Part shown: one piece after another, positions 1 to 64,000 of the stretch
How the letters are laid out: every line of letters starts with the position of its first letter
Numbering within the stretch: the stretch's first letter is position 1
From: a virus
IMG/VR virus record: IMGVR_UViG_3300030329_001671
Span: 24,487-88,486 of that record
Strand: one strand, 5' to 3'
DNA: 64,000 bases
The notes under the pieces: generated by a model
Seen by the model: the letters and a program-made list of their open reading frames with translations, nothing else
Told to the model about the DNA's origin: nothing
The model's database searches: none
Made by a program: the position numbers and the translations under genes

Positions 1-2
1 GT

Positions 3-1256
3 AAATCCATTCAAGCTATTAAAGCTTCTATGGATGTATCTGCCGATAAAGTATTAGTATTATGTCCTGCGTCGTTAAAGTGGAAATGGGCTGACGAGTT
101 TAAAAAACATTTCAATATTGATGCTTTTGTGGTCGCAGGAAAAAAGGAAGAACGTAGAGCAGTTTGGAAATCTAAAGCTAAGTATATTATAGCTAACTAT
201 GACCTACTCCACCCTAATAGGGATTGGGACGATATGCCCCACAAATGGGATGTTATTATTGCCGATGAAGCGGTGTACCTAAAAAATCCCAAGGCCATAA
301 GAACTAAACGAGCTCTAAAGTTAGAGGCAGAATATAAGTTCGCCTTATCGGGAATATACATAGAAAACAGCCTAACGGAGTTCTTTTCTATTATGAAATT
401 TATCCGCCCTGAGGTTGTCCCCGATAACGTTTACACATTTACTAAACGCTATTGTGAAGTCGATTGGAACGGTAAAGTTTTAGGAGCGAAAAAAGAAAAA
501 TTACCAGAGCTCCACGCCCTGACTTCTCCATTTGTGTTGCGTAGAACTAAGCTAGAAAAGCTGAAGGAGTTACCTCCAAAAATCTATACGCCTATTCCAC
601 TGGAGATGTCGGCGGAAGAAAAATCTGAATACTCAAAACTATCCTCAGAATTTAAAGCATGGGTTGAGGGTGGGAGTAAAGAAGAACATAAAACTGTGGG
701 ATCCGCTACGCTAGATGTCAGATATTTCGTTGAAGGTATGTATGGTAATTTAGCTACTAAAACTAAAAGACAATGGCTAGAAGAGTTATATAAAACTGTA
801 GATAAGTTAGTCGTATTCACATTCTTTGAAAAAAGTGCCAGAATGTTGAAAGAGTATTTTGATACTCCTTATTACATATCTGGAAAAGAAAAGAACAATA
901 GGTTTGAAGTAGTTAGGGATTTCAACAAAATTAAAAAGGGAATTCTCATATCTACCGATGCTGGAAAATTCGGCTTAGATATGGTGGGTGCGGATACATT
1001 AGTTCACTACGGATATGTCCATAACCCCGGTACGATGATTCAGCGTGAAGATAGATTATGGCGTATGGGTCAGGAAAAAACAGTTAACATTCTATTACCG
1101 TATTTAATCGGTACAATAGATGAAGGAATACAGAAAGTTTACAATACTAGGTTGGCAGAATCTAATAATTTTATGGAAGGCGCAGAGCAAATGCAAGAAG
1201 TAAAATTATCGGTACAAGATTATGCAAAATTAGTTGATGGAAATTATTATGAGTAG
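3..1256 (+). CDS. SNF2/DEAD-like superfamily 2 helicase (5'-truncated by window edge)
   Basis: Frame is open from the window start ((G)KSIQAI, end of Walker A); VLCPASL, IIADEA (Walker B), ALSG, STDAG..GLD and QREDRLWRMGQ helicase motifs. Confidence 0.9.
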   Translation, partial: KSIQAIKASMDVSADKVLVLCPASLKWKWADEFKKHFNIDAFVVAGKKEERRAVWKSKAKYIIANYDLLHPNRDWDDMPHKWDVIIADEAVYLKNPKAIRTKRALKLEAEYKFALSGIYIENSLTEFFSIMKFIRPEVVPDNVYTFTKRYCEVDWNGKVLGAKKEKLPELHALTSPFVLRRTKLEKLKELPPKIYTPIPLEMSAEEKSEYSKLSSEFKAWVEGGSKEEHKTVGSATLDVRYFVEGMYGNLATKTKRQWLEELYKTVDKLVVFTFFEKSARMLKEYFDTPYYISGKEKNNRFEVVRDFNKIKKGILISTDAGKFGLDMVGADTLVHYGYVHNPGTMIQREDRLWRMGQEKTVNILLPYLIGTIDEGIQKVYNTRLAESNNFMEGAEQMQEVKLSVQDYAKLVDGNYYE

Positions 1257-1647
1257 AACACACATATCCGCTATCGAATTGAAAGGACCGTATAAGTGTT
1301 TAGCTAATTCATACCCAACCTCTGTTATTGTCGAGGGAATTACCTATCCGTCGGTAGAACATGCTTTCCAAGCTGCTAAAGTTTTAGACAGAACCGTGAA
1401 ATTTAAAATTTCTAAAATGTCTAATTTAGCTGAAGTTAAGAAGTTGTTACTAAATGAATGGACTCGACCCAACTGGAATGAGGTTAAGTATGCTACACTA
1501 CATCAATTGGTAAAATTAAAGTTTGAGTCTAATAAAGATTTAGCTAAAGTGCTAACTAATACTGGTACCAAGCGTATAGGCGGTAAAAAGGATTCCGAAT
1601 TAGGCTCTATTTTGATGAAAGTTAGAGGCGAAATACTTCGTGCCTAA
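1249..1647 (+). CDS. NADAR (YbiA-like) family protein
   Basis: L.NSYP...YPSVEHAFQAAK, W...K...L...KF...LA..L..TG and LG.ILM.VR motifs typical of NADAR; ATG overlaps the helicase stop. Confidence 0.85.
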   Translation: MSRTHISAIELKGPYKCLANSYPTSVIVEGITYPSVEHAFQAAKVLDRTVKFKISKMSNLAEVKKLLLNEWTRPNWNEVKYATLHQLVKLKFESNKDLAKVLTNTGTKRIGGKKDSELGSILMKVRGEILRA

Positions 1648-2053
1648 AAAAGTTCATCCAGAAAAGTATACTAGTAAACATCTTCTAGATTATTGGAACT
1701 CGGAATTTATAGTTCACCAGTCTAAACCATATGTGTCTTTACGATGGGGAGGTTTGGACTTACAATCTTTTAAGGACTTGCTGAACTATTATGATGTGTA
1801 TACTATTTTATTGGCGATAGAGGTGGCCACTAAATCGGGTACGATAATTTCCGAATTCCGTAATAACTTTGAGGATTACGATTCTCACTCCGCCCACCCG
1901 AAGTTAGAATGGTTGGTAAAGGATAGAGGGAATAAGAGACAGAAAAATCTTTGGTATGAATATGAAGATATTTCTACTAGGTGGTTTCCGTCTGCATCTG
2001 ACCGTAAGCGATTATCAGAAATAGAAGAAGAGTTAAAGGAGTGGGCTAAGTGA
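1640..2053 (+). CDS. Hypothetical protein, possible helicase loader/replication accessory
   Basis: 137-aa ORF translationally coupled between NADAR and DnaB; function inferred from position only. Confidence 0.6.
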   Translation: MPKKVHPEKYTSKHLLDYWNSEFIVHQSKPYVSLRWGGLDLQSFKDLLNYYDVYTILLAIEVATKSGTIISEFRNNFEDYDSHSAHPKLEWLVKDRGNKRQKNLWYEYEDISTRWFPSASDRKRLSEIEEELKEWAK

Positions 2054-3321
2054 GTAACCTTTCATACACCTACGTAGAAAGTGGAATAGTTCTAAATATC
2101 TCATCTTATGCCGATTTGAAGAAGATTAATGTAACTCCCCAACATTTTGCCGTTTTTGGGGAAGCCTTCCAGTTCATCTTGAATGAGTTAGATGATAGTA
2201 GGCAAGTTCCATCAAGATCTGTGCTTCTAGCAAAGTATCCAGAATTAGACCAAAGTGCCGCAGACGCAGCTGACGTAAGTTTCTTTTCGGGAGAACTGAA
2301 ACATCAACTAATGTATCGTACTGCCATCCAGTCTGCCAATGAGTGGGTTCCCCAAATACAGGGAAATAATCCACAACAAGCGATAGAGCGTTTGATTCAA
2401 GAATTAGAGGCTGTAACCGCTACCGTCGATGATGATATAGAAGTCTATGACTCAGGCAGTATAGATCGTCTAGCAGAGTACTCTGAGAGGGTTGCACAGC
2501 GTAAGGATAAGTCGTTGGGTATGTTGGGTATACCCACCCCGTTCAAGACGCTTAACAGGCTTGGTGTAGGGTGGATGCCGGGTGAACTATATTCACTCTT
2601 TGCTCGACCTACGGTAGGTAAGTCGTTCATGTCTGTAAAGGTAGCTGCTGTTGCCATGAAACAAGGGCATAAAACGCTACTGATATCTACAGAAATGCCC
2701 GTGAAAGCTATGTCCATGCGAATGGATGCTTTTTTGGGGAAACTATTGGGGTATGAGTTTTCTCTAACTAAACTTAGAAGAGGAGAAGAGGGGATAGATG
2801 AAGAACAGTATAGAGAATTTCTTACTTCTATGGACTCTAGAAATATTTTGTTTCCTCACCATTTGGGCTTTGATGCCTTAAGCATATCGACCATTAGAAA
2901 TTTGGTGCGAAAATATACCCCAGACTTAGTGGTAGTTGATGGGGTATACCTACTTAGCGATGATTCTAGTAGGGCTAAGTGGGAACAGAATGATAATCTA
3001 TTTAAAGGTTTGAAGAATATAGCGATGGCTCATGAAATTCCTGTGTTTTGTACCACTCAGGCAGGACGAGAAGCTGTAGACTTATTCAAGCCACCTAAGT
3101 TGAATCAGGTAGCTAATGGAGATGCGTTGGTTCGGGCTAGCGACATTGCGTTTGCGATGAGTAAAGTAGAAGATGATGATAATCAAAGATTTCTCTATTA
3201 TATGAAACAACGTGACGATGCAGAAATTACAGCTAAAAGTGTTCTGAGTTGGAATGTAGATGTTGGGGATGTTCAAGAACTAATGCAGGAAGATTTACAG
3301 CAAGAAGATGCCAAATTCTAA
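2050..3321 (+). CDS. dnaB: DnaB-like replicative helicase
   Basis: GIPTPF..LN, Walker A FARPTVGKS, ISTEM, VVVDGVYL, TTQAGR and DALVRASD motifs. Confidence 0.93.
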   Translation: MSNLSYTYVESGIVLNISSYADLKKINVTPQHFAVFGEAFQFILNELDDSRQVPSRSVLLAKYPELDQSAADAADVSFFSGELKHQLMYRTAIQSANEWVPQIQGNNPQQAIERLIQELEAVTATVDDDIEVYDSGSIDRLAEYSERVAQRKDKSLGMLGIPTPFKTLNRLGVGWMPGELYSLFARPTVGKSFMSVKVAAVAMKQGHKTLLISTEMPVKAMSMRMDAFLGKLLGYEFSLTKLRRGEEGIDEEQYREFLTSMDSRNILFPHHLGFDALSISTIRNLVRKYTPDLVVVDGVYLLSDDSSRAKWEQNDNLFKGLKNIAMAHEIPVFCTTQAGREAVDLFKPPKLNQVANGDALVRASDIAFAMSKVEDDDNQRFLYYMKQRDDAEITAKSVLSWNVDVGDVQELMQEDLQQEDAKF

Positions 3322-3838
3322 ATTAAAAATATATACTGATGGTTCTTGTAGGACAAACCCCGGCGGAGTAGGTGGATGGGGGGTTGTGATAACTAATGAA
3401 GATGAAGATATTTTGTTTATTCTTTCGGGGGGCGAACCCAACACTACTAATAGTGAAATGGAGTTGACGGGAGTTGTGCGGGGGCTGGAAACTTTGTATT
3501 TAGACGATTTATCTGAATGTGTTACTATTTATTCCGACAGTAAATATGTTATAGATAATTGTACTAAGTTTAGTACCTCCCCTAGTGATTTATGGGGTAA
3601 GTATTTCGCCTTACACCAATCGTTCAAGGATATTAGCCATGTATGGGTTCCGGGGCATTCGGGACATACTCTACAGGAAATGGCAGATACCTTGGCTACG
3701 AATGCGTCTGGAGACTTGAAAGAATGGTTAGAGAAGAAAAGTCGAAACAGGAAACGGAAGTTCAATTTTACCCGTGGGAAGACATCCTCAACGAAGCAGG
3801 ATTTGAAACCACACTTGAAACAAATTCTGAGCGATTAG
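3308..3838 (+). CDS. rnhA: Ribonuclease HI
   Basis: IYTDGSC..NPG.GGWG, TTNSEMEL, YSDSKY, WVPGHSG...EMAD.LA; all four catalytic acidic residues present. Confidence 0.93.
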   Translation: MPNSKLKIYTDGSCRTNPGGVGGWGVVITNEDEDILFILSGGEPNTTNSEMELTGVVRGLETLYLDDLSECVTIYSDSKYVIDNCTKFSTSPSDLWGKYFALHQSFKDISHVWVPGHSGHTLQEMADTLATNASGDLKEWLEKKSRNRKRKFNFTRGKTSSTKQDLKPHLKQILSD

Positions 3839-4680
3839 ATCAGAGGGTTTATCATTGTCCATTTCACGACGATAAAGCACCATCTCTTTCTATTAATTTA
3901 GATAGCGGTAAGTGGATTTGTTATGCTAATTGTGGGGCGGGAACCTTGGATTCGTTTATATCCAAGTACACAGGCTGGTCACGGTTACAAACCGATGTAT
4001 TTATTAGAAAATTTTCTGAAAACGTAGGGTTACAACTTCAAGATACTTGGAATACAGCGGAAGAAGTTGAAGCTCCGTTAGAAGAAGTAAATTTAGAGTA
4101 TACGAAAGGAGAAGTACCTAACTGGATTTTCGATAGAGAATTCACAGCAAAAACTCTGATTGACGCTGAGGCTGGAACAAACGGTCGTGGAGGATTAGTT
4201 CTTCCCATCAGAGATGATAGAGGTGTTATAGTAGGAAGTGTAACCCGACAACCATCGGGCTATAACCCTAAATATTTATACAGTTTTGGATTGAAAAAGA
4301 GCAAAATCGTTTATGGACTGTATAATATAGATGAGTCTAGTTTTATTTGTCTAACTGAAGGCATACTCGACACATTATGGCTTAAACAACATAACTTCGA
4401 ATCAATAGCAATACTTGGGGCTTCATTGTCTAAAAAACAAGAGTCCCTCATCAATACACTCCATACCTCTGAACTAGTCCTATGTTTGGACAATGATGAG
4501 ACAGGAATAACCGCTTCTAAGCGGATTGCGTCTAAATTATCGAAGCATAGGTTAGTCAGTTTTGCTAGACTCCCTGATGGCTATAAAGACATTCAGGAAA
4601 TTAGGGATGCAAGTCTTTTGCATTCTGTAATAACTAACCGAACCGTTTTAGGTTTGGAAGGGAGTTTTAAAAAATGGTAA
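3724..4680 (+). CDS. dnaG: DnaG-type DNA primase
   Basis: CPFHDD..PS..CYANC zinc finger, PKYL, TEGILD, LDNDETG TOPRIM, KDIQE; start uncertain (ORF track gives 3643). Confidence 0.92.
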   Translation: MVREEKSKQETEVQFYPWEDILNEAGFETTLETNSERLDQRVYHCPFHDDKAPSLSINLDSGKWICYANCGAGTLDSFISKYTGWSRLQTDVFIRKFSENVGLQLQDTWNTAEEVEAPLEEVNLEYTKGEVPNWIFDREFTAKTLIDAEAGTNGRGGLVLPIRDDRGVIVGSVTRQPSGYNPKYLYSFGLKKSKIVYGLYNIDESSFICLTEGILDTLWLKQHNFESIAILGASLSKKQESLINTLHTSELVLCLDNDETGITASKRIASKLSKHRLVSFARLPDGYKDIQEIRDASLLHSVITNRTVLGLEGSFKKW

Positions 4681-5531
4681 GTGGTGGAATTGCTGGCATC
4701 AGCCAGCGAGCCGACAAAGAAGAACAGGAACGCTCTTCTCGTAGGGGTCCCGGTTCTGAATTATGGCTTTACGATGGCGATATTGCTACCGTTTCTATAG
4801 TGCCTTCAGGCGACCCCGAAGACTACCGAATTCAAGACTTTTCAACATATCGTGCTACTGGCATGGGACGTAATGGTGCCTATACCTATGACGCTATGGC
4901 TATTGGACAGTCTGCTGAGGGTGATTACAAAGCTGCGGAAGTAGATTCTGGAACTCAACTCAGGACTAAGTTTGGTGTTTGGTTGTACGTGGAAAATGTT
5001 ATGAGGAACCCCGCTAACTTCCCAACGTTGTCAAAGAACTTTGGGGACGATGCTGTAGCTTCTTGGGAGTCAATACAGAGTCCTAGTGGAAAAGCTTTTA
5101 TGCAACAGCCCGCAGGAAATTTCCAAATGTGGTCACAAGGTTTTGGTCGCAGTAAGTATCTATGGAATCAAATTGTAGATATTTATGATGAAGATGGGGC
5201 GTTGAATAAGCATAAGGTTAGAATCCGTCGAACTGGTAGTGGAAGAGATGACACATCGTACTCCATAAAAACCATTGCTGAGGATGCACAGGTTCCTTCT
5301 GAGGCGCAGGGTCAATCAGCAGATTCTTTAGTTCGACCTGTAGACTTTTTCCTACAAAAAGAACGTGCTATAGCCGCAGCTGTAGAGAAGCGTAATTCAG
5401 ATAACCAAACTACTTCCCTAAATGGAGTAGGTGGGTCGTCTAATCAGCCACCATGGAATGTGGATAGTTCGTCGGAAGTTCCGTCGTTCAACACATCCTC
5501 TGTGGATAACGATCAAGAGTCGTTATTCTAG
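4674..5531 (+). CDS. Single-stranded DNA-binding protein (gp32-like)
   Basis: IRRTGSGRDDTSYSI motif, acidic C-terminal tail ending in LF, position between primase and polymerase. Confidence 0.75.
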   Translation: MVSGGIAGISQRADKEEQERSSRRGPGSELWLYDGDIATVSIVPSGDPEDYRIQDFSTYRATGMGRNGAYTYDAMAIGQSAEGDYKAAEVDSGTQLRTKFGVWLYVENVMRNPANFPTLSKNFGDDAVASWESIQSPSGKAFMQQPAGNFQMWSQGFGRSKYLWNQIVDIYDEDGALNKHKVRIRRTGSGRDDTSYSIKTIAEDAQVPSEAQGQSADSLVRPVDFFLQKERAIAAAVEKRNSDNQTTSLNGVGGSSNQPPWNVDSSSEVPSFNTSSVDNDQESLF

Positions 5532-5547
5532 ATAAGGAGAGACCAGT

Positions 5548-5745
5548 ATGGGAATACTTGGGTTTGTAAAGGGGTTGTTCGGCGGAACTGCTATTGAGCC
5601 AGATTTCGCAAAGCCAACTCAGACATCTTCTAACCATAATGTAGCTAACCAGTTACACAGGCCAACTATGTCTGCTCCGACTACTAAACGTAGTCGAAAG
5701 CCCCGAAAACGAAATGCTAAGGGTCAATTTGTATCCGAGGCGTAG
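5548..5745 (+). CDS. Small basic hypothetical protein
   Basis: Strong RBS (AAGGAG); C-terminal RNAKGQF motif. Confidence 0.6.
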   Translation: MGILGFVKGLFGGTAIEPDFAKPTQTSSNHNVANQLHRPTMSAPTTKRSRKPRKRNAKGQFVSEA

Positions 5746-5749
5746 AATA

Positions 5750-5779
5750 GTAGGGGGGATGCTTAGGTGTCCCCCCTAC
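5750..5779 (+). terminator. GC-rich hairpin (terminator or processing site) before polA
   Basis: GTAGGGGGGATGC-TTAG-GTGTCCCCCCTAC stem-loop; no clear U-tract. Confidence 0.5.
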
Positions 5780-5811
5780 ACTCTATAACATTTATAAGAA
5801 TTGAGAATTTT

Positions 5812-7920
5812 TTGATAAATTACGGTATAGACACTTTATTCAGCAATGAATCTATAATTGTGACCCCTGAGGATTTTGATGACTGCCTTAGGAAATTAAA
5901 TGAGTCTGATACTATCTTTTTAGATATTGAAAGTAACGGGTTTGAATTTAATAAAAATGAGATATGTGGAGTAGGGTTGGCTACACCTGAGAGTGTGGTT
6001 ATGTATTTCCCTTTCCGACACGCTGACCACCCGGAAGTGTATGGTAATCTGTCAGAAGATCACATGTTTAAGATGCTGAAAGCCTTAGAGCATACTAAAA
6101 CGTTAGTTGGGTATAACTTAAAGTTCGACTTAAAGTTTCTAGAGTATGAGTGTGGACTGACCGACATAGAGGATAGTTTTACTTGGTTGAACACTCAGGA
6201 TAAAAATCTTGTTGATGTTCTAGTCATGACACGCTTGACTGAAAAAGCCAAACATGAAAGATTAGATTTAACTCATACGATAACCCGTGAATTTGGAGAG
6301 GAAGCTTCCAAATATGACGCTAATTGTAAAGAGCTCCTGAGAAAAAATAAGTGGAGCAAAAACTTCTCTTTAGCCCCCATAAGTTTATTAGGTCCATATT
6401 GCTGTAATGACGTATTTTGGACTAGGGAATTATATTTTTCTAGAAAGAAAGCTATAGAAGAAACTAAACAGGTTGACATTTGGCAACAAAGTATCAAATT
6501 AACTTCTGTTCTATATGATATGGAGTACAGAGGAGTTAAAATAGATACAGAGTATGCTTTAGATGGGGCTAAACGTGTAGGGGCTAGACAAGAAGCGGTT
6601 CTGAAACGAATTTATGAAATAGCGGGTGAAGAATTTAATGTTGCATCTAATATACAGTTAGGTAAGATATTTGAGTCGCTAGGTATTGAGTCCCCAGATA
6701 AAACTGACAAGGGTAACCCGTCATGGGGAGAAAAATCCTTAGTCAAAATTAACCATGAGTTAGCAGGCCGAGTAAGAGAGTACAGAACATTAGGTAAGAT
6801 GTTGAGTACCTACATTGAACCCTTCTCTCAAACGGATGTTCTTCACTGTACCTATGCTAATTGGGGAACAGTAACAGGTAGATTATCTTCCCGAAACCCT
6901 AACTTACAGAATATTCCTAGAGGGATTATAAATACTGTAGAACAAAATCTCAATGAAGAAGAGATGAAAGCATTACAAGGGCGATTAGAGGCAATTGTAA
7001 AGGCTAATAAGGGTCGTATATCTTTGGATAACCAAGATATTTCGGCGTGGGCTTTTGTGGGGGAAGAAACTTTCGTTGACGGTGACCCCACTAAGTTTGC
7101 AACTAGGAAGGCTTTTGTTCCTAGAGAGGGATACACCCTATATGGTTTAGATTATAAACAGATGGAAGTTTGGGTCTTTCTTTCATATTTTATGAACGAT
7201 AAAGAATTAGCAGCTTTGAAAGACAAAGGGGTTGACCTTCACGATAATTCCGCTAAGGCAGCATTCCATGTAGATGAAAATCATGCAGAGTGGAAATTCT
7301 ATCGACAAGCGGCTAAAAACCTATCCTTTGGTATTTTATATGGTTTAGGATTAGAGAATTTAGCCAATTCTTTGGATTGCACTATCCCAGAAGCCAAGAA
7401 GTATAAAGCTAACTTTTTGAATGGACTACCGGGTTCTAAAGATTTTATTAAAAATGTCATGAGTAAAATCACCAAAACTGGTATGGTTCAGAATAGGTAT
7501 GGTCGGAAATACTGGATTCCAGAAGATTTCGCATATGCGGGCATTAATTACTTAGTACAGGGTACATCGGCTGATATAATGTCTGAGCGTATGATTGCGG
7601 TGCATGAGTATCTCAGAGATAAAAAATCTGCCCTCATAATGCAGGTTCATGATGAATTATTAGTAGAGGTAGCTGATGGTGAAGAAAGCGTGGTGGAAAA
7701 CATCCGTCGATTGATGGAAGAAAATTCCATAGGCATTCCGTTGCTAGTAGATGTAGAAATTCATGACCCCTCATGGGCGCATGTAATGGACGCTGACAAG
7801 GCAATTAGGGAAGCACAATATCCTGCTGACAGGGAGAAGGAGCAATTGGAAGACCATTATTGTATATGGAGACAAAAGTACGAAGATTTAGTTAAGACTG
7901 AAGAGGTAGTAATACTATGA
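5812..7920 (+). CDS. polA: Family A DNA polymerase with 3'-5' exonuclease
   Basis: LDIES, YNLKFD, YCCND exonuclease motifs; TGRLSS.NPNLQNIP; motif A DYKQME, motif B RQAAKNLSFGILYG, motif C QVHDEL. The track start at 5767 lies inside a hairpin, so TTG 5812 is preferred. Confidence 0.95.
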   Translation: MINYGIDTLFSNESIIVTPEDFDDCLRKLNESDTIFLDIESNGFEFNKNEICGVGLATPESVVMYFPFRHADHPEVYGNLSEDHMFKMLKALEHTKTLVGYNLKFDLKFLEYECGLTDIEDSFTWLNTQDKNLVDVLVMTRLTEKAKHERLDLTHTITREFGEEASKYDANCKELLRKNKWSKNFSLAPISLLGPYCCNDVFWTRELYFSRKKAIEETKQVDIWQQSIKLTSVLYDMEYRGVKIDTEYALDGAKRVGARQEAVLKRIYEIAGEEFNVASNIQLGKIFESLGIESPDKTDKGNPSWGEKSLVKINHELAGRVREYRTLGKMLSTYIEPFSQTDVLHCTYANWGTVTGRLSSRNPNLQNIPRGIINTVEQNLNEEEMKALQGRLEAIVKANKGRISLDNQDISAWAFVGEETFVDGDPTKFATRKAFVPREGYTLYGLDYKQMEVWVFLSYFMNDKELAALKDKGVDLHDNSAKAAFHVDENHAEWKFYRQAAKNLSFGILYGLGLENLANSLDCTIPEAKKYKANFLNGLPGSKDFIKNVMSKITKTGMVQNRYGRKYWIPEDFAYAGINYLVQGTSADIMSERMIAVHEYLRDKKSALIMQVHDELLVEVADGEESVVENIRRLMEENSIGIPLLVDVEIHDPSWAHVMDADKAIREAQYPADREKEQLEDHYCIWRQKYEDLVKTEEVVIL

Positions 7921-8126
7921 AGATAGATCAGGCTTTAGGATTTACCGTCAATTTAGGTGATTATAACAATGCTAAAATTGAAGTAACTATCCGAGATATA
8001 GACACAGAAGAAGATTTGGATGAACAAATGGCTAAAGCTAAAGTCGCTATAAATAAGGCATGGCCTTTGGTTTTGTCTGCGGCTGATGCCGAGGTAACAA
8101 AAATAAGGAGTCTAGCTAATGGCTAA
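7917..8126 (+). CDS. Conserved small phage protein
   Basis: LGFTVNLGDYNN.KIEV motif; coupled to polA and recA. Confidence 0.7.
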   Translation: MKIDQALGFTVNLGDYNNAKIEVTIRDIDTEEDLDEQMAKAKVAINKAWPLVLSAADAEVTKIRSLANG

Positions 8127-9138
8127 AACTAAGACAGAAACCCCTTTGATGGATCAGCTTCTAAAGGGAGTGGATGGGCTTACGTTAGCGTCGGATAACG
8201 AGTTTAAATTTGAGCGTATACCTTTCGGTATCCCCCAGTTGGATAAATTGACAGGTGGGGGAATTCCTAAGAAGCGGTTTACACTACTAACGGGTCAGCC
8301 TAGTGGTGGTAAGTCGTATCTTGCTATGAAAGCGGTCGAATCTGTCCAAAAAGCAGGAGGAACGGCGGTTTGGATTGATACTGAGATGTCTTTAGATGAC
8401 TCATGGTTCCGTAAGTGTGGAGTCAACCCCGACTTACTTCTTGCGTCCCAACCAGAAAATGGGGAGGCGGCAATAGAAATTGCTAGAGCCGTTATGGAAG
8501 CAGGAGTGGACTTGGTGGTGATAGATAGTATTGCAGGTATGGTTCCCGCAGCAGAATTAGCGGATTTCGATAAAAGTCCTATGGGATGGTTGGCTAGGTT
8601 TGTAAACGATTCCCTTAGTAGGTTGATGAGTCGGCTAAAGCATGGGTCGTCCTTGATTTGTATAAACCAACAACGATCAGCTATTGGACCTGTGGCGATT
8701 AAAGACATGCCGGGTGGTAAGGGTCAGGTGTATTGGAACCACATGATGCTTGAAGTACGAAGATCCGGGTGGATAGAGAACAAGAAAACTAAAATTAAAG
8801 AAGGCTTCGATATGGAGGTCACTCTAAAGAAGAATAAAACTTCGGCTGACCATTGGCAAAAAGTGGTTGTACCCTTTAAAGTAGATGGTGGAATAGATAC
8901 TATGGAAAGCTATATGCGTGAAGGCATAGCTTATGGCTTCATCCAACAGTCTGGAGCATGGTACGAGTACAATGATAATAAGGTCATGGGATTAAATGGA
9001 CTTAAGACTTTATTGGTAACAGAACAACCAGAGTTAGGACAAAAATTAAAGGAAGATGTAGATAATGCCTCTCAACGTTCAATCGGCACCTCAAGCGATG
9101 ACTCCGCAGGAAGTAAAAATAGCCAACTACTTAAGTGA
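8119..9138 (+). CDS. recA: RecA-family recombinase
   Basis: LD.LTGGGIP, Walker A GQPSGGKS, IDTE, VVIDSIA, INQQR, PGG, SGAWY. Confidence 0.95.
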   Translation: MAKTKTETPLMDQLLKGVDGLTLASDNEFKFERIPFGIPQLDKLTGGGIPKKRFTLLTGQPSGGKSYLAMKAVESVQKAGGTAVWIDTEMSLDDSWFRKCGVNPDLLLASQPENGEAAIEIARAVMEAGVDLVVIDSIAGMVPAAELADFDKSPMGWLARFVNDSLSRLMSRLKHGSSLICINQQRSAIGPVAIKDMPGGKGQVYWNHMMLEVRRSGWIENKKTKIKEGFDMEVTLKKNKTSADHWQKVVVPFKVDGGIDTMESYMREGIAYGFIQQSGAWYEYNDNKVMGLNGLKTLLVTEQPELGQKLKEDVDNASQRSIGTSSDDSAGSKNSQLLK

Positions 9139-9412
9139 GTTGGGGTTGCGGTGGGAGTCTCAGAGGGAAATAGGTAAATATTTTGTAGACTTTTGGATAG
9201 CCGAAATTGGGACAGTTATTGAGGCGGATGGGGTTTACGGTCATTTTTCTAAAAAAGATAAAGAACGGAATGAATTCTTGCTAGAAAGTGGAGTAGATTA
9301 CGTTTTACATATTACGTCGGAAAATGCTTCGGAAATTCAACACGATATTGACGCATTTTTAGTTGATATTGCTATAGACATGAATCGTAAAAAAGGAAAT
9401 AAATGGGCGTAA
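9065..9412 (+). CDS. DUF559/Vsr-like endonuclease
   Basis: MTPQE...L, Q.EIGKYFVDF, IEADG.YGH, D.ERN.FL. Confidence 0.8.
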   Translation: MPLNVQSAPQAMTPQEVKIANYLSELGLRWESQREIGKYFVDFWIAEIGTVIEADGVYGHFSKKDKERNEFLLESGVDYVLHITSENASEIQHDIDAFLVDIAIDMNRKKGNKWA

Positions 9413-10101
9413 AAGAAATAACAGAAAATGTTACTAAATCTTGGGATACCAAAGATTTAGGTCAATTGCTAGTAAAACAGTTGGATAAACAGTTAGCCCA
9501 TCCTCAAAAAAGTACTAGTAAAGGTAAGTTCTTTGTATCTGCTATAGGGAACCCTTGTGACCGATACTTGTGGCTTCACTACAATGGACTAGTGCCTAAA
9601 AAATCAATTTCGTCTACGTTACAACGTATATTTGGTGTAGGTAGTTCCGCTGAGGATAGGTACGCTAAGTATTTTGGCGATATGATGCTATACAGGGAGC
9701 AATCCTGTAAGATAGAGAGCCCTGTTACTTTATCGGGTCGTGCTGACTTCATACTTCACCATGATGGTAGATTATTTGTGCTAGAACTCAAAACTATCAA
9801 TCAAAGAGGTTGGGACGAGGACATATCTAATGGTCCCAAGACTGAGCATTCTACCCAATTACAGTGTTACCTACATATGTTAGGACATTCCGAAGGAGTA
9901 ATTTTGTATGAAAACAAAAATACTCAACAGATTAAGACTTTTGTAGTAAAACGAAATGACGACTTATGGGATGGAATTTTGTCCAGAGCGCAAGCTATCG
10001 TTAATATGCCAGTTCCACCTAGATTAGCGGAAGTAGAGTCCACGCATTATCATTACTGTGATTGCAAATTAGTAAAAGATGAGGAATTAGGTCTTGGCTA
10101 A
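9403..10101 (+). CDS. Cas4-like PD-(D/E)xK exonuclease
   Basis: S.IG.PC.R, SGRADF, ELKT, QLQCY and C-terminal Cys residues. Confidence 0.85.
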   Translation: MGVKEITENVTKSWDTKDLGQLLVKQLDKQLAHPQKSTSKGKFFVSAIGNPCDRYLWLHYNGLVPKKSISSTLQRIFGVGSSAEDRYAKYFGDMMLYREQSCKIESPVTLSGRADFILHHDGRLFVLELKTINQRGWDEDISNGPKTEHSTQLQCYLHMLGHSEGVILYENKNTQQIKTFVVKRNDDLWDGILSRAQAIVNMPVPPRLAEVESTHYHYCDCKLVKDEELGLG

Positions 10102-10684
10102 ACTAATTGGGCTACACGGTAAAATGCACACAGGCAAGTCTGCTGTAGCTAAACTAATTAAACAAAAAGATCCTAATAGAATTGAAATTATGTCCTTCGC
10201 TGGAAAACTCAGAGAAGTACTAAATGTTTTAGGCATTCAGGAAACTAGAGAGTCTATGCAACAAGTAGGGCAAAGTTTGAGGGATATATGGCCAGATGTT
10301 TGGGTGAAAGCCGTTCATAAAGATGTTCAGCGGAGGTTAAATTTAGGGCATTCTGTAATTTTCGATGATTTACGGTATCTTAATGAATTCGATTACGTCC
10401 GGGAAGAAAATGGTTTACTAGTTAAGTTGTATGCGGATGAGGAAGTGCGGTGGGACAGATATCAAAAGTCTAGTAAATGGGAACCGGGGGCAACTAGGGA
10501 AAAATGGAATTACGCTCAAACCCATTCATCCGAATTAGAATTAGATGATAAGGAATTAGATTGGAATCTAGCTATCGACACGAATAATTTATCTAAACGT
10601 GACATGAACGGTGTGGCCGACGCACTAGTGATAAGCCTTCAAGGTATGAGGAATATAAATGATAGAAGAAACTTGGACAGTTGA
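10094..10684 (+). CDS. Deoxynucleoside monophosphate kinase
   Basis: LIGLHGKMHTGKS, SFA..LRE, R..MQ..G...R, DDLRY.NE, HSSE. Confidence 0.88.
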   Translation: MAKLIGLHGKMHTGKSAVAKLIKQKDPNRIEIMSFAGKLREVLNVLGIQETRESMQQVGQSLRDIWPDVWVKAVHKDVQRRLNLGHSVIFDDLRYLNEFDYVREENGLLVKLYADEEVRWDRYQKSSKWEPGATREKWNYAQTHSSELELDDKELDWNLAIDTNNLSKRDMNGVADALVISLQGMRNINDRRNLDS

Positions 10685-11159
10685 AAAAGGCTACAATAAA
10701 GCTAATCAATATGTAGAGGATATGGAAATTCCTTTTATTAGAATTGAAGACAACACTCGTGAAGATATTACGTTTGGGAATTTGTCGGAAGCGACTAACG
10801 AACAACTACAGGAATACTTATCTGTGTCTGGAGCTTGGTTAGCTTTTGTTGAATTAAATTTAGCCGCTTTGGGCGCAAAAAAGGGCGCATATGAAACGGC
10901 GTTTGAAACAGGGATGAAGGTAGAAAAAGCCAAGCTAGCTGAAGAATATTTAGAAAAAGGAATCCGTAAACCTACTATTGATGAAATGGAAGGTATAATA
11001 CTAAGAGACAATAAACGTCTAAACACTAGTATGAAAACCCTAATAGAAATCAGAGCTGCCTACGATAAATTATTAGGGCGTAAAGAAGCCTTTAAGGGAT
11101 TGTTTAATACATCTAGTAGAGTATTATCCGCTAGAAGCCTAGAGGCAGGAAAAGGATAA
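10659..11159 (+). CDS. Helical protein, possible UvsY-like recombination mediator
   Basis: Coiled-coil character ending in SSRVLS.R; located in the recombination cluster. Confidence 0.55.
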   Translation: MIEETWTVEKGYNKANQYVEDMEIPFIRIEDNTREDITFGNLSEATNEQLQEYLSVSGAWLAFVELNLAALGAKKGAYETAFETGMKVEKAKLAEEYLEKGIRKPTIDEMEGIILRDNKRLNTSMKTLIEIRAAYDKLLGRKEAFKGLFNTSSRVLSARSLEAGKG

Positions 11160-11638
11160 TGGATATTATAGAAAAAGATCGGTTTATGGAAATAATGACG
11201 ATAATAGCCGAGGCGGTTTACGACTTCCACGATAGATGGGGATTTACTCACACCGGCTCTTATGAAGGTCAATCCGATCAGGCTTTGGCCAAAGAGCGAA
11301 TTCCTATTATAAAGGAAGAAGTGAAAGAATGGCAAGCCTCCATTAAAAATTTCCGAAAGGATCCTGCTAATTTTGATGAAGAAACTGGAGATTTGTTGTG
11401 GGTAGCTATGGGTAATTTGATGGCTGTAGCTACTTCGGACGCTAGGGATAGAATTGTTAAATTAGTAGTAGATAAAAATAATTCTAAAAATATTGAAAAT
11501 TATGCCATACGTAAAGATATTGGCAAACTCATTTCTATCCATAAACCCGAAAAGTGGAAAGGTGCTGAGGAGCAACTAAAAGAAGAATGGAGTCAGAGAG
11601 GCTTTGTTCTGGAGGAAGGGTCATCCACACAGGAATAG
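11159..11638 (+). CDS. MazG-like nucleotide pyrophosphohydrolase
   Basis: V.DFH..WG, EEVKE and EETGDLL acidic motifs, V.DKN.SK. Confidence 0.75.
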   Translation: MDIIEKDRFMEIMTIIAEAVYDFHDRWGFTHTGSYEGQSDQALAKERIPIIKEEVKEWQASIKNFRKDPANFDEETGDLLWVAMGNLMAVATSDARDRIVKLVVDKNNSKNIENYAIRKDIGKLISIHKPEKWKGAEEQLKEEWSQRGFVLEEGSSTQE

Positions 11639-12069
11639 ATTGTAGTTCTAAGGCGGTTCACGCCACAACTATAGATAATAACGGCAATATAGTTAGATGT
11701 CTAAAATTTGACGCTAAAGGTAAGACTTCAGCAGATAGGTTCCCTGATATAGCTAAAGGTTTAGGAGTTCTTCCTTCCATGGTTGAGGGTGGAACAGTGG
11801 CTATAGAGAAACCATTGTATTTTAAAAATCCCCATTCCACTATTTCTATATCTGAGGTAGTTGGAGCAGTAAAAGAAGTGTTAGAGTTGGCTAATATTTC
11901 ATATAAAACTGTGGATAATCGAGTGTGGAAAAAGGAAATTATAAGTATGGGTAATGCGTCTAAAGATGATATAATTAAATATGCGACTAAATATTTTGAC
12001 GCAGATTTTGAAGAGCAAGATTGGGCTGATGCAGCCTGTATAGCAGAATGGAGCAGAAGAAATGCCTAG
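11587..12069 (+). CDS. RuvC-like Holliday junction resolvase
   Basis: GIDCSS, VAIEKP, WKK.....GNASKDD, DWADAACIA. Confidence 0.85.
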   Translation: MESERLCSGGRVIHTGIDCSSKAVHATTIDNNGNIVRCLKFDAKGKTSADRFPDIAKGLGVLPSMVEGGTVAIEKPLYFKNPHSTISISEVVGAVKEVLELANISYKTVDNRVWKKEIISMGNASKDDIIKYATKYFDADFEEQDWADAACIAEWSRRNA

Positions 12070-12568
12070 AAAGCCGGGATCAATCCGTCGAAAGCCGAAG
12101 AAGCCTACTTTTGTAGTAACCAAGAAAGGAGATCCTAAGCACACTAGTGCTTTTGTACCTCCTGTTGAACATGTTCCAAATTCTGTCGAAGACTATAAGA
12201 AAGTTGTATACTGCAACGCCGCAGATTGTATGTTTAATAAGCAGGTAGAGGAACTTGTACATACTGAAACAGTAGTACGGCGGGGAAATAACAAACATTC
12301 TACTTGGAAGCCTCTCACCCCACAAATGGAGAAAATCTGGAAGTCTGTATGTACCCGAAGTGAAGTTGTAATCGACATTAAGACTCAGATGGGTCCAAGT
12401 GGGAGTAAAACTAGAGTACCGGGATGCCATACACCATGGGAACGTGGTCGATCAGGGCATGTTGATTTTAGCAAACGCATGGGAGAATCTTACACTATAG
12501 ATGATAGTCAAGACCCAATGGCTAGAGATGAAGGATGGGTAATGGAAAATTCCCCATTCCAAAACTAA
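12062..12568 (+). CDS. Hypothetical protein (basic N-terminus, Cys-containing)
   Basis: Coupled ORF; CNAADC.FN...C...C possible metal site. Confidence 0.6.
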   Translation: MPRKPGSIRRKPKKPTFVVTKKGDPKHTSAFVPPVEHVPNSVEDYKKVVYCNAADCMFNKQVEELVHTETVVRRGNNKHSTWKPLTPQMEKIWKSVCTRSEVVIDIKTQMGPSGSKTRVPGCHTPWERGRSGHVDFSKRMGESYTIDDSQDPMARDEGWVMENSPFQN

Positions 12569-12577
12569 GGATTTTGA

Positions 12578-13087
12578 ATGAATCGAAAATACTCTCAAGA
12601 AGTTAAAGACTTTGCTGCAAAAACGTATATTCACGACGATGTAATAATTCCTAAAATTAAAGAAAATATTTTAGAAAAATTCGAGGTCGAAATTCCAGAA
12701 GATACGTTATACCAATGGTCTAAAGAGCAAGGTTGGAAAGAATTACGTACCAAAGCTATTGCTAAGGCAAGGGATAAGATGGTAGAGCTTGAAGCAGATC
12801 ATAGGCGACTAGAATCAGAAATTCATTTAGATCAATATAAGAAAATAACCTCTAAAGCAGCAGAAGCTCTAGGCATTCTTCAATTTGATAGGGCTTCAGA
12901 TGCCGCTAAAGCGGTGGATATGGGCATCAAGGGTGAGCGCACTATTCTAGAAGGTTTGATTTCTCGAAGATTTATTCAAGGAATTGTTACTATCATCATG
13001 GAAGAGGTAAATGACAAAGAATTGCGTCAAAGACTAGGAAATAGACTCCAAGACTTTTTGCTAGAATTTGAGGACACTAATGGTTAA
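12578..13087 (+). CDS. Terminase small subunit (putative)
   Basis: N-terminal HTH-like region (KYSQEVK..A...Y; TLYQW....GW...R) directly upstream of TerL. Confidence 0.7.
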   Translation: MNRKYSQEVKDFAAKTYIHDDVIIPKIKENILEKFEVEIPEDTLYQWSKEQGWKELRTKAIAKARDKMVELEADHRRLESEIHLDQYKKITSKAAEALGILQFDRASDAAKAVDMGIKGERTILEGLISRRFIQGIVTIIMEEVNDKELRQRLGNRLQDFLLEFEDTNG

Positions 13088-14777
13088 CGCTTCAAAAAGC
13101 GAAAACGCTAAATTATCTTGGTCAGAAGCCGTTAATGAACTAGTTTCAGATTTAACTAATGATACTAGTATCGAGGTTCCGGAAACTTTTAAAGAATTTG
13201 TCTCAACAATTTGGAAATTTAGTTTCCCCCACCCCGAATTATTCGACATTTGGCATGTTGGTTTTATTTGCGATGAGTTAGATAGAGCCTTAGATGAGGG
13301 ACAAAACTTTATTTGTGTGCTTCCCCGTGGACACTGGAAATCTACGATTTTAGGTCATGGGTATACGATTTGGCAATTAATGAGGACTCCTTCTAATAGT
13401 AAGAGTCTGTTGTATGCTTCTTACAACCACGATATGGTAAGATACCATGTTAGAACTATGAAAGATGAGATACGAGCAAATCCTATTTTGTCTAATGAGT
13501 GGTTTACTAGAGATTTGGCTAGAGGAGCAGATAACTCCATACGATACCAAACCGCAGATGGGGGTATTGTACGAGTAGAAATGGCAGGAGTAACTCAGTT
13601 TAAACGAGGACTTCACACTAATGCTGGAATGGTAGTAGACGACATACTAAAAGATGCTAACTCTCCTACTGATCCCGGTGAATTGCCTAAAATTAAAGAT
13701 TTATTCTTTAGGGCGTTGATGCCTATTCCTAACCCCGGAACTCCTACAGTTGTAGTGGGAACGCCAATGGCACCCGGCGACTTGATGGCTACGCTTATAG
13801 ACGATGAAAAATTTAATAGTGTAGTACTACCTGCATTTGACCCTGTACCCGGTAGACATGTTTTAGCTCCAGAAATTCGGGATAAAGAGTGGCTAGAAGC
13901 GTACAAAAAGAGTAACCGTAGTTCTTTTGCCTCAGAATATATGCTACAACCCCATTTTGGAACGGATGGGTATTTCACAGAAGAAGAAATTGAAAAGTGC
14001 GAAGATGAATCGCTGAAAATTTACAGGAGAACTCTAGATCACGCCGACGACTTAACTGAGGATTATGAATGGGTAGTAGCTGGATATGATGTAGGAAAAC
14101 GTCGCCACCCTGCCCATTTAGCTATTTTTGGAAAGCGTAAAACGGACGGACACATTGTTCAATTGTACCACGAGTTTATACGGGGCATGTCGTATCAGGC
14201 GCAGGTTGACATATTAAATCAGGTAGCGACTAATTTTCAAATAGATAAAGGTTTTATTGATAACACAGACAGGGCGTTAGAAGAAAGGGGTTTGCAAACC
14301 GATCACGAGCAAGGATTAAGTGATAAAGAAAATACTGAACGAGTTAGACATTTAAGAGGGTTGAATAGAAAGTGGGATTTGATGCACTTTAGCCGTAGAG
14401 CCAAAAACAACATGGCTACAAAATTTGAACATTATGTTGTTAGCGAAAAACTTCATTTATTACCTGATGCTGTACAGAAAGAGCAAATTTTGGTGGTAAA
14501 TAGAGATTTATACGCAGCGGAGACACCTAACGGTCACGGAGACTCTTTTTGGAGCATAGGATTGGCCTGTTTAGCAGCCGATAAGTTAGAAGGGCCTGCG
14601 TCGTATACAGGGGTAGGTGACGCTCAAGTTTTCTCCGGAAATTCGGTCGAAAATAGCGAACCAGTAGCCGATCATCCAGCGTATAATAATGACATGCCTG
14701 AAGACGAAGAGCTGACTGCTGCGCTGGGCAATATTTACGCTAAAGCCGTTGAAATGTACGGCGAAGAATCCCTATAG
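13080..14777 (+). CDS. terL: Terminase large subunit
   Basis: PRGHWKST Walker A, RG.H, VVDD Walker B, VGTP, nuclease GYDVG, HGDSFWS. Confidence 0.93.
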   Translation: MVNASKSENAKLSWSEAVNELVSDLTNDTSIEVPETFKEFVSTIWKFSFPHPELFDIWHVGFICDELDRALDEGQNFICVLPRGHWKSTILGHGYTIWQLMRTPSNSKSLLYASYNHDMVRYHVRTMKDEIRANPILSNEWFTRDLARGADNSIRYQTADGGIVRVEMAGVTQFKRGLHTNAGMVVDDILKDANSPTDPGELPKIKDLFFRALMPIPNPGTPTVVVGTPMAPGDLMATLIDDEKFNSVVLPAFDPVPGRHVLAPEIRDKEWLEAYKKSNRSSFASEYMLQPHFGTDGYFTEEEIEKCEDESLKIYRRTLDHADDLTEDYEWVVAGYDVGKRRHPAHLAIFGKRKTDGHIVQLYHEFIRGMSYQAQVDILNQVATNFQIDKGFIDNTDRALEERGLQTDHEQGLSDKENTERVRHLRGLNRKWDLMHFSRRAKNNMATKFEHYVVSEKLHLLPDAVQKEQILVVNRDLYAAETPNGHGDSFWSIGLACLAADKLEGPASYTGVGDAQVFSGNSVENSEPVADHPAYNNDMPEDEELTAALGNIYAKAVEMYGEESL

Positions 14778-14787
14778 GAGAACCTCT

Positions 14788-17106
14788 GTGACGACACTTA
14801 TTGCCCATCCCCAAGTACAGACAGAATCACACACTAATTCAGAAGACCACATCCACGACCATTCAGCACATACCCCCATTCAACTCTCTCCAAGTTTCTT
14901 AGATAAATACGAATCGCAAGATTCTCCACTAAGTCCTATGGGATCTTTTGTATTTTATAGAACTTATTCTAGATTTTCTAATAAATTAGGTAGGCGAGAG
15001 ACTTGGTTAGAGGCATGTAAGCGAGCGATAGAGTATAACGTTGGATTGGCGTATACGCACCTTGAAAAAATCGGATACACTCCAGATGTAGATAAGTTGA
15101 ATAAGGAAGCGGAATCTTTATTCGATTCAATGTATAACACAAAACAGTTTGTTAGCGGGCGAACTCTTTGGATAGGCGGAGGAGAAAATCACGTTGCAGA
15201 TAAGTATCCTCTAGCCAATTATAATTGTTCTTTTACCGCTATAGAAAAATGGGGAGATTTAGCCGATCTATTTTACCTCCTATTAGTGGGGACAGGCGTA
15301 GGATTCAAATGCACCCCCGAAATGGCAGAAAATCTTCCTCCGATTAGAGCGAATATCGAAGTTTTGCATGATGATTATGTACCCGCTGCTCCCGAAAAAC
15401 GTTTAGAAAACACTAAATGGATAGACTTAGAGCAAGGGTATGCCAAGATTTACATTGGGGACTCTAAGGAGGGCTGGGTTGAAGCCTTACGATTGTTCCT
15501 AAAGATTCTGACTGAATATGAGTATGAACACATCAAAACAGTCAAATTTGATTATAACTCTGTTCGACCTAGAGGTGAAAAACTTAAGACTTTTGGAGGA
15601 ACCGCATCAGGACCCGAACCTTTGAGGGAAATGTTCGATGGATTCCATCAAGTACTCACAAATCAAATTGACCCTCACCTTGAACCACTACAAAGGGTTT
15701 ATCAGGGCTATTACAAAGTCCGCCCTATTCATATATTAGATATGGGTAACTTGATAGGCAATAACGTAGTAGTCGGGGGAGTCCGACGTACGGCAGAAAT
15801 TTTTCTGATGGGTGAAGGTGATTATGAGTCACTACTAGCTAAATACGCCATAAATGGTCTTTGGACAGATGAGCAATTTGAAGCCCACGACAAGTTAGGG
15901 AAACAATTAGAAAATATAGGTGAAAAACCTGCTTGGTGGGATTCTCTAAAGTTAGAGAATGGTCAAAATTCTAGAGAAGGATTAGATCATCGAAGGATGT
16001 CTAATAACTCTATAGTATTTTCCGACCAGCCAGATAAGCAATATCTTGACATGGTTTTTGATATGATGCGTTATGAGGGCGAACCCGGATTCTTTAATGA
16101 AGAAGAAGCATCTAGACGACGACCTAATGCTGTGGGAACCAATCCTTGTGGAGAAATTCTTTTAGATAGTCATGGTGTATGTAACCTCACTACAGTAAAC
16201 ATGTCAGCCTTTGTAGAAAATGGTGACTTGGATATAGATGGTCTAATCGAGGCTCAAAAAATGTCCGCTAGGGCAGGTTTACGTATGACGTTGGTGGATT
16301 TGGAGTTGCCCGCATGGAATCTAGTCCAACAGAGGGATAGATTACTAGGAACATCTCTAACTGGAGTCAAAGATGCGTTTTCTGCTGTATCATATAGTAA
16401 GAGTGAACAAAATTCTGTTTTGCAGCGTCTACGAGAAGCTGCCAATTCGGAGGCCATCAGATATTCTAAGGAGTTGAGAGTTAACTCGCCTTTGTTGGTA
16501 ACAACCGTAAAACCTGAGGGAACGTTAAGTTTGGTAGCCGGGGGAGTCTCGGCGGGAATTCACATGTCCCACAGCCCATACTACATTCGCCGTATGCGTA
16601 TTAGTTCGATTGACCCCATGGTACAGGTAATTCGGGAATTAGATTGGCCTATATCTCCAGAAGTTGGAACTCCGGGAGATAGTTTAGAAGAAAAAATGAA
16701 TAATGCTAGAACTCTAGTTATAGATTTTCCAGTTAAAGCTAGTAGCACAGATACTAAAAACAATGTGTCTCTAGCAGATCAAATGGATACGTATTTTCAG
16801 TTTCAGGACAATTATACCGACCACAATACTTCCATAACCATGACTGTAAAGAACGATGAATGGGATTTAGCTAAAGAATTAGCATGGAAAAATTGGGATA
16901 AATGGATGGGAGCATCCTTTTTAGCCCATGATGGAGGAACTTACGAGTTGGCTCCGTATGAGGAAATCACTGAAGAGGAGTATAATAATATTAGTGCGTC
17001 ATTTAGAGAATTCGATCCAACTTTGTTATATAAGTACGAATCGGTGGAAGTAGACACCGAACTCATAGACGAAGCGTGTGAGTCGGGAGTATGCCCGATT
17101 AGATAA
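14788..17106 (+). CDS. nrdJ: Class II (B12-dependent) ribonucleoside-triphosphate reductase
   Basis: FYRTYSR, NCSF, GTGVG, GGVRR.AEI, TNPCGEI, TVKPEGT, C-terminal CESGVCP; GGAG RBS before GTG 14788. Confidence 0.95.
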   Translation: MTTLIAHPQVQTESHTNSEDHIHDHSAHTPIQLSPSFLDKYESQDSPLSPMGSFVFYRTYSRFSNKLGRRETWLEACKRAIEYNVGLAYTHLEKIGYTPDVDKLNKEAESLFDSMYNTKQFVSGRTLWIGGGENHVADKYPLANYNCSFTAIEKWGDLADLFYLLLVGTGVGFKCTPEMAENLPPIRANIEVLHDDYVPAAPEKRLENTKWIDLEQGYAKIYIGDSKEGWVEALRLFLKILTEYEYEHIKTVKFDYNSVRPRGEKLKTFGGTASGPEPLREMFDGFHQVLTNQIDPHLEPLQRVYQGYYKVRPIHILDMGNLIGNNVVVGGVRRTAEIFLMGEGDYESLLAKYAINGLWTDEQFEAHDKLGKQLENIGEKPAWWDSLKLENGQNSREGLDHRRMSNNSIVFSDQPDKQYLDMVFDMMRYEGEPGFFNEEEASRRRPNAVGTNPCGEILLDSHGVCNLTTVNMSAFVENGDLDIDGLIEAQKMSARAGLRMTLVDLELPAWNLVQQRDRLLGTSLTGVKDAFSAVSYSKSEQNSVLQRLREAANSEAIRYSKELRVNSPLLVTTVKPEGTLSLVAGGVSAGIHMSHSPYYIRRMRISSIDPMVQVIRELDWPISPEVGTPGDSLEEKMNNARTLVIDFPVKASSTDTKNNVSLADQMDTYFQFQDNYTDHNTSITMTVKNDEWDLAKELAWKNWDKWMGASFLAHDGGTYELAPYEEITEEEYNNISASFREFDPTLLYKYESVEVDTELIDEACESGVCPIR

Positions 17107-17116
17107 GGAGGCTATT

Positions 17117-17596
17117 ATGCCGGCAGGAGAGCAGTTACGTCAAAGAACGCAGCAGTTTGCAGTAAAGTACGATGAAGCTAGCCATATATGGAGAATTCTC
17201 GATACATGGAATAAATCTTTAGAAGCTTTACAGGCAACCGATGAAATTCCAGACGATCATCCCGCTATGGTGCTATTACCCATGGCAGGTATGATTGAGG
17301 TTGTAAGGGTAGCGGAGGAGTTAAATTTACTCGAACATATGTTTGGGGGAGTTTCCGAGGATGAGTTGGCGGAGGTGGAGGAGCGATTAGCCGCTTCTGA
17401 AGCCACAGTAAAAACTTTGAAAGAGCAATTAGACTTAGCCAGAACGTCTAAGCCTGATTCTAGTGAACCAGAAATTGTAAAGGAAGCATTATCCGATCAA
17501 TCTCAGGTAGCTATGGCAGCTATACACGCTCTTACACAAATAACAGGCCAAAGTCAGATCGACAAGGTGGTAAATGGCAGGACGACTAACCCTTAA
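17117..17596 (+). CDS. Hypothetical protein with coiled coil
   Basis: AAGGAGG RBS; coupled to portal. Confidence 0.65.
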   Translation: MPAGEQLRQRTQQFAVKYDEASHIWRILDTWNKSLEALQATDEIPDDHPAMVLLPMAGMIEVVRVAEELNLLEHMFGGVSEDELAEVEERLAASEATVKTLKEQLDLARTSKPDSSEPEIVKEALSDQSQVAMAAIHALTQITGQSQIDKVVNGRTTNP

Positions 17597-19580
17597 TGAT
17601 TTTGCTCCAGAAGCTGGTCATTTAGCCCAAAAGGAATATGAGCTCAGTAGCCTTCTTAATACTATGGGGCAACAGGCTCTAATAAATAAAAGCGGAGAAA
17701 CTTACAGAAACCCAACTTTTGGGGTAGATCAAGTAGTAAACGTTTGGGTTCAACAACAAGCTGCCTTTAGGCAGCATATGATTCAGGATATCCAGCAGAT
17801 TGCACAATCTGTGGAAGAAGTTAGATCTCCTGTCAACCATATTATTTCAGAAATTTTCCGTCGTGGTGTAACGTGGCAACCAGCGTTTGCCGTTAAATGT
17901 AGTAGTTGTTCCACGGAATATAAAAACAAGCCTGAGGCGTGTACTAATAAGGGTTGTGATTACGAAGGAAGTTCAGAAACTCTCGTAGAACCTGATGCCG
18001 ATCAATACCAAAAACTCAAGTCTTTTATAACTGATTGTAACGTCTTCGACCAAACTCTAGAGGATGTTCTTAGGGAATTTTGGTGGGACGTAAACACTAT
18101 AGACGACGGATTTATTTATTTCGCCAAAGAATATAAAGATTATGGAGAGAAAGTCCGTTCTAAAGTTATTTCCGTGGAACGATTGAATCCGGCTCTTATC
18201 GAGTACGATTTAGATAAATCTACAGGTGTTCCTAAAGCATTACATTATGTTTGTTACATTCACAGGGATGCTGCAGCTTCTGAGGTACCCGAAAACTGTA
18301 ATGCGTGTGGAAAACCGTTAGTTCCTGCTATGTTTACTTACCGATATAGAGGTAAGGAAGTTTATCTCTTAGATTCGGAAGTTCTACACGTATCTAAATT
18401 TATGCCCACCCGAACTTACGGGTGGTCACCAGTTCTAACGCTATTTGATAAAGTCTTAACGATTATCGGTATGGATAAGACTCTTTACCGTTACTTCTTT
18501 GAGCGTAAGATGCCCGCATCCATGATTTTGATTTCTACGGATGATCCGGATAGTTTGAGGGCAGAACGGGAGCGGGTAGAACAAGAAATTCGACAAAACC
18601 CAGAATATATTCCTATGATTGCAGTTAGCAACGAATCTCAACGTGGAAAGGTTGACATGATTCGTTTGTTCCACAATTTGCAAGAAATGGACTATTTACC
18701 TGTTAGACAGGAAATTAGGGAAAGAATTGCAGCTATGTGGGGTGTAACTCCTGCATGGCAGGGTGCGCCTGAAGGATTCGGCGGACTATCGACCCAAACT
18801 CAGCAACTAGTTGTCATGAGCAGAGTGGTTGAGGGCGACCAACGTATTTTCCACGAAAAGGTATTCCCGATTATCTTGGATATGTTTGGAATTACTGACT
18901 GGAAGCTAGAGTTACTCACTCCAGAAGAAAAAGCCGAAGCTACCCAACTTCAGTTCGTACAACAAAAAGTTATGATTGCGAGCCAATTGCTACAAGAAGG
19001 ATATGACGTAAAATTGAAGTCTTTGGACTCTGGAATAATGAGTTTGGACTTTGAAATATCTGGAAAGGGTCTAGGACCTAAAGAGCAGATGGAGATGCAA
19101 CAGCAACAAATGATGGGTGGCGGTATGGAAGGCATGGGAATGAGTATGGAAGGCATGCCTGATGGTATGGGCGACGCTGAACAAGGTATGACTGAACCTC
19201 CAGTTGCTCAAGGGCAACCCGGAATAGGTGGAGCAGGTAGAGACCAGACAGGTCAAATGGATTCTGGTGTTCCCGAAATGCAACCGAACATCCAAAATGC
19301 CTTTAATAGTAATTACAATGGCACAAAAACGATGTTGAAACAAGTTATAGATAGGGGACATATCCCAGAAATACAAGATGTTACTACCGATATGGGTAAA
19401 ATGTGGTTCAAGTCTAGCGGAGATGATTACGTCGCTACGTTTAATAAAACTGGTGATTTGATGGATATCGAACCTGCCCATTTCCCTAAACCCCCAGAAG
19501 ATAGGGGTAAAAACAAGCAAATGAATGCTATATACCAACCAGATAAATTAGACTTGCCGGATGGACTAGATGACCTCTAA
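17574..19580 (+). CDS. Portal protein
   Basis: D...IDDGFIY, EVLH.......YGWSP, YFF...P, EMDY......RE.IAA.WGV.P portal motifs; position after TerL. Confidence 0.88.
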   Translation: MAGRLTLNDFAPEAGHLAQKEYELSSLLNTMGQQALINKSGETYRNPTFGVDQVVNVWVQQQAAFRQHMIQDIQQIAQSVEEVRSPVNHIISEIFRRGVTWQPAFAVKCSSCSTEYKNKPEACTNKGCDYEGSSETLVEPDADQYQKLKSFITDCNVFDQTLEDVLREFWWDVNTIDDGFIYFAKEYKDYGEKVRSKVISVERLNPALIEYDLDKSTGVPKALHYVCYIHRDAAASEVPENCNACGKPLVPAMFTYRYRGKEVYLLDSEVLHVSKFMPTRTYGWSPVLTLFDKVLTIIGMDKTLYRYFFERKMPASMILISTDDPDSLRAERERVEQEIRQNPEYIPMIAVSNESQRGKVDMIRLFHNLQEMDYLPVRQEIRERIAAMWGVTPAWQGAPEGFGGLSTQTQQLVVMSRVVEGDQRIFHEKVFPIILDMFGITDWKLELLTPEEKAEATQLQFVQQKVMIASQLLQEGYDVKLKSLDSGIMSLDFEISGKGLGPKEQMEMQQQQMMGGGMEGMGMSMEGMPDGMGDAEQGMTEPPVAQGQPGIGGAGRDQTGQMDSGVPEMQPNIQNAFNSNYNGTKTMLKQVIDRGHIPEIQDVTTDMGKMWFKSSGDDYVATFNKTGDLMDIEPAHFPKPPEDRGKNKQMNAIYQPDKLDLPDGLDDL

Positions 19581-22197
19581 AAAATTAGAGAAATTTAAGG
19601 CTTTCTTGCAAAAAGAAGGTGGTGGTAACGGTGGAGGCGGCTCTGGCGGTGATGGTGGTGGCGGTCTTGCGGGAACAGTTTTTACGGTAGAATCTTCAGG
19701 ATTTGTTCCTACTTATGGTGGGGGTAAAAGAAAAAAGCCTAAGAAACGGGATATCAAGAAAAATACTCCCGAAGGGTTTGCTGAGGAATTGATGCAGTAC
19801 GCCTTAGATAAGTCTATGGAATTAAAGAAAAATATGGCTCTAGGTATAGGACAGAAAGATGTAAGGAACACTGACTTAGGACAGTCTTCTAGAAGTGGAG
19901 ATAATAGGAAATATACTCGCACCGCCGACGTAGGAGGAAAGAATCAGTACAAAGTTCTAAATCCTCCCGAAATTCCCTTTCAACATGACCCAGTTCTGTC
20001 TTGGGAAGATATTTTCCAAAAAGCTGAAGATGAAGATTTACAAATAACGGCTAAAGTTCTTATACGTGATGAGTCAGACAAAGTTTTAATTTTAAAGGAT
20101 AGTTTCTCCGATTGGTGGGATTTACCGGGTGGACATATACACACCGAAGAAACTCCCGAAGAGGGAGCGTTGAGGGAAGTTGAAGAAGAAACGGGAATAA
20201 AGCTAAATGATGTCGATTTGGTTATAGGTCAAGAAGTTGAAACTGATTTAGGGCGTAAACTAGGGCTATTTCTAGTTGCTTATGTACCTTTAGACTCACC
20301 TAAACCCCTCCTTAGCGACGAGCATACGGACTATGCTTGGATAAACATGGAATCTACCTATTACTATAAATTAGGTGTTTGGGGTCCGATTATACGATAT
20401 ATCCTAAGATTTTTATTTGAAGGCGCACATGAGGAAGATAATCCTTATGTGGAAACCCAATCGGCAGCTTTAGAGCGTTTAGATAAAGCTATGGTAATCC
20501 ATACAGACGAATCTGGTGATAAAACCGCTTTGGCATCAGATGGAGTGTATTTGGTCAAAAGTGATGGAAAAGTGTTCAAACAAGAACCGTGGCCAGCATC
20601 GGAAGAAACTGGAGACTTGTTGAATATAGAGGAGGATGATTTTCTCAACCATAGTTGGGTGTTGGAAAAGCGAAAAGATACTCCGATTCCTATGAAATTT
20701 TACCGGCCGATTTCAGAAGAGCATGACCAAATTGTAAATCGCCCATTTAAGCTATTGAGAGGCTCCCCTAAAGATTATGTTGTAGCCAAACCTCCCGCTC
20801 CCAACTCTGGAGAAGTTTTAGAAGATTTAGAACAAATTCAAGCGGATTTTAGAGCTTTATCTGAGAAAGGTCAGGAGCGGTTAAAAGAACAATTAGATAT
20901 GGCTGATGAAGAGATACTAAAACCTTTTTTGAGGTACGGCTTAGACCACGGGTTAGATTTAGGTGATTATGTGCCTATGTTGGAGGATTTTCTATCCGAC
21001 ATAAACACTATAGTTATGAGTAAAAAATATCAAATAAATTACCCTAGACCGTGGCAGTATGAAATGGATGAGCCTTACTTCATTTATGATGTTGTATCTG
21101 CCCTGCGACCGAGTATAGACACTCCTTCGTACCCATCAGGACACTCTACCCAATCTTTGGTGGTAGCTGAGATATTAGGAAACTTATTTCCGGGACACGA
21201 AGAAAACTTCCAAGATATTGCGGAAAGAATAGGTGTCAATAGAGTAAAAGCTGGTTGGCACTTTCCGATGGATCACACCGCCGGCCAGAAATTGGCATTA
21301 GAAATTATAGATTCTTTACCTAATGCTATTCAACTAGAAAAAGATAGAGTTTATCTGAAACCCGGTCAAGAGGCTCCTGAGGGAGTTAAAGTCGAAACGG
21401 GACCAGCGGGGGGTCGTTATTATGATGCCGAGGTTGATCCGGGACTAACGGAACTTGAAGGTCACGAAGAGCGTTCTGAGGCATCTTTCTACGGAGCAGT
21501 AGAGGGTAGAGAACCGGGGATGACAGATAACTTCAATAAAGACTTCAATGAAGCTTATTTAGATATATCTAATCGAATCGTAGGAGAAATAGGTTTAGAC
21601 TCAGAGGAATATAGGAATAAATTACAGGATGCTTTTTCAGAACCAGATGAAAATTTTGTGGATCACTCCGATATGCAATTTTTAGGAGATTGGTCAGGAA
21701 GTAGTGTAGAAAACAGTTCAATAAGTATGCAATACGCCGCCGCAGAACTGTTCGGAAGTTCTTCGGAAAAATTAGATAACGTTAACTTTTTTAAAGCTAC
21801 CTACCCAGAAGAAACTGTAGAAGACTATAAGTATCCACAAGCTATAAATAGCGCAGGAACGTATCTGAAAGATTTGTATTCCAATACTCAAAGGAGTTTT
21901 GAAGAACGGGGTATTAAGGAAATTACTTTGTACCGAGGTGTTAACACTAAACGACAAGTTCCCGTGAAATCGGGAGAAAGAGTAGCCATGAAGGATTTAC
22001 CACTATCTTCTTGGACTGCCCATCCGCACGAGTCCACGTATTTTGGAGATGTAGTGGTATCTAGAACATTTGATGTAAAGGATATTATAGCCTCTTGCGT
22101 GGACAAGCTTCCACTTGGGGAGTTTGAATTTATAGTCCACACCCCAGATGTGGGGGTAGAGTCTACAGTAGAATACGTGTCGCATACAGGCATGTAG
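19570..22197 (+). CDS. Multidomain polyvalent head-associated protein: Nudix + PAP2-like phosphatase + tag + ADP-ribosyltransferase-like domain
   Basis: Nudix box GGHIHTEETPEEGALREVEEETGI; PAP2 K.....PRP, PSYPSGH, R...G.HF..D; C-terminal LYRG...LSSWT...EFEF (R-S-E pattern). Confidence 0.85.
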   Translation: MTSKKLEKFKAFLQKEGGGNGGGGSGGDGGGGLAGTVFTVESSGFVPTYGGGKRKKPKKRDIKKNTPEGFAEELMQYALDKSMELKKNMALGIGQKDVRNTDLGQSSRSGDNRKYTRTADVGGKNQYKVLNPPEIPFQHDPVLSWEDIFQKAEDEDLQITAKVLIRDESDKVLILKDSFSDWWDLPGGHIHTEETPEEGALREVEEETGIKLNDVDLVIGQEVETDLGRKLGLFLVAYVPLDSPKPLLSDEHTDYAWINMESTYYYKLGVWGPIIRYILRFLFEGAHEEDNPYVETQSAALERLDKAMVIHTDESGDKTALASDGVYLVKSDGKVFKQEPWPASEETGDLLNIEEDDFLNHSWVLEKRKDTPIPMKFYRPISEEHDQIVNRPFKLLRGSPKDYVVAKPPAPNSGEVLEDLEQIQADFRALSEKGQERLKEQLDMADEEILKPFLRYGLDHGLDLGDYVPMLEDFLSDINTIVMSKKYQINYPRPWQYEMDEPYFIYDVVSALRPSIDTPSYPSGHSTQSLVVAEILGNLFPGHEENFQDIAERIGVNRVKAGWHFPMDHTAGQKLALEIIDSLPNAIQLEKDRVYLKPGQEAPEGVKVETGPAGGRYYDAEVDPGLTELEGHEERSEASFYGAVEGREPGMTDNFNKDFNEAYLDISNRIVGEIGLDSEEYRNKLQDAFSEPDENFVDHSDMQFLGDWSGSSVENSSISMQYAAAELFGSSSEKLDNVNFFKATYPEETVEDYKYPQAINSAGTYLKDLYSNTQRSFEERGIKEITLYRGVNTKRQVPVKSGERVAMKDLPLSSWTAHPHESTYFGDVVVSRTFDVKDIIASCVDKLPLGEFEFIVHTPDVGVESTVEYVSHTGM

Positions 22198-22205
22198 GAT
22201 GTGTT

Positions 22206-22943
22206 ATGATGAAAACTATTGACATAACGGAACTTGACCCTAGTAATTTGAATTGGTTACGTGCGGGTAAGAAGTCAAAAGAAGCAGAATTGCAGAAAGG
22301 AAGGGTTTACTTGAAACCCGGACAACAAGCCCCTGAGAACGTACAAGTTCAAACTGGTCCTAGAGGCGGTCAGTTTTATGATGAGGCTCCTAGCCAATCA
22401 ACTGCTGATGAGACTGACCCCATCACTATACAACCGGAAGGTTCTATTTCTCCAGAGAATCAGGCGTTGATTGATGACCTAAAGGAAATTGGACAAATAA
22501 ATCCAATTGATCCCGATGAAATGATTATTGATAACGTTAAAGTTGGACCGATAAAGGTTTGGAATGATAGAGTTAACCTTACTGGACTTACCTCCCTTGA
22601 TCCAAGGTCGGGGGCAGGATCAAAAGCATTGAAACGTATAACCGATTTAGCCGATAAACATGGAGTCACGTTAGAAGATGCGGCTGTCCCGTTCAGAGGG
22701 GCTGATGGGGAAATGATTCCAAAAGATAAGTTACGGGCGTTTTATTTACGACATGGGTATCAATTTTCAGATCCCAATGATCCAGACAGAATGGTACGTT
22801 TTCCCCAACCAACGGGACCCATTAGAATAAATATAGGCGGTGATGATAGTTGGACATCAGTACCAAGAGATCAAGAATACGGAGAAGACGAAGAAGATGA
22901 AGGGTATAATCCTTTTGCAGGAACAAATGTTTCGATTAGATAA
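22206..22943 (+). CDS. Tagged GNAT-like acetyltransferase
   Basis: Shared tag, then PRSGAGSKAL...ADKHGVTL...L.AFY.RHGY (acetyl-CoA binding motif and FY..G[FY]). Confidence 0.75.
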   Translation: MMKTIDITELDPSNLNWLRAGKKSKEAELQKGRVYLKPGQQAPENVQVQTGPRGGQFYDEAPSQSTADETDPITIQPEGSISPENQALIDDLKEIGQINPIDPDEMIIDNVKVGPIKVWNDRVNLTGLTSLDPRSGAGSKALKRITDLADKHGVTLEDAAVPFRGADGEMIPKDKLRAFYLRHGYQFSDPNDPDRMVRFPQPTGPIRINIGGDDSWTSVPRDQEYGEDEEDEGYNPFAGTNVSIR

Positions 22944-22958
22944 GTAAGCGAGGTTACT

Positions 22959-24215
22959 GTGCTTATTATAGAACAAGAAAAGCGGGACTGGTTACTAGAA
23001 CAAGTTAATTCTACACCACATCCCAATTGGACAGAAATAGCCCGTCAGTACGAAGAAGTATTTGGCGAAAGGCGACACCGATCCACCATACGTAGGTGGG
23101 TTTTGACTTTGATGCGGGACGAGCATATCCTTGAACATTATGGGGAAGACGGGTTGCTCAGAGATGAGGTTGGTACCCGCAGAGCTAAACTAGAAAGCGC
23201 ACATTTTAAGAAGCGTGTTAGCGACCTAGTAAATAAACAACTTTCCCACGAAAATATTGTAGATGTTATAAAAATGTCTGCTCAGGCGTTACCACCTAAT
23301 AAGATACGTCTGAGAGAAACGCAGAAAACTACTTCGGAAAGCCCCATCGTAGCAGTAGCTCCACTTACGGATTTACATATTGGGGAATTCGTAGACACCC
23401 AGCAAATGGGAGGTCTTAATGCTTACGATTTTGAAATTTTTACTAATAGACTCTTTGGTTGGACTAATCAAATTAGTGATCTTTGCTCTTTACGGCGTTC
23501 CTTTGTTTCGGTACCAATCCTTAAAGTGCCAATGCTCGGAGACATGGTGTCAGGAGAAATCCACGAAGAATTAGTTCGTACTAATTTAGATAATGTCATC
23601 ATGACCATGGCTCGTGGTGCTTACATGGTATCCCAATCTCTCATGACGCTTGCTAGCCAATTTGAAGAGGTTCATGTGGATTCTGTGGTGGGTAATCACC
23701 AACGTCTAAGGAAAGAAATTTACTACAAAGATAAATATGTGGGGTGGGATTATTTATTCTACCAATGGGTGGCTGCTTTCTGTAAGGATCAGCCCAACAT
23801 TAAATTTACTATTCCGAAAACTTTTTATCAGTTGATAGACGTAGCCGGATTTAATGTTCTCATACATCACGGGGATGCTATGAGAGGGTCATCCATGCAA
23901 CAAAAAGTACACTCTCTACGACAGGCTTTACAACCACAAGGGAAAGCTTTCCAATACATGTTTATGGGACACTACCACCATGTAGAGGAACATGATATAG
24001 GTACAGGTACAGCATTGATGTGTGGATGTATGAAGGGAACTGACGAGTATGCTATGCTGCAGGGATTAGCTTCTAGAGCAACACATGTTCTAACGTTCTT
24101 CCATCCCAAGTATGGATTGATTAGTAGGGATACTATTTACTTAGAAAACTTTGATGACGAGAGGCATGGTTTTAATGATTATGTCCCAGAGATTTGGGCG
24201 GAGCTTATTGAATAG
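22959..24215 (+). CDS. Calcineurin-like metallophosphoesterase with N-terminal HTH
   Basis: TDLH, GDMV, GNH, HHGD, GHYH motifs. Confidence 0.88.
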   Translation: MLIIEQEKRDWLLEQVNSTPHPNWTEIARQYEEVFGERRHRSTIRRWVLTLMRDEHILEHYGEDGLLRDEVGTRRAKLESAHFKKRVSDLVNKQLSHENIVDVIKMSAQALPPNKIRLRETQKTTSESPIVAVAPLTDLHIGEFVDTQQMGGLNAYDFEIFTNRLFGWTNQISDLCSLRRSFVSVPILKVPMLGDMVSGEIHEELVRTNLDNVIMTMARGAYMVSQSLMTLASQFEEVHVDSVVGNHQRLRKEIYYKDKYVGWDYLFYQWVAAFCKDQPNIKFTIPKTFYQLIDVAGFNVLIHHGDAMRGSSMQQKVHSLRQALQPQGKAFQYMFMGHYHHVEEHDIGTGTALMCGCMKGTDEYAMLQGLASRATHVLTFFHPKYGLISRDTIYLENFDDERHGFNDYVPEIWAELIE

Positions 24216-24221
24216 AACCTA

Positions 24222-24254
24222 GTATAATATCATTAGGGAGGATTTTTCCTAATG
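24222..24254 (+). promoter_or_regulatory. Putative late promoter GTATAATA plus RBS/start-sequestering hairpin
   Basis: GTATAATA 24222-24229; CATTAGGGA (24231-39) pairs with TTCCTAATG (24246-54), covering the SD and ATG. Confidence 0.55.
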
Positions 24255-24842
24255 CCAGTTGACCGAGCTACTCATAGACGAATTAAAGATAAGATATTAA
24301 AAGCTATCACTAAAGGCGTTCAGGTCAACGGTAAGCATGTGTTCCAAAGATCACAACAATATGTTCCTGTACAAACAGGACAACTAAAAAAGAGTGGAGG
24401 TTTTTCAGCTAAAAAAGATGGTTGGATTTTAAACTATAGAGCCCCTTATGCTGCTGATGTACACAGTAGACCTTATAGTTCTAATGAAGAGGAGCAACCT
24501 CAAACTGTGGGGGCGCATATAAGGCGAGCCTTTAGGCGTAAGGATGGAACTCAGGTAAAAGCTACTAAAGTAAAAGGATACTACCTAACTAAATCGGGAA
24601 AACGTTTACGTCGTGATCCTAGACAAGGAGGAAAGTATCTTACTAGGGCAGTAGACACGGAGATGCCAGATTTGACTACTAATGTATTCAACGCATTACA
24701 GAGACAATTTGGCAGAGTAAAGTTATCATCTTCAACGGCTGGAAAACCAGCATCTTCTGGTGGAAATCCTACATCAAAGTCTGGTGGAAAACCTCAGACA
24801 CAGGGATCGAAACATAAGAATAAGTTTGGAGGAAAGAGATAG
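24252..24842 (+). CDS. HK97 gp10-like/minor capsid (neck) protein
   Basis: SQQYVPVQTGQLKKSG, Y.APYA..VH, KYL.RA. Confidence 0.75.
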   Translation: MPVDRATHRRIKDKILKAITKGVQVNGKHVFQRSQQYVPVQTGQLKKSGGFSAKKDGWILNYRAPYAADVHSRPYSSNEEEQPQTVGAHIRRAFRRKDGTQVKATKVKGYYLTKSGKRLRRDPRQGGKYLTRAVDTEMPDLTTNVFNALQRQFGRVKLSSSTAGKPASSGGNPTSKSGGKPQTQGSKHKNKFGGKR

Positions 24843-25081
24843 TGCCGAGCAAACAGGAAATTCAAAAAATTATAGATAATATTACACCTTTTCAAGAATA
24901 CATCATGCGGGGGGCATCTCGGATGGTAGGACAGACTCTAGACCAACTAGAGTCTTCTATGCCAGAAGGGAAACAACTAGAAAAACTGAAGCAGTTGATA
25001 GAGGATATTTTGTACGAATACAGAGATAGTCTATTAAGGGCAACAGTTGAGTTAGATATACAGCAGAAGACAAAAAAGTAA
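24842..25081 (+). CDS. Small helical protein, paralog of 31640..31858
   Basis: RMVG..L..LE.S.P......LK..I pattern shared with 31640..31858. Confidence 0.7.
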   Translation: MPSKQEIQKIIDNITPFQEYIMRGASRMVGQTLDQLESSMPEGKQLEKLKQLIEDILYEYRDSLLRATVELDIQQKTKK

Positions 25082-25094
25082 TTAGGGGAAGTTC

Positions 25095-25718
25095 ATGTAT
25101 CAGTCTGTAAGAAGGATAGACGGAGAAGTAGTTAAGCAAGATGAAATGCAAACCCTGTATGAAGGGTTGGCTACCAAACATCGAAATTTGTTTTTGTATG
25201 GAACTATAGTAGGACCAATCGACAGGATAGATAATTGGAATTCTGGATTTACAGCAGACTCAATTATTTCTCTAAGTTTAGAGGATTCTAAGGCACCTAT
25301 TATTTTACATATAGATTCACCGGGGGGTTCGGTTAGGGACGGATTGAGGTTGATAGATATAATGAAGACAGTAGATGCTCCAGTTTGGACTGTGGGTTCT
25401 AATTGTTATAGTATGGGGGCTATGATACTAGCGGCAGGTGAAGCGGGTCACAGGTACGTATACCCACATGCTCACACTATGTTGCATTTACCTTCGGGTA
25501 CAACTAGAGGAGATGCAAAGCAAGTAGAAATCCAAAGTAAAGAAATGCAAAAAGTCAAGAAAACTTTGGTCGGATTAATAAAGGAATGGGGAGTGTCTAA
25601 GGAAGAACGCACTATAATGAAAGATATAGACAGAGAATTTTACTTAGATGCGTCGGAAACAATCGAGTATGGTTTAGCAGATAAATTCATTACTCAGAAT
25701 ACTTTTATTGGGAAGTAA
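25095..25718 (+). CDS. clpP: ClpP-family protease
   Basis: IDSPGG, YSMGA (catalytic Ser), MLHLP (His), DRE (Asp), EYGLAD. Confidence 0.93.
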   Translation: MYQSVRRIDGEVVKQDEMQTLYEGLATKHRNLFLYGTIVGPIDRIDNWNSGFTADSIISLSLEDSKAPIILHIDSPGGSVRDGLRLIDIMKTVDAPVWTVGSNCYSMGAMILAAGEAGHRYVYPHAHTMLHLPSGTTRGDAKQVEIQSKEMQKVKKTLVGLIKEWGVSKEERTIMKDIDREFYLDASETIEYGLADKFITQNTFIGK

Positions 25719-25730
25719 CCCAGAGGTTTA

Positions 25731-27362
25731 ATGAACGAATTCACCTTACTAAGGGTGTGTAAAGACATCAAGGGTCATAGAGTTACTAATGATGAAATTA
25801 AGCATCTAGTAAAGGATGTTTCTACTAGAACTTTATCTTTCCCTAAGTCTAACGATTTTAAATCTTCTACAGCCTTTTTGGTAGATACTGCTTCGCAGTT
25901 CTCGCTAGATAAGTCTTTTTTCACTAGAGCATACCCTAAAGGTGATTATTCGTATTTTTCTAAGGCTATGCAAAATTTCATTGAAGACGATGAAATTTTA
26001 GAAAAAGAGGATGTGGTAACCCAAAAATCTGAGTACTTAGACTTTTCCGATACAGAAACCGGAGAACTTCTGAACTTATCTAAAGCTGCTCCCTCAGGCG
26101 GAATGACTACTAAAGGTAGTATTAAAGACGCTATTGATGAGTATGAACGTTTATATAAAGCAGGGTTCTCAACCGCCGCAGAAATTTTAACGCTATCTCG
26201 TTATTACCCTAACAATAAAGCATATGCCCAACTTGCGGGTGATATTTTAGAGAAAAATGAACCTCTAGTGGTGGGTGGTCCCGCTTCAGTTGAAATGGTA
26301 GACCGAGAGGGACACCTTATTACCATGGATGCTATGGATAGAGCATTTAGAAAGTTTATGGGTAATATCAGAACCCGTAACGCCATGGTTCTACACTCGG
26401 ACGTACAAGTTGGGTGGGCGTTACCAGCGTACATAAATAAGTCGGGTCAAATATTTAAAAGTGGTGTGTATGAGAACCACCTGTTTTTCATTACAGAAAT
26501 GCGTAACGACACCAAAATTGCCGACAGAGTAAAAGAGCAGGTGAAAGAGGGGCGTATACGAAGTTACTCCATCGCAGGCTCCGCCCTTGAAACCGACTCA
26601 GAGTTGGTTCAGGAAAAAGGTAAGGACAGAATTATAACTAAGGTAACTGAGTTAGAGTTAGCCGAAGTTACGGTCTGTGAAAAAGGGGTAAACCAAGGAG
26701 CTCATTTTAACTTACTAAAAGCCCATGGTTCAGAAAATTCGGGAACTTGTATAGATGGCAGTTGCCTAATAAAGCTAGAAAAGGAACAAGCTGGACCGGG
26801 TTCAGGTGTTCCCCATGGGGCGGATACTGGTGGAAACTATAACAAGTTTTATGGCGGATTCGACCCCGACAAAGATTTACCAAACGGATGTTACCGGTAC
26901 GCAGGTAAAACGGTAGAAGAATATTCTCTATCTATGGATAATAATACTCAAGGGAGCATGTCCCCCGGATTAGAGTCGTACTCTGAGTATAATGAAGATA
27001 AGGTAGAAGAAATTACTGAATATGATGAAAAGTTAGAAAAACGCCGACAGGAGGTTTTTAAAATGGTTACGGGAAAGCGTTCCTCTTTGGAACAACTGAA
27101 AAGTTTCATAAAAGCTGAGGTTGGTCCAGAAGGGACTTTGACCGAAATTTTTGACACTCCAGAGGAAATTTTAGAGCGAACTGAAGAAATTCGAGAAAAA
27201 CATGGCTGGCCGAAAGAAAAGGAAGCCCTAAACGAATTACACGATATGAAAAACAATCCTGAATCTAGAGGAACCACTCAACGTGGTACTGCTGTCACTA
27301 CGGCAGGACAGGATTACCAAACTTTAGATATCACTAAATCTGAAGACTGCGGGTGTAGTTAA
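25731..27362 (+). CDS. Prohead (HK97-like) maturation protease with long N- and C-terminal extensions
   Basis: VDREGH.I, LHSD.QVG, SYSIAG, ELAEVTVC..GVNQ.A. Confidence 0.88.
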   Translation: MNEFTLLRVCKDIKGHRVTNDEIKHLVKDVSTRTLSFPKSNDFKSSTAFLVDTASQFSLDKSFFTRAYPKGDYSYFSKAMQNFIEDDEILEKEDVVTQKSEYLDFSDTETGELLNLSKAAPSGGMTTKGSIKDAIDEYERLYKAGFSTAAEILTLSRYYPNNKAYAQLAGDILEKNEPLVVGGPASVEMVDREGHLITMDAMDRAFRKFMGNIRTRNAMVLHSDVQVGWALPAYINKSGQIFKSGVYENHLFFITEMRNDTKIADRVKEQVKEGRIRSYSIAGSALETDSELVQEKGKDRIITKVTELELAEVTVCEKGVNQGAHFNLLKAHGSENSGTCIDGSCLIKLEKEQAGPGSGVPHGADTGGNYNKFYGGFDPDKDLPNGCYRYAGKTVEEYSLSMDNNTQGSMSPGLESYSEYNEDKVEEITEYDEKLEKRRQEVFKMVTGKRSSLEQLKSFIKAEVGPEGTLTEIFDTPEEILERTEEIREKHGWPKEKEALNELHDMKNNPESRGTTQRGTAVTTAGQDYQTLDITKSEDCGCS

Positions 27363-28090
27363 TGTCTAAGTATTTACTGTCCAAACTATTTCCTAATTTC
27401 GTAAAAAAGACTCAAACTCAACATTTGGCTAAAGGTCCCTTTGGTGAAGGTTTGGACGCTGCGGAATTGGATAAAGCTAGAGTTTACCTTAAGCCCGGTG
27501 AACAAGCTCCTGAGGGAGCGCAGGTACAAACGGGTCCTAAGGGTGGACAATACTACGACGACATGGGTGGTGGAGCCGTCCCTACAGATGAAGCTCAACC
27601 ATACCCGGCTGAAGCGTATGACCAAGCTATGGATGCTGAAGTAGATGCTTTAAGTGGAATTCCACAAGAAACGCTTTCGCCTCCCGACGTATCCGAAGCT
27701 ACATTTGATGGACAAGGTAATATACAGTTGCCGGGTAGTGACCCCTATCCTATTAGCGAACTTATTGGTTCAGACACGGAAGCTGTAAATGCCCTTGGGG
27801 AACGATATCAACAAGAAGGTGGAGCTAATCCGGCCGAATTACTTTCTGGTTATGACGGACCTCTGACTCAGGATGGTATACACGAGTACCTAAGCGATAT
27901 AGTTCAATATGATGACGCCTTCGTATCTGACAATGATTATCATAATGCTATAGATTTTGCTAGCTGGGTTGGTGAACAATCAGGATTATCCGAAACTCAA
28001 AAAATGGTTAAGATGATGCAGAAACACAATATAGATAACAAAAGGCGTGATCCAATAGTATTGTCCAACAAGGGCGGTACACATAGGTAA
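27362..28090 (+). CDS. Tagged acidic putative head cargo protein
   Basis: LDK-ARVYLKPGEQAPEGAQVQTGPKGGQYYD followed by a very acidic domain. Confidence 0.75.
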   Translation: MSKYLLSKLFPNFVKKTQTQHLAKGPFGEGLDAAELDKARVYLKPGEQAPEGAQVQTGPKGGQYYDDMGGGAVPTDEAQPYPAEAYDQAMDAEVDALSGIPQETLSPPDVSEATFDGQGNIQLPGSDPYPISELIGSDTEAVNALGERYQQEGGANPAELLSGYDGPLTQDGIHEYLSDIVQYDDAFVSDNDYHNAIDFASWVGEQSGLSETQKMVKMMQKHNIDNKRRDPIVLSNKGGTHR

Positions 28091-28102
28091 TAGGAGGTAA
28101 CT

Positions 28103-28573
28103 ATGCTCTCATCTCTTTTTATGGGTACACTTCTGTTACAGAAGGAGAAACCCCATAAGTATATCAGTCGAACTATGGGACCTAATGGTAAGTGGCAATA
28201 TGACTATGGTAACGATGTAGTCTCACATGGCGCAGACGAGAATGCCTCTAGTAGAGATCAAGCTTGGCATCACCAAGATCAAGCAAAGATGCACCAAGAG
28301 AAGGTAGATTCTCACCAAAGGCATCTCGATAGATGGGAGCCAGAAGGTCAAGCACCTGACTACTTGACCCCAATTGAGGAGTCTCAGGCTAAACGAGATG
28401 CTCATCAGGCAGCAGTAGATCACCACACAGCGGAAGCACAGCCTCATGAAGAGGCGTGGCAGCAAGAGCGACAAGCTAATATTGACGCTCTCGCAGCTAG
28501 GAGGGCTGCCCGAAGTCAAATGACTCCACATGAGAGAAATATGGAACAGGGTCGCATCTACGGATGGGACTAA
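28103..28573 (+). CDS. Putative head cargo protein, His/Ala/Gln-rich
   Basis: AGGAGG RBS; LQK followed by HKYISRTMGPNGKWQYDY motif. Confidence 0.7.
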   Translation: MLSSLFMGTLLLQKEKPHKYISRTMGPNGKWQYDYGNDVVSHGADENASSRDQAWHHQDQAKMHQEKVDSHQRHLDRWEPEGQAPDYLTPIEESQAKRDAHQAAVDHHTAEAQPHEEAWQQERQANIDALAARRAARSQMTPHERNMEQGRIYGWD

Positions 28574-28585
28574 GAGGAGACAACT

Positions 28586-28804
28586 ATGCTCGCATTTTTA
28601 AGTAAACTACTTCCAAAGGAATATAAAGGGTTATTGGCTTTGGGTCAACAAATCTTTGCTAACTTGGACACCAAGGAGGAACGGGCTGACGCTCTAGCTT
28701 ACATTAAGGAAGCTTTGTCTGACGGTCAAGTAACCGTTCCAGAGTGGGGTCGGATTGGCGGTAAGTTAGGCATTCTAAAAACCCGTAAAAAGAAGAATGG
28801 CTAA
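28586..28804 (+). CDS. Small hypothetical protein
   Basis: GAGGAG RBS; 72-aa ORF. Confidence 0.7.
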   Translation: MLAFLSKLLPKEYKGLLALGQQIFANLDTKEERADALAYIKEALSDGQVTVPEWGRIGGKLGILKTRKKKNG

Positions 28805-28985
28805 AATTAAAGAGTATTTCCCTATTCCCTTAATTTTATTCGGTGGGATAACTGCCGATATAGCTAATTCTATAGACACGGAAATAATAACGCTACAGGT
28901 AGTTGCGTGGTCTTCCGTAATTGTAGGTTCTATAGGTTTAGCCCGAATAGTGTGGAATAAAGTCCGGTGGTTCAGTAATTCGTAG
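28797..28985 (+). CDS. Small membrane protein
   Basis: Two hydrophobic segments; coupled ORF. Confidence 0.6.
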   Translation: MAKIKEYFPIPLILFGGITADIANSIDTEIITLQVVAWSSVIVGSIGLARIVWNKVRWFSNS

Positions 28986-28996
28986 GAGGAAGTGGC

Positions 28997-29173
28997 GTGG
29001 CTAATCTAGAGGCGTGGGAGAATCGGGATCGGAAGATTACCAAACGTAGACGTTTAAAGAGTATGAATAAATTAGACCCCCCTACTCCCAACCCTAAAAA
29101 GAGTAAAAAACCTAGAATTTCGGAAACTAAACTTCTCGCAGACTTAGATTTGGATGAAATATTTAAAATCTAA
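28997..29173 (+). CDS. Small basic protein (58 aa, below ORF-track cutoff)
   Basis: AGGAGG RBS, GTG start; MANLEAWENRDRKITKRRR... Confidence 0.55.
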   Translation: MANLEAWENRDRKITKRRRLKSMNKLDPPTPNPKKSKKPRISETKLLADLDLDEIFKI

Positions 29174-29194
29174 GTTCATTTCCTTCTAATGTAT

Positions 29195-29346
29195 GTATAA
29201 TAACAATAGACAAGAGAAAGCAGTTGCTTTGGCATCTGCTTTTTTATTTGTTATTTCGCACAATTACGAGGGCATGCGGCGAGACCACCCTCCAAAGCGA
29301 TAGAAAGGTTATGGAAAAAGTTTTTATTCTCTTTGGAGGAATAATA
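29195..29346 (+). promoter_or_regulatory. Putative late promoter and structured leader of the scaffold-capsid operon
   Basis: GTATAATAACAATAGA, hairpin + T-tract 29218-29249, anti-SD CCTCCAAAG 29289-97 pairing with CTTTGGAGG 29331-39. Confidence 0.55.
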
Positions 29347-30174
29347 ATGACGGATCAAAACGATTTGCTAAAGGGTAACACCCTTGCGCTTGAGGCTATT
29401 GCCGAGCAGCTTCAGAAGTCTAACGACTTGTCAGCTAAACTCGCAGCCCGATTCGCAAAAGAAGACGAAGAAGCAGAAGAGAAAGAGCATGCAGAGGCCG
29501 AAGAGCTTGCTAAGGCTGCATTTACTAAAGAAATTGTAAAGGCAGTTGGTAACGCTTTTGGTCTTGCTAAAGGTGACGAGGCTCCTTCAGGAGAATCTCC
29601 TCAAGGTATGCCAGTTGACGACTACAACCCAAAGCCAGTTTCTAGCCCTGCCACTCCGCCAGCTGCGGACACAGAGGAAGACGCTGACCCTGACACTGAC
29701 ACTGAGACTGTTCAGCAGCCTATTGCTGCTGCTGCAGAAATTAAGTTGGCAGATGAGGGCGCAGACGAGTATCCTCAGGTAGAGGATCCCGGCGTTGTAG
29801 AAGATGAAGAAGTTAACATGGCGTACATGAAGTCTCAATTGACTTCAATGGCTAAGGCTATCGCTGACCTTGCTAAGTCTCAGGCTTCTACCGACTCTGC
29901 GGTTGCTTCGGCAGTCGAGAACCAGATGCGGAAGATTGGCTGGAAAGAGGCTGAGGTTGGTGGACGACCACAGAGCCGGATTCTTCCAGATGTAGGCGAC
30001 CCACTTCAGAAAGCAGCAGAAATTGGTGAACAGGTTGCCGACGGTAACTTCGACCCTGAAGCTGTTGTAGACCAACTTACCAAAATGAGTTACGCTGACA
30101 TGGCAGAAATGCAGGTTAGCATGGCTGGACAGGGCGACTCTCTAACGGGTATCCTTTCTCAGCCCTCAAAGTAA
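29347..30174 (+). CDS. Capsid scaffold protein
   Basis: Acidic, helical, directly before the MCP; GGAGG RBS before ATG 29347; about 12 hydrophobic-x-K sites. Confidence 0.8.
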   Translation: MTDQNDLLKGNTLALEAIAEQLQKSNDLSAKLAARFAKEDEEAEEKEHAEAEELAKAAFTKEIVKAVGNAFGLAKGDEAPSGESPQGMPVDDYNPKPVSSPATPPAADTEEDADPDTDTETVQQPIAAAAEIKLADEGADEYPQVEDPGVVEDEEVNMAYMKSQLTSMAKAIADLAKSQASTDSAVASAVENQMRKIGWKEAEVGGRPQSRILPDVGDPLQKAAEIGEQVADGNFDPEAVVDQLTKMSYADMAEMQVSMAGQGDSLTGILSQPSK

Positions 30175-30194
30175 TTACGGAGATAAGATAGATA

Positions 30195-31559
30195 ATGGCT
30201 ACTAATCCATCACTATTTCAGTACTTCAGTCAGGCGCAACGTGGCCGTGGCTTGCTTGAGAACGTCTTCGGACCGGATTTCATGCAGAAGCAGTCTTACT
30301 TTACGGTTGACTCCGCTACTGGAATTTTCAATGCTACATACGGACGCAAAGTGTGGCATGCTCTAAACAACCAGACTCGATTCTGGAATGCCCTTCCCCG
30401 TGTGGTTTGGGGCAATAGCGTTGGTTGGCGTGTACGAACCGACCGTGGTTCTGGGCGATCTCGTCCGATCACGGAAACGGGAACTCTCCCGACCGTTGAC
30501 ATCTCGAATATCGAGAATGTCCAGTCTCTACCGAGAATCGTGGGTACAACCTTCGGTGCAGCTGTGAAGGCAATCTTCACCGCCAACCTTGAGGGTGGTG
30601 CTGGCGACATTCTTGCGATGGAGCATGAGAACGCAGAAATTGACCACGTAAAGGAAATCAACGAAGAACTCCTTGCTGGTTCTGCTTACTTGACTAGCGC
30701 AGGTGCAACTACCACTTTCACGGTTCCAGCTTCCGTAGCTAAGAACTTTAAAGTTGGTGACGCAGTTTCGCAGTACGACAACTCAGCAACCGACTGGGAT
30801 CGCACAAGTGGTTCCGCAGTTTCCGCTGTCAACACCTCAACTGGTGTTGTAACGGTTGCTACTGGCACAACTTTCGCAGACAGCGACGTTGCTGCGATTT
30901 ACAGTCGTGCAGGTATGACCTCAATTGATGATATCGTCTGGGAAGACGGTGCAGCAGTTGGTGGTGCATCCCACGCTAACTACACCGCTAACGGTGGTGT
31001 ACGAGCATACAACCTAACGTATGCTGACCGTACCGCTGGTACGTGGAATGCTGGTGCTTCGGTCCAGTATAACTCTGGTACAGGCCGTGACCTGTCGTTG
31101 AACCTTTTGGACAACGCAATCATGAACATTCGTAAGAATGGTGGTGAGCCTAACCTCATCCTCATGGGTCATGACCAGTACTTCAAACTTGAGCGACTCT
31201 TGAACTCTCAACAGAGGTACTTGGGTCAGGAAGAGTTTGAAGTTGGTGTCGGTGACGAGCGAACATTCCCCGGTACTCGAACAGGACTTGTCCTCTCGAC
31301 CTACCTTGGTATTCCGATTCTTACTGACAACGACGTTCCTGTTTCAGTTTCATCTGCTGATGCAGTTCTTGGTCAGAACGTTTACGTTCTTGACACGGAC
31401 TCCATCGAGATTGCTGTAGCACAGCCTACTCAGTATGTTGAAAACCGTGACTACTTCGCAGCTAACGCTCTTGTAGTTCGTGGTCTTCTCTACACGATGG
31501 CTGAACTTCGAGCTCGCAACATTTGGCACACCGCCAAGATTGCTGACTTGAACACATAG
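30195..31559 (+). CDS. Major capsid protein
   Basis: 454 aa after protease and scaffold; high-expression codon bias; HK97-like GG.PNLIL....Y and YLGIPIL motifs; followed by a terminator. Confidence 0.9.
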   Translation: MATNPSLFQYFSQAQRGRGLLENVFGPDFMQKQSYFTVDSATGIFNATYGRKVWHALNNQTRFWNALPRVVWGNSVGWRVRTDRGSGRSRPITETGTLPTVDISNIENVQSLPRIVGTTFGAAVKAIFTANLEGGAGDILAMEHENAEIDHVKEINEELLAGSAYLTSAGATTTFTVPASVAKNFKVGDAVSQYDNSATDWDRTSGSAVSAVNTSTGVVTVATGTTFADSDVAAIYSRAGMTSIDDIVWEDGAAVGGASHANYTANGGVRAYNLTYADRTAGTWNAGASVQYNSGTGRDLSLNLLDNAIMNIRKNGGEPNLILMGHDQYFKLERLLNSQQRYLGQEEFEVGVGDERTFPGTRTGLVLSTYLGIPILTDNDVPVSVSSADAVLGQNVYVLDTDSIEIAVAQPTQYVENRDYFAANALVVRGLLYTMAELRARNIWHTAKIADLNT

Positions 31560-31575
31560 TCTAAAAGACTTGTTT

Positions 31576-31610
31576 AGGCGACCCCTTCAAATGGAGGGGT
31601 CGCCTTTCTA
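31576..31610 (+). terminator. Rho-independent terminator after MCP
   Basis: AGGCGACCCCTTC-AAAT-GGAGGGGTCGCCT then TTCT. Confidence 0.8.
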
Positions 31611-31639
31611 TTGAATGTAATGTAATGTAATGGTGAATA

Positions 31640-31858
31640 ATGAGAAGTGTGTATGCTGATGGCGTGTTGAAAAGTTTGAATATTCAAACTAATAGAATGG
31701 TTGGGGAAGTGATGAATCTTCTTGAAGCTTCATTACCTGACTCTGGTGCAACGACAGCTTTAAAGAAATCTATAAAGCAAGCCATGTGGCGCACGAATCG
31801 AAATATTCAAGATGATGTGAACGGTCTGTCTTTCACAAATGAGGACAATATAGAATGA
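31640..31858 (+). CDS. Small helical protein, paralog of 24842..25081
   Basis: NRMVGEVMNLLEASLP...LKKSIK. Confidence 0.7.
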   Translation: MRSVYADGVLKSLNIQTNRMVGEVMNLLEASLPDSGATTALKKSIKQAMWRTNRNIQDDVNGLSFTNEDNIE

Positions 31859-32493
31859 CTAAACATACGTTTAAACAATCGGATGTAACAGGGGATACCC
31901 GTGGACTAGCACGATCAGCCCTAGGTTACGACTGGAACTACTTGGCTGACGCTGAGACTCTTCTTTTCGGTAGCACCGATGAGACTGCATTCCGAATGCA
32001 GAATATGTCTCCCGGTACTGGTATTTCTACTGCTACAGGTGGTGTTTATAAGGCTAACGTTACATATGCAGGAGATTTAATCAAGACTGAGATTCTTATA
32101 GATTTGACTGGATTATCTTCCGCTGCTGCCGCTGACATTATTGGTGTCAATGACGCTGCTAACTGTCACATAGGGCAAATTACTGCTGCTCTAAATGGTA
32201 CAATTGTTGCGGGTCACATTGAATGTTTTGAGACTCCTACAACTGGTGAGCCTGACATTGATGTATACTCAGCTACAGAAGCTACTGGTACAGAAAATGC
32301 TGCAATCGGTGATCTAACTGAGACAGCTTTGTTGAACACTGGAGCGGATTGGACGCTGACTAAGCAAAAGATGGCTCTTACAGCGGTTCCTGCTGCTGAC
32401 CAATACTTGTATCTGGTTGCATCTGGTGGTGGTGATGCTGGTGTTTATGACGCTGGTATTTTCCTACTCACGTTGTACGGTTACGCATCCTAA
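31855..32493 (+). CDS. Putative virion structural (head decoration) protein
   Basis: Ala/Thr/Gly-rich beta-type sequence just downstream of the MCP. Confidence 0.6.
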   Translation: MTKHTFKQSDVTGDTRGLARSALGYDWNYLADAETLLFGSTDETAFRMQNMSPGTGISTATGGVYKANVTYAGDLIKTEILIDLTGLSSAAAADIIGVNDAANCHIGQITAALNGTIVAGHIECFETPTTGEPDIDVYSATEATGTENAAIGDLTETALLNTGADWTLTKQKMALTAVPAADQYLYLVASGGGDAGVYDAGIFLLTLYGYAS

Positions 32494-32501
32494 TAAAAAC
32501 G

Positions 32502-32530
32502 GTAGCCACCTCCTTGTTGGAGGTGGCTAC
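32502..32530 (+). terminator. Stem-loop terminator
   Basis: GTAGCCACCTCC-TTGTT-GGAGGTGGCTAC; a second hairpin + T-tract at 32582-32609. Confidence 0.65.
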
Positions 32531-32624
32531 TACAGATAATGAGTTTACAGTTACAGATGAAGAATATGAAATAAATAAAGTAACGCCATAGTTTGATATG
32601 GCGTTTTTTGTTGGGAGAATATAG

Positions 32625-32939
32625 GTGGCAATAGACGCTTTAATATCTTCCGTGTTTTCTACTTATGGTGTATCGGGAGTGTTAACTTTAGTATCAGTTT
32701 ATCTGGTGACTAAATTATATTATTTGGAACGAAGGTACACTAAATTGGAGATGGACTTGAACGACATACAAAAATCAGTCGAACTTCATATGAATGACAC
32801 TAGAGCTCATATGATGGCAAGAGCCAAAGAGGTAGATTCTAACATGAAAGCGTTAGATAATAAATTAGATTCTTTGGTGAATTGGGCAATATCCACACGG
32901 CAAGGGGATGTTGGGTGGCTTCAAAAGAGGGGTAAATAA
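32625..32939 (+). CDS. Membrane protein with coiled coil (holin-like candidate)
   Basis: N-terminal TM helix followed by coiled coil. Confidence 0.5.
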   Translation: MAIDALISSVFSTYGVSGVLTLVSVYLVTKLYYLERRYTKLEMDLNDIQKSVELHMNDTRAHMMARAKEVDSNMKALDNKLDSLVNWAISTRQGDVGWLQKRGK

Positions 32940-33130
32940 TGATTGCCCTAAGAGTTTTAGGACCAAAACGAGCTTGTAAATATTCCTTTGCTGCTACGGT
33001 GTCCTTACTCTTTTTATTATTGGTTAGTTTATCGTCATCAGCAAAAGGCGCAGTTGAGGTCTATTCTGAGGCAATTGATGATATAATAGAAGTAGAGGCA
33101 AAAATGTCTCCCACAAATAGCGAGGATTAG
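32939..33130 (+). CDS. Small membrane protein
   Basis: Hydrophobic helix; coupled start. Confidence 0.55.
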   Translation: MIALRVLGPKRACKYSFAATVSLLFLLLVSLSSSAKGAVEVYSEAIDDIIEVEAKMSPTNSED

Positions 33131-33138
33131 ATAGGAAA

Positions 33139-34116
33139 ATGGGAAATTTTACCACTGAGACACAAATTTTAGATACTTTAGTAAGGTCGCAATCAGATAA
33201 CCTAGTAGATTTCTCTGTAAAGGAAAGTGTTCATGCTTGGAATCGCATAATTCCAGTCAGTGGAACCTTGTCTACTGCCGAAACTCCTCAAGATTTATAT
33301 AACATCGGAGATGAGAACGCAAATCGTCCGGCTGCCGTAAACCTATTTACAAATCCTAGCTTTGAAAACTCCACCACAGGTGTAACCAATGATGGAGCCG
33401 CAGCCACTAGAGTTACTACAACTCCCCGACTAGGGACTTATTCCCTTCAAGTAAATCCGGCTAACTCAGCAGCCCTTGAAGGCTGTTATGCCACCGTAAA
33501 TAATATAGGTGGGTTAGATACTTATTTGATTGCCTCTATATATGTTCGTGATGCCTCCGATGCAGATGCCACAGTAATTTTAAAAATTAAAGACAGCGAT
33601 GGTACTGACTTAGCTACCTCTGGGGCAGTCAACGTAACAGATTCTTATCAACGTCTAGAGGTTAGGTATGCCCTACCTGCTGCCTCTGCGTCGTATCGAA
33701 TTTGGTTTGGAACCTCCTTACAACACAATACAGACACATTTTGGGATAGTTTACAGATAGAGCATCGTCAGGACGGTATGGCTACAGAGTTTATTGACGC
33801 AGTAAACCAAGCAAACTGTTCTTGGCAAGGAACTGCTGACGCATCATACAGTCAGAGAATATCCCCACTTACGGTCATTAAAGGATTCAGACTCAATTTC
33901 TCTCATGATACCTTGATAGCATTTGATACCACAGCCGATGTAAAGGCTGTAGCAGCAGCTAGCAGGGAACGAAGCCATCTAATTGATGTCTCTGTTTCGG
34001 CAATATGGGAACCTAGTTGGCCTTTAGATATAAGACAAAATATTTCATTCACTAATGGAGCAGGTTCCGAAACTCCCACGGTATCCGGGACGCTGTTCGG
34101 AAGAAGTTCCGTCTAG
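33139..34116 (+). CDS. Virion protein with carbohydrate-binding-like insertion
   Basis: NLFTNPSFE...G.YSL...ASIYV...WDSLQIE (CBM4/9-like pattern). Confidence 0.65.
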   Translation: MGNFTTETQILDTLVRSQSDNLVDFSVKESVHAWNRIIPVSGTLSTAETPQDLYNIGDENANRPAAVNLFTNPSFENSTTGVTNDGAAATRVTTTPRLGTYSLQVNPANSAALEGCYATVNNIGGLDTYLIASIYVRDASDADATVILKIKDSDGTDLATSGAVNVTDSYQRLEVRYALPAASASYRIWFGTSLQHNTDTFWDSLQIEHRQDGMATEFIDAVNQANCSWQGTADASYSQRISPLTVIKGFRLNFSHDTLIAFDTTADVKAVAAASRERSHLIDVSVSAIWEPSWPLDIRQNISFTNGAGSETPTVSGTLFGRSSV

Positions 34117-34297
34117 CCGTGAAGTTGTTTAAAAAATTATTAAGTTTTAGACATAAACATACACCTGTTATGCAGTTATCTAACTTTAAGGGAAGAAACC
34201 CTAGAGTACAGGTTATTTGTGATTCTTGTGAACAACCAACAAGTCTTAAAACAACCAAGGAACGGTTTTTTCCTCCAAGCATTTAAAGGATAAGAAT

Positions 34298-34825
34298 ATG
34301 AAATTATTCCAATCCTACAGAGTTGTTCCGTGGGAACCTGAAATAATAGCAGTAGATGATTTAGATGATGCTGTCCAATTGATTCACGCTAACCAAGAAG
34401 TTGATGATGAGTTGTTCTATAATACTAAAGATGCTATTGAGTTAGGTGTGGAGGAGCTATACGATTCCGAAGTTGACCTAGAAATGTCGGAACATATAGT
34501 AGTAACTCAGGATAGTTTACAAGCTGTACACCGATATATCTATCCCCAAACTCGTATCCCGAACCAATTTAGAGGAATTCCGATTATAATAAATAATCAT
34601 CTTACTCCAGAACCAACTATTTTATCTAAACTTCTAACTAGGTTTGAGTCTGAGGCTAGAATAGCGTCTATTAGAGATTTAGAAGATTGGTATTGGGATT
34701 TCGGAACTATCAGTCCTTTCGCAGTCGGCAATAACGTAATCGGTGGTATAATACTATCAGCGGTGTCTTGTTTTTTGCAGGGTAATTATTTAGTTGAAGT
34801 CACAGAAGGAGTTCATTATGACTAG
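34298..34825 (+). CDS. Degenerate Fic/Doc-like protein
   Basis: L..VHR.I....QFRG....I..H.TP and F..ISPFAVGNNVIG in place of HPFxDGNGR. Confidence 0.65.
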   Translation: MKLFQSYRVVPWEPEIIAVDDLDDAVQLIHANQEVDDELFYNTKDAIELGVEELYDSEVDLEMSEHIVVTQDSLQAVHRYIYPQTRIPNQFRGIPIIINNHLTPEPTILSKLLTRFESEARIASIRDLEDWYWDFGTISPFAVGNNVIGGIILSAVSCFLQGNYLVEVTEGVHYD

Positions 34826-35024
34826 TTTAGCTATGGAAGAAGAACAGAGTTGTTCAACGTGTGGAACGGAGTTAGGTAAATATGAGTTAAATATATGCGA
34901 TGTGTGTAAAACTTGTCCATTCTGTAGTAGTTCTTTTACGGTTACCCACTTGAATGGAATTGTAGTTGAGCGTAGGTGTCATAAATGTAATGCTTATACA
35001 GAAACTTATTTGGATCCAATCTAA
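34818..35024 (+). CDS. Small multi-zinc-ribbon protein
   Basis: Four CxxC motifs; AAGGAG RBS. Confidence 0.65.
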   Translation: MTSLAMEEEQSCSTCGTELGKYELNICDVCKTCPFCSSSFTVTHLNGIVVERRCHKCNAYTETYLDPI

Positions 35025-35027
35025 CAA

Positions 35028-35237
35028 ATGCAAAAAATAGAAAACGCTGTTAACGTGTCCGTTTTGGAGGCACGAGAAATCATTAGTCGATTAGAGGAAT
35101 GTGTGGCTGATGTGAAAATGGGAGTTCCGATTACAGAATGCGATCTGGATTTACATTTAGACAGGTTGATGAAGGTAGTAGATAGGGTTTTCAGTAAGGA
35201 TCAACCTCATATTCCAACCCCGGAAGTCCCTTTTTAG
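35028..35237 (+). CDS. Hypothetical protein
   Basis: ORF in a tightly packed + strand run. Confidence 0.55.
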   Translation: MQKIENAVNVSVLEAREIISRLEECVADVKMGVPITECDLDLHLDRLMKVVDRVFSKDQPHIPTPEVPF

Positions 35238-35238
35238 A

Positions 35239-35631
35239 ATGGTTATGGAGATAACAGGACTTATGGAGAGTATAAGTAAGCTTTATGTCGATGTAGATGA
35301 AACGTTGATATTTTGGCCTAATCCGGATAAACCATACGTTGGAGAATACACTGTCAACAAGGATTTGGTGGATGTTTTACATAAAGTATTAGAAAAGAAT
35401 TTATACGATGTGTACATTTGGTCGGGTGGTGGTAAAGTTCATGCAGAGTCGATTAGTAGAAAACTTTTTGGGAACTACGACTTGCCATCTTATGGTAAAT
35501 TTCAAATTTGGTGGACACATATCACGGAAGAAGATTTTGCCATAGATAACAGAAGGCAGGAAGAAAGACGTTACTTAGAAAAATTTAAAAAGGTGTTCTC
35601 GCCTAGCGAATTTATACAGGAGTACAAATGA
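35239..35631 (+). CDS. HAD-superfamily hydrolase-like protein
   Basis: YVDVDETL (DxD), IWSGGG, K, AIDN. Confidence 0.75.
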   Translation: MVMEITGLMESISKLYVDVDETLIFWPNPDKPYVGEYTVNKDLVDVLHKVLEKNLYDVYIWSGGGKVHAESISRKLFGNYDLPSYGKFQIWWTHITEEDFAIDNRRQEERRYLEKFKKVFSPSEFIQEYK

Positions 35632-35963
35632 TTTCGGTATCAAATGAAACATTCGACAAACTTGTTTTGGAAGCCAGTGAAAAACGACCAATTGTGTTAG
35701 ATATGTGGGCAGAATGGTGCGGCCCGTGTAAAGTATTTTCCCCAACGTATGAAAAAGTCTCTGAAGACTATTCCGATTCTATGGATTTTTATAAGTTGAA
35801 TATAGATGAAAATCCAGAGTTAGCAGATAAATACGGTATAAAGAGCATACCCACAGTACTGGTGTTTAATAACTCCGAACCAATAGATCAAGTTGTGGGG
35901 ATTATTCCAGAAGATAAATTGCGCTATGAATTAGAGTATGTTTTGTCTATTACGCAAAATTAA
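35628..35963 (+). CDS. trxA: Thioredoxin
   Basis: WAEWCGPCK, SIPT. Confidence 0.95.
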   Translation: MISVSNETFDKLVLEASEKRPIVLDMWAEWCGPCKVFSPTYEKVSEDYSDSMDFYKLNIDENPELADKYGIKSIPTVLVFNNSEPIDQVVGIIPEDKLRYELEYVLSITQN

Positions 35964-36021
35964 CCGTATAATAAAGTAGGGAGTTTTATAACTTCCTTTA
36001 TATAGTAAACAAGGGGTATTA

Positions 36022-37146
36022 ATGAAACTACGTAACTTTTTAGGGGCTGTGAAAGACTTGATTCTGATGCCCTTTAAGAAAACTCCTGTTAGAAAATTAG
36101 GAACACTTCTACTTTGGACACCAAAAAAGATTGGATGGGTTCTTAGGAAAATACTCCATGGTATTGTAATAGGTCCTAGTTACGTATTTAGAGCGATTAT
36201 AAAATCCCCTAAGAAAGCGTTTAGAAAAGCTATGATTATTAGAGATTGGATGTTGGAAAAGATAGATTACCTAGAAGCGGAGTCGGCCAAGTGGAAGCGT
36301 ACATTCCAGATTATAAAGTCTCCATACAGTTTACTACTAAAGATGGGATTCTCACCCCAGTATGCGATTGGTTTAATAGCTGTAGGTACGACTGCTACTA
36401 CTGGTGTTGTGGCAAACGAAGCTATGAAGCCACCGTCTTTCGCAGCAGGAGACCCCGGCATTTATAATGCACCGACAGACTCACCTATATTTAGTGCTAA
36501 AGAATTTAATACGTTGCGCCTAGATTTGGGTACAACTCCTATTGGGTTAGTTGAAATCTCAGATATTACTGTAGGTACGGCATATAGTAACTCTGCTTTG
36601 CCTCAAGGTGAAACAAAGCCTGTAATCGTTGGTGGTTTGCCGGCGGTTTCCGATCCTGCCTTTGCGGAAACGTTCCTTGAGGTTGGACACATGACTGTGG
36701 AGAAGTGGAGGTGTGACCAACTGTTGCTAACTAATATTGAGGCTCATGATCTCATAGTCAGGGATAATGCTTCAGATGGGCAATCAATCTCTGCAACTGC
36801 GGGTACTCCAAGAGACCGGGGTATTTCTGGTGGTAACAGAGCAGCGGATATGTACACAAGCGGTGGCTACTATGACCAAGTGAAAATCACAGCAGCAACC
36901 ACAAACGTAAACGGAAAGATCGACAGACTAGTTCTAAACAACCTCTACACGAAAGGTGGGGCTTGTGTTCTCGACAGAATCAAGGCGGGTACACTGGAAA
37001 TAATTTTGAATGAGGTTGGACTTGGTAATGGTTTTGCGACTAAGGAATTCCAAATAGCTACTAGCGTTGTATACAAAAACTTCACAAACGAAGACAACGT
37101 AGAAGTTTCTATTGCATCCGCTCCTGCCGCAGCGGGACCAAGCTAG
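36022..37146 (+). CDS. Membrane-anchored protein with beta-rich C-terminal domain
   Basis: Basic amphipathic N-terminus, TM segment near aa 110-130; preceded by GTATAATA at 35966. Confidence 0.65.
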   Translation: MKLRNFLGAVKDLILMPFKKTPVRKLGTLLLWTPKKIGWVLRKILHGIVIGPSYVFRAIIKSPKKAFRKAMIIRDWMLEKIDYLEAESAKWKRTFQIIKSPYSLLLKMGFSPQYAIGLIAVGTTATTGVVANEAMKPPSFAAGDPGIYNAPTDSPIFSAKEFNTLRLDLGTTPIGLVEISDITVGTAYSNSALPQGETKPVIVGGLPAVSDPAFAETFLEVGHMTVEKWRCDQLLLTNIEAHDLIVRDNASDGQSISATAGTPRDRGISGGNRAADMYTSGGYYDQVKITAATTNVNGKIDRLVLNNLYTKGGACVLDRIKAGTLEIILNEVGLGNGFATKEFQIATSVVYKNFTNEDNVEVSIASAPAAAGPS

Positions 37147-37367
37147 TGGGCGATTTCCGTATAATATCTGAAGACGTAATTGTTGCCTCAAACAAAGCTT
37201 CGTATGACTTTTTAAAGTCTAACTATCCTAGTCTAAGCACGACTGAATCTGTAGTTAAATCCCAAGTTAATGAACTTCTAGAGGGGTATGTTATCCCGCC
37301 CGAAGATAAAGAAAGTATGGTATCATCTATACAACGTAATGGAATGAGTATCCGATATACAGCGTAA
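37146..37367 (+). CDS. Hypothetical protein
   Basis: Coupled ORF. Confidence 0.55.
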   Translation: MGDFRIISEDVIVASNKASYDFLKSNYPSLSTTESVVKSQVNELLEGYVIPPEDKESMVSSIQRNGMSIRYTA

Positions 37368-37377
37368 GGAGATAGGT

Positions 37378-37668
37378 ATGGATTGTTATATGTGGGTGGA
37401 AGCATCAACTGGAGATAGTCTGATGATTCCCTACAATGATGCGTCTGAGACATTTTTAAATGCTCAGTTTTCAAGTTTGGTGGAGAAACCAAATAACTCT
37501 TTTGTCAAAACTCATAAGGCGTATGTACTTCCGTCATCAGGTTCGGATTTAACTAAATTTAATAGCCTTTTAGATGCTAATTGTAGCCACACTGTTATTA
37601 CTCACGACACTTGTGACGAAGATCCCGACTGTGATTCCAAGATACGACTTATACCTCAGGCATCTTAA
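37378..37668 (+). CDS. Hypothetical protein
   Basis: AAGGAG RBS. Confidence 0.6.
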   Translation: MDCYMWVEASTGDSLMIPYNDASETFLNAQFSSLVEKPNNSFVKTHKAYVLPSSGSDLTKFNSLLDANCSHTVITHDTCDEDPDCDSKIRLIPQAS

Positions 37669-37941
37669 GTATGAAATTATCTCAAGACGTATTTGTAGTA
37701 GGTAGTAACTCAAAGTTCCCTCAGTGTTCAGTAAAGAAGTGTTTTTATACTGTTGCGAAAGACGGGTTATGTAAGAAGCATTTAGAAAGGATAGATAGGT
37801 GACATCAGACTCCTATTGGAACGACCATTTTGATGAGTGTCCCGCCGGGGCAGAAGAAAAAGATTGGGTAGAGAATCCAGTCTGTAGATGTGATTCTATA
37901 ATGAAGACTCTAGAAGCTTTAGATACAGTAGAGGAGTATTA

Positions 37942-38271
37942 ATGACTAGGAATACACATACAATAATTCGTAATATCGGCGGGAAGTATGTAAGAAAGAT
38001 AGTACCGGCTGACCCGGAATCTATCCCAATATCCCATCACATTAACCTAGCTAAAGAGATGCTTGCTGAAAACATAGCTACAGTACCACCCCACGGTTGC
38101 AAGAGAGAAAGAGTATTAGATGTACTCAATAAAGTAGACTTATCGAATGTAGGTAGATTAGACCCATTTGTAGAAGCCTTACAGGCCATAGTGGTACTTA
38201 GTAATGATGATGAAGTAGTAATATTAGCAGACAGAGCTCTAGAGGTGTATTATGACCAGTATAAGTCTTAA
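37942..38271 (+). CDS. Hypothetical protein
   Basis: GAGGAG RBS. Confidence 0.65.
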   Translation: MTRNTHTIIRNIGGKYVRKIVPADPESIPISHHINLAKEMLAENIATVPPHGCKRERVLDVLNKVDLSNVGRLDPFVEALQAIVVLSNDDEVVILADRALEVYYDQYKS

Positions 38272-38536
38272 AGACGTAGTAGATGACATTATAGAAGGAA
38301 ACGGCAGGAGTAAAGAAGGGGGAGAGACTATAACTCATATAATTGAGTACCATAACATCTTCGACCGCTCCCCTACGTGGAAACTATGCCGGGATGAAAA
38401 AGAATATAAGCATGCTATGGAAACTGGAGCATTCATCAACCCTAGACTAATCTGGCAGAGAGAAGAAACAAGTGACGAGGACGACTCCTCCCCCACTATC
38501 CCAGATGATGATGTGCTTGAGTTTCATTTAAGGTAA
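38252..38536 (+). CDS. Hypothetical protein
   Basis: GAGGTG RBS; IIEY.N.F...WKL motif. Confidence 0.65.
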   Translation: MTSISLKDVVDDIIEGNGRSKEGGETITHIIEYHNIFDRSPTWKLCRDEKEYKHAMETGAFINPRLIWQREETSDEDDSSPTIPDDDVLEFHLR

Positions 38537-38559
38537 GTAATGTATCAAAAGGAAGACTA

Positions 38560-38796
38560 ATGCAATCAGAACACAGAAGATGGATGACAGAACGAAGTTA
38601 CACAGACAAAGTAGACGATGCTTTAATTGAGTTAGAATTCTTAGCGAAACGTATAAATAGGATAGAGCGCAAGATAAGTAAGATGAATAAAGATTTCTTC
38701 AGAGTAACCAAAGCCCGCTCGAAGAAAAAGAAGGGACAACAGAACAAGTACGTAAGAAAACAATTAGTAGGTGTACTAGACGAAAAGGAAACATAA
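38560..38796 (+). CDS. Basic hypothetical protein
   Basis: AAGGA RBS. Confidence 0.55.
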   Translation: MQSEHRRWMTERSYTDKVDDALIELEFLAKRINRIERKISKMNKDFFRVTKARSKKKKGQQNKYVRKQLVGVLDEKET

Positions 38797-38981
38797 TGTC
38801 CTTATACAACATAGACCAAACAAATAACCCATGTGTAGTATGCGGAAAACCCTCAACAATAATACAGACTGAAACTCACTACTGCTCCCCCTGCTACTAC
38901 CAAAGATACATAAAAACAATACATAATTATACCGACCAAGGACTCAATACTGACCTATGTCAAGACTTCGGAACTAAGTAA
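38796..38981 (+). CDS. Small zinc-finger protein
   Basis: CVVCGK...YCSPC. Confidence 0.55.
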   Translation: MSLYNIDQTNNPCVVCGKPSTIIQTETHYCSPCYYQRYIKTIHNYTDQGLNTDLCQDFGTK

Positions 38982-39236
38982 AATTAGTAAATCTCTAAAA
39001 TAATAAGAAATAACCTCATATAGTATAATAGAAAGTACAGTCACCGTGTAATAATAAGCCTGTTTTACGATGGAACATAAGTATTTTACGATAAATATAT
39101 TTCAAAATATTTCAAATCAGTTCAAATTAGTGTTTTCATGGCCATATTTTCGGCTGAATGTCAAATCCAAAACTATCTTATATAATTATATGGTGAGTTC
39201 AAATCATAAGGTTTTGCCCCTAGGGAAACATAAAAA

Positions 39237-39635
39237 GGGAATTGGGAATCCGGGGAATCGGGAATTCGGGGAAACACTGGGGAATCGGCAATTACGGGGA
39301 ATCGGGAATGCAGGGAATCGGGAATGTGTGGGCAATGCGGGAATACGCAGGGGAATAGGGGAATACGGGAATGTACAGGCAATGTAGGGAATACGGGAAT
39401 ATATAGGGAATCTGGGAATTGGGGGAATTAGAACATACGTTCTAAAGGAATTCGTAAATTAGGGAATTAGGGAATGTAGGAATTCGTAAATTAAATTAAG
39501 GAATTCGACGACTTATAGGGAATTGCCCCTAGAAAAACACAAGCGAATTCGTAATTCTTCCCCGGCGGAATGACCGGGATCGGGGAATCTAAATAAAAAT
39601 TCTAAATTTTTCCAGTAGCAGCTGGAGGGGGAATA
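39237..39635 (+). repeat. Strand-biased array of about 25 degenerate (G)GGAAT repeats
   Basis: gggaattgggaatccggggaatcgggaattcgggg...; copies counted by eye. Confidence 0.9.
39429..39444. promoter_or_regulatory. LexA/SOS-box-like palindrome
   Basis: TAGAAC-ATAC-GTTCTA. Confidence 0.7.
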
Positions 39636-39638
39636 AGA

Positions 39639-39833
39639 ATGGCACGAAGAGGAGTAAAGTCATTGCAAGAGGAATTAGAGGAATACCAAGAGTATCCGGC
39701 AAAAGATTTGCATGACCGGACCCAGCACGAAATTTTAGAAAAACTTTACTGGCAACTGGTTTATACCCGGCAAGTACTTACTGGAATGGGAATGGTCGTC
39801 ATCGTCGTCTTGATCCTGCTGATGCTAAAATAG
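39639..39833 (+). CDS. Small membrane protein
   Basis: GGAGG RBS; C-terminal TM helix. Confidence 0.55.
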   Translation: MARRGVKSLQEELEEYQEYPAKDLHDRTQHEILEKLYWQLVYTRQVLTGMGMVVIVVLILLMLK

Positions 39834-39846
39834 AACAGGTGTTCTA
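39831..39846. promoter_or_regulatory. LexA/SOS-box-like palindrome
   Basis: TAGAAC-AGGT-GTTCTA. Confidence 0.7.
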
Positions 39847-39933
39847 AATTTCACGAATAAATTGGGCAGGGTCGGCGTCTTCCTTTTTGGCCCTTACTTC
39901 GTGAACTTAGTTCTCTCTTTTTATGTTACTTAT

Positions 39934-39962
39934 ATTATAACATACACTTCTACCCTTGTCAA
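39934..39962 (-). promoter_or_regulatory. Leftward consensus sigma70 promoter
   Basis: Minus strand TTGACA-17 nt-TATAAT (perfect), with TG extended -10. Confidence 0.85.
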
Positions 39963-39981
39963 GTCTTTTTGGAGGCAATTT

Positions 39982-40113
39982 ATGAAACAGGCCGAACTTA
40001 CCCGGTTGATGGCTGAGGCCGAGCGGGCGGAGGAAGAAGATTATCAGCTGGCTATCATGAAATATCTCTCTGTTATAGCTCATTCCCTACTTATAGCTGA
40101 CGAAGACGACTGA
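39982..40113 (+). CDS. Small acidic protein
   Basis: GGAGG RBS before ATG 39982. Confidence 0.55.
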   Translation: MKQAELTRLMAEAERAEEEDYQLAIMKYLSVIAHSLLIADEDD

Positions 40114-40265
40114 CTGGAGGAATAGAGCTCCAGTTCAGGCAGCTGAAAAATTTAGAAAAACTTCCCAGTAGCCAGATCCCAGCTACCCAGTGTTTCAGGT
40201 CTCCCGGTGTTCCCGGCCAGATCCGGGGCAAAAATTTAGAAAAGTTGTAATTTCTTATAAAGGTG

Positions 40266-40294
40266 TTGACATGTCCTGAGCTGTCTGTTATTAT
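40266..40294 (+). promoter_or_regulatory. Early sigma70-like promoter
   Basis: TTGACA-17-TATTAT. Confidence 0.8.
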
Positions 40295-40323
40295 ATAAGC
40301 ACACAAACAGGAAGGAAAGAAAA

Positions 40324-40602
40324 ATGTATAAGTTCTTCAGCACACCGTCACACGGATACCTAGCTGTTCCGACAGCAGACTACGAAGCTAGCGGATATAA
40401 GGCTTCCCGCTTCTCCTACAAGCTAGGAGAGCAGTTAGTCTACCTAGAGGAAGATTGCGACGCTAGAGGCTTCATGGACGCTTTCAACGTGTCACTTGAC
40501 GACGTAAAGGAAGTTGTGATAGACTACGACCTAACGCAACGAAAGTCTCTCGAACCGATGAGTGGCGAAGGTTTTGAACTAAGAATAGGAACGGGATACT
40601 AA
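40324..40602 (+). CDS. Conserved early phage hypothetical protein
   Basis: P.HGYL.V...S.FSY....VYLEEDCDA motif. Confidence 0.75.
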   Translation: MYKFFSTPSHGYLAVPTADYEASGYKASRFSYKLGEQLVYLEEDCDARGFMDAFNVSLDDVKEVVIDYDLTQRKSLEPMSGEGFELRIGTGY

Positions 40603-40603
40603 A

Positions 40604-40696
40604 ATGATTAGATGTAACGAGTGTGGACGAGCATTCGACCTGAACGATACTCGTGATGCCGATGAGTGGTATCACGGTCATGACTGTGAGGTATAA
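40604..40696 (+). CDS. 30-aa zinc-binding microprotein
   Basis: MIRCNECGRAFDLNDTRDADEWYHGHDCEV; fills the gap between coupled genes. Confidence 0.65.
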   Translation: MIRCNECGRAFDLNDTRDADEWYHGHDCEV

Positions 40697-40697
40697 A

Positions 40698-40823
40698 ATG
40701 ACTTATGTAGTATGGGTTGGTGGTGTAGACGACCACTACCAAACAAAAGAAGAAGCAGAGCAAGCAACCAAAGAATGGAAAGAGAAAGGCTACGACGATG
40801 TTATCCTTGAACTACGACCATGA
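40698..40823 (+). CDS. 41-aa early microprotein
   Basis: GAGGT RBS; YVVWVGG...W..KGYDDV.LE. Confidence 0.65.
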   Translation: MTYVVWVGGVDDHYQTKEEAEQATKEWKEKGYDDVILELRP

Positions 40824-40850
40824 ATGTGCGGAAAGGAAAATTTAGAAAAA

Positions 40851-41114
40851 ATGACGACTAAACAACGATATGAAAAAATGTTTGTGACGGTTCCTGAGTC
40901 TGCATTAGACGACCCTAACCATGAATCCGCAATAGAGGACATGAATGGGTACATCGAGCGTATGGGGGGAACCGCACACGCTCCTGATGGTATGGACTAC
41001 TCTTGGACTGTTCCCGCTCACTGGACCTTTAGGTTCTACGAGCGATTCAAGTCCTTTGGTCTCAATGCTAGAGTACTTCCCGGTTCGCATTGGTTTGGAA
41101 TGTTAGAAAATTAG
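40851..41114 (+). CDS. Early hypothetical protein
   Basis: ORF in early operon. Confidence 0.6.
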   Translation: MTTKQRYEKMFVTVPESALDDPNHESAIEDMNGYIERMGGTAHAPDGMDYSWTVPAHWTFRFYERFKSFGLNARVLPGSHWFGMLEN

Positions 41115-41117
41115 GGG

Positions 41118-41146
41118 TTGACAAGCATAAAAGTTTATGCTATAAT
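41118..41146 (+). promoter_or_regulatory. Early promoter driving small ncRNA 1
   Basis: Perfect TTGACA-17-TATAAT; the spacer is itself an inverted repeat AGCATAAA-AG-TTTATGCT. Confidence 0.85.
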
Positions 41147-41154
41147 ATAGTCAA

Positions 41155-41227
41155 GCTAGTGAGGCGGGCATGGTCAGACATTCCCTTATGAAGATAAGAT
41201 GACACGCTGAAACCGCCCGCCCCTAGC
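41155..41227 (+). ncRNA. Putative ~75-nt hairpin ncRNA
   Basis: GCTAG/CTAGC, GCGGGC/GCCCGC, GGT/ACC, CAG/CTG and CTTAT-GAAG-ATAAG nested stems after a dedicated promoter; no ORF. Confidence 0.6.
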
Positions 41228-41254
41228 AGAAAAAATATTAGAAAAAGATAGGTG

Positions 41255-41283
41255 TTGACATGTAGTAAAAAGTATGCTACAAT
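41255..41283 (+). promoter_or_regulatory. Early promoter driving large ncRNA
   Basis: TTGACA-17-TACAAT. Confidence 0.8.
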
Positions 41284-41289
41284 ATATGT

Positions 41290-41710
41290 ATGAGGTAAGG
41301 AACTGAGAATTCCTAATGAACAGACTAACTGCGGGTTAGCGCAAGCCTTAAAAAAGCATACCTGTTCAGACTTATCAGTACCTCTAGGAGCGGGAGTGAG
41401 GATACACGCAACAGTCTTAGTTACTTAGTAAAGTATTCAACTCCAATGCTCCGACACTCGGAGTGGAGACTGAAGGGGTCATTACCCGCCACCTGTTTCA
41501 AACGCAGAGTCCAGTCTCAACTGAGGGGAGCGAAAATAGAATATTGAACCATGCAAATGTCCCTCATTCATATGGCAGCATCACAAGTAGTGAGCAATGA
41601 AGAATCCTAGGATAACTTCTCAGCCGATGTCTTGTAATATGCAGACCATCCCTGAACTGCACACATCCCTCTGTTGAATCATATTCTAATATCGCTCCCC
41701 TCTTTTATTT
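41290..41710 (+). ncRNA. Putative ~410-nt multidomain structured ncRNA
   Basis: Four closed domains (GAGGTA/TACCTC, GGAGC/GCTCC, GAGACTG/CAGTCTC, GAGGGGAGCGA/TCGCTCCCCTC), a terminal T-tract and no ORF of 60 aa or more. Confidence 0.72.
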
Positions 41711-41716
41711 AAAGAC

Positions 41717-41745
41717 TTGACAGCCTCTTTGTACTATGCTAAAAT
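41717..41745 (+). promoter_or_regulatory. Early promoter
   Basis: TTGACA-17-TAAAAT. Confidence 0.8.
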
Positions 41746-41767
41746 ATATGTACAAGGAGCAAATGAC

Positions 41768-42025
41768 ATGAACTTAACAAAAGATGGATACCTAGTCGGA
41801 CAGAGCGGTGTGCTTGTTACATGCCCTATCTGTCTCGGTGACATGTGCGGTTGCTACGATGACCTTGAGGTCAAGGGATACCGCATCTGTAAGGGTTGCG
41901 CTAGTGAGTACGAAGCGCATTGGGGTCGCCCACCGTCTAAGGGAACGATTAGCAAAGCTATCAAAGCATTAGTCGCTCAGGGGTTGTGGGACAGAAAAAC
42001 CCACAGCGTCCCTAAAGCGGCGTAA
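41768..42025 (+). CDS. Cys-rich early protein
   Basis: AAGGAG RBS; CPIC...CGC...CKGC. Confidence 0.65.
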   Translation: MNLTKDGYLVGQSGVLVTCPICLGDMCGCYDDLEVKGYRICKGCASEYEAHWGRPPSKGTISKAIKALVAQGLWDRKTHSVPKAA

Positions 42026-42041
42026 AGGAAAATTTAGAAAA

Positions 42042-42251
42042 ATGACACAGCAAGACACATTCTTGGCCTCCCTACGGGGACAATACATCATGGCGCAAGC
42101 CTTAGAGGTTGCCATTGATACGCTAGAAAAAGTAGAACCACCATACATGAGGGAAGAATCCAACATAGCGGACATGAAGTTCCTAAGAGAAAAATTCAAC
42201 TTCCCGATCTTCATGGAGCGGGCATTCCTAGCACAGAAATTTGGAGAATGA
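42042..42251 (+). CDS. Early hypothetical protein
   Basis: S.RGQYIMAQAL..AI..L......E.SNI.DM motif. Confidence 0.7.
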   Translation: MTQQDTFLASLRGQYIMAQALEVAIDTLEKVEPPYMREESNIADMKFLREKFNFPIFMERAFLAQKFGE

Positions 42252-42330
42252 TATGAGAAGGGAAACCATTTGCCTATTCCCTCCCTCATTCCCTCCTATT
42301 CCCTCTAGGCAATAAGCCAATATAGAGGGG

Positions 42331-42375
42331 AATCCCCTAGCAGTTCAGTCATTTCTGCTAGGGGATTTTTTATTT
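42331..42375 (+). terminator. Rho-independent terminator
   Basis: AATCCCCTAGCAG...CTGCTAGGGGATT + T-tract. Confidence 0.85.
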
Positions 42376-42639
42376 CCCCGGCCTTTCTCCAGTAGTTGGA
42401 GGGAAAAATTTAGAAAAAATCTTCAGGAATCACTGGACGAGGCCTACTGGATCTACCAATTTCCGTTTATCAATATACATTCCGCCCAGTCTTCAGCTGG
42501 AATTCTGGTCTGGTGCAGCTGGATCTGGGAAAAATTTAGAAAAATCCCCCCGGCGGATGTAGTCGGGATGCTTCCGGCTCTGATCCCAGCATCCTAGCTC
42601 CCAGCCGGGAATTGCCGGGTCTGGCTAAAATTTAGAAAT

Positions 42640-42668
42640 TTGACGACTCCCCGGTTTTCTGCTATACT
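42640..42668 (+). promoter_or_regulatory. Early promoter
   Basis: TTGACG-17-TATACT. Confidence 0.7.
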
Positions 42669-42686
42669 TTCCGGCCGGAGGAAAAA

Positions 42687-42941
42687 ATGGAAAAAGAAAC
42701 ATACTCGCCCCTATCCAATAAAAAGACTAGGGAGCCATTTTTAGAAAAAATCCAAATATTACATGAGGCTATGGAAAATGTAATTGAGGCACATGAAACT
42801 TGGTTACAGGACGCAACCGATTGGACGAAAAAAGATGAGAGCGGAATGGTTCGCATGTCTCGTTCATGGCTAGACGAATCTCTTGAGGAGGGCAAAGACG
42901 CTCTCAAAAATTTGAAAAAATATAAAATCTTTCAAAATTGA
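42687..42941 (+). CDS. Early hypothetical protein
   Basis: GGAGG RBS. Confidence 0.65.
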   Translation: MEKETYSPLSNKKTREPFLEKIQILHEAMENVIEAHETWLQDATDWTKKDESGMVRMSRSWLDESLEEGKDALKNLKKYKIFQN

Positions 42942-42953
42942 TAGAAAAACCTC

Positions 42954-42982
42954 TTGACAAACGGTTTTCGTTCCTATAATAT
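42954..42982 (+). promoter_or_regulatory. Early promoter
   Basis: TTGACA followed by TATAATAT (15-17 nt spacer). Confidence 0.65.
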
Positions 42983-43018
42983 AGGTAGTACATCAAAACA
43001 AGTGATTTGGAGAAAACA

Positions 43019-43363
43019 ATGATTATCACCCCACAACAGTACCCTACCTTATCAAAAGAGGTCAAAGGCGACCCTCACAATTTCCTAGCGGGAGATGAGA
43101 TAGAAATTTCGGGGACACGTTTCCCTGTGGTACGTCGCATATTCAACGTAGAAGGCGAAATCGAAAAGGTGCTAGTTGCCAAGACGCATGTTCGTATGAG
43201 TGTGCAGAACGATTACCTTGACGCATTTGAAGATGCGATGGAAACCAAAAATTCAGAAAAACTTGAAGATATCGCTCACAAGATATTCGATCAAGTTGGT
43301 ACAACTCTAGTTTCATTGTACGGATTTGAGGATAGTCGTCCTAGCGACGATGAATCTAAGTAG
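43019..43363 (+). CDS. Early hypothetical protein
   Basis: GGAG RBS; own promoter and terminator. Confidence 0.65.
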   Translation: MIITPQQYPTLSKEVKGDPHNFLAGDEIEISGTRFPVVRRIFNVEGEIEKVLVAKTHVRMSVQNDYLDAFEDAMETKNSEKLEDIAHKIFDQVGTTLVSLYGFEDSRPSDDESK

Positions 43364-43383
43364 GTTTCTCCTACCTCTTGTTT

Positions 43384-43422
43384 CTCCCCTACCCACCTAA
43401 TGGGTAGGGGAGTTTTTATTTT
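43384..43422 (+). terminator. Rho-independent terminator
   Basis: CTCCCCTACCCA-CCTAA-TGGGTAGGGGAG + T-tract. Confidence 0.85.
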
Positions 43423-43427
43423 AGCAC

Positions 43428-43456
43428 TTGACAAATTATAAATTTTAGGATATCCT
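43428..43456 (+). promoter_or_regulatory. Early promoter
   Basis: TTGACA-17-TATCCT. Confidence 0.7.
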
Positions 43457-43476
43457 TACGTGTAAGGAGAAAAGAA

Positions 43477-43752
43477 ATGTCTACATACGATTACCTAAAA
43501 ACTGAATCTACTGAGGAGCGAGTGCCAAAAGACGCTGACATCTCGGTAGCCGAAAACTTGAGGTTGTTGCAAGTTGGCGACAGAATCGACGTTTACTCCC
43601 CTATTACTGAGGATTGGACATACGCTTCAGTTCTAAAAGCGAGTGACGATTGGATTGAGACTATATTCACTGATGGTGAGGTTGTAGTTTTTAGTCTAGA
43701 TGAAATGCCGATTTGGAAAAATGAAGGATTCGATATAAGGAGTGCAGTATAA
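43477..43752 (+). CDS. Early protein, SH3/Tudor-like
   Basis: LQVGDRIDVY.....W..A.V pattern; AAGGAG RBS. Confidence 0.65.
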   Translation: MSTYDYLKTESTEERVPKDADISVAENLRLLQVGDRIDVYSPITEDWTYASVLKASDDWIETIFTDGEVVVFSLDEMPIWKNEGFDIRSAV

Positions 43753-44198
43753 TGCCTAATTGGTGCAGTAACGAAGTGCAGGTATATAGCACAAAAGAAA
43801 ATTTAGAAAAATTTATCGACGAGTGTTTCACAGATTTCAAAGGAACGCCTGTTTTAGATTTCAATAAGGTTCTGCCCGAACCTGACTATAAGAAACCACA
43901 GAAAGACGGTACGCATAACAATGGAGTGCAGACTCAGTTATCTACTGTAATGCCTGATTGGTGGACTTGGCGCAATGATACGTGGGGTACGAAATGGAAT
44001 CTAGTACCTAGCGATGACAGTACCTTAGATGGTTACGAGATATTCCAAACCGATGACTGTCTAGAGTTGAGGTTTGATACGGCGTGGTCACCACCTAACG
44101 GTGTCTACGATGAAATTGTTGACAAATACCCTGACCTTGATGTAACGTGGTTCTATCGAGAAGATGGCATGCAGTTTGCAGGTTGGTTGCCTGACTAA
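43752..44198 (+). CDS. DUF1281/YubB ferredoxin-like (Api92-like) protein
   Basis: MPNWC.N, LDFN...P.P, W..WR...WGTKWN, FDTAWSPP, Y.E.GM.FAG. Confidence 0.85.
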   Translation: MPNWCSNEVQVYSTKENLEKFIDECFTDFKGTPVLDFNKVLPEPDYKKPQKDGTHNNGVQTQLSTVMPDWWTWRNDTWGTKWNLVPSDDSTLDGYEIFQTDDCLELRFDTAWSPPNGVYDEIVDKYPDLDVTWFYREDGMQFAGWLPD

Positions 44199-44207
44199 GG
44201 AGTAGTT

Positions 44208-44336
44208 ATGAATTGGAAAAATTTGAAAAAAGCTTGGCAGGAGTCAGGCGACGAGCGTTGGATACAGCACCCGAAGGGTCATCGAGCGCAGAAGAAAGCC
44301 GAGAGGCGCAACCGCAAAGAGGGTAGGCTAAGGTAG
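44208..44336 (+). CDS. 42-aa basic Trp-containing microprotein overlapping the tRNA 5' end
   Basis: AAGGAG RBS; MNWKNLKKAWQESGDERWIQHPKGHRAQKKAERRNRKEGRLR. Confidence 0.55.
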   Translation: MNWKNLKKAWQESGDERWIQHPKGHRAQKKAERRNRKEGRLR

Positions 44337-44389
44337 CCAACAGGTCTCCAAAACCTGAGGAGTGAGTTCGATTCTTACACCCTCTGCCA
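44318..44389 (+). tRNA. tRNA-Trp (CCA), slightly atypical D arm
   Basis: AGAGGGT/ACCCTCT acceptor stem, GGCT/AGCC D stem, CAGGT-CTCCAAA-ACCTG anticodon arm, GTGAG-TTCGATT-CTTAC T arm, G discriminator and encoded CCA. Confidence 0.85.
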
Positions 44390-44390
44390 C

Positions 44391-44421
44391 TCCCCTAGCA
44401 TTTGCTAGGGGATTACTTTTT
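44391..44421 (+). terminator. Terminator after tRNA
   Basis: TCCCCTAGCA-TT-TGCTAGGGGA then T-rich tail; same stem as the 42331 terminator. Confidence 0.75.
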
Positions 44422-44439
44422 ACACCTAAAGGAACGATT

Positions 44440-44928
44440 ATGAGATATTTTACTGGAGCTCCCAGTAGCGACACGGAGAAAATTTTAGAAAAAGTGGCCG
44501 GAAAGTATCAAGCCCGGCATCTATCAAAGAACTCGAAGAAAAGGAAGGCCAGAAAGATTTTTACCGAGAAATCTCTTGAGCAGGCCAAGAAAAATTGGAA
44601 AGATGGAAAGAGAAGTAATTGGTCTTACGATAAAGAGGCTTGGCTAGAAGCAACAGTTCGTACTGAAGAACTGGACATGGGGCGTTATTACTGGATCTCC
44701 CGGAACTGGGAGAAGACCGGGGCCTTTGTAAAAATTTTAGAAAAAAGTACCGAGCTCAATCCAGCTGGTCTGCCGAGCAGCGTAACTGTCGAAGTAGTAA
44801 AACCAGTAGGGGCTTACCAGTTAGGTCAGATAAAACTTATGAACGCCACCCAGATCTTTGACCACCGGGCGCATGCCAGCAAAGAAAATTTTAGAAAATA
44901 TCTAGCCGGGGAGCCTTACATTGTTTAG
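44440..44928 (+). CDS. Basic hypothetical protein
   Basis: AAGGA RBS before ATG 44440; the track start at 44362 lies inside the tRNA. Confidence 0.55.
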   Translation: MRYFTGAPSSDTEKILEKVAGKYQARHLSKNSKKRKARKIFTEKSLEQAKKNWKDGKRSNWSYDKEAWLEATVRTEELDMGRYYWISRNWEKTGAFVKILEKSTELNPAGLPSSVTVEVVKPVGAYQLGQIKLMNATQIFDHRAHASKENFRKYLAGEPYIV

Positions 44929-45011
44929 AAAATTTTCCCAGAAGGTGCGGCGGTACTGGACTGCACAGCGTTGCGGTTGGGACGGAATATGTGCCGAGTC
45001 ACATAAATAAT

Positions 45012-45040
45012 TTGACACTCTGGAGTTTTTATGTTATTAT
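45012..45040 (+). promoter_or_regulatory. Early promoter
   Basis: TTGACA-17-TATTAT. Confidence 0.8.
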
Positions 45041-45062
45041 ATAGAGAACAGGAGTAAATGAA

Positions 45063-45203
45063 ATGAAACAGACATGGGTACTAAGAGAATGGGTCAAGTG
45101 GGTTATATTCTTCACGATTCTATATTTCTTACTAGTATGGGTAGGCTTTCCAATGCCTGAGGTCACCCTACCCTCTGTAAGTTGGGACGGAGTTTGTAAC
45201 TAA
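45063..45203 (+). CDS. 46-aa membrane microprotein
   Basis: AGGAG RBS; WVIFFTILYFLLVWVGF TM helix. Confidence 0.6.
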   Translation: MKQTWVLREWVKWVIFFTILYFLLVWVGFPMPEVTLPSVSWDGVCN

Positions 45204-45242
45204 TGGAAAAGAAAAATTCTAAAAATCCGTGGTGGGCATACA

Positions 45243-45392
45243 ATGACTAAAGTTATACATAGAACACTAAGAGGATACTCACACGAATGCGAAATCGTGG
45301 GGGAAGGTGAAGAAGTAGGTCGTAAGGTTTACGACTTAGCGTGTGGCAAGTGGGCGTGGGAAGAACAAGTAAAAATTCAGAAAAAGGATTGA
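45243..45392 (+). CDS. 49-aa early microprotein
   Basis: Fills the gap, coupled to 45394. Confidence 0.5.
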   Translation: MTKVIHRTLRGYSHECEIVGEGEEVGRKVYDLACGKWAWEEQVKIQKKD

Positions 45393-45393
45393 G

Positions 45394-45639
45394 ATGACAA
45401 CAATAGCAAGAAATAGAAATGAAGCAGAAGTGTATATCATGGACGTTATCGACAAGCTAGGGGGAGGCACAATCACGCAACCCCTACTTGACGACTCCGA
45501 CCCTGATTTTCCATTCGTAGGCTTTAGAGTCGTCAAAGACGAGCAGACGCTAAACGTATGGGTACTACGTGACCCTGAAGGTAATGGAAGCGGTCACCTG
45601 TCGATAGAAGAACCAAATCAATTTGGAAATTTTGATTGA
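45394..45639 (+). CDS. Early hypothetical protein
   Basis: WVLRDPEGNG.G.L motif. Confidence 0.7.
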   Translation: MTTIARNRNEAEVYIMDVIDKLGGGTITQPLLDDSDPDFPFVGFRVVKDEQTLNVWVLRDPEGNGSGHLSIEEPNQFGNFD

Positions 45640-45663
45640 CAATTCACTCCTCCCTGTTATAAT
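45636..45663 (+). promoter_or_regulatory. Early promoter
   Basis: TTGACA-16-TATAAT. Confidence 0.7.
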
Positions 45664-45682
45664 AAATAGCAGGAGGAAGGAG

Positions 45683-45820
45683 ATGAATATAAAAACTGAA
45701 CACAACGGGGCGAAAAACGGCGGGGGATATTGGGGTACTAGGAAGGAAGCAAAGAAATTCAGTTCACGTATACGGCGCATAAATGCCAAAAGTGAAATCA
45801 AACAACAGCTTACCGACTAA
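45683..45820 (+). CDS. Small basic protein
   Basis: AGGAGG RBS; KTEHNGAKNGGGYWG.R.EAK..S...RR motif. Confidence 0.7.
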   Translation: MNIKTEHNGAKNGGGYWGTRKEAKKFSSRIRRINAKSEIKQQLTD

Positions 45821-45842
45821 CCCACCCGCCTACATAAAGAAG

Positions 45843-45920
45843 AACCCACCAACTCGGTGGGTTTTTTGTTGACCAAAATTTAGAAAAATACTTGACGGTC
45901 GTTCTGCCCTATGCTATAAT
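45843..45920 (+). promoter_or_regulatory. Terminator-motif-promoter cassette, copy 1
   Basis: AACCCACC..GGTGGGTTTTT, CCAAAATTTAGAAAAATAC, TTGACG-17-TATAAT. Confidence 0.85.
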
Positions 45921-45948
45921 ATATGTATAACAAGACAGGAGAGAAGAA

Positions 45949-46209
45949 ATGACCCTAAAAATCAACAACCTAAATCGTGATGCAGAAGATTATCTGATTG
46001 AGTTCGTACATGGCGAGCAGGAAGCCGACAGAAATTGGTACTCCCCTATCGTAGATGTTCAATCCATCGAAGATGCCGTACAGTGGCTTACCGACAATGA
46101 GTACGATTGGAAGGAGATGGTTCTAAAGTTTGCGCCGAACCAGAAGTGGGACGACATGGATTGGCAAGAAAAGGAGTGGTGGATACAAAAGGAACAAGGC
46201 ATACGATGA
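45949..46209 (+). CDS. Acidic Trp-rich early protein
   Basis: AGGAG RBS; own promoter and terminator. Confidence 0.7.
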   Translation: MTLKINNLNRDAEDYLIEFVHGEQEADRNWYSPIVDVQSIEDAVQWLTDNEYDWKEMVLKFAPNQKWDDMDWQEKEWWIQKEQGIR

Positions 46210-46227
46210 CCCCTACCACTAAACTAA

Positions 46228-46306
46228 TAACCCACCCTAGCAGGTGGGTTTTTATTGTCCAAAATTTAGAAAAATACTTGACGCCTAAAGCAGAAGGTGA
46301 TATAAT
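46228..46306 (+). promoter_or_regulatory. Terminator-motif-promoter cassette, copy 2
   Basis: AACCCACC..GGTGGGTTTTT, CCAAAATTTAGAAAAATAC, TTGACG-17-TATAAT. Confidence 0.85.
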
Positions 46307-46326
46307 TTAGAACAAGGAGGATAGTT

Positions 46327-46542
46327 ATGAAACTACCATTTGATGTACCGATTATCGACACCGAACCACAAGTAGTGAAGAACCGATTCGGTGGAGGGTC
46401 AGCCACCCTAACACCCGAAGCGGTAGCGGTATACGACACAATCATCGGAGCAGAGCAGTTCCACGACTACGAGACAGTTCAGAAGGGTTTAGCTTGGTTC
46501 GTGAAGCACTACCCCGAAGAATATATGGTACTACTAGACTAG
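46327..46542 (+). CDS. Conserved early hypothetical protein
   Basis: NRF.G....LTP...AVYD.I.GAE...GL.WF...YP..YM.LLD motif; AAGGAGG RBS. Confidence 0.75.
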   Translation: MKLPFDVPIIDTEPQVVKNRFGGGSATLTPEAVAVYDTIIGAEQFHDYETVQKGLAWFVKHYPEEYMVLLD

Positions 46543-46559
46543 TAGTCGAACTCACCAGA

Positions 46560-46591
46560 AAGCCCGCCATTCGGCGGGTTTTTTGCTTTTT
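46560..46591 (+). terminator. Rho-independent terminator
   Basis: GCCCGCC-ATTC-GGCGGGT + T-tract. Confidence 0.85.
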
Positions 46592-46699
46592 AGGACAAAA
46601 TTTGAAAAATTCTAAAAATTTACGACCAGATGCCAATTCCTACGTAGTTATAATATAAATGTACCAACTGGGTACACGGCACGAATCAGGAGAAACTGA

Positions 46700-46879
46700 A
46701 TGGCGAAGAACGTCAAACTGCTCGATATTGTAAACGATAGCCCAAATTACGTGATAGATGTAGTTGAGAAACTATGGAGCATCGTTACAGACATACCAAA
46801 ACCAGTTCAAATTGTTCTGGGAGCTGCAATTGTGGGGCTGGTGCTGGAAAACTCCGGCTATATAACCCTCCCCTTTTAG
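46700..46879 (+). CDS. 59-aa membrane microprotein
   Basis: AGGAG RBS; C-terminal TM helix; followed by a terminator at 46908-46950. Confidence 0.6.
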   Translation: MAKNVKLLDIVNDSPNYVIDVVEKLWSIVTDIPKPVQIVLGAAIVGLVLENSGYITLPF

Positions 46880-47035
46880 TAAAAATTTAGAAAATTAGTA
46901 AAGACAGCCCGGCTTCCGCCCTACACTGGGGGAGCCGGGTTTTTATTTTTACCCGGTACAGCTGCAGGATCATTGGGTACAGCTGCAGGCTCGCCCAGTA
47001 TAGCTCAGGCCAGAAAAGAAAAATTTTAGAAAAAC

Positions 47036-47064
47036 TTGACAGAGCAGATTCTACCCCTTATAAT
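47036..47064 (+). promoter_or_regulatory. Early promoter
   Basis: Perfect TTGACA-17-TATAAT preceded by AAAATTTTAGAAAAA. Confidence 0.85.
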
Positions 47065-47095
47065 AAGGAGACAACATTTAGAGCAAGGAGAGAAA

Positions 47096-47476
47096 ATGGG
47101 TTTTGAATCATTAGGAAGAAAAGAAGCCAAATTTTTGGCATCAGTTAGTCAAGAGAAACTAGCCGAAACGTTCAAAGAAATGGGTTTGACCGTCGATATG
47201 GGACGTTCTACCTATTACGCCGAAGGTCACAAGTTAGACTTCAAGTTCTCGGTGGAACTACCTGAGAAAGCGGACGTTATGAAAAATTCAGAACTTTCGT
47301 TATATGGGTTAGATGCTAAGGTCGGAGATGAGTTCTCGGATTGGAGTGGAACTAAGTTCCGAATACTCGGAGTCAACAAAAAAGCTAGGAAGTACCCTAT
47401 CAAGATACTACGTCTAAGCGATAACTCACAACGAAAAGCACCTGTTGACTTTGTTCGGCGAGCATTGAAAGGATAA
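47096..47476 (+). CDS. Early hypothetical protein
   Basis: AAGGAG RBS; YGL...VG.EF....F.I.G......KYP motif. Confidence 0.7.
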   Translation: MGFESLGRKEAKFLASVSQEKLAETFKEMGLTVDMGRSTYYAEGHKLDFKFSVELPEKADVMKNSELSLYGLDAKVGDEFSDWSGTKFRILGVNKKARKYPIKILRLSDNSQRKAPVDFVRRALKG

Positions 47477-47494
47477 AAATTTAGAAAATTTAGA

Positions 47495-47552
47495 AAACCC
47501 GTCAGTGATGGCGGGTTTTTTATTTGACATATATCGAATATGGGTGTAAAGT
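47495..47552 (+). promoter_or_regulatory. Terminator fused to next early promoter
   Basis: AACCCGTCA-GTGA-TGGCGGGTT + T-tract, then TTGACA-17-TAAAGT. Confidence 0.75.
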
Positions 47553-47580
47553 ACATATAACGAAAACAAGGAGCGAGAAA

Positions 47581-47793
47581 ATGAAAACACTAACAAAACA
47601 ACACCTAGATGAGTTTCTAGTATTAGCTAATGGGTTATCTCCCGAAAACCTACACATGGACGGTGAAGCTACTAAAAAGCAGGTTACGCAACGTCGCAAG
47701 ATTCTAATGGGTCAATGGCGACAGTTAGAAAAAGCCGTTGGAAGAAAAGTCACCGAAGAAGATGTTTGGCAAGAGTTTTTCGCTAGGAGATAA
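47581..47793 (+). CDS. Conserved early hypothetical protein
   Basis: LSPENL..DGE......R...L......LE...GR.V.E motif; AAGGAG RBS. Confidence 0.75.
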   Translation: MKTLTKQHLDEFLVLANGLSPENLHMDGEATKKQVTQRRKILMGQWRQLEKAVGRKVTEEDVWQEFFARR

Positions 47794-47795
47794 GA

Positions 47796-47978
47796 ATGAT
47801 TATTGATACATGCCCAACATGCCACCAAATAATTGATGAGGGAGATATGCCGTTGACCATAGAACAAGCACACATCGATTCTGACGAACACGCCCGACGA
47901 TGTGATGATGAGAATTGCAACGAGTGCGACTACGATTCTAGCGACGTCGATTATGGTGACTATGACCCGTCCGTATAG
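47796..47978 (+). CDS. Small acidic Cys-rich protein
   Basis: CPTC...H...C....C..C; AGGAG RBS. Confidence 0.6.
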   Translation: MIIDTCPTCHQIIDEGDMPLTIEQAHIDSDEHARRCDDENCNECDYDSSDVDYGDYDPSV

Positions 47979-48059
47979 TCAAAAAATGACCCCTTAACCT
48001 AGTTTTGGGGTCATTTTGGTTATTTTGGTCATATATACCAAAATTGACCCTATATATGC

Positions 48060-48087
48060 TTGACACCATATGTCCATATGCTAAAAT
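48060..48087 (+). promoter_or_regulatory. Early promoter
   Basis: TTGACA-16-TAAAAT. Confidence 0.7.
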
Positions 48088-48122
48088 ATAGATACAACAA
48101 AACAAGGAACGGAGAAAATAAC

Positions 48123-48470
48123 ATGAAACTCATCAACGACGAACAAGCCTTTAGCATCTTAGAGGGTACACGGGCGCAAGGTACAATCTTCAACGTAACG
48201 TTCATCAAGCGCACTACGGGTGAGGTACGCAACATGAGAGCAAGACTCGGCGTGAAGCGTGGAGTTACAGGCGTAGGCATGGCATACAAGCCTAGCGAGA
48301 AGAATCTCCTTGCTTGCTACGACGTAGAAAAAGCCAAAGAGATGAAGGCGCAAGGTATGGACGATGTAACCGCATCGAAAAAGTCATACCGCATGATTGA
48401 CCTAAACAGTATCCTCAACATGACGGTAGGCGGTCAAGCATACCAAGTCTACACAACTGAGAAGTTGTAA
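48123..48470 (+). CDS. SH3/WYL-like fold early phage protein
   Basis: F.VTFIKRTTGEVR.M.ARLGV...YD......YR.I.L motif. Confidence 0.7.
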   Translation: MKLINDEQAFSILEGTRAQGTIFNVTFIKRTTGEVRNMRARLGVKRGVTGVGMAYKPSEKNLLACYDVEKAKEMKAQGMDDVTASKKSYRMIDLNSILNMTVGGQAYQVYTTEKL

Positions 48471-48694
48471 GACACCGCACACAAGCCTCTGCGCTCCCTA
48501 CGGGGAGCGTAGGGCGCATAGAAAAGAAATGACATGAACATCATCAGTAAGCTATTACACAAGCACACATACAAGAGAACATACTACTTCGGGCATGTAC
48601 CGATGACAGTATGTACCGCATGTGGACACATAGCCGACTATGGGCGCATGTACTCTAACGGTAGCCACTAACACCCTACCCTATACACCCCACA

Positions 48695-48727
48695 ATATCC
48701 CACTGTAACAAGTGGGATATTTTTTAT
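48695..48727 (+). terminator. Terminator closing the early island
   Basis: ATATCCCACT-GTAACA-AGTGGGATAT + T-tract. Confidence 0.8.
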
Positions 48728-48754
48728 CTGTCAAAAACTGGTGCATGGCCGGGT

Positions 48755-48924
48755 TAGCACATATGTTCTACTCAAAGAAAAAATCTCACCCCACAATCGG
48801 CGTCGTCATCGGTGGCGATATTGTCGGCGTCGTCATCATCATTAGCATTAGCACATATGTTCTATCGGTCAGACATTGCCCCGACGTAATAAAGGGCAAG
48901 TTACGTAATAGAACAAATGTTCTA
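48755..48924. promoter_or_regulatory. Cluster of three LexA/SOS-box-like palindromes
   Basis: TAGCAC-ATAT-GTTCTA at 48755 and 48849; TAGAAC-AAAT-GTTCTA at 48909. Confidence 0.7.
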
Positions 48925-49070
48925 GGGAACCCATAAAGGGAGCCTAGCCATTCCCACGGCGGACGGGAAATCCGAAAAAAGGGGTTATTATAATAAGTAG
49001 TAGACAGCACATAAAACGGTGAAAGTATGATATAATAAAAATAACGCTAGCTATATCGCCGGGGGTTATA

Positions 49071-49346
49071 ATGAAATATGCAGTCCGCACAATAGAGTAT
49101 TTTGCTCATATGGGGGCAGAAGCTAGAACGACCCCTTACCTTGACGATAGAGAGAAGTTGAATCTGATGTCCGAGTACTTCGAGATTATTTTGGATGTAG
49201 TAGACGGTGATATGACTAGAGTAAAAGATTGGCATCTAAAAAGCATCAGAGGAGAAGATAATGAAGACTACGACGAAGAAGAGACTTGGCTTACTGGGAG
49301 CGGCTGTGGCTGCGGTGGGAGTTGTCTATGCGGTCAAGAATCGTAA
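49071..49346 (+). CDS. Acidic protein with Cys-rich tail
   Basis: Ends in GCGCGGSCLCG. Confidence 0.55.
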   Translation: MKYAVRTIEYFAHMGAEARTTPYLDDREKLNLMSEYFEIILDVVDGDMTRVKDWHLKSIRGEDNEDYDEEETWLTGSGCGCGGSCLCGQES

Positions 49347-49461
49347 GGTTATCTCTGAGAAAACCGAAAACGTAAAGGAAAAGGCTGCTTTGCGTGTGCA
49401 TACAAAGCTAGGAATGCCCGCATACAGATACCTGAAAGAAAGGAACTACATACCGTTCTAA
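49261..49461 (+). CDS. Small membrane-anchored protein
   Basis: GAGGAG RBS; LGLLGAAVAAVGVVYAV helix. Confidence 0.6.
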   Translation: MKTTTKKRLGLLGAAVAAVGVVYAVKNRKVISEKTENVKEKAALRVHTKLGMPAYRYLKERNYIPF

Positions 49462-49548
49462 TGAAAACCCTACTTGAAAGAATTGTTGACATGTTGAGGC
49501 GGATACCGAAGACTCCTCCGCCGGCCAAGAACACTAGCTAACATCTAT

Positions 49549-49577
49549 TTGACAAATATTCCCGAAAAATATATCAT
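49549..49577 (+). promoter_or_regulatory. Sigma70-like promoter
   Basis: TTGACA-17-TATCAT. Confidence 0.65.
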
Positions 49578-49610
49578 GAACCCCCGTTTAAGTGGAGAGT
49601 AAGACAAGTA

Positions 49611-49787
49611 ATGCAAAAAGGTGATAGAGTAGAAATTCGTCCGCATCACGACGTTTGGATGATGGGCGACCGATATGGTACAATAGAAAAGGTCGGGCGC
49701 AAATACGTACACGTACATATGGATAAGTCCGATAAAGTACTAAAGTTTGTCGAAAGCGACTTTCTGCTACTGTGGAAGGATAGATAG
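49611..49787 (+). CDS. 58-aa SH3-like microprotein
   Basis: MQKGDRVEIRP..D.WMMGDRYGTIEKVGRKYVHV. Confidence 0.65.
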   Translation: MQKGDRVEIRPHHDVWMMGDRYGTIEKVGRKYVHVHMDKSDKVLKFVESDFLLLWKDR

Positions 49788-49893
49788 TATGCAGACAGGT
49801 CTAAATGTATGCAATCATGGCATAAACATGAAAGATAAGTGTGAGAAGTGCGGAAGAGAAGCATCTTTTCCGACAAGTAGATAGGACAGAGTA

Positions 49894-50127
49894 ATGGCAA
49901 CTCAACGAGAATGGGAAGCAGTAGTATGGCATTTCTTGGCAGATAAGCTAAGAGATACACACCCCAACGAGATAAAACGTTGGATATACGGCTTTGAACC
50001 CGACACTGAAGCGCAGGAAAAGCGGTGGAAGAACGCCATCGCTAAAGTCAAAGGTCAGGTTCAACGATTCGCAGACGAAGAAACCTGCGAAGAGGAGTGT
50101 ATTACTAGAGGACATGACCGTGTATAA
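49894..50127 (+). CDS. Hypothetical protein
   Basis: AGGA RBS. Confidence 0.6.
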   Translation: MATQREWEAVVWHFLADKLRDTHPNEIKRWIYGFEPDTEAQEKRWKNAIAKVKGQVQRFADEETCEEECITRGHDRV

Positions 50128-50407
50128 AAGTATAACTCGATTAGAGTTCGGTAACCGAAGCAAGAGAGGTAAGGCTAGTGGCACAGGGGCAGAGATATCG
50201 CCCGAATGCCAAGCAGTATTTCTCCAACTGAAACCGGGTAAAGGGATAAGAATCCCTCATCTGCACGAAGAATCGGAAAAGGGAGTGTGTAAACTCCTTA
50301 ACCGACTGAACGTGTACCGAACAACACACAACAGGTTTGACATAGCTATGAAGCATGACAGGTCAACCCAAGATTTATTAGTATTCAATTTTGAAGGAGA
50401 AAACTAA
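50114..50407 (+). CDS. Hypothetical protein
   Basis: GAGG RBS before ATG 50114. Confidence 0.55.
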   Translation: MTVYKSITRLEFGNRSKRGKASGTGAEISPECQAVFLQLKPGKGIRIPHLHEESEKGVCKLLNRLNVYRTTHNRFDIAMKHDRSTQDLLVFNFEGEN

Positions 50408-50408
50408 T

Positions 50409-50891
50409 ATGAGTGAAGCTAGTGATTGGCTACAGGAAGTTAAGGCAGTTGTAGAGAAAGGGAGCGTTATCGCCCCCGAAATCTCCAGTAATTTGTCTAC
50501 GCACCTAAATAGTTACGAAACGGTTCTAGAAATTCTTTCACGACCGCCCGAAGAGGTTTCAAAAGTAGTAAGCCTCCTCACAAGCGTTACAGGAAACCAA
50601 CCTGTACCAACACCCCAACCTGAGGCTGTAACGCCTCCTCCTGCGCCTGAACCGCAGGAAATGGATCCTCTAGTCGCACAGGCGATAGGTTCAACTCCCG
50701 CAGGACTAGGCGGTGGTGGAAATGATGCTCCTCCCGCTGCTTTACAGAATTGGATGCAAACCTCAGGAGTTTCGCAAGGAACTTACGATGATGCAGATAT
50801 GAAGTCTAGTGGAATGCGAAAAAGCGCAAACTTGGGAGACAAATCTCCGGGTGGCGGAAGTCCACAGAAGTTGACTAGAGTAGTAGAATAG
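50409..50891 (+). CDS. Pro/Gly-rich hypothetical protein
   Basis: AAGGAG RBS. Confidence 0.65.
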   Translation: MSEASDWLQEVKAVVEKGSVIAPEISSNLSTHLNSYETVLEILSRPPEEVSKVVSLLTSVTGNQPVPTPQPEAVTPPPAPEPQEMDPLVAQAIGSTPAGLGGGGNDAPPAALQNWMQTSGVSQGTYDDADMKSSGMRKSANLGDKSPGGGSPQKLTRVVE

Positions 50892-51085
50892 TGGAAATTA
50901 AAAAAGTTTTAAGTATAGCTTCAGTTATATCGGCTCTACACTTTGTAGAAGACCTAATTCTATTTACTATAGGTCGATATACTGAGGTTACTTTACCTGT
51001 TGTCATAATTGGGGTTGTAGGATTGTCTCTTATTTTAGCCCTGTTGTCTAGAAATCAAAAAATTAAAAAATTTATAGGAAGTTAA
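50891..51085 (+). CDS. Small two-TM membrane protein
   Basis: Hydrophobic; coupled start. Confidence 0.6.
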   Translation: MEIKKVLSIASVISALHFVEDLILFTIGRYTEVTLPVVIIGVVGLSLILALLSRNQKIKKFIGS

Positions 51086-51227
51086 AATGGCTAGGAGATC
51101 TTGGGTAAAATGTGCATGTGGGCATAAATTACATGCTAAGTCGGGAAATACTACTTGTATTCCCTGTATGAAGAAGGCGCAAAAGAATCCTGCCTCTAAA
51201 ACCCTTGTACGGAGAGTAAGATAGCTA

Positions 51228-51641
51228 ATGTACGAATACTACTGTACTGTTCTAAAAATCGTAGATGGAGACACCCTTGACGTTGATATAGACTTGGGGT
51301 TCTCTACTACCCTTAGGAAACAACGTATTCGTATGCACGGCATCGACACTCCTGAGTCTAGAACTAGAGATTTGGAAGAAAAGGCTAGAGGGCTTCTCTC
51401 TAAAGAGTTTTTACAATCCCAATGTCCAGTTGGTTCCAAAGTTCGCCTCTACAGTCACGGAAAAGGTAAGTTTGGAAGAATTCTGGGTGAAATTTATACA
51501 GGATATGGAGACAGTATAAATAAAATAATGTGCGACGAAGGGTTTGCAGTCGAGTACACAGGTGGCAGTAAGGATGAGTTGACTGCGAAACACTTAGCCA
51601 ATAAAGATAAATTAATTGAGAAAGGACTTTTATCCGTATAA
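51228..51641 (+). CDS. Thermonuclease (SNase)-like nuclease
   Basis: VDGDT.DV.IDLGF, RIR..GIDTPESRT, GKFGRILG. Confidence 0.9.
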   Translation: MYEYYCTVLKIVDGDTLDVDIDLGFSTTLRKQRIRMHGIDTPESRTRDLEEKARGLLSKEFLQSQCPVGSKVRLYSHGKGKFGRILGEIYTGYGDSINKIMCDEGFAVEYTGGSKDELTAKHLANKDKLIEKGLLSV

Positions 51642-51774
51642 TATAATGAGGATTAAATGGCAAACAGTAAAGAAGTGCATATACCTAATCATTTTCGACC
51701 TATAGAAGATAGGTGGGAATGGGTCGTTGAGCATAAAACACCTAATAGGTCGGAACGTAGAAAGATGTTGAGGG

Positions 51775-52080
51775 ATGCTCGTAGAGCGGCTAAGAAAGCT
51801 AACCGTGAGGAAAAACGTCTTGGACAATAAATATCTAATAGATTTGTGTAACGCTGCCAAAAATGGTAAAGTTATCCTTCATATAGAGGGTAAATCAAAA
51901 GATTCTTCGCAAATTTTTAAGGGCGGAGGAGCTACAGGAGACTATCATCACACAGGTGAAGGTGGTGAGAACTACTACGAGTTCGATGCGGAAGAAGTTC
52001 GTAAATCTGTCGAACTAAGAGATAATATTTTAGGAGATTTGATTCAGACAGGACCCCAAGTTTCTGTAACTGACCTCTAA
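51775..52080 (+). CDS. Hypothetical protein
   Basis: ORF; start uncertain. Confidence 0.5.
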   Translation: MLVERLRKLTVRKNVLDNKYLIDLCNAAKNGKVILHIEGKSKDSSQIFKGGGATGDYHHTGEGGENYYEFDAEEVRKSVELRDNILGDLIQTGPQVSVTDL

Positions 52081-52095
52081 ACCTATCTTTTTTGC

Positions 52096-52208
52096 GTATA
52101 ATAACAATAGAACAGCACAGAAGAGACAACTTAGGTTGTCTCTTTTTATTTAGACAGAGACCGTGGTAGAAAAGTCTATGGAAATAACCAATCTTAATGG
52201 AGGCCTCA
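52096..52208 (+). promoter_or_regulatory. Putative late promoter and leader, homologous to 29195-29346
   Basis: GTATAATAACAATAGA, hairpin AAGAGACAAC-TTAG-GTTGTCTCTT + T-tract, GAGACC...TAGAAA.GT.TATGGAAA. Confidence 0.55.
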
Positions 52209-53057
52209 ATGCCCAAAGAAGTTGATAATATTGTGTCTGCTCTAATGCAGGACCCTGATTTTCGCCCTGAACAAGGTCGTACTAAAGAAGAATCGGCTTA
52301 TGCTGTCGCTAATTCTAGAATTAGCCAGATGGAAAAAGCCCGAAAAGCTTTATCTTTAGCAAAAATGTTCCCTAAGTGGACAGAAGACCTACTAGATTTA
52401 AAGAAACAACCCCCCGGTGCCGTAGGTCGGCCTACTGGAACTGACCCGTATAAGCGTCCTCACCGAAAAGGAACAGGTACAGGAGCTCATAACTACCCTG
52501 CAACTAGACGCTCCCCCGCTAAACCTGCTGGATCTACTCCTAAAGGACCTCCTCCGTTTCCGGGAGCGCAATGGAATCCTATTACTCACCAATGGCACAA
52601 GCCCGGTCAGGTAGATTTATCTCGACAAGGACCGTCCCCTACGGCTCAAGCAGGTACTCCTAATCCTCAAGTCGCAGGATATAACCCCTACGGACAAAAT
52701 CCTACCCAATATCCGCCTCAAATTCGTAATGATGAGCCTGTAACAGGTTCTAACATAGATGGAATGGTTGGCGCACCTAGTCGTGCTACAGGTGGAGGAT
52801 TTGGTGGAGATGATAACTTCATGGCACTTAATGACATGAACGACGATCAATTAGAGGAAATCATCAACGGAATTAATGACCAAGTTAAATATTGGGACAA
52901 ACAAGGTTATAAAGACATTTCAAATATGTACAAAGCTAAATTATTTGAAGTTGAAGAAGAAATAGACCGCCGAGCTTCAATGGAACGTGGCAAGTTAGAT
53001 AAGAATTTCTCTTGGAGAGATTTGCTGAGGATAAAAGACGAAGAAGGAGATAAATAA
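52209..53057 (+). CDS. Putative head cargo protein (helical N-terminus, Pro-rich middle)
   Basis: GGAGG RBS; MEKA, LAKM and LKKQ sites; PPFPGAQWNPITHQWHKP motif. Confidence 0.65.
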   Translation: MPKEVDNIVSALMQDPDFRPEQGRTKEESAYAVANSRISQMEKARKALSLAKMFPKWTEDLLDLKKQPPGAVGRPTGTDPYKRPHRKGTGTGAHNYPATRRSPAKPAGSTPKGPPPFPGAQWNPITHQWHKPGQVDLSRQGPSPTAQAGTPNPQVAGYNPYGQNPTQYPPQIRNDEPVTGSNIDGMVGAPSRATGGGFGGDDNFMALNDMNDDQLEEIINGINDQVKYWDKQGYKDISNMYKAKLFEVEEEIDRRASMERGKLDKNFSWRDLLRIKDEEGDK

Positions 53058-53593
53058 TGGTAGAACAGGACATGAGTTTCATGAACGAAGCGTTACAAGT
53101 CCAAAAACAGGAAAATAAGGAGAGGGAAACTAAAGAAGCTAATGAAGCTAAAGTTGAAAAACCAAAAGCAGAAACTCCTAAAAAGACAACTAGTAAGCGA
53201 GCGGGAAGAAAAAAGACCGTTGCGAAGAAAGGGGCATCCATCAAAAAGTCTGAGGTAGTTGCTCCTAGTGCAGAAAGAAAGCCTTACTACATAGAAGCGG
53301 AATTGCTAGCGGGTGGAAAGCCAGTAGGTTTTATAGCCGCTCACAAAACTCCTGTAAATAGAGGCTTTTATACCTCTCCAGCAGGATTGGAACTAACATG
53401 GTCAGATCCCGCATATATGGCTAGGATTGAGGGTTTAATGGATAGTGGGGCAAATATTATAGAAGACGGAAAAGTGGTTGAGTCACTTGACCCTAATGTG
53501 GATAGTTGGAAATTTATTGAGAATTTTCCAAGGCTTTTCTTAGGTGAGCCATTTTCAGGTGGAGTAGTTAGGGAGATAGATGAGGATGAATAA
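53057..53593 (+). CDS. Hypothetical protein
   Basis: AAGGAG RBS; charged N-terminus. Confidence 0.65.
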   Translation: MVEQDMSFMNEALQVQKQENKERETKEANEAKVEKPKAETPKKTTSKRAGRKKTVAKKGASIKKSEVVAPSAERKPYYIEAELLAGGKPVGFIAAHKTPVNRGFYTSPAGLELTWSDPAYMARIEGLMDSGANIIEDGKVVESLDPNVDSWKFIENFPRLFLGEPFSGGVVREIDEDE

Positions 53594-53876
53594 ATTTAGG
53601 CGGGAAGAGGTTTCTACACCGACTAGAACACGAAGAATAGACGTTCATGGTGTTCGTAAAGAAAATTTAGAGTTGAAGGAGCAGTTGAAAAAGGCTCAGG
53701 AAATGATAAAGGATAATAAAAATCGTCCTATTGATTATTCTAGAGCGTTTACCCATGCTAAACCAACTACAGATAACGCAGCTATGAGACTAGAAGGCTA
53801 TCAACCTTTACCAAAGGTGGGTAGAACGCAACGAATAATGATGGGTGATGGAACAAACCCATTCGTGAGGTATTAA
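53580..53876 (+). CDS. Hypothetical protein
   Basis: Coupled ORF. Confidence 0.6.
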   Translation: MRMNKFRREEVSTPTRTRRIDVHGVRKENLELKEQLKKAQEMIKDNKNRPIDYSRAFTHAKPTTDNAAMRLEGYQPLPKVGRTQRIMMGDGTNPFVRY

Positions 53877-54215
53877 ATGGCAACTCCACAATGGCATGAA
53901 GAAGCTAGAACTTGGCAACCTTATTCAAAACATAAGGCTTTTACCCATACTACAACGGGTAATACAGCCGAAACTGTGTTTGAGGTAGCCGGAAATGCCG
54001 AATATTTTCAAAAAATTTCACTTATATGTGAAACTAACGATCTTTACATAGAATTTGACGGTGATGCGGTGCAGAGTACTACTGCTGGAAGTTTGTTGGT
54101 TCCGGCAGGAGAAGGTTATTCTGATACCAATATTTATATCGGAACTAAACTTAGTGTAATAGTAGCCACAAACGGTTCTAACGGGCGTATTCGTGGCATT
54201 GCATGGGGTAGATAA
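53877..54215 (+). CDS. Small virion beta-sandwich protein
   Basis: GAGGT RBS; resembles the flanks of 33139..34116. Confidence 0.6.
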   Translation: MATPQWHEEARTWQPYSKHKAFTHTTTGNTAETVFEVAGNAEYFQKISLICETNDLYIEFDGDAVQSTTAGSLLVPAGEGYSDTNIYIGTKLSVIVATNGSNGRIRGIAWGR

Positions 54216-54220
54216 CGTGA

Positions 54221-57200
54221 ATGGCTAAAAATGTTGCTAGAGAACATGCAGGTGGGTTATCCAGAGAGGCATTATTCACTCAGGGGTTACCTAGAAATAT
54301 AACTGCTACTTCTAATCCGGGTACAGGCGATGACATAGATAGTGGATATAACGTAGGCTCTATTTGGGTCAACGTATCTTCTGACGCTATATATTTCTGT
54401 GCTGACGCATCTTCGGGAGCGGCTGTTTGGGGTTTATCGGGTAGTGCGGCGGTTACTCAAATAGATGGTTTATCAAAATCCGATGGCAACTTTATAGTAG
54501 GTAATGGTTCCGCATGGGTAGCGGAGTCTGGTGCAACTGCTCGTACATCTCTTGGACTTGGAACGGCTGCGGTTGCTGCAACAGGAATATCTAATACCAA
54601 CGTTCCAGTATTTACTTCGGGTGTGGCGGATAACGATTTCCTTAGGATTGATGGTACGTCTGTAGAAGGACTGAGCGCAGCCGAAGTCGCAGCAGCTATA
54701 GAAAGCAGTATCGACGCAGTAGGCACGATTGCAAGTGGTACATGGGAAGCGACAGACATTGCTGTAGCCCACGGGGGAACTGGAGCATCTAGCTTAACTG
54801 ATGGAGGTGTTCTATTAGGGTCAGGAACAGGCGCAATAACCGCTATGGCAGTCCTCTCCGATGGGGAAATGATAGTTGGAGATGGTTCCACTGATCCTGT
54901 AGCAGAAAGTGGGGCAACTCTTCGTACATCAATTGGTGTAGGAACAACTGATTCTCCGCAATTTGCAGGTGCTACTCTAGCTTCTTCTAGTGCTAGTGAA
55001 CCTATACTTCATATTACAAACACTCATGCAGGAGCTACTTCAGGAATCCTGAGGTTTAATAAAGACACCGCATCCGGCGATGATAACGATGTCATGGGAA
55101 CCATTGAGTTCTATGGTACTGATGCAGCAGAAAATACCCACGAAAGACTAGCTTACATTGATTCTTATCTCGTAGACTCCGCTCATGGATCAGAGGCAGC
55201 GGGACTCAGGTTTTATGTAGCAGAGAATGATGCGACACTAACTCAAGGACTTGCCCTAACAGGACAAGCCGACGATGACGGTGAAATTGATGTCACTCTT
55301 GGTGCGGGAACAGCCTCCACTACAACCATAGCCGGAACTTTAACTATGGGAAGTACTGCTGCACTAACTAATGCGGGACTAGTAGCGGTCGCTAACCAAT
55401 CAGGTATAACTGGATTGGGTACTATAAGCTCTGGTACATGGGAGGCTACGGATGTTGCTATAGCCCATGGAGGTACAGGAGCATCATCGGCTGGGGACGC
55501 TAGAACCAATCTAGGTTTGGGAACTGCTGCTACCGCTTCCACAGGCATATCTAACACGAATGTTCCAGTATTTACGACTGGCGTTGCTGATGATGATTTC
55601 TTGCGGGTAGCTGGTACGTCAATCGAAGGTCGTAGTGCTTCAGAAGTTCTTTCTGATATTGGTGCTAGTGCTGCTGCGGGAAGTAGCAGCATTGCAACGG
55701 TCGGGACGGTTACGTCAGGAACATGGGAAGGCTCTGCTATAGGGGTAGCCTATGGAGGTACAGGTGCGACAAGCCTTACCTCAAATGCCCTTTTGACGGG
55801 TAATGGAACATCTGCGGTTCAAGCTGAGAGTACTCTGACTTTTACAGGTGATGTACTAACAGCAACTTCAACTTCTGCCGACTTACCAATGATAGAACTT
55901 ACCAACACTCATGCTGGAGCAACGGCTGGTAAGATAAGATTCAATAAAGATAGTGCTTCAGGTGCAGACAATGATGTTATGGGTACTATTGAGTGGTACG
56001 GTACAGACGATGATGACAATACCCATGAAAAACTAGCCTACATTGATTCATATATTATAGATTCAGCGCATGGTTCGGAAGCTGCCGGATTGAGATTCTA
56101 TGTTGCCGAAAATGATGCAACTAATACTCTTGGTTTACAAATCTTAGGACAGGCAGATGACGATGGAGAGGTTGATATAGTATTAGGTGCAGGGGCAGCT
56201 TCTACCACGACTATAGCGGGTACTCTTACTATGGGCAGTACCGCTGCCATGACTAATGCGGGATTAGTATCTGTTGCAAACCAATCCAATATTACTGGTC
56301 TAGGCACTATTTCCTCAGGAACATGGGAAGCTACAGATGTGGCTGTAGCGCATGGAGGAACTGGAGCCTCCACTCTTACAGCAAATGGTGTTCTAATAGG
56401 TAACGGGACATCCGCAGTTACCGCCGTAGATATGTCTACAAAAGGAAAATTATTAGTTGGTGACGGAAGTGGTAACCCTCAAGCCTTATCTGTAGGTGGT
56501 TCAGATGACCACGTACTTACAGTAGACTCTAGTGAAGCCACTGGAATGAAATGGGCAGCCGTTAGTGCGGGTGCTGCTACATCCCTAGCTGCTACTTCAG
56601 CTAGCGCAAATCAACCAATAGTAACTATTGAAAACACTCATGCAGATGCAACTGCGGGATTCTTAAAATTTATAAAAGACCCCGGCTCTGGTCAGGGTGC
56701 TGATAATGACATACTAGGTACTATTACTTTCTATGGTACTGATGCCTCCAATAATGCGCCTGAAGAACTAGCTCGTATAGAAAGTTATATTGTAGAAGCG
56801 GATCATGGTTCAGAAGCGGGTGGAATGAAATTCTACGTTGCGGAGAATGACGCAACCATGACCGCTGGATTACAAATCTTGGGTCAAGCATCAGATGATG
56901 GAGAAATAGATGTAACCATCGGTGCAGGAGCGGCTTCAACTACTACGATAGCAGGTACACTTACAATGGGTAGTACGGCTGCTATGACCAACGCAGGACT
57001 ATTATCGGTTGCTAATCAGTCCAATATTACAGGGTTAGGAACAATATCGTCAGGTGTTTGGGAAGGTACTGATGTAGCCGTAGCGCATGGCGGTACAGGG
57101 GCTTCATCTTTAACAGATAATGCTGTTCTTACAGGTACAGGTACTAGTGCAATTACAGCCGAAAGCACGTTATCCTTTACCGGAGATGTTCTCACAGCTT

Positions 57201-58555
57201 CTTCTACTTCGGCTGATTTGCCGATGATAGAGCTTACGAATACCCATGCAGGTGCAACCGCAGGTAAAATTAGGTTCAATAAGGATAGTGCCTCTGGTGA
57301 CGATAATGATGTCATGGGAAGTATCGAGTTTTATGGAACTGACGCAGGTGAAAATACCCATGAACGATTAGCGTACATGGACTCTTACATTATAGACTCT
57401 GCTCACGGGTCGGAGGCAGCCGGATTACGTTTCTACGTAGCGGAAAATGATGCTACTCTAACTCAAGGGTTAGCTATATTGGGGCAAGCAGATGATGACG
57501 GTGAGGTGGATGTAACAATAGGTGCTGGTGCAGCATCTACTACCACAATAGCTGGAACCCTCACCATGGGCAGTACTGCCGCTTTGACGAATGCAGGGTT
57601 AGTTGCTGTTGCGAACCAATCTAATATTACAGGGGTTGGAACTATATCGTCGGGTACGTGGGAAGGAACAACTATCGCAGTTGCTCAAGGTGGTACAGGG
57701 GCAACATCGCTAACATCAAATGCACTTCTGACGGGTAACAGCACATCAGCTATACAAGCTGAGAGTAACCTAACTTACACAGGAGATACTTTATCTACTA
57801 CGTCTAGTTCCGCTAACTTACCTATTATAGAACTTACGAATACGCATGCGGATGCAACATCGGGAATAATAAAATTCATAAAAGATCCCGGTTCAGGACA
57901 AGGCGCAGATAATGATACGATAGGAACCCTTACGTTCTATGGTACTGATGCTAGCAATAATAGTCCTGAAGAATTAGCAAGGATGGAAGCATACGTAATT
58001 GAGGCAGATCATGGCTCTGAGGCCGGTGGAATTAAATTCTCTGTCGCAGAAAATGACGCTACTATGACTGCTGGACTACAAATATTAGGGGTTAAGGATG
58101 CGGACGGTGAAATTGACGTAACTATCGGAGCGGGTGCTGCGTCTACGACCACCATAGCAGGTACGTTGACTATGGGTAGTACAGCAGCCATGACGAATGC
58201 AGGATTGGTTTCTGTAGCAAACCAGTCAAATATTACAGGATTGGGTACAATATCATCAGGTACATGGGAAGCAACAGATGTTGCGGTTGCTCACGGTGGA
58301 ACGGGAGCATCTACTCTGACAGCAAACGGTGTATTGATAGGTAATGGAACGTCAGCGGTCACAGCAGTAGACTTATCAACTAAGGGTCATATCTTAGTTG
58401 GTGATGGTAGCGGTAACCCGCAAGGACTTGCTGTGGGTGGCACAGATGGTCACGTACTAACGGTAGACTCAAGTGAAGCTACAGGATTGAAATATGCTGC
58501 TGCATCTGGTGGCGCATCGACAGGTTTTGCGATAGCAATGGCTATGGTATTTTAG
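54221..58555 (+). CDS. Large repetitive tail fibre/adhesin-like virion protein
   Basis: 1444 aa, Ala/Gly/Thr/Ser-rich; repeated GTWE.T.(I/V)AVAHGGTGA fibre motifs and five long internal repeats; C-terminal GFAIAMAMVF. Confidence 0.85.
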   Translation: MAKNVAREHAGGLSREALFTQGLPRNITATSNPGTGDDIDSGYNVGSIWVNVSSDAIYFCADASSGAAVWGLSGSAAVTQIDGLSKSDGNFIVGNGSAWVAESGATARTSLGLGTAAVAATGISNTNVPVFTSGVADNDFLRIDGTSVEGLSAAEVAAAIESSIDAVGTIASGTWEATDIAVAHGGTGASSLTDGGVLLGSGTGAITAMAVLSDGEMIVGDGSTDPVAESGATLRTSIGVGTTDSPQFAGATLASSSASEPILHITNTHAGATSGILRFNKDTASGDDNDVMGTIEFYGTDAAENTHERLAYIDSYLVDSAHGSEAAGLRFYVAENDATLTQGLALTGQADDDGEIDVTLGAGTASTTTIAGTLTMGSTAALTNAGLVAVANQSGITGLGTISSGTWEATDVAIAHGGTGASSAGDARTNLGLGTAATASTGISNTNVPVFTTGVADDDFLRVAGTSIEGRSASEVLSDIGASAAAGSSSIATVGTVTSGTWEGSAIGVAYGGTGATSLTSNALLTGNGTSAVQAESTLTFTGDVLTATSTSADLPMIELTNTHAGATAGKIRFNKDSASGADNDVMGTIEWYGTDDDDNTHEKLAYIDSYIIDSAHGSEAAGLRFYVAENDATNTLGLQILGQADDDGEVDIVLGAGAASTTTIAGTLTMGSTAAMTNAGLVSVANQSNITGLGTISSGTWEATDVAVAHGGTGASTLTANGVLIGNGTSAVTAVDMSTKGKLLVGDGSGNPQALSVGGSDDHVLTVDSSEATGMKWAAVSAGAATSLAATSASANQPIVTIENTHADATAGFLKFIKDPGSGQGADNDILGTITFYGTDASNNAPEELARIESYIVEADHGSEAGGMKFYVAENDATMTAGLQILGQASDDGEIDVTIGAGAASTTTIAGTLTMGSTAAMTNAGLLSVANQSNITGLGTISSGVWEGTDVAVAHGGTGASSLTDNAVLTGTGTSAITAESTLSFTGDVLTASSTSADLPMIELTNTHAGATAGKIRFNKDSASGDDNDVMGSIEFYGTDAGENTHERLAYMDSYIIDSAHGSEAAGLRFYVAENDATLTQGLAILGQADDDGEVDVTIGAGAASTTTIAGTLTMGSTAALTNAGLVAVANQSNITGVGTISSGTWEGTTIAVAQGGTGATSLTSNALLTGNSTSAIQAESNLTYTGDTLSTTSSSANLPIIELTNTHADATSGIIKFIKDPGSGQGADNDTIGTLTFYGTDASNNSPEELARMEAYVIEADHGSEAGGIKFSVAENDATMTAGLQILGVKDADGEIDVTIGAGAASTTTIAGTLTMGSTAAMTNAGLVSVANQSNITGLGTISSGTWEATDVAVAHGGTGASTLTANGVLIGNGTSAVTAVDLSTKGHILVGDGSGNPQGLAVGGTDGHVLTVDSSEATGLKYAAASGGASTGFAIAMAMVF

Positions 58556-58569
58556 ATAGGAGAGATTAA

Positions 58570-58977
58570 ATGGGTGCATCATCATCCCCCGATATTACAA
58601 GTGTAAGTAGTCTATATGGCACTACTATAGGTTTTGCGTTAGGCACAACAGTTACGACTGACTTGATGACAGTTTCGGCTAACAAGTTAGTAAGGATAAC
58701 AAATTTGTTAGTTTCTAACATTGATGGAACTAACTCGGCAGATGTAACTCTTGCGTTAGTTCTTGCAGATGCCGACCCTAATGGGATTACAGACTTTGAT
58801 GTTACTTCAGGACAGCCGTGGTACATATGTAAAACGGTTCCTGTTCCAGCGGATTCTACATTATCTATTCTAGATGCTCCGCTCTACTTGAGAGCAGGAG
58901 ATGTTCTAGAGGGTGGAGCAAGTGCGGCTAGCGACCTTCAATTGATAGTTAGCTACGACGTATTTGATGACGCATAA
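58570..58977 (+). CDS. Small tail-associated virion protein
   Basis: VSNIDGTN.ADVT, VPVPADSTL, L..GD.L...ASAASDL...SY pattern seen in aquatic phage tail regions. Confidence 0.7.
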   Translation: MGASSSPDITSVSSLYGTTIGFALGTTVTTDLMTVSANKLVRITNLLVSNIDGTNSADVTLALVLADADPNGITDFDVTSGQPWYICKTVPVPADSTLSILDAPLYLRAGDVLEGGASAASDLQLIVSYDVFDDA

Positions 58978-59579
58978 TGCCGGGATATACAGGTGCAAAT
59001 GTCCCAACAAACTCTTCACAAACAGATTGGGTTCCAATCAGTTATCAAGACGTTCACAGTAAAAGTTTAGTAGAGTTTAAACATAACGAGGGCGGGGTGG
59101 TATTAGATAATACTTATAGAGTATATAAGTTTGAATTTATTAATGTCCACCCTGCTACTAATAATGTTAGTTTTCAATTCCAAGCAAACGCTGAAGGGGA
59201 AACTGGATATAACGAAACTATACAATCTGGTGTCCTTGCTGCCTACAGTAAAGAAGATAACGCTGCCGCTGTTAATTTCAATGAGGAAACAGGCACAGAT
59301 CAAGCAAACGGAACAAGTTACCAAGTTCTTGTTGAGGTACAAGGAAACGGATTAGATGAATCTGCAAATGGGGAATTGTATATTTACGATCCGTCTAACA
59401 CTACTCACGTTAAATTCTTTACGAGCCATATTAATAATTATACTCACGATGATTACGCTAGAAGTAATAGGGTCTCAGGATATTTTAATACAACTGCGGC
59501 ATTGAATAATTTTGCCTTTAAGTTCAGTAGTGGGAATATAGAACACGCAAAAATTAAACTATTTGGGTTGGCAACATAA
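58977..59579 (+). CDS. Tail-associated paralog family member 1
   Basis: Y.F.FINVHP...F.SGNI...I.LFG signature. Confidence 0.75.
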   Translation: MPGYTGANVPTNSSQTDWVPISYQDVHSKSLVEFKHNEGGVVLDNTYRVYKFEFINVHPATNNVSFQFQANAEGETGYNETIQSGVLAAYSKEDNAAAVNFNEETGTDQANGTSYQVLVEVQGNGLDESANGELYIYDPSNTTHVKFFTSHINNYTHDDYARSNRVSGYFNTTAALNNFAFKFSSGNIEHAKIKLFGLAT

Positions 59580-61045
59580 TGAGTTACGTAGGAACACCTC
59601 CAAGAAAACAAACAGGTGGAAAAATTCTGCTGCAAGAGCAAGTAGCAGTTACGGGTACTACTAATATAAGTTTTACTGAAAATTTCGATTCTACGTATGA
59701 TATGTATGAATTTCACTTTATAAATGTCCACCCTGAAACCAACGGTGTAAACTTAACGTGGCAAGTAAATGCTGTTGGGGAAAGCGGTTTCAATGAAACA
59801 ATGACAACTACGGCTGTTCGTGCGTATAACAACGAAGCTGCTGATGATAACGGACTAGGTTACAGAAGCGGGGAAGATCAAACGCAAGGTACAAGTTATG
59901 AACGAGTTGTGGATAACGTTGGGAACGCCAACGATCAGAGCGTAAGTGGCATCCTGAAGATATACGAACCTCAGCCTAGTTTTCTTTACGCTAAACATTT
60001 TATGTCGGAGGTTGTTTCAGTTTATAACGCCCCCGGAACTAAACATGATTTCCACACAGGCTATGTCAATACTCAAACAGCACTAGATGAAATAGATTTT
60101 AAATTTTCATCTGGAGATATTGATGCTGGTATAATTAGAATGTATGGTATTAAATTTGACCCTGATGTAAATACAGAGAGTAAAAACATTGTTTGGTCGG
60201 TAGCCACAGATGCACCATCAACGACTAATGGTATTAAGTTCGGAACAAAATCTGCGGGAGCATCACTTAGGGGAGGCGGTACTACTACCGACGAATGGAA
60301 TGGCTCCTCATGGTCAACAGGTGGAAGTTCAGCGGTAGATCGTGGTTCTGGTGGAGGAGGAGGAACACAAACTGCTGGTGTGGTATATGCGGGTTATCAC
60401 GATAGTGATGAATCAGTTACTACTGAAGAATATAACGGTACTAGTTGGAGTAGTGGAAACAACATGGCGGTAGGTGCTAGCGGAGTATCTGGTTCTGGTC
60501 CGACGCAAACATGGCAGATATGCACAGGGGGTTCTCAGTATTCTCCAACCGTAAGAGATATAAGTTCAACCCAAACTTACAATGGAACCAATTGGACTAA
60601 TGAAAGTGTTTCTTCCGATGGGCGTAGTACAGGAGGCATGACTGGAGTAGAGGATGATGTGTTGTTCCATCACGGGTCGTTAGATAGTCCCGGCGCACAA
60701 AACACAGTAACATATTGGAATGGTTCTAGTTGGGCTACTAAAGCGACCGCTCCAGTTATCGGTAGGTATATAGGACATTTTGGGTCATCTACTAGAGCCT
60801 ACCGTTGTGGTGGATACACTCAAGATAACATGGGCGCACCTAGTTACTATTATAGAACAGGATACGCTACTGAAAGTTGGACTGATGATGTTTGGACAAA
60901 TGAAAATGTATTACCCTTTACTATAAATATTCTTAATGCGCTGACTGCTACTAATGGTGAGGGGTGGACAGCATCAGGGGATGACAAACAAGCAACTCAT
61001 TCTTCTACTGCATATGCGTATCACTGGGAAGCGTCGGAGTTTTAG
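59579..61045 (+). CDS. Paralog family member 2 fused to Kelch-like repeats
   Basis: Family domain followed by repeated T(E/D)E(W/Y)NG(S/T)SW blades. Confidence 0.75.
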   Translation: MSYVGTPPRKQTGGKILLQEQVAVTGTTNISFTENFDSTYDMYEFHFINVHPETNGVNLTWQVNAVGESGFNETMTTTAVRAYNNEAADDNGLGYRSGEDQTQGTSYERVVDNVGNANDQSVSGILKIYEPQPSFLYAKHFMSEVVSVYNAPGTKHDFHTGYVNTQTALDEIDFKFSSGDIDAGIIRMYGIKFDPDVNTESKNIVWSVATDAPSTTNGIKFGTKSAGASLRGGGTTTDEWNGSSWSTGGSSAVDRGSGGGGGTQTAGVVYAGYHDSDESVTTEEYNGTSWSSGNNMAVGASGVSGSGPTQTWQICTGGSQYSPTVRDISSTQTYNGTNWTNESVSSDGRSTGGMTGVEDDVLFHHGSLDSPGAQNTVTYWNGSSWATKATAPVIGRYIGHFGSSTRAYRCGGYTQDNMGAPSYYYRTGYATESWTDDVWTNENVLPFTINILNALTATNGEGWTASGDDKQATHSSTAYAYHWEASEF

Positions 61046-61047
61046 TT

Positions 61048-61323
61048 ATGCTTTATACTGAAGGTAAAATTACAGGAAAAGGATTTCTAACACACGCAGA
61101 TCGAGAAGCGGGTGTAAATTTACAAGTGTTTGGACCTATACTAGTGGTTCCAGATGGATGTGAATCGTGGTTATCCCGTAACGAATTAACCGCTATATCC
61201 AAATCAGATGCACAAACAAAGTATAATACATTTATAGATGCACAAATAGCATCGTATGAAGATGAGACTAAGCCGTGGTATTACCCGGAGAGAACGGAAC
61301 CAGTTAGGAAAACACTACCATGA
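61048..61323 (+). CDS. Hypothetical protein
   Basis: TGKGFLTH.D motif; GGAG RBS. Confidence 0.65.
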   Translation: MLYTEGKITGKGFLTHADREAGVNLQVFGPILVVPDGCESWLSRNELTAISKSDAQTKYNTFIDAQIASYEDETKPWYYPERTEPVRKTLP

Positions 61324-61994
61324 GTAATATAGAACTATTCGACAGAGTAAACGGGATGCTTTCCCCGGAACAAAGTAATAAGCTAAATGAGTTGTCATCT
61401 GAGTTAGATGAAACTTACGTAAAGAAGCAATTTTTCCGTACTCAGACAGAAATGTTGTTTTCTGTTTTGGAAGACGGTAAGCATCCTACAATAGCCTCAA
61501 AATACTGGCAAGCTGTTCGAGAGCAGTCTGTATTTTACGAACAACTAATTTCGCTTTCGTTTAAATACCGAACAAATGAAATTAATATTATGGAAAATCA
61601 AGAAAAGCTAGAGAATGAACACCTTGATAAGTACGAGCGTATGCGCCTTGAGGTCGATCTAGACGCACAACTATTCAGTAAAAAGGGAATGCAGATTGAA
61701 GCAAAAGACCGTATGCGAGAATTAGAATTATGGTCGCAGATAAAAACGGCGTTAGTAGAAGCTGACCCTGATTTCGACACAGATGATGTGGACGTTCATC
61801 AGGCAGACTCTTATCTAAAGAGACTAGAGCATCGTAAAAATGCGCTGACACCGCAGTCCGGTCATGCGGACATAGCTAATGTATATGGACAACTAAATAC
61901 TTTGAAACGACTACTAGAACAACGGGAAACCCCGCTAGCAAATATGCTTAAAGACACCATTTCCAATAAACAATTATCGGGAGCCGCAGATTAA
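61320..61994 (+). CDS. Conserved coiled-coil protein of aquatic phage tail regions
   Basis: KKQ.FRT.TEM.FSVL...HPT.ASKYWQ.VREQ...AKDRMREL..WS. Confidence 0.75.
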   Translation: MSNIELFDRVNGMLSPEQSNKLNELSSELDETYVKKQFFRTQTEMLFSVLEDGKHPTIASKYWQAVREQSVFYEQLISLSFKYRTNEINIMENQEKLENEHLDKYERMRLEVDLDAQLFSKKGMQIEAKDRMRELELWSQIKTALVEADPDFDTDDVDVHQADSYLKRLEHRKNALTPQSGHADIANVYGQLNTLKRLLEQRETPLANMLKDTISNKQLSGAAD

Positions 61995-62599
61995 TGGGAT
62001 ACATTGGGGATAACCCACAATCGTATTTAGATTTCCAAGGTGCGGGTAGTCAACCCACACATGGATTAGAGTTAACAGCTTCTAGTGTTAACTTTACTAG
62101 TCAATCGGAAATAGACTTTACTATACCTGACAGGTATGAGTTATACGAGTTTTACTTTATAAATATTCATCCAGCATCTGCTTCAAGGTTTGCATTTCAG
62201 GTAAACACGGCTGATAACACTGGTTGGGATCGACCCATATCTTCTACTTTTTGGTATACATGGCATAAAGAAGATGCTTCTTCAGCGGGTGAAGGTTATG
62301 AAGGGAATAACGATCAAGGAGTTAGTGATGGAGCGTTTCAAAACTTCACTGGTGAAGATATGAACACAGATAACGACTCGTCTCTATCAGGTGTTTTTCG
62401 GTTGTTTAACCCTAGTAACGACACATATTCTAAACATTTCTTAGGACTCACTCATTATTTTCAGGGAGACCCAACATCTCAGGCTGCCTATCTAGCTGGT
62501 TACGTCGATACTACGACACCTCTTACAGCAATTAGATTTAAGATGCTTAGTGGCAATATGGATTCTGGGTCAATTTATATGTATGGGGTAAAGGCATAA
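61994..62599 (+). CDS. Tail-associated paralog family member 3
   Basis: YEFYFINIHP...GNMDSGSIYMYG. Confidence 0.75.
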   Translation: MGYIGDNPQSYLDFQGAGSQPTHGLELTASSVNFTSQSEIDFTIPDRYELYEFYFINIHPASASRFAFQVNTADNTGWDRPISSTFWYTWHKEDASSAGEGYEGNNDQGVSDGAFQNFTGEDMNTDNDSSLSGVFRLFNPSNDTYSKHFLGLTHYFQGDPTSQAAYLAGYVDTTTPLTAIRFKMLSGNMDSGSIYMYGVKA

Positions 62600-63213
62600 T
62601 GTCTGGTTTTATAGGGACAGGACTCCCTACCACTACAGAAGATAAAAATGTCGGATGGGTTTTTATAAAGTCACAAAAAGTAACAAGTGGTGTTTCTACT
62701 GTCCAATTCCAAGACGGTACAAATGGCGTGGTAATGGATTCAACTTATGATGAATATATGTTTATTTTCACTAGTATGCACCCCGCTACCAACAATGTAC
62801 AGTTCGCTTTCCAAGTAAATGGTTCAGGGGAAAGTGGGTATAATGAAGCAGTCAACTCTGTTCACTGGAATCATTATTCGGGGGCTTCAAAAACCGCTAC
62901 GTTAAATTATGAAGATGGTAACGATTCAGGAGGGGGAGCAACTGCGTACCAAAATATTTTGTCACGGCGTACTGGAAACGCTGCTAAAGAATCGGTTTCA
63001 GGGGACTTACATTTATTTGAACCAGCAAATGCAGGGAAGGTAACTCATTTTATATCAAAAGGGCATGGATATCACAATGAGGATTACGCTCTGTCATCTA
63101 GAGTAACTGGTTATTTCAATACAACCGCAGCTATTGACGAGATTAGTTTTGCATTTGATAGCGGAAACATTGACGCAGGAACTATTAGTATGTTCGGATT
63201 GGCGAAATCATAA
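62599..63213 (+). CDS. Tail-associated paralog family member 4
   Basis: YMFIFTSMHP...GNIDAGTISMFG. Confidence 0.75.
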   Translation: MSGFIGTGLPTTTEDKNVGWVFIKSQKVTSGVSTVQFQDGTNGVVMDSTYDEYMFIFTSMHPATNNVQFAFQVNGSGESGYNEAVNSVHWNHYSGASKTATLNYEDGNDSGGGATAYQNILSRRTGNAAKESVSGDLHLFEPANAGKVTHFISKGHGYHNEDYALSSRVTGYFNTTAAIDEISFAFDSGNIDAGTISMFGLAKS

Positions 63214-63809
63214 TGTCATACATAGGAAAACAACCAAGAGAAAATATAACGGGAATAATTGCACTTGACTCCCAAACCACTACCGGAACTGCGTCTATGA
63301 CTTTTGATGGCATGGATGACACTTACGTTGCGTATGAATTTCACTTTATTAATTTACATCCAGTAACCGATACAGCGCACCTCACCTTTCAGGTAAATGC
63401 TGTTGGCAATACCGCATTCGCTGAAAATATGACTACAAGTTTTGCTAGAGCTAAAAATCATGAAAACGGTTCAGATCAAGAGTTTGTCATCATGTCGGGT
63501 AATGACCAAGGGGATGGTGACGACGCAGAACAAATGTTAAGTAATGAAAATGGTAATGGTAACGATGAAAGTTTAAATGGAGTGTTTACTATATATGATC
63601 CCGGTAACGGGACTTACGTAAAACATTGGATATCTAGAATTGTCGAATATCACGCATCAGATATAGTCATGGATAGTTTTGTCGCCGGGTACATAGATTC
63701 AACAACTGCTATTGATGAGATAAGATTCAAGTTTCACAGTGGAAATATAGATTCTGGGACAATTAAAATGTATGGCATTAAAACAGGTACACCAACGGAG
63801 GTTAGCTAA
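63213..63809 (+). CDS. Tail-associated paralog family member 5
   Basis: YEFHFINLHP...GNIDSGTIKMYG. Confidence 0.75.
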   Translation: MSYIGKQPRENITGIIALDSQTTTGTASMTFDGMDDTYVAYEFHFINLHPVTDTAHLTFQVNAVGNTAFAENMTTSFARAKNHENGSDQEFVIMSGNDQGDGDDAEQMLSNENGNGNDESLNGVFTIYDPGNGTYVKHWISRIVEYHASDIVMDSFVAGYIDSTTAIDEIRFKFHSGNIDSGTIKMYGIKTGTPTEVS

Positions 63810-64000
63810 ATGCCAAAAACAATAGGTTACAATGACCATTTCCATGGCGGATACGACACTTTTACTGTTGGGGAAACAGGGGGACCTGTTTTATTAAATC
63901 GTGTAACACTTGCAGATATTTCTACTGTTACCTTTGATATTCCAAAGACCTATAACGCCTATACATGGAGATTTTACAATATATCTACTGCATCTAACGG
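63810..64000 (+). CDS. Probable paralog family member 6 (3'-truncated)
   Basis: GGAGG RBS; ...STVTFDIPKTYNAYTWRFYNI matches the family N-terminal pattern. Confidence 0.6.
   Translation, partial: MPKTIGYNDHFHGGYDTFTVGETGGPVLLNRVTLADISTVTFDIPKTYNAYTWRFYNISTASN

What the first reader, a model, noticed from the sequence alone, without database searches (positions are those of the whole stretch)
19570..28573. Shared 31-aa 'address tag' on unrelated effector proteins inside the head module: candidate capsid-cargo delivery system
Seen: three otherwise unrelated ORFs carry the same peptide. They are LEKDRVYLKPGQEAPEGVKVETGPAGGRYYD (21334-21426), LQKGRVYLKPGQQAPENVQVQTGPRGGQFYD (22290-22382) and LDKARVYLKPGEQAPEGAQVQTGPKGGQYYD (27467-27559). 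The codons differ, so conservation is at the protein level. Each tag starts with L-x-K and is followed by a different payload: an ART-like domain, a GNAT-like domain and an acidic domain. ORF 28103 has a variant (LQK-EKPHKYISRTMGPNGKWQYDY). All lie between portal and scaffold. Known analogies are the T4 internal-protein capsid-targeting sequence, T4 Alt and MuF-fused/polyvalent proteins. Inference: the tag becomes a free N-terminus after prohead-protease cleavage and acts as a modular packaging/ejection signal to which payloads are swapped. I do not recognise the tag as a characterised family.
Basis: partly seen in the sequence, partly recalled or inferred. Interest (0 to 1): 0.85.

Follow-up and report, generated by a model that had tools for sequence, protein, structure and literature searches.

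The report
Conserved header tag on phage cargo
Three unrelated proteins encoded among this marine phage's head genes carry the same 33-residue folded mini-module, which heads swappable enzyme units in hundreds of uncultured bacterial and archaeal viruses and most likely marks proteins that are loaded into the capsid and trimmed there, though no experiment shows this.

Summary
Three exact copies of the peptide sit at the stated coordinates, and they are the only ones in the 88-kb virus. They are conserved at protein level (dN 0.16-0.20, synonymous sites saturated). The fourth 'variant' in ORF 28103 is not supported.

The tag is a widespread module with no family model. An exhaustive profile search found 415 protein clusters, with one to four copies per protein. 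It stands in front of unrelated payloads: ADP-ribosyltransferase, GNAT, ParB, zeta toxin, RelA/SpoT, HNH, HD, topoisomerase IB and SAM lyase. It also follows portal and prohead-protease domains directly.

Close relatives keep the same leader and tag but swap the payload. The tag travels with one lineage of head genes, shared with the haloarchaeal virus HVTV-1, the only cultured group that carries it. AlphaFold predicts a three-stranded mini-sheet between flexible linkers.

A hydrophobic-x-Lys-small motif abuts half of all tags. In this phage the motif is about 4-6 times enriched in the protease and scaffold-candidate proteins, which points to a protease cut site. Packaging, cutting and ejection remain untested.

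I found no Pfam, NCBIfam or PDB entry and no paper. This scan had already noted the same GPRGG module in another genome (e1-5739025).

The parts
17574..19580 (+). Portal protein; homologous to HVTV-1 gp112
   Evidence: Pfam Phage_portal E 1.4e-9 and phrog_18178 E 1.3e-46. phmmer to the HVTV-1 portal ORF gives E 1e-48.
19570..22197 (+). Polyvalent protein: NUDIX (158-263), PAP2 (485-572), tag (589-621), ADP-ribosyltransferase-like C-terminus
   Evidence: Pfam NUDIX E 2e-16 and PAP2 E 2e-6. DRAT E 0.005 on the C-terminal part. Arg, Ser-x-Thr and Glu-x-Glu are invariant in orthologues. One orthologue (L006) adds an ART-PolyVal domain.
21334..21432 (+). Tag copy A (internal; preceded by LEK-D)
   Evidence: Tag profile 60 bits.
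22206..22943 (+). Leader + tag + linker + GNAT-like payload
   Evidence: Relatives carry a ParB-like payload, or ParB-like plus GNAT-like, behind the same leader and tag (weak ParB hit).
22290..22385 (+). Tag copy B (preceded by LQK-G)
   Evidence: Tag profile 65 bits.
25731..27362 (+). S78-type prohead protease with long extensions (phrog_23555 type); candidate processing enzyme
   Evidence: Pfam Peptidase_S78 E 3.5e-5 and phrog_23555 E 1.9e-15. Homologous to HVTV-1 gp119. Carries 10 hydrophobic-x-K-[AGS] sites against 2.3 expected.
27362..28090 (+). Leader + tag + acidic, low-complexity payload; orthologues are 140-830 aa long
27467..27562 (+). Tag copy C (preceded by LDK-A)
   Evidence: Tag profile 69 bits.
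29308..30174 (+). Scaffold candidate (acidic; position before the capsid gene). Its identity was not tested with a family model.
   Evidence: Position and composition only. Carries 8 hydrophobic-x-K-[AGS] sites against 1.3 expected, 0 of 500 shuffles.
30195..31559 (+). Major capsid protein (SU10-like); homologous to HVTV-1 gp120
   Evidence: Pfam SU10_MCP E 5e-8 and phrog_24667 E 1.7e-15. phmmer to HVTV-1 MCP gives E 2.6e-19.
28103..28573 (+). ORF with the claimed 'variant' tag: not a member
   Evidence: The tag profile gives about 0 bits with filters off. No orthologue in the fetched relatives.

Best explanation
The 31-aa peptide is the local form of a widespread 33-residue folded mini-module that has no entry in the domain libraries I searched. 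Its consensus is h-x-K-[AGS]-[RK]-[VI]-Y-[LIV]-x-P-G-E-x-[AP]-P-x-G-V-x-V-x-x-G-P-R-G-G-x-Y-Y-[ED]. It serves as the header of cargo cassettes in one lineage of tailed-virus head modules: an HVTV-1-like portal, a phrog_23555-type S78 prohead protease and an SU10-like capsid protein. Shown: each cassette is [optional leader or preceding domain] - [often a hydrophobic-x-Lys-small site] - [three-stranded mini-sheet] - [flexible linker] - [payload]. Cassettes occur alone, in runs of neighbouring genes, or strung together behind portal, MuF or protease domains. Payloads are exchanged behind a constant header. Inferred: tagged proteins are built into the procapsid because the mini-module binds a conserved internal component of this head lineage, either the protease-scaffold core or the inner capsid or portal surface. 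The S78 protease then cuts at the Lys site or in the linkers, so that separate payloads lie in the head, many with the mini-module at their new N-terminus, and leave with the DNA at infection. In this phage the cargo would be a NUDIX-PAP2 unit, an ADP-ribosyltransferase, a GNAT-like acetyltransferase and an acidic protein.
For: The tag is real and under selection. It is widespread: 415 clusters at E<=1e-3 and 74 at E<=1e-10 among 1.84 billion representatives, with 1-4 copies per protein. It has header polarity: the first tag lies within 40 aa of the N-terminus in 50 of 137 proteins, the last tag lies within 60 aa of the C-terminus in only 6 of 137, and the median spacing is 281 aa. The 30 aa after a tag are more disorder-prone than the 30 before (0.644 against 0.568, p 1e-11). 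Some proteins start directly with the tag. Payloads are diverse. The payload is swapped behind an identical leader and tag. Physical links to the capsid interior: 23 of 137 tag proteins contain the protease domain, with the tag just after it in most of the 17 proteins where that domain is N-terminal, and 7 contain a portal domain followed by tags, directly in several. Portal-tag-MuF fusions also occur. Head-gene context holds in 9 of 12 IMG/VR loci with true tags and in HVTV-1, HCTV-1 and HCTV-5. The window's portal, protease and capsid protein are homologous to those of HVTV-1. AlphaFold gives three strands with core pLDDT 82-86; in a protease fusion the tag is an independent bead between disordered linkers. 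Cut-site evidence. Tags within one protein resemble each other more than tags of other proteins do (0.63 against 0.50 identity, 0 of 1000 permutations).
Against: No virion proteome, N-terminal sequence or packaging assay was available for any carrier; the HVTV-1 structural-protein paper is not held. In portal fusions an address is redundant, which favours a processing or post-entry role there. Half of the tags lack the full Lys motif, and tag A here has LEK-D. Enrichment of L-x-K-A-type motifs in a helical scaffold could partly reflect helix periodicity rather than protease sites, although shifted and substituted control motifs are flat. One IMG/VR record has the protease 18 kb from its tag genes, and one 165-kb record showed no protease match. 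The binding partner is unknown, and no complex prediction could be run.
Confidence: 0.5

Rival explanations
1. The module is only a processing element. It is a docking site plus cut site for the S78 prohead protease that separates domains of polyproteins and frees payloads from portal or protease carriers. Entry into the capsid would be provided by something else: fusion to portal, MuF or protease, or the short N-terminal leaders.
For: The tag sits at nearly every domain joint and directly after protease and portal domains, where no address is needed. The h-x-K-[AGS] motif abuts half of the tags and is enriched in the protease and scaffold proteins. Conserved N-terminal leaders precede the tag in several families (I-D-I-x-x-L-D-x-x-N-x-N-W-L; L-L-S-E-L-F-P-N-F-V-K-K) and could be the real address. 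The tag co-occurs with phrog_23555-type proteases.
Against: A cut site needs only a few residues, yet 33 residues fold into a conserved mini-domain. Some proteins begin directly with the tag and so have nothing upstream to cut off. Half of the tags lack the motif. Single-payload proteins with an N-terminal tag have no carrier domain.
Confidence: 0.2
2. The module acts after injection. It would be a small adaptor that binds a host or viral target, such as DNA ends, RNA polymerase or the membrane, and so positions each enzyme in the infected cell. This matches what is proposed for the PBCV basic adaptor domain, which has the same G-P-R-G-G-x-Y-Y hairpin.
For: A profile-profile match of the C-terminal hairpin to PBCV_basic_adap-like sequences gives 96% probability over 19 columns. 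Those sequences reach Pfam PF08789 at E 0.004. The payloads are host-directed enzymes that would gain from localisation.
Against: The hhalign match is partly circular, because the compared sequences were retrieved with the motif itself. The tags give no Pfam hit to PF08789 even at E<=10. Tag charge is near neutral and is acidic in haloarchaeal copies, which fits nucleic-acid binding poorly. It does not explain tags between protease and scaffold-like regions or the strict tie to one head-gene lineage.
Confidence: 0.12
3. The module is a passive structural spacer or recombination joint. It would be a stable bead that separates domains and provides conserved sequence for cassette shuffling, with no specific partner.
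For: It has a beads-on-a-string appearance between disordered linkers. Payload exchange occurs exactly at the tag. The conserved residues are mostly Gly, Pro and aromatic residues, that is, structural ones.
Against: The three copies in this genome share no long identical DNA (at most 13 nt), so they are not recombination substrates now. Strong purifying selection on 33 residues across bacterial and archaeal viruses, a strict N-terminal polarity and restriction to head-gene blocks are not expected of a neutral spacer.
Confidence: 0.07

Closest known systems
Capsid targeting sequence (CTS) of phage T4 internal proteins IPI-III and Alt, removed by the prohead protease gp21 (from established knowledge; not tested here)
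   Same: A short N-terminal element shared by unrelated proteins that are encapsidated and injected. It is coupled to a prohead-protease cut and is portable in principle.
   Different: I know of no sequence relation. The T4 CTS is about 10-20 residues, not a folded beta mini-domain, and is cut after L/I-x-E by a different protease family. It is not repeated inside polyproteins and is limited to T4-like phages. Here the tag would stay on the payload if the cut is at the Lys site.
Phage-type polyvalent proteins and portal- or MuF-fused effectors (Iyer, Burroughs, Anand, de Souza, Aravind 2017, PMC5512222)
   Same: Multi-enzyme proteins encoded beside head genes, with ART, NUDIX, ParB, RelA/SpoT, zeta-toxin-like and HNH payloads and with fusions to portal and MuF. 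One orthologue here carries Pfam ART-PolyVal.
   Different: That work proposes processing by zincin-like metallopeptidases and lists 40 LPD domains. My term searches of the paper found no description of a repeated header, and no Pfam LPD model matches the tag. No such metallopeptidase turned up in the Pfam tally; the associated protease is S78-type.
PBCV-specific basic adaptor domain (Pfam PF08789)
   Same: Shares the strand - G-P-R-G-G - x-Y-Y hairpin. hhalign gives 96% probability over 19 columns to PBCV-adaptor-like bacterial sequences.
   Different: The third strand lies on the other side of the hairpin. The tags give no Pfam hit to PF08789. That domain is known from chlorovirus kinases and small bacterial proteins, not from head modules, and its function is also unknown.
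C-terminal capsid-targeting tail of the HK97 maturation protease, and encapsulin cargo-loading peptides (from established knowledge)
   Same: Short portable elements that load proteins into HK97-fold shells. The tag follows the protease domain in 17 fusion proteins.
   Different: Those signals are C-terminal and unstructured. This tag has N-terminal polarity and a predicted fold.
PHROG phrog_24083 (unknown function; profile length close to that of HVTV-1 gp115 'zeta toxin')
   Same: All three window tags match positions 12-57 of this profile (E 5e-6 to 1e-4).
   Different: Only the N-terminal header matches; the rest of the 1233-position family is absent here. The PHROG carries no annotation.

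Membership tests
GPRGG header module (defined here; also noted in e1-5739025) | A 33-residue match to the profile built from 267 instances, with near-invariant Tyr, Pro-x-Gly, Gly-x-x-Gly-Gly and Tyr-Tyr | tested here: met
   The window copies score 60-69 bits. Alignment A5 gives the invariant and near-invariant columns.
GPRGG header module (defined here; also noted in e1-5739025) | Stands N-terminal to a payload and is followed by a flexible linker | tested here: met
Phage-type polyvalent proteins (Iyer et al. 2017) | Two or more unrelated effector domains in one polypeptide of a phage | tested here: met
   ORF 19570-22197 has NUDIX + PAP2 + ART-like domains. The other two tagged ORFs have a single payload each.
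Phage-type polyvalent proteins (Iyer et al. 2017) | Encoded next to virion head genes or fused to portal or MuF | tested here: met
Phage-type polyvalent proteins (Iyer et al. 2017) | Delivered into the host with the DNA | not testable with these tools
   Needs virion proteomics or an injection assay.
T4-type capsid targeting sequence | N-terminal position on encapsidated, unrelated proteins | tested here: inconclusive
   The N-terminal polarity is met. Encapsidation was not tested. Many copies are internal.
T4-type capsid targeting sequence | Removed by the prohead protease at a defined site | not testable with these tools
   Indirect evidence only: h-x-K-[AGS] enrichment.
PBCV_basic_adap (PF08789) | Score at or above the Pfam gathering threshold (20.4 bits) | tested here: not met
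   No PF08789 hit for the three tag segments at E<=10. Only the hairpin aligns by hhalign.
MuF-fused effector or toxin proteins | Phage_Mu_F (PF04233) domain in the same protein | tested here: not met
   There is no MuF hit in any window head ORF. MuF occurs in some tag proteins elsewhere (P0091, P0126) and next to tag genes in L026, HVTV-1 and HCTV-1.

The most novel reading that the evidence does not exclude
A single portable, folded 33-residue domain is the capsid-loading (and perhaps ejection-leader) signal of a head-module lineage shared by bacterial and archaeal tailed viruses. Injected effectors could then be read from sequence alone, as anything behind the tag, and foreign proteins could be loaded into capsids by adding the tag.
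Probability: 0.4. Interest if true: 0.85.

Novelty: new variant of a known kind. Interest (0 to 1): 0.7.

Why it matters
Which proteins a phage carries in its head and injects is usually learned only from virion proteomics of cultured phages. A sequence-recognisable header would allow cataloguing of injected anti-host enzymes across uncultured viruses. Here these include ADP-ribosyltransferases, acetyltransferases, alarmone synthetases, zeta toxins, nucleases, topoisomerase IB and SAM lyase. It would also link bacterial and archaeal virus head modules functionally, and it could give a compact tag for loading proteins into capsids. A cultured carrier exists (HVTV-1/HCTV-1 on Haloarcula), so the idea can be tested directly.

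Tried and rejected
- megablast and tblastn of the head region, the acidic protein, the capsid protein and a two-tag protein against 50,697 phage records gave nothing. Only weak tag hits to haloviruses appeared, and these were then confirmed with the tag profile.
- In genome contigs that pattern's 44 matches are about the number I estimated for chance alone. Only two loci (L044, L058) hold true tags, so nothing can be said about prophages.
- PDB sequence searches with both tag profiles found nothing.
- VIA-align of the 47-residue model against 48,161 chains gave Z<=2.8, which is uninformative for so small a fold.
- A PDB profile search with the ART-like C-terminus gave only E 0.2 hits.
- A full-text search for 'GPRGG' found no relevant paper.
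- The HVTV-1 structural-protein paper (J Virol 2013) is not held.
- Two searches for published S78 cut-site specificity found nothing usable. The HK97 Lys103/Ser104 cut is my recollection only.
- I first read L-x-K as part of strand 1. The model starts the strand at position -3 and the residues before it have low confidence, so the site more likely lies in a flexible stretch.
- Three top hits (P0045, P0134, P0171) are translated repeat arrays and were excluded.
Full report
**1. Observation**

They lie in three + strand ORFs:
- 19570-22197, 875 aa, tag at residues 589-619.
- 22206-22943, 245 aa, tag at residues 29-59.
- 27362-28090, 242 aa, tag at residues 36-66.

A six-frame motif scan of the window and a profile search of the whole virus record find no further copy. 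That record is 88,486 bp and complete by CheckV's estimate; the window is its bases 24487-88486.

The DNA copies are 68-71% identical, and the longest identical run is 13 nt. Of the 22-24 codon pairs that encode the same residue, 12-13 use different codons. dN is 0.16-0.20 while dS is saturated. These are therefore old copies held by selection on the protein, not recent duplications or gene conversion.

The 'variant' in ORF 28103 scores about 0 bits against the tag profile with all filters off. I drop it.

**2. Surroundings**

The region is a head module:
- Portal, 17574-19580.
- The 875-aa protein, with NUDIX (158-263), PAP2 (485-572), the tag, and a C-terminal ADP-ribosyltransferase-like part. 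The last rests on DRAT E 0.005 and on invariant Arg, Ser-x-Thr and Glu-x-Glu in orthologues.
- The 245-aa protein, whose payload has GNAT neighbours in the ESM Atlas (a lead only).
- A metallophosphoesterase/exonuclease, 22959-24215.
- A minor head protein.
- A ClpP-like protease, 25095-25718.
- A 543-aa S78 prohead protease of the phrog_23555 type, 25731-27362.
- The 242-aa acidic protein.
- A scaffold candidate.
- An SU10-like capsid protein, 30195-31559.

Elsewhere the window encodes family A DNA polymerase, bacterial-type RecA, a DnaB-like helicase and class II ribonucleotide reductase. The replication genes therefore look bacteriophage-like. The host is unknown.

**3. The tag elsewhere**

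A word-index search returned mainly orthologues from marine metagenomes.

The exhaustive profile search over 1.84 billion representatives found 415 proteins at E<=1e-3 and 74 at E<=1e-10. Of the best 150, three are translated repeat arrays and were removed. Among the 178 proteins scored for copy number, 100 have one tag, 61 two, 11 three and 3 four.

The consensus is h-x-K-[AGS]-[RK]-[VI]-Y-[LIV]-x-P-G-E-x-[AP]-P-x-G-V-x-V-x-x-G-P-R-G-G-x-Y-Y-[ED].

A Pfam tally over 56 of these proteins gave:
- Peptidase_S78 in 7 and XkdF in 4.
- Topoisomerase IB in 6 and DUF5661 in 6.
- DRAT in 4 and ADPrib_exo_Tox in 3.
- GNAT in 3, Phage_portal in 3, SAM lyase in 3.
- Also rubrerythrin, PI3/4-kinase-like, poly(A) polymerase, DUF192, NUDIX, ATLF, PAP2 and HD.

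IMG/VR loci add HNH, HD, RelA_SpoT, zeta toxin with glutaredoxin, and a portal fusion. Many loci hold runs of adjacent tag genes:
- Four ORFs in L022.
- Three each in L023, L024 and L027.
- Three or four in L026.
- Five in the 7.7-kb contig L044, which is binned with a Pacearchaeota MAG and is probably viral.

**4. Polarity and anatomy**

In 137 non-orthologous proteins:
- The first tag lies within 40 aa of the N-terminus in 50.
- The last tag lies within 60 aa of the C-terminus in only 6.
- 94 have 200-800 aa after the last tag.
- The median spacing between tags is 281 aa.
- The 30 residues after a tag are richer in disorder-promoting residues and poorer in hydrophobic ones than the 30 before (0.644 against 0.568; 0.208 against 0.286; p 1e-11 and 1e-19).

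A few proteins begin directly with the tag, for example M-R-I-Y and M-S-K-A-R-V-Y.

AlphaFold2 on an alignment of 39 diverse tags predicts three short strands with core pLDDT 82-86 and low confidence before position -3. In a protease-tag fusion (P0147) the model shows:
- A confident protease domain, 11-185.
- A disordered stretch, 189-225.
- The tag as a separate three-stranded bead, 227-255.
- A helical domain, 269-345.
- Long low-confidence helices to the C-terminus, which look scaffold-like.

The unit is therefore [flexible] - tag - [flexible linker] - payload.

**5. Payload swapping**

The orthologue alignment of ORF 22206 shows the same leader and tag followed by one of three payloads:
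- The GNAT-like domain (the window, P0007, P0008, P0020).
- A ParB-like domain (P0027, P0066).
- Both in tandem (P0009; a weak ParB hit).

Orthologues of the acidic protein run from 140 to 830 aa behind a constant head. One orthologue of the 875-aa protein adds an ART-PolyVal domain. This is direct evidence that the tag is a constant header on exchangeable cargo.

**6. Link to the capsid interior**

Local iterative searches show:
- 23 of 137 tag proteins contain the phrog_23555-type protease domain. In 17 the protease domain is N-terminal, and in most of these the tag follows within a few tens of residues.
- 7 contain a portal domain followed by tags, directly in several, for example portal to residue 549 and tag from 550.

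Portal-tag-MuF and portal-MuF-methyltransferase-tag-payload proteins also exist.

Of 12 IMG/VR loci with true tags, 9 have a portal, protease, MuF-like or capsid gene fused or adjacent. One has the protease 18 kb away. One 165-kb record gave no protease match. One is a 4.4-kb fragment.

**7. Cultured carriers**

The only carriers in 50,697 phage records are the haloarchaeal siphoviruses HVTV-1, HVTV-2, HCTV-5, HCTV-1 and HCTV-16; those whose taxonomy I read, HVTV-1 and HCTV-1, are Druskaviridae.

In HVTV-1 the tag occurs in three neighbouring genes:
- gp113, a weak match.
- gp115 'zeta toxin', at the N-terminus.
- gp116, with two copies.

These genes lie between the portal gp112 and the protease gp119 and capsid protein gp120. 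HCTV-1 has the same layout, with a MuF-like gene.

The window's portal, protease and capsid protein are homologous to HVTV-1 gp112, gp119 and gp120 (E 1e-48, 1e-14 and 3e-19). The tag thus travels with one head-module lineage across bacterial-type and archaeal viruses. Published trees place Druskaviridae capsid and portal proteins inside a mainly marine clade (PMC8651126).

**8. The Lys site**

Across 266 non-redundant tags, the positions relative to the conserved Tyr are:
- -6: L/I/V in 66%.
- -4: K in 79%.
- -3: A/G/S in 60%.
- -2: R/K in 94%.

The full [LIVMF]-x-K-[AGS] motif occurs in 132 of 263 tags.

In this window the motif occurs 33 times in head-module proteins against 14.3 expected from composition-preserving shuffles. 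In all other ORFs it occurs 37 times against 37.7 expected.

The excess sits in the S78-protease protein (10 against 2.3) and the scaffold candidate (8 against 1.3), each exceeded by 0 of 500 shuffles. Seven control motifs are mostly flat; the strongest, the unspaced h-K-[AGS], reaches 6 against 2.3 (p 0.018) in the protease protein.

In other phages the prohead protease degrades exactly these two kinds of protein, the protease itself and the scaffold (established knowledge). My inference is that h-x-K|small is this protease's site and that many tags are exposed as new N-termini.

Caveats:
- Tag A here reads LEK-D.
- Half of the tags lack the full motif.
- Helix periodicity could contribute to the enrichment in the scaffold.

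**9. What is known**

The tag gives no hit in Pfam, even at E<=10, nor in NCBIfam or PDB sequences. It matches only the first 12-57 positions of phrog_24083, a family of unknown function.

My term searches of the polyvalent-protein paper (PMC5512222) found no description of such a header; it proposes metallopeptidase processing.

The hairpin G-P-R-G-G-x-Y-Y recalls the PBCV basic adaptor domain (PF08789). Bacterial proteins with that hairpin reach PF08789 at E 0.004 and align to the tag's second half (hhalign 96% over 19 columns). Those sequences were fetched with the motif itself, so the match is partly circular, and the tags do not reach the Pfam model.

Tags within one protein are more alike than tags between proteins (0.63 against 0.50 identity, 0 of 1000 permutations). 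This fits a lineage-specific partner or local duplication.

**10. Earlier notes of this scan**

After my own analysis I found that the scan had already described the same GPRGG module in a 165-kb phage (e1-5739025). It had also described analogous but different header tags in many other phages. My counts and fusions agree with that note. They come from searches of the same public data, so they are not independent biological evidence.

**11. Verdict**

Shown: a real, ancient, widespread header module without a family model, on exchangeable cargo, tied to one head-gene lineage and fused to portal, MuF and protease domains.

Inferred: capsid loading, protease trimming at or near the tag, and co-injection. 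I put about 0.5 on the combined load-and-cut reading.

Noticed in passing
window 25095-25718 and 25731-27362: Two different head-type proteases lie side by side: a ClpP-like one (Pfam CLP_protease E 2.5e-39; phrog_94 head maturation protease) and an S78 one with long N- and C-terminal extensions. The ClpP-like gene was not seen next to tag genes in other loci. Why the phage has both is unexplained.
   Followed up: partly
window 22959-24215: A metallophosphoesterase/exonuclease (phrog_284 E 4e-46) sits inside the head module between cargo genes. It has no tag and no hydrophobic-x-K-[AGS] site.
   Followed up: no
window 22206-22290; P0050, P0051, P0066, P0146, P0151, P0160; L044: A second conserved element, an N-terminal leader of the form I-D-I-x-x-L-D-x-x-N-x-[ND]-W-[LVM], precedes the tag by about 12-17 residues in several otherwise unrelated proteins of distant viruses. 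It could be a separate signal.
   Followed up: no
P0046, P0082, P0104, P0110, P0133, P0137: A DUF5661-like helical module (Pfam PF18905) lies 4-14 residues upstream of a tag in 6 of 11 proteins that have it, often as protease - DUF5661 - tag.
   Followed up: partly
L044 (NZCX01000018.1, 7.7 kb) and L058: Contigs binned with Pacearchaeota and Nanoarchaeota MAGs consist of tag genes: five in a row in L044, including zeta toxin + glutaredoxin and two DRAT-like payloads. They are probably viral contigs, which hints at carriers among DPANN-associated viruses.
   Followed up: partly
L048, L050, L051, L053, L069: Small proteins of Cytophagales and Acidobacteriota end in T-G-P-R-G-G-x-Y-Y-E-N-x-x-G-x-[KR]-x-Y-V. 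They hit Pfam PBCV_basic_adap just below threshold (E 0.004), in one case behind a SnoaL/DUF4440 domain.
   Followed up: partly
56 tag proteins (alignment A4): Topoisomerase IB catalytic domains occur in 6 of the 56 tag proteins, and SAM lyase in 3. If the proteins are packaged, these would be virion-borne enzymes.
   Followed up: no
window 29308-30174: The scaffold candidate carries eight hydrophobic-x-K-[AGS] sites in 288 residues, against 1.3 expected. Its identity as a scaffold rests only on position and composition.
   Followed up: partly
P0045, P0134, P0171: Three high-scoring 'hits' of the exhaustive search are translations of tandem DNA repeats, with a partial tag-like word (for example M-R-P-G-Q-Q-A-P-E-S) recurring at regular intervals. 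They are false positives.
   Followed up: yes

Follow-up and report, generated by a model that had tools for sequence, protein, structure and literature searches.

Word islands in the putative early region of an uncultured marine phage and their recurrence among relatives

The islands and their surroundings

The 88,486-bp genome of this uncultured marine phage raises the question of why a small set of short GC-rich words should be crowded into a few patches of one region and nearly missing from the genes lying between them. The window, that is, the whole stretch of 64 kb that was analysed, includes a putative early ('leading') domain (39500..49500, + strand) with many sigma70-type promoters, small + strand genes, bimodal word counts and almost no TTAA. 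Its identity as an early region is deduced from the promoters and the small genes, and this is probably the DNA that enters the cell first.

The patches delimited in a first-pass annotation, 1,701 nt in total, hold 27 copies of CCGG (2.6 expected), 22 of CCAG (2.9), 24 of CTGG (3.7), 12 of GGCC (0.9) and 8 of CAGCTG (0.12). The GC content is 46.6% in the islands and 41.7% in the window, a gap far too small to account for a word enrichment of 5-10x; the enrichment, whose loss under GC control the annotation had named as a refutation, persists. A blind 200-nt scan of the 88,486-bp genome placed the word clusters at window positions 39523-39915, 39966-40378, 42287-42804, 44350-45049 and 46727-47108, with one further, weak cluster at 21240. 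The highest 200-nt count was 17 in the phage, and none of 100 second-order Markov genomes exceeded 12. Word counts in 39.5-49.5 kb have a variance/mean ratio of 6.9; the value for the remainder is 1.3, and none of 108 other 10-kb stretches exceeds 1.70. Comparison with expectation, blind scan and Markov control all agree that the islands exist and, composition being controlled, the clusters are confined to the early domain. The core words are CCRG/CYGG and CCGG, accompanied by GGCC, AGCT, CAGCTG and GATC and, in relatives, also by CCWGG. The individual positions given before were right to within 1 nt (CCAGTA at 39612, 40165, 42389, 44462, 44803 and 46995; TACTGG at 42445), and the direct repeat GGTACAGCTGCAGG was found at 46955 and 46976.

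The first island is word-rich as described, but consists of two non-coding patches around two small genes. Island A1 (39555..39640) lies upstream of a gene for a 64-aa protein with a hydrophobic C-terminus (39639..39833, + strand) and contains one inverted copy (39596-39613) of the A-box, AAAATTTAGAAAA. This gene, 98% identical in the closest relative, L101, itself has 7 words against 2.2 (P 0.002). A leftward consensus promoter, TTGACA-17-TATAAT (39934..39962, - strand), is placed inside the same slot, and a segment homologous to it lies between the island halves in relative L114. The following 43-aa gene (39982..40113, + strand) also has excess words (4 vs 0.6) and is island-flanked in every relative having it. 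Island A2 (40105..40232) is non-coding, with 11 words between the A-boxes at 40146 and 40230, and has a promoter (40266-40294) just downstream.

Purged early genes and RNA genes (40240..42370, + strand) separate islands A and B. A terminator-like hairpin with a T run (42334..42373, + strand; repeat family D7), read from the sequence, precedes island B (42372..42690), 320 nt of non-coding DNA with 23 words and A-boxes at 42404, 42530 and 42627, the end of which contains a promoter (42640-42668) and the start of gene 42687. This slot is also occupied in L101, L108, L114 and L115. After the purged genes between B and C (42690..44317, + strand) comes tRNA-Trp (44318-44389), the sole tRNA/Rfam match, just upstream of island C; a reading of the islands as tRNA remnants or known RNA families is not supported. 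Island C (44440..44928, + strand) is a conserved 162-aa gene with 22 words and three A-boxes, the DNA being word-rich on to about 44975. A last set of purged genes (44980..46800, + strand) leads to island D (46800..47020). This was rightly called word-rich, although the extent given takes in the 3' end of gene 46700-46879, itself rich in words, and a terminator (about 46905-46945). Island D has A-boxes at 46881 and 47019 and a 21-nt tandem duplication (46955-46996), a promoter (47036-47064) comes next, and its slot is filled in nearly all relatives. The islands sit between terminators and the promoters at 40266, 42640, 45012 and 47036.

Purge, recoding and conservation

That the early genes between the islands nearly lack the words proved to be truer than had been claimed. 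In the 23 genes concerned 22 words were observed, against 64.8±6.0 (in round terms 65±6) under synonymous shuffling that kept their own codon usage, the minimum of 2000 permutations being 44. An unbiased 4-mer ranking by depletion between the islands gave the same result: its top eight words include six that the islands are enriched in (CCAG/CTGG, GATC, CAGC/GCTG, CCGG, GGCC and AGCT). In late DNA CCGG, CCAG and AGCT are near normal. TTAA occurs 4 times between the islands, where 47 copies are expected, and 0 times in them, and both CGCG and CCWGG are absent from the entire genome.

The open reading frame that had been said to enclose one whole island is a real conserved gene, that of island C, and its 22 words compare with a null of 7.3±2.3 obtained by synonymous shuffling. 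The signal is superimposed on coding and acts on DNA: codon shuffling gives a z of 6.5 for the gene in the window, and relatives reach 8.9. Regardless of protein identity, the homologues fall into two states, on with 19-22 words (z 5.6-8.9) and off with 0-6, a split that fits a cooperative, density-dependent signal. The protein itself has a basic N-terminus and shows only a common SH3-like barrel (Z at most 6.3).

The public runs were covered as assembled contigs. A-boxes and islands are both present, in the same gene slots, in 34 metagenomic relatives, the recurring slots being around gene 39982, before 42687 and after 46700, and the slots are filled across relatives with merely 50-60% protein identity. 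A sister group sharing several of the early genes has neither A-boxes nor islands. Between relatives no alignment of the island interiors was possible, and these differ by tandem duplications. The proposed tie to the avoided CCWGG was borne out in relatives that tolerate this word, where it is about 35 times denser inside islands (10.4/kb) than outside (0.30/kb). In relatives there are 289 sites of CCAG not followed by G and 129 of CCWGG, and the flanking bases of the island words show no conservation. In 62 pooled family islands the word spacing peaks at 7, 14 and 21-22 nt, which fits repeated units on one helix face; taken by themselves, the islands of the window give neither a significant 7-nt spacing nor a clear period, and TRF finds no tandem array in them. 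What is conserved is position and composition. We conclude that the word islands and the purge are under selection and common to related phages, and that selection preserves word density rather than one given sequence. The alternative of a simple mosaic origin, raised earlier, is wrong because the islands occupy conserved gene slots and are under selection.

Possible functions of the islands

Our best explanation, which we put forward tentatively, sees the islands as cis-acting boundary modules that are recognised as DNA and offer a DNA-binding factor a platform of many sites. An island would be defined by its place, downstream of a terminator or of a small gene's end and ahead of a strong sigma70-type promoter, and by its make-up, promoter-less A-box copies with dense flanking clusters of 4-5-nt GC-rich words. 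We infer that a protein reads these words, and also what it may be and how its complex may act: the reader of the short cores could be a protein that the phage makes early, one that is injected, or one of the host, binding cooperatively at many sites, and the nucleoprotein complexes at the operon boundaries might then serve as insulators, roadblocks or anchors. The early transcription units would have been cleared of words because binding there would hinder the host RNA polymerase on incoming DNA, and the spacing of 2.0-2.4 kb would be a consequence of operon sizes and no part of the signal. Against such platforms, the early proteins gave no informative Pfam or PHROG family matches and no binding protein was identified, and islands stand at just four of about 16 early promoters. 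Moreover CCGG, GGCC, AGCT, GATC and CCAG are jointly enriched and their flanks unconserved, which is unusual for one sequence-specific protein and more like restriction/modification-type sites. No single word is essential, since the islands are kept in this phage although every CCWGG has been lost.

The main rival, which we regard as doubtful, is that the words are restriction/modification-type targets, for instance of the phage's own predicted C5 cytosine methyltransferase. In that case the islands would mark the first-entering DNA with dense 5-methylcytosine, or would divert host nucleases there as decoys or sinks, and the early genes would be site-free since the leading DNA arrives exposed, anti-defence genes not yet being expressed. 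Every enriched word is indeed a classic C-containing 4-6-nt restriction/modification site without conserved flanks (CCGG, GGCC, AGCT, GATC, CAGCTG, GAGCTC and, in relatives, CCWGG), and the phage encodes a 504-aa C5 methyltransferase (PF00145, E 1.7e-39; genome 18494-20008) that has motifs I-VIII within residues 8-263 and, beyond them, a long C-terminal part (about 240 aa). Methylation-site clusters such as the GATC clusters of P1 pac or oriC served as a comparison; no N6/N4 or Dam-type methyltransferase was found. The methyltransferase of Bacillus phage SPR is reported to have a triple specificity, said to be GGCC, CCGG and CCWGG, which would suit this reading, as do the genome-wide loss of CGCG and CCWGG and the purge of TTAA, which has no C, from early-domain genes and islands alike. 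Published cases also count in its favour, as restriction motifs need be absent from the first-injected region only (PMC12455610; for T5 and EcoRI, bioRxiv 10.1101/866236). In T5 with EcoRI and Marinomonas Murciavirus with a Type I system, sites are depleted in the leading region and kept elsewhere (PMC12455610; bioRxiv 10.1101/866236), which fits the purge of TTAA, GATC, CCGG and GGCC in 39.5-49.5 kb; those cases, however, are depletion only, and the 2-6x concentration of words in patches within the same purged region is not predicted by plain avoidance. If host enzymes cut the words, islands in this same leading DNA would be lethal, and if the phage methylase protected them the purge of the early genes would be needless. 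Moreover the commonest word, CCAG without a following G, is not a site typical of methylases or type II enzymes, and we know of no DNA-level restriction decoy. It seems unlikely that such sites are kept on purpose in the first-entering DNA, either as methyltransferase-written marks, to be read by a phage or host factor, or as true decoys occupying host nucleases while the site-free operons are expressed. If true, the phage would have an epigenetic or anti-defence device working on the DNA itself, comparable in a prokaryotic virus to CpG islands, with 'marked' spacers kept apart from 'clean' genes.

The words might instead be sites that a phage nuclease or recombinase favours, or microhomologies on which it acts, so that exchanges of early gene cassettes land between operons rather than within genes. 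The early genes are strongly reshuffled from one relative to another, mobile units are bordered by islands (gene 46700 in L127; a duplicated leftward-promoter module in L114 and L115), strain-variant contigs break at islands, genes are purged of words and a small endonuclease gene is conserved at 51228-51641. Nevertheless we think this quite unlikely, as selection for evolvability is weak and would hardly yield a 5-10x enrichment or the recoding of a conserved gene, the interiors are too dissimilar between genomes for homologous exchange, and the words are retained in late genes. The model proposed earlier, a spaced DNA code of stop or anchor points every 2.2-2.6 kb that paces genome entry or anchors loops, is very unlikely. 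The gaps here are regular (2374, 2372 and 2024 nt; post hoc P about 0.008) and similar in L101, islands A and D bracket 8 kb rich in A-boxes and are both kept in most lineages, and T5 has conserved untranslated repeat regions in its first-step-transfer DNA, one of them linked to an injection stop signal (bioRxiv 10.1101/866236). But these are three gaps only and their size is not conserved, the outcome that the annotation itself had named as refuting: in relatives with other gene orders it ranges from 0.35 to 8.2 kb, and some lineages keep just the two outer islands, with no inner ones in L102, L109 and L110. Nor does the early domain have DnaA boxes (TTWTNCACA: seven in the 64-kb window, 6.5 by chance, none between 39 and 49 kb) or T5-like long inverted repeats, the longest in 39000-47600 being 30-33 nt at 70-84% and involving promoters or A-boxes. 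An RNA-level element, in which self-complementary words form hairpin zones that terminate transcription as a back-up, or undergo RNase III-type processing, between one early operon and the next in the manner of T7, would suit the location of the islands directly after terminators, the self-complementarity of CCAG/CUGG, CCGG and GGCC and a long imperfect hairpin at 42485-42630 (-57 kcal/mol, z -2.2). We judge it highly improbable, because dinucleotide shuffles fold as well as six of the eight island segments do (z +0.7 to -1.4) and one of the two below z -2 includes an ordinary terminator, Rfam gave no family match in the islands, and CCAG/CTGG show no ordered arrangement around A-boxes; the interiors being unalignable, no covariation supports an RNA structure. 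The least probable reading is a neutral one, functionless low-complexity spacers that arose in non-coding gaps as replication slipped on 7-21-nt units. The tandem duplication of island D, replaced in L101 by a different repeat (CAGGATC units), the 7, 14 and 21 nt peaks of the relatives and the fast evolution of the interiors agree with slippage, which is nevertheless largely refuted: it cannot account for a purge that goes beyond codon usage in 23 early genes, for a conserved gene that several lineages have recoded to 19-22 words, or for the filling of the same slots at 50-60% protein identity.

Comparison with known elements

One of the closest likenesses is to regions R1-R3 of T5 and its relatives, several non-coding repeat- and palindrome-rich patches between the (pre-)early genes of a leading region of ~10 kb, conserved in position among relatives while neighbouring genes vary (bioRxiv 10.1101/866236). 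The T5 regions, however, are conserved in sequence and order and carry eight DnaA boxes and a 131-nt inverted repeat pair (bioRxiv 10.1101/866236), whereas in the islands only word composition is conserved, the signal enters coding DNA and the neighbouring genes are purged. The 7-nt omega heptads of pSM19035 (PMC9499535) and iterons are arrays of short unspaced repeats to which small proteins bind cooperatively. They resemble the islands in packing numerous copies of a short core, in either orientation, ahead of promoters; a 7 or 21-22 nt spacing may be a further likeness. Unlike these, the islands have no conserved heptad beyond a 4-5-nt core, mix unrelated cores, have no cognate protein that we could find and are only weakly periodic in the window.

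The REP/BIME sequences of enterobacteria are extragenic palindromic elements with a defined REP unit of about 35 nt. They resemble the islands in that GC-rich palindromic material alternates with A/T-rich protein-binding motifs after operons, but the islands keep to a single 10-kb stretch of a phage genome, and apart from A-boxes and promoters no repeat unit with a consensus covers them. T7-type RNase III sites are not supported, since the eight segments (fold z +0.7 to -2.2) mostly lack a long hairpin more stable than composition predicts. The SRL/SRR short-repeat arrays of T7 are likewise degenerate, with a repeat of ~7 nt, and precede strong host-type early promoters at the leading end; each end has a single such array, beside the terminal repeat, and none is interspersed among the early operons. 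A GGGAAT array at 39237-39530 of the window resembles SRL/SRR and is a different kind of element from the islands.

Clustering of short words in the early domain

The DNA studied comprises bases 24487-88486 of an 88,486-bp IMG/VR record, rated complete, from an uncultured virus. Its long genes all lie on the + strand and include those for DNA polymerase, terminase, portal, protease, capsid and tail fibre. Its DNA is present in public runs of marine or seawater metagenomes, among which the 2014 runs X1 and X2 contain 98-99% of the sampled words. Neither megablast nor blastn gave a DNA match to a cultured phage, and the terminase has at most 24% identity to any phage record; the phage is thus without a close cultured relative. 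The part of the window between 39.5 and 49.5 kb is of an early type: besides intrinsic terminators and small genes it has one tRNA-Trp, two RNA genes driven by promoters, and about 16 promoters close to the consensus TTGACA-17-TATAAT. This layout suggests that the early domain is the first DNA to enter the cell.

The first-pass annotation had described patches in this domain (1,701 nt) as dense in short GC-rich words, and each of the positions it quoted proved correct to within 1 nt. With expected counts taken from the rest of the window, these patches, here called islands, contain 27 CCGG (2.6 expected), 22 CCAG (2.9), 24 CTGG (3.7), 12 GGCC (0.9) and 8 CAGCTG (0.12), at a GC content of 46.6% (window, 41.7%). 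Because they had been chosen by eye, the whole genome was scanned blindly in 200-nt windows, a cluster being defined as seven or more words. Clusters were found only at 39523-39915, 39966-40378, 42287-42804, 44350-45049 and 46727-47108, together with a marginal one at 21240. Local base composition predicts three to four times fewer words than are seen in these clusters, and the largest count was 17, against a maximum of 12 in 100 second-order Markov genomes. Moreover, word counts in the early domain, with 52% of bins empty, have a variance-to-mean ratio of 6.9; the ratio elsewhere is 1.3, and none of 108 other 10-kb stretches exceeds 1.70. Spacings of 7, 14 and 21-22 nt between words are weakly preferred.

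The same domain carries a recurrent motif, the A-box (AAAATTTAGAAAA), in about 25 copies, almost only within the 8 kb from 39596 to 47500 and almost only on the + strand. Many copies occupy the position of an UP element, 2-20 nt upstream of TTGACA; others are promoter-less or inside genes. Downstream of a leftward promoter at 39934-39962 there are two copies in inverted orientation (39596-39613 and ~39835-39851), so that on either strand the A-box is oriented with transcription. CCAG and CTGG are without polarity, both overall (22 vs 24) and around the A-boxes. Scanning viral contigs with a two-A-box DNA pattern returned mostly AT-rich giant-virus contigs, which were taken as chance or unrelated matches.

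Purge of the early genes and the island gene 44440-44928

That the early genes between the islands nearly lack these words was borne out. The 23 non-island early genes hold 22 words, and permuting synonymous codons within each gene gave 64.8±6.0 (2000 permutations, minimum 44). As the observed number lies below this minimum, the purge acts on codon context, and neither codon usage nor protein composition accounts for it. The inter-island early DNA (7.56 kb) contains 2 CCGG (12.6-15.8 expected), 4 CCAG, 4 CTGG, 2 GGCC and 2 GATC (18-27 expected), and other GC-rich 4-mers (GCGC, CCGC, GCGG, CCCG, GTGG, GGAG) are at expectation. When the 136 strand-symmetric 4-mers were ranked without bias, the eight most depleted were TTAA, CCAG/CTGG, GATC, CGCG, CAGC/GCTG, ATTA/TAAT, CCGG and GGCC, with AGCT further down; CCAG/CTGG, GATC, CAGC/GCTG, CCGG, GGCC and AGCT are the ranked 4-mers that are enriched in islands. 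Late DNA is near normal (CCGG 0.94, CCAG/CTGG 0.85, AGCT 1.04). TTAA is nearly absent across 39.5-49.5 kb, with 4 copies between islands (47 expected) and 0 in islands, and occurs 1-5 times per 500 nt outside the early domain, so that the edges of the purge are sharp domain borders. CGCG is missing from the whole 88-kb genome (~134-150 expected) and was counted twice in the relatives L102-L133, against 266.

One island had been placed entirely within an ORF, and this ORF, 44440-44928, is a real conserved gene, since its protein of 162 aa has 27 homologues (54-95% identity, marine metagenomes) with many invariant residues. The gene contains 22 words, when 7.3±2.3 are expected from its protein sequence and the codon usage of the phage (z 6.5). 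An excess was also found in genes 39639-39833 and 39982-40113 and at the 3' end of 46700-46879, and in none of about twenty other early genes. The homologues of gene 44440-44928 fall into two states, with 19-22 words in six lineages (z 5.6-8.9) and 0-6 in others of the same protein identity; the alleles of the window and L108 are 'on' and that of L109 is 'off'.

A search of viral contigs with this protein gave no matches. Its predicted structure (pLDDT 70) resembled only the common small beta-barrel (Tudor/PWWP/KOW-like, Z at most 6.3), a modelled fold from which no function is inferred. Three A-boxes lie within the gene (44479-44492, 44730-44744 and 44885-44898), encoding K-I-L-E-K at two sites and, in another frame, E-N-F-R-K at the third. 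K98-I-L-E-K102, N150, F151 and K153 are invariant in 18 of 18 aligned homologues, down to 49% identity, and many homologues have three A-boxes in their DNA. Either the DNA motif constrains the protein or the protein constrains the motif.

Islands in relatives and their possible role

With the alignment of the 162-aa protein, 34 metagenomic loci were retrieved, to which one-strand A-boxes and islands are both common. The closest, L101, consists of 20 kb of an 86-kb contig whose early genes have 85-100% protein identity with those of the window. Islands recur in the same slots: one surrounds gene 39982 and the leftward promoter, a second precedes gene 42687, a third, in gene 44440, is used in some lineages only, and the one after gene 46700 is occupied in nearly all. 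The interiors of the islands cannot be aligned between relatives, the islands of the window and L101 bear different tandem duplications, and contigs of strain variants break at islands. In the pooled non-island early DNA of distant relatives the observed/expected ratios are 0.45 for CCGG, 0.29 for GGCC, 0.42 for GATC, 0.20 for TTAA and 0.01 for CGCG. Words outside the island definition are still enriched in the relatives' islands (AGCT 3.1x, CAGC/GCTG 2.2x). A sister group that has several of the early genes, at 45-72% identity, lacks both A-boxes and islands. It was this group that viral-contig searches with a 374-aa gene (36022-37146) and a 148-aa gene (43752-44198) recovered, giving no test of spacing.

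The islands had been proposed to form a spaced DNA code with a period of ~2.2-2.6 kb, on the understanding that relatives would keep the spacing. The gaps between the four promoters that accompany islands in the window are 2374, 2372 and 2024 nt, an evenness equalled by 0.9% of choices of four from 16 promoter slots, in a post hoc comparison of three gaps. The collinear L101 has gaps of 2594, 2187 and 1837 nt, and those of other relatives are 351, 411, 669, 1031, 1421, 1427, 2020, 2182, 2473, 2597, 3004, 3433, 4303 and 8191 nt; the inner islands are absent from L102, L109 and L110. By the criterion that was proposed along with it, the spaced code is refuted by this range. A simple mosaic origin, the alternative to it, is ruled out by the conservation of the slots and by the codon-level tests.

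A relation of the words to CCWGG had also been suspected and is supported. CCWGG does not occur in the whole genome or in L101, and many relatives have it; those that tolerate it have 10.4 copies per kb in islands (139 in 13.3 kb) and 0.30 per kb elsewhere (46 in 152.5 kb). In the relatives, too, the commonest form is CCAG with A, C or T as the next base (289 vs 129 CCWGG), and the bases flanking CCWGG, CCAG and CCGG show no conservation and no extended motif. This leaves CCRG/CYGG and CCGG as the core, and every single word is dispensable.

Taken together, the observations point to a DNA-level signal that is read through the density of short words, because the words are enriched in patches, removed from the neighbouring transcription units and switched on or off in one gene. 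The conservation of position and composition, not of sequence, the promoter-less A-boxes and the weak 7/14/21-22-nt spacing argue for the same. Our best reading, which we put forward tentatively and at less than even chances, is that the islands offer a DNA-binding factor a multi-site platform. Such a factor would bind cooperatively at many short sites, at the operon boundaries of the early DNA as it enters the cell, and the purge would keep it off the early genes. The grading is low because no DNA-binding factor was found and the joint enrichment of unrelated words is odd.

The main rival, which we consider rather unlikely, is that the words are sites of restriction/modification type. All of them have the form of such sites, and the phage encodes a C5 cytosine DNA methyltransferase of 504 aa (PF00145, E 1.6e-37) outside the window, at G000:C1:18494-20008 of the full genome (L134:1480-2994), with the conserved motifs within residues 8-263, ahead of a long C-terminal part. 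Moreover, in some phages only the first-injected region must lack restriction motifs (PMC12455610; bioRxiv 10.1101/866236), and the purge half of our pattern matches this rule. However, neither cutting nor protective methylation alone explains both the purge and the concentration of words in one leading region. We have seen no description of the enrichment half, nor of words being partitioned between spacers and genes. We consider recombination junctions, pacing of DNA entry, RNA hairpin zones and neutral slippage less probable. Of eight island segments that were folded, six did no better than dinucleotide shuffles, which speaks against clearly structured RNA, and TRF found no tandem arrays in the window's own islands, excluding simple arrays there. 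ARAGORN and Rfam reported only tRNA-Trp (44318-44389), which leaves no tRNA remnants or known RNAs. By reasoning alone we also set aside Chi-like protection, CRISPR PAM decoys, phosphorothioation motifs, gyrase sites and sigma54 promoters, some of them because the words lack strand polarity or because other CC/GG-rich words are unaffected.

The leading regions of phage genomes are the site of the first contest with host defences and transcription machinery. To our knowledge their non-coding parts, such as the repeat regions of T5, have gone unexplained for decades. These conserved untranslated repeat regions of T5-like first-step-transfer DNA are the closest described system, similar to the islands in context. 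A region like the T5 stop signal was rejected, DnaA boxes and long inverted repeats being absent; as none of the defining sequence features examined is present, we place the islands outside that family and rate them among the non-coding repeat/site clusters of phage leading regions. This marine phage family has a measurable signature, with words stripped from early genes and packed into a few inter-operon patches, that extends onto a conserved gene through codon choice, on or off between lineages. The separation of words is strong evidence for a factor reading 4-5-nt words on incoming DNA. It also supplies pairs of DNA for testing, an island with a purged gene or the 'on' with the 'off' allele of a single gene, and such pairs could reveal the factor or probe DNA-level methylation marks or restriction decoys of phages.

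Other features of the early domain and the record ends

At the left border of the early domain lies a GGGAAT array (39237-39530), whose ~25 units are separated by linkers of 1-5 nt and after which come GAATTCGTAA repeats. In relatives, arrays of other short repeats stand at the equivalent site, GAGGTCA in L011 and TTAAGTAACTT in L013. Two GAAC-N4-GTTC palindromes, of the Gram-positive LexA-box form, are found at 39431-39442 and 39831-39842, near the leftward promoter, which is perfect. Its predicted transcript is antisense to the 64-aa, hydrophobic-tailed gene 39639-39833, a layout that recalls type I toxin-antitoxin modules. In L114 (4240-4340) and L115 (~5400) the homologue of the leftward-promoter segment (39830-39965) comes after that of gene 48078 and has an island half on each side; gene 39982, its neighbour in the window, is far away.

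A promoter-driven stretch of ~400 nt without ORF occupies 41255-41710, and strain variants carry other sequence in place of 41302-41379. Marine metatranscriptome contigs (contig depth 22-29) cover 41365-41696, from a sample shared with a holder of the phage DNA. The RNA contigs of one metatranscriptome match this segment and a few genes and leave the islands uncovered, an absence from which we draw no conclusion.

The methyltransferase gene is overlapped in another frame by a second long open frame (18492-19937) with no family match. Seven paralogous-looking genes of ~200 aa form a run across the record ends (window 61320-63809 and G000:C1:23-1839). The assembly probably breaks inside this family, and the record ends are therefore unlikely to be the physical ends of the genome.

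Follow-up and report, generated by a model that had tools for sequence, protein, structure and literature searches.

Between positions 41255 and 41710 this phage offers a strong promoter and a T-tract with no credible protein gene between them, which raises the question of what is transcribed there and what the product would do. The window, by which we mean the whole 64,000-nt stretch of DNA analysed, is one part of an 88,486-bp IMG/VR virus record. The phage is tailed and encodes a PolA-type polymerase along with a DnaB-like helicase. Its DNA polymerase is at most 27% identical to those of isolates, so that the phage lies very distant from them. The locus sits within a run of small genes rich in near-consensus sigma-70 promoters. 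Relatives in IMG/VR, found via the DNA polymerase and a 374-aa gene, have genes in common with it up to position 37146, and nothing downstream of that position was common to them. Since small genes and promoters that these relatives do not conserve make up the RNA-bearing stretch, it is presumably an early, hypervariable region. The 85-aa CxxC protein encoded next to the RNA has relatives at 76–87% identity, its gene is also present in loci without the RNA, and the promoter of this gene, 51 nt upstream of the gene start, is conserved; its AlphaFold model was poor (pLDDT 61). Searches of Pfam and PHROGs with the proteins neighbouring the RNA gave no match, and every match of the 96-aa protein encoded upstream stayed below 0.8 in an Atlas search. 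In the same region we observed that TTAGAAAAA occurs 22 times in the window (1.9 expected), with 15 copies on the + strand of the early region. The copies spread over 39735–47733 (e.g., at 41238, 45880, 46266, and 47026), often just a few bases ahead of a -35 box, and copies precede promoters in related loci too; TTAGAAAAA may be a UP-like or regulator site.

The first-pass annotation had proposed a dedicated promoter and a terminal T-tract around a region without a credible ORF, and each of these statements held (Table 1). All loci that carry the RNA conserve its promoter, the next promoter begins at 41717, after the T-tract, and transcription would start at about 41290. We favour the reading that 41290–41706 is a stand-alone non-coding RNA of ~417 nt. 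On the + strand between 41191 and 41717 there are just two ORFs, of 33 aa and 45 aa (the latter with a GTG start, 41463–41600), and neither was conserved when sought in the homologs. All three + frames carry stops in 14 of 14 homologs, and the place and frame of ORFs differ from one homolog to another. Variable columns fall by codon position as 24/41, 28/45, and 20/43 (14 homologs), with no third-position excess, and the covarying positions, as read off the sequence, are first codon positions of the 45-aa ORF. A mini-ORF, ATG-AGG-TAA, was also considered as coding and rejected, being unconserved among homologs.

Table 1. Coordinates of the RNA, its parts, and the adjoining transcription signals in the window.
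Feature	Position	Strand	Description
Upstream perfect sigma-70 promoter	41118–41146	+	TTGACA-17-TATAAT with TG; 12/12 matches
Hairpin of ~85 nt from the upstream promoter	41147–41232	+	without own terminator; -32.1 kcal/mol, z = -5.9
RNA promoter	41255–41283	+	TTGACA-17-TACAAT, TG extended -10; 11/12 matches
Domain 1 (5' hairpin)	41292–41384	+	closing stem GAGGU/RCCUC conserved in the family; interior lineage-specific
Domain 2 (exchangeable module)	41387–41452	+	closed by GGAGC/GCUCC
P0 mini-hairpin	41455–41465	+	CACUC-G-GAGUG; 3–4 bp plus triloop
Domain 3 (three-way-junction core)	41466–41518	+	P1 GAGACUG/CAGUCUC, P2 GGGG/CCCY, P3 CUGU/GCAG
Domain 4 (module X)	41525–41700	+	9-bp closing stem GGGGAGCGA/UCGCUCCCC around H2, H3, H4, and H5
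Apical 13-nt loop	41603–41615	+	palindrome UCCUAGGAU, with CCUAGG at 41606–41611
U-tract (T-tract)	41701–41709	+	follows the closing stem; intrinsic-terminator-like 3' end
Downstream transcription unit	41717–42025	+	promoter 41717–41745 and 85-aa CxxC...CxxC protein gene 41768–42025; adjoins the RNA, separate

Public sequencing runs holding at least part of the stretch numbered 20, from 14 studies, and six of them were RNA libraries. The mapping to metatranscriptomes that the first-pass annotation had suggested bore out its proposal in part, in that contigs from four metatranscriptome runs (three studies) map to 41288–41696, as contigs without strand or level. One contig of 373 nt runs from 41288, 5 nt past the -10 box, to 41695, within the 3' stem, and carries another domain 2 (the joint lies at 41390/41447, with 20 different letters between). 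Another from an RNA library (X16) covers 41288–41390 with no mismatch, and two contigs at 100% identity span 41365–41696; the ends at 41695 and 41696 belong to two contigs that both come from one study, and we therefore give their agreement no weight. A contig with both ends at the predicted transcript ends is as expected of a discrete RNA, bearing in mind that assembled contigs show neither strand, ends, nor level, and that RNA libraries can carry DNA. The flanks (40600–41270 and 41698–42400) had no contig cover in the four RNA runs, which carries no evidential weight. In run X3 we observed a metatranscriptome contig that forms a 137-nt cycle, in which a CCCTC microhomology links 41696 back to 41560. 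Template switching by reverse transcriptase from one RNA end to another could account for it, as could a processed fragment or a circular form of the RNA.

The structure of the RNA was evaluated by folding. The 421 nt from 41290 to 41710 folded at -119.3 kcal/mol, against -102.0 ± 5.2 kcal/mol for 100 shuffled sequences (z = -3.3), and none of the shuffles was as good, as the proposal of a structured RNA had anticipated. The fold z-scores of relatives were -7.5 (minimal homolog L076) and -6.1 (L067). Covariation among homologs, likewise put forward as a check, was seen in every core helix, with one compensatory pair each (P0, A-U/G-C; P1, G-C/A-U; P2, G-C/U-A; P3, U-A/C-G), and several further core pairs are invariant. 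In the core, 97.5% of cells are standard-paired, compared to 37–57% with the partners slid. P0 is 100% paired, and it arises independently in the minimum free energy (MFE) folds of L076 and L067. An extension of P1 offered by RNAalifold (AGU/ACU) was rejected as it fails in L067-type members, and P0 was preferred for its covariation. Across the 55 pairs of domains 3 and 4 in 14 homologs, 91.6% are paired (42–50% slid) with 17 compensatory pairs (3–5 in slid controls), figures obtained on closely related sequences with a test structure that was derived from the window's own sequence and is thereby favoured over the slid controls. Helices 5–12, those of module X, are 77–97% paired in the 14 homologs, and compensatory changes occur in H2 (AGAAUAU/AUAUUCU), H4 (GCAU-ACAAG/CUUGU-AUGC), and H5 (UGAG-AAG/CUU-CUCA). 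H3 (CCAUG/UAUGG) is the weakest at 77%, most relatives having a neighbouring hairpin, UCCC/GGGA or UUCUG/CAGAA, instead. The helices named in the first-pass annotation are all in place and complementary except in two details: in this phage the inner GGGG/ACCC hairpin closes its loop with a G-A pair, and the strands given as CTTC and CTCA both use base 41619.

Homologs were gathered by aligning relatives of the 85-aa CxxC protein and scanning metagenomes, which yielded 49 marine loci, and the family was then defined by BLAST, promoter mapping, alignments, and a core covariance model, R1. R1 matches 26 times (18 distinct sequences), in the window and in 25 loci from marine metagenomes, once per locus and always behind a homologous promoter; as every homolog was reached via one neighbouring gene, the diversity sampled is narrow (R1 effective sequence number 1.64). 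The window's match, at the domain 3 core, scores 96.2 bits and is the sole copy in the phage genome. The members follow one plan, consisting of the promoter, a 5' hairpin (GAGGU.../...RCCUC), P0, the three-way junction, a 3' closing stem, and the U-tract. The conserved unit is ~70 nt, of which the three-way junction takes ~55 nt, and the junction strands RAA, GCMAM, and AGAGUC are made of near-invariant nucleotides. The three-way-junction core is the signature of the family. Lineages that share only 63% identity in the neighbouring protein have cores that are ~85% identical.

Around the core, the RNA is modular. Family members measure about 170 to roughly 500 nt (417 nt here), and lineage-specific modules interrupt the 5' hairpin, J1/2, the P3 loop, and the 3' stem, or follow the 5' hairpin. 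Domains 1 and 2 take up 136 nt in the window and 67 nt in the closest relative, L038; BLAST of the interior of domain 1 (41303–41379) against the loci found no homolog. Domain 2 is common to L040, L043, and L046, shorter in L038, and absent in L042 and L063. The P3 loop carries insertions in L046 and L052, and J1/2 in L069–L075. At the 3' end, domain 4 gives way to a plain terminator hairpin in L076, whose whole RNA is ~170 nt, L067 has a different module of ~100 nt there, and L070 has two modules. Since domain 4 is dispensable or replaced in L076 and L067, it cannot be the functional centre, and the conserved centre is the small domain 3, with the large domain 4 optional. The earlier description of a four-domain RNA thus stands for this phage, which has four stem-closed domains, and does not extend to the family, where domains 1, 2, and 4 are optional or exchangeable.

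Within module X, the palindromic loop UCCUAGGAU is invariant in 14 of 14 homologs that have the module. Covariation cannot speak for pairing in a loop that never varies. The hexamer CCTAGG is avoided, the window having 3 sites where 13.4 are expected. The CCUAGG loop is a candidate site for kissing-loop dimerisation or for symmetric protein binding. It is absent from members of the L067, L070, and L076 types; dimerisation therefore cannot be the core function of the family.

A second transcription signal lies upstream of the RNA. BLAST of 41101–41149 found the perfect promoter there homologous to the RNA promoters of the "group B" relatives L043, L048, and L065, and this likeness to another sub-lineage suggests recombination between family variants. 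The ~85-nt hairpin unit that follows occurs only in this phage and in L038/L039 (99% identity). A second copy of the family may have left this unit behind as a remnant promoter plus 5' hairpin, or it may be an extra module at the 5' end.

We next turn to how the RNA compares with known families. Over the whole window only one tRNA reached the Rfam threshold, so the novelty claimed for the RNA was upheld as far as catalogued families go; rows listed at E <= 10 for 41000–41900 (snoRNA, VrrA, mir-239, OmrA-B) were far below their thresholds and in the wrong strand or context, and we set them aside as chance. In agreement with the lack of tmRNA and intron hallmarks stated earlier, ARAGORN and Rfam returned no tmRNA at 41255–41710, there is no conserved reading frame downstream of the core, and no Rfam ribozyme or group I intron matched the RNA. 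The junction strands do not fit the usual hammerhead core, and GAGACUA/UAGUC resembles the group I R and S elements in one helix only. Two further ideas were tried and dropped: a CsrA sponge (the ~6 GGA motifs in 417 nt are at chance level) and a tRNA without a T-arm (the P3 loop is unconserved and takes insertions of 18–30 nt). Beyond Rfam, blastn against 50,697 phage records found no match to the RNA region, and exact-pattern scans for the core and module X gave 0 matches in viral contigs and 0 in genome contigs.

Outside the window, we observed a 140-nt mini-tmRNA (G000:C1:22736–22875; L087:1237–1376, + strand), which scores 64.9 bits with the Rfam tmRNA model (gathering score 47) and has a full tRNA-like domain and a CCA end, with ~54 nt where ~288 model positions normally lie and no ARAGORN call. 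A 10-mer, GTCTCAACTG, placed behind a GAGAY/RTCTC hairpin, is common to the mini-tmRNA and the studied RNA; since it is unconserved in the RNA family, the sharing is probably chance.

Nearest in kind are GOLLD and ROOL, phage RNAs that are "often near tRNA islands", whose function is unassigned, and which assemble via kissing loops (PMC12286853). They resemble the present RNA in being phage-encoded, highly structured, and often adjoined to tRNA genes, an adjacency seen in 10 of 13 close relatives here, and GOLLD, like this family, consists of a conserved and a less conserved part. Their self-assembly through kissing loops may be set beside the invariant palindromic CCUAGG loop as a lead only. 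The RNA is much smaller than either, with a conserved unit of just ~70 nt, and the GOLLD and ROOL models matched neither the window nor 11 homologous loci. Small RNAs C and D of phage T4, which come from the T4 tRNA region and whose roles are unassigned (PMC3014915), are comparable by description as small stable phage RNAs co-transcribed with phage tRNAs; they lie within the tRNA cluster, whereas the RNA studied here is transcribed from its own promoter, lies ahead of the tRNAs, and is retained where they are missing. Taking the evidence together, we are highly confident that this is a real, expressed, structured family of non-coding RNAs, and consider it likely that the RNA belongs to a hitherto uncatalogued family of modular structured RNAs in marine tailed phages.

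The company that the RNA keeps differs among relatives. Ten of 13 close relatives have tRNA-Tyr(GTA) and/or tRNA-Asn(GTT) starting 6–7 nt past the U-tract with no intervening promoter, from which it follows that in those relatives the RNA is the 5' part of an RNA-tRNA precursor and that the closing stem cannot terminate fully. One example of such trailing tRNAs among L040–L066 is L040:2741–2903. The RNA is also kept, with a near-identical core and no tRNA after it, in this phage and at least 12 loci, and nothing promoter-less lies downstream in the window, L038, L044, L047, and L067–L076. The tRNA nearest to the RNA here is a tRNA-Trp 2.6 kb away. This tRNA-Trp(CCA), the sole tRNA in the window, is followed immediately by a terminator hairpin at 44391–44412 (together 44318–44412).

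The RNA is not universal among related phages. Model R1 did not find the core in 5 records of related phages, of which 4 are at least 90% complete, and L050–L062 are without both the RNA and the upstream 96-aa gene (40824–41114). The stretch 40824–41709 behaves as an insertion/deletion cassette, and the RNA is accessory cargo of the hypervariable early region, probably with no core phage function. We observed that the 96-aa gene and the RNA (plus tRNA-Tyr/Asn in relatives) are jointly present or absent between the conserved genes 40324–40602 and 41768–42025, and that RNA-less loci have a 74–77-aa ORF upstream of the 40324 homolog. tRNA-Tyr(GTA) and tRNA-Asn(GTT) belong to the queuosine-modified group with GUN anticodons, and some anticodon nucleases have this group as their targets. 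The identity of the tRNAs could be a hint that the cassette serves in anti-defence.

How might the RNA act? Driven by its strong sigma-70 promoter, it would be made early in infection and accumulate as a stable species. In relatives it would come first in an RNA-tRNA(Tyr)-tRNA(Asn) precursor, from which tRNA 5' processing (RNase P) would free it, with its 3' stem as a shield. It would then act in trans, the junction core binding a host or phage factor as scaffold or decoy, and the palindromic CCUAGG loop of module X could pair two RNA molecules. Judging from the architecture, we lean toward an early, stable, trans-acting accessory RNA whose junction is a likely factor-binding site and whose module X loop may pair two molecules. 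The narrower claim of a scaffold or decoy that acts in trans by binding a factor at its junction core, also read from the architecture, is a tentative assignment that we hold at slightly short of even chances.

Among other explanations, the one that survives best, though we consider it unlikely, is a riboswitch-like element or cis attenuator in which the junction is an aptamer that sets transcription past the closing stem and U-tract into the tRNAs or the next gene. The RNA has the compact junction of terminator riboswitches, with invariant junction nucleotides, variable and insertion-tolerant loops, and a terminator downstream, which in L076 is a canonical hairpin directly behind the core, and the promoter-less tRNAs past the U-tract in 10 relatives need some read-through. 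What it lacks is the overlapping expression platform of such riboswitches: P1 (ending at 41518) and the terminator stem (starting at 41525) are adjacent without overlap, no conserved alternative (anti-terminator) pairing was seen, and in L076 the MFE structure is the centroid structure. Large modules within the terminator stem are atypical for expression platforms as well, Rfam gave no riboswitch match, and many members have no gene to regulate, since the window, L038, L044, L047, and L067–L076 carry no promoter-less gene downstream and the next gene has its own promoter.

It is more doubtful still that the RNA merely leads a phage tRNA operon or scaffolds its processing, functionless once cut off. 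Co-transcription with tRNA-Tyr and tRNA-Asn in most close relatives is what such a leader would show, and T4 RNAs C and D likewise come from a tRNA region (PMC3014915); yet this phage and at least 12 loci keep a near-identical core with no tRNA behind it, and a core identity of ~85% next to 63% for the neighbouring protein is a constraint stronger than a spacer needs.

We find it very improbable that the RNA is a 6S-like decoy of RNA polymerase with domain 4 mimicking an open promoter, as the resemblance noted in the first-pass annotation had implied. 6S RNA is similarly an abundant, promoter-driven, structured non-coding RNA, and the present RNA is promoter-driven and early, with a domain 4 of ~180 nt and a long closing stem. 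However, 6S RNA is a rod with a central bubble that mimics the open promoter, whereas domain 4 is multi-branched (H1, H2, then H3, H4–H5), with no central bubble flanked by long helices. No model of 6S (RF00013 and clan) reached its gathering score in the window or gave a match at E <= 10 over 41000–41900, and domain 4 is absent in L076 and replaced in L067, members that keep the core, so we abandoned the likeness. Equally improbable is that there is no RNA gene at all, only a small protein or a DNA-level site (origin, operator, or recombination site), for which one may cite the 45-aa GTG ORF and two conserved palindromes (CACTC-N-GAGTG and CCTAGG), given that the ORF is broken in homologs and has no codon-position bias, that compensatory changes preserve helices distant in sequence, and that a promoter and a U-tract frame an element on which RNA-library contigs lie.

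Returning to the trans-acting accessory RNA, phage structured RNAs that adjoin tRNA genes (GOLLD, ROOL, and T4 RNAs C and D) are an old puzzle with functions unassigned. The family offers a tractable in vitro model, having a sharp 70-nt core, a natural minimal member of ~170 nt, natural domain swaps, and contigs from ocean metatranscriptomes, and it is suited to structure, oligomerisation, and pull-down work. A speculative extension, which we regard as a long shot, is that a particle self-associating through the CCUAGG loop forms, together with the co-transcribed tRNA-Tyr and tRNA-Asn, an anti-defence cassette in which the junction core is the bait and the modules track host variation. If true, such a cassette would, for example, decoy or block a host nuclease that targets tRNAs, or some other defence factor that acts early. 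The finding would add an RNA to the exchanged early-region cargo of phages, which is usually seen as small proteins.
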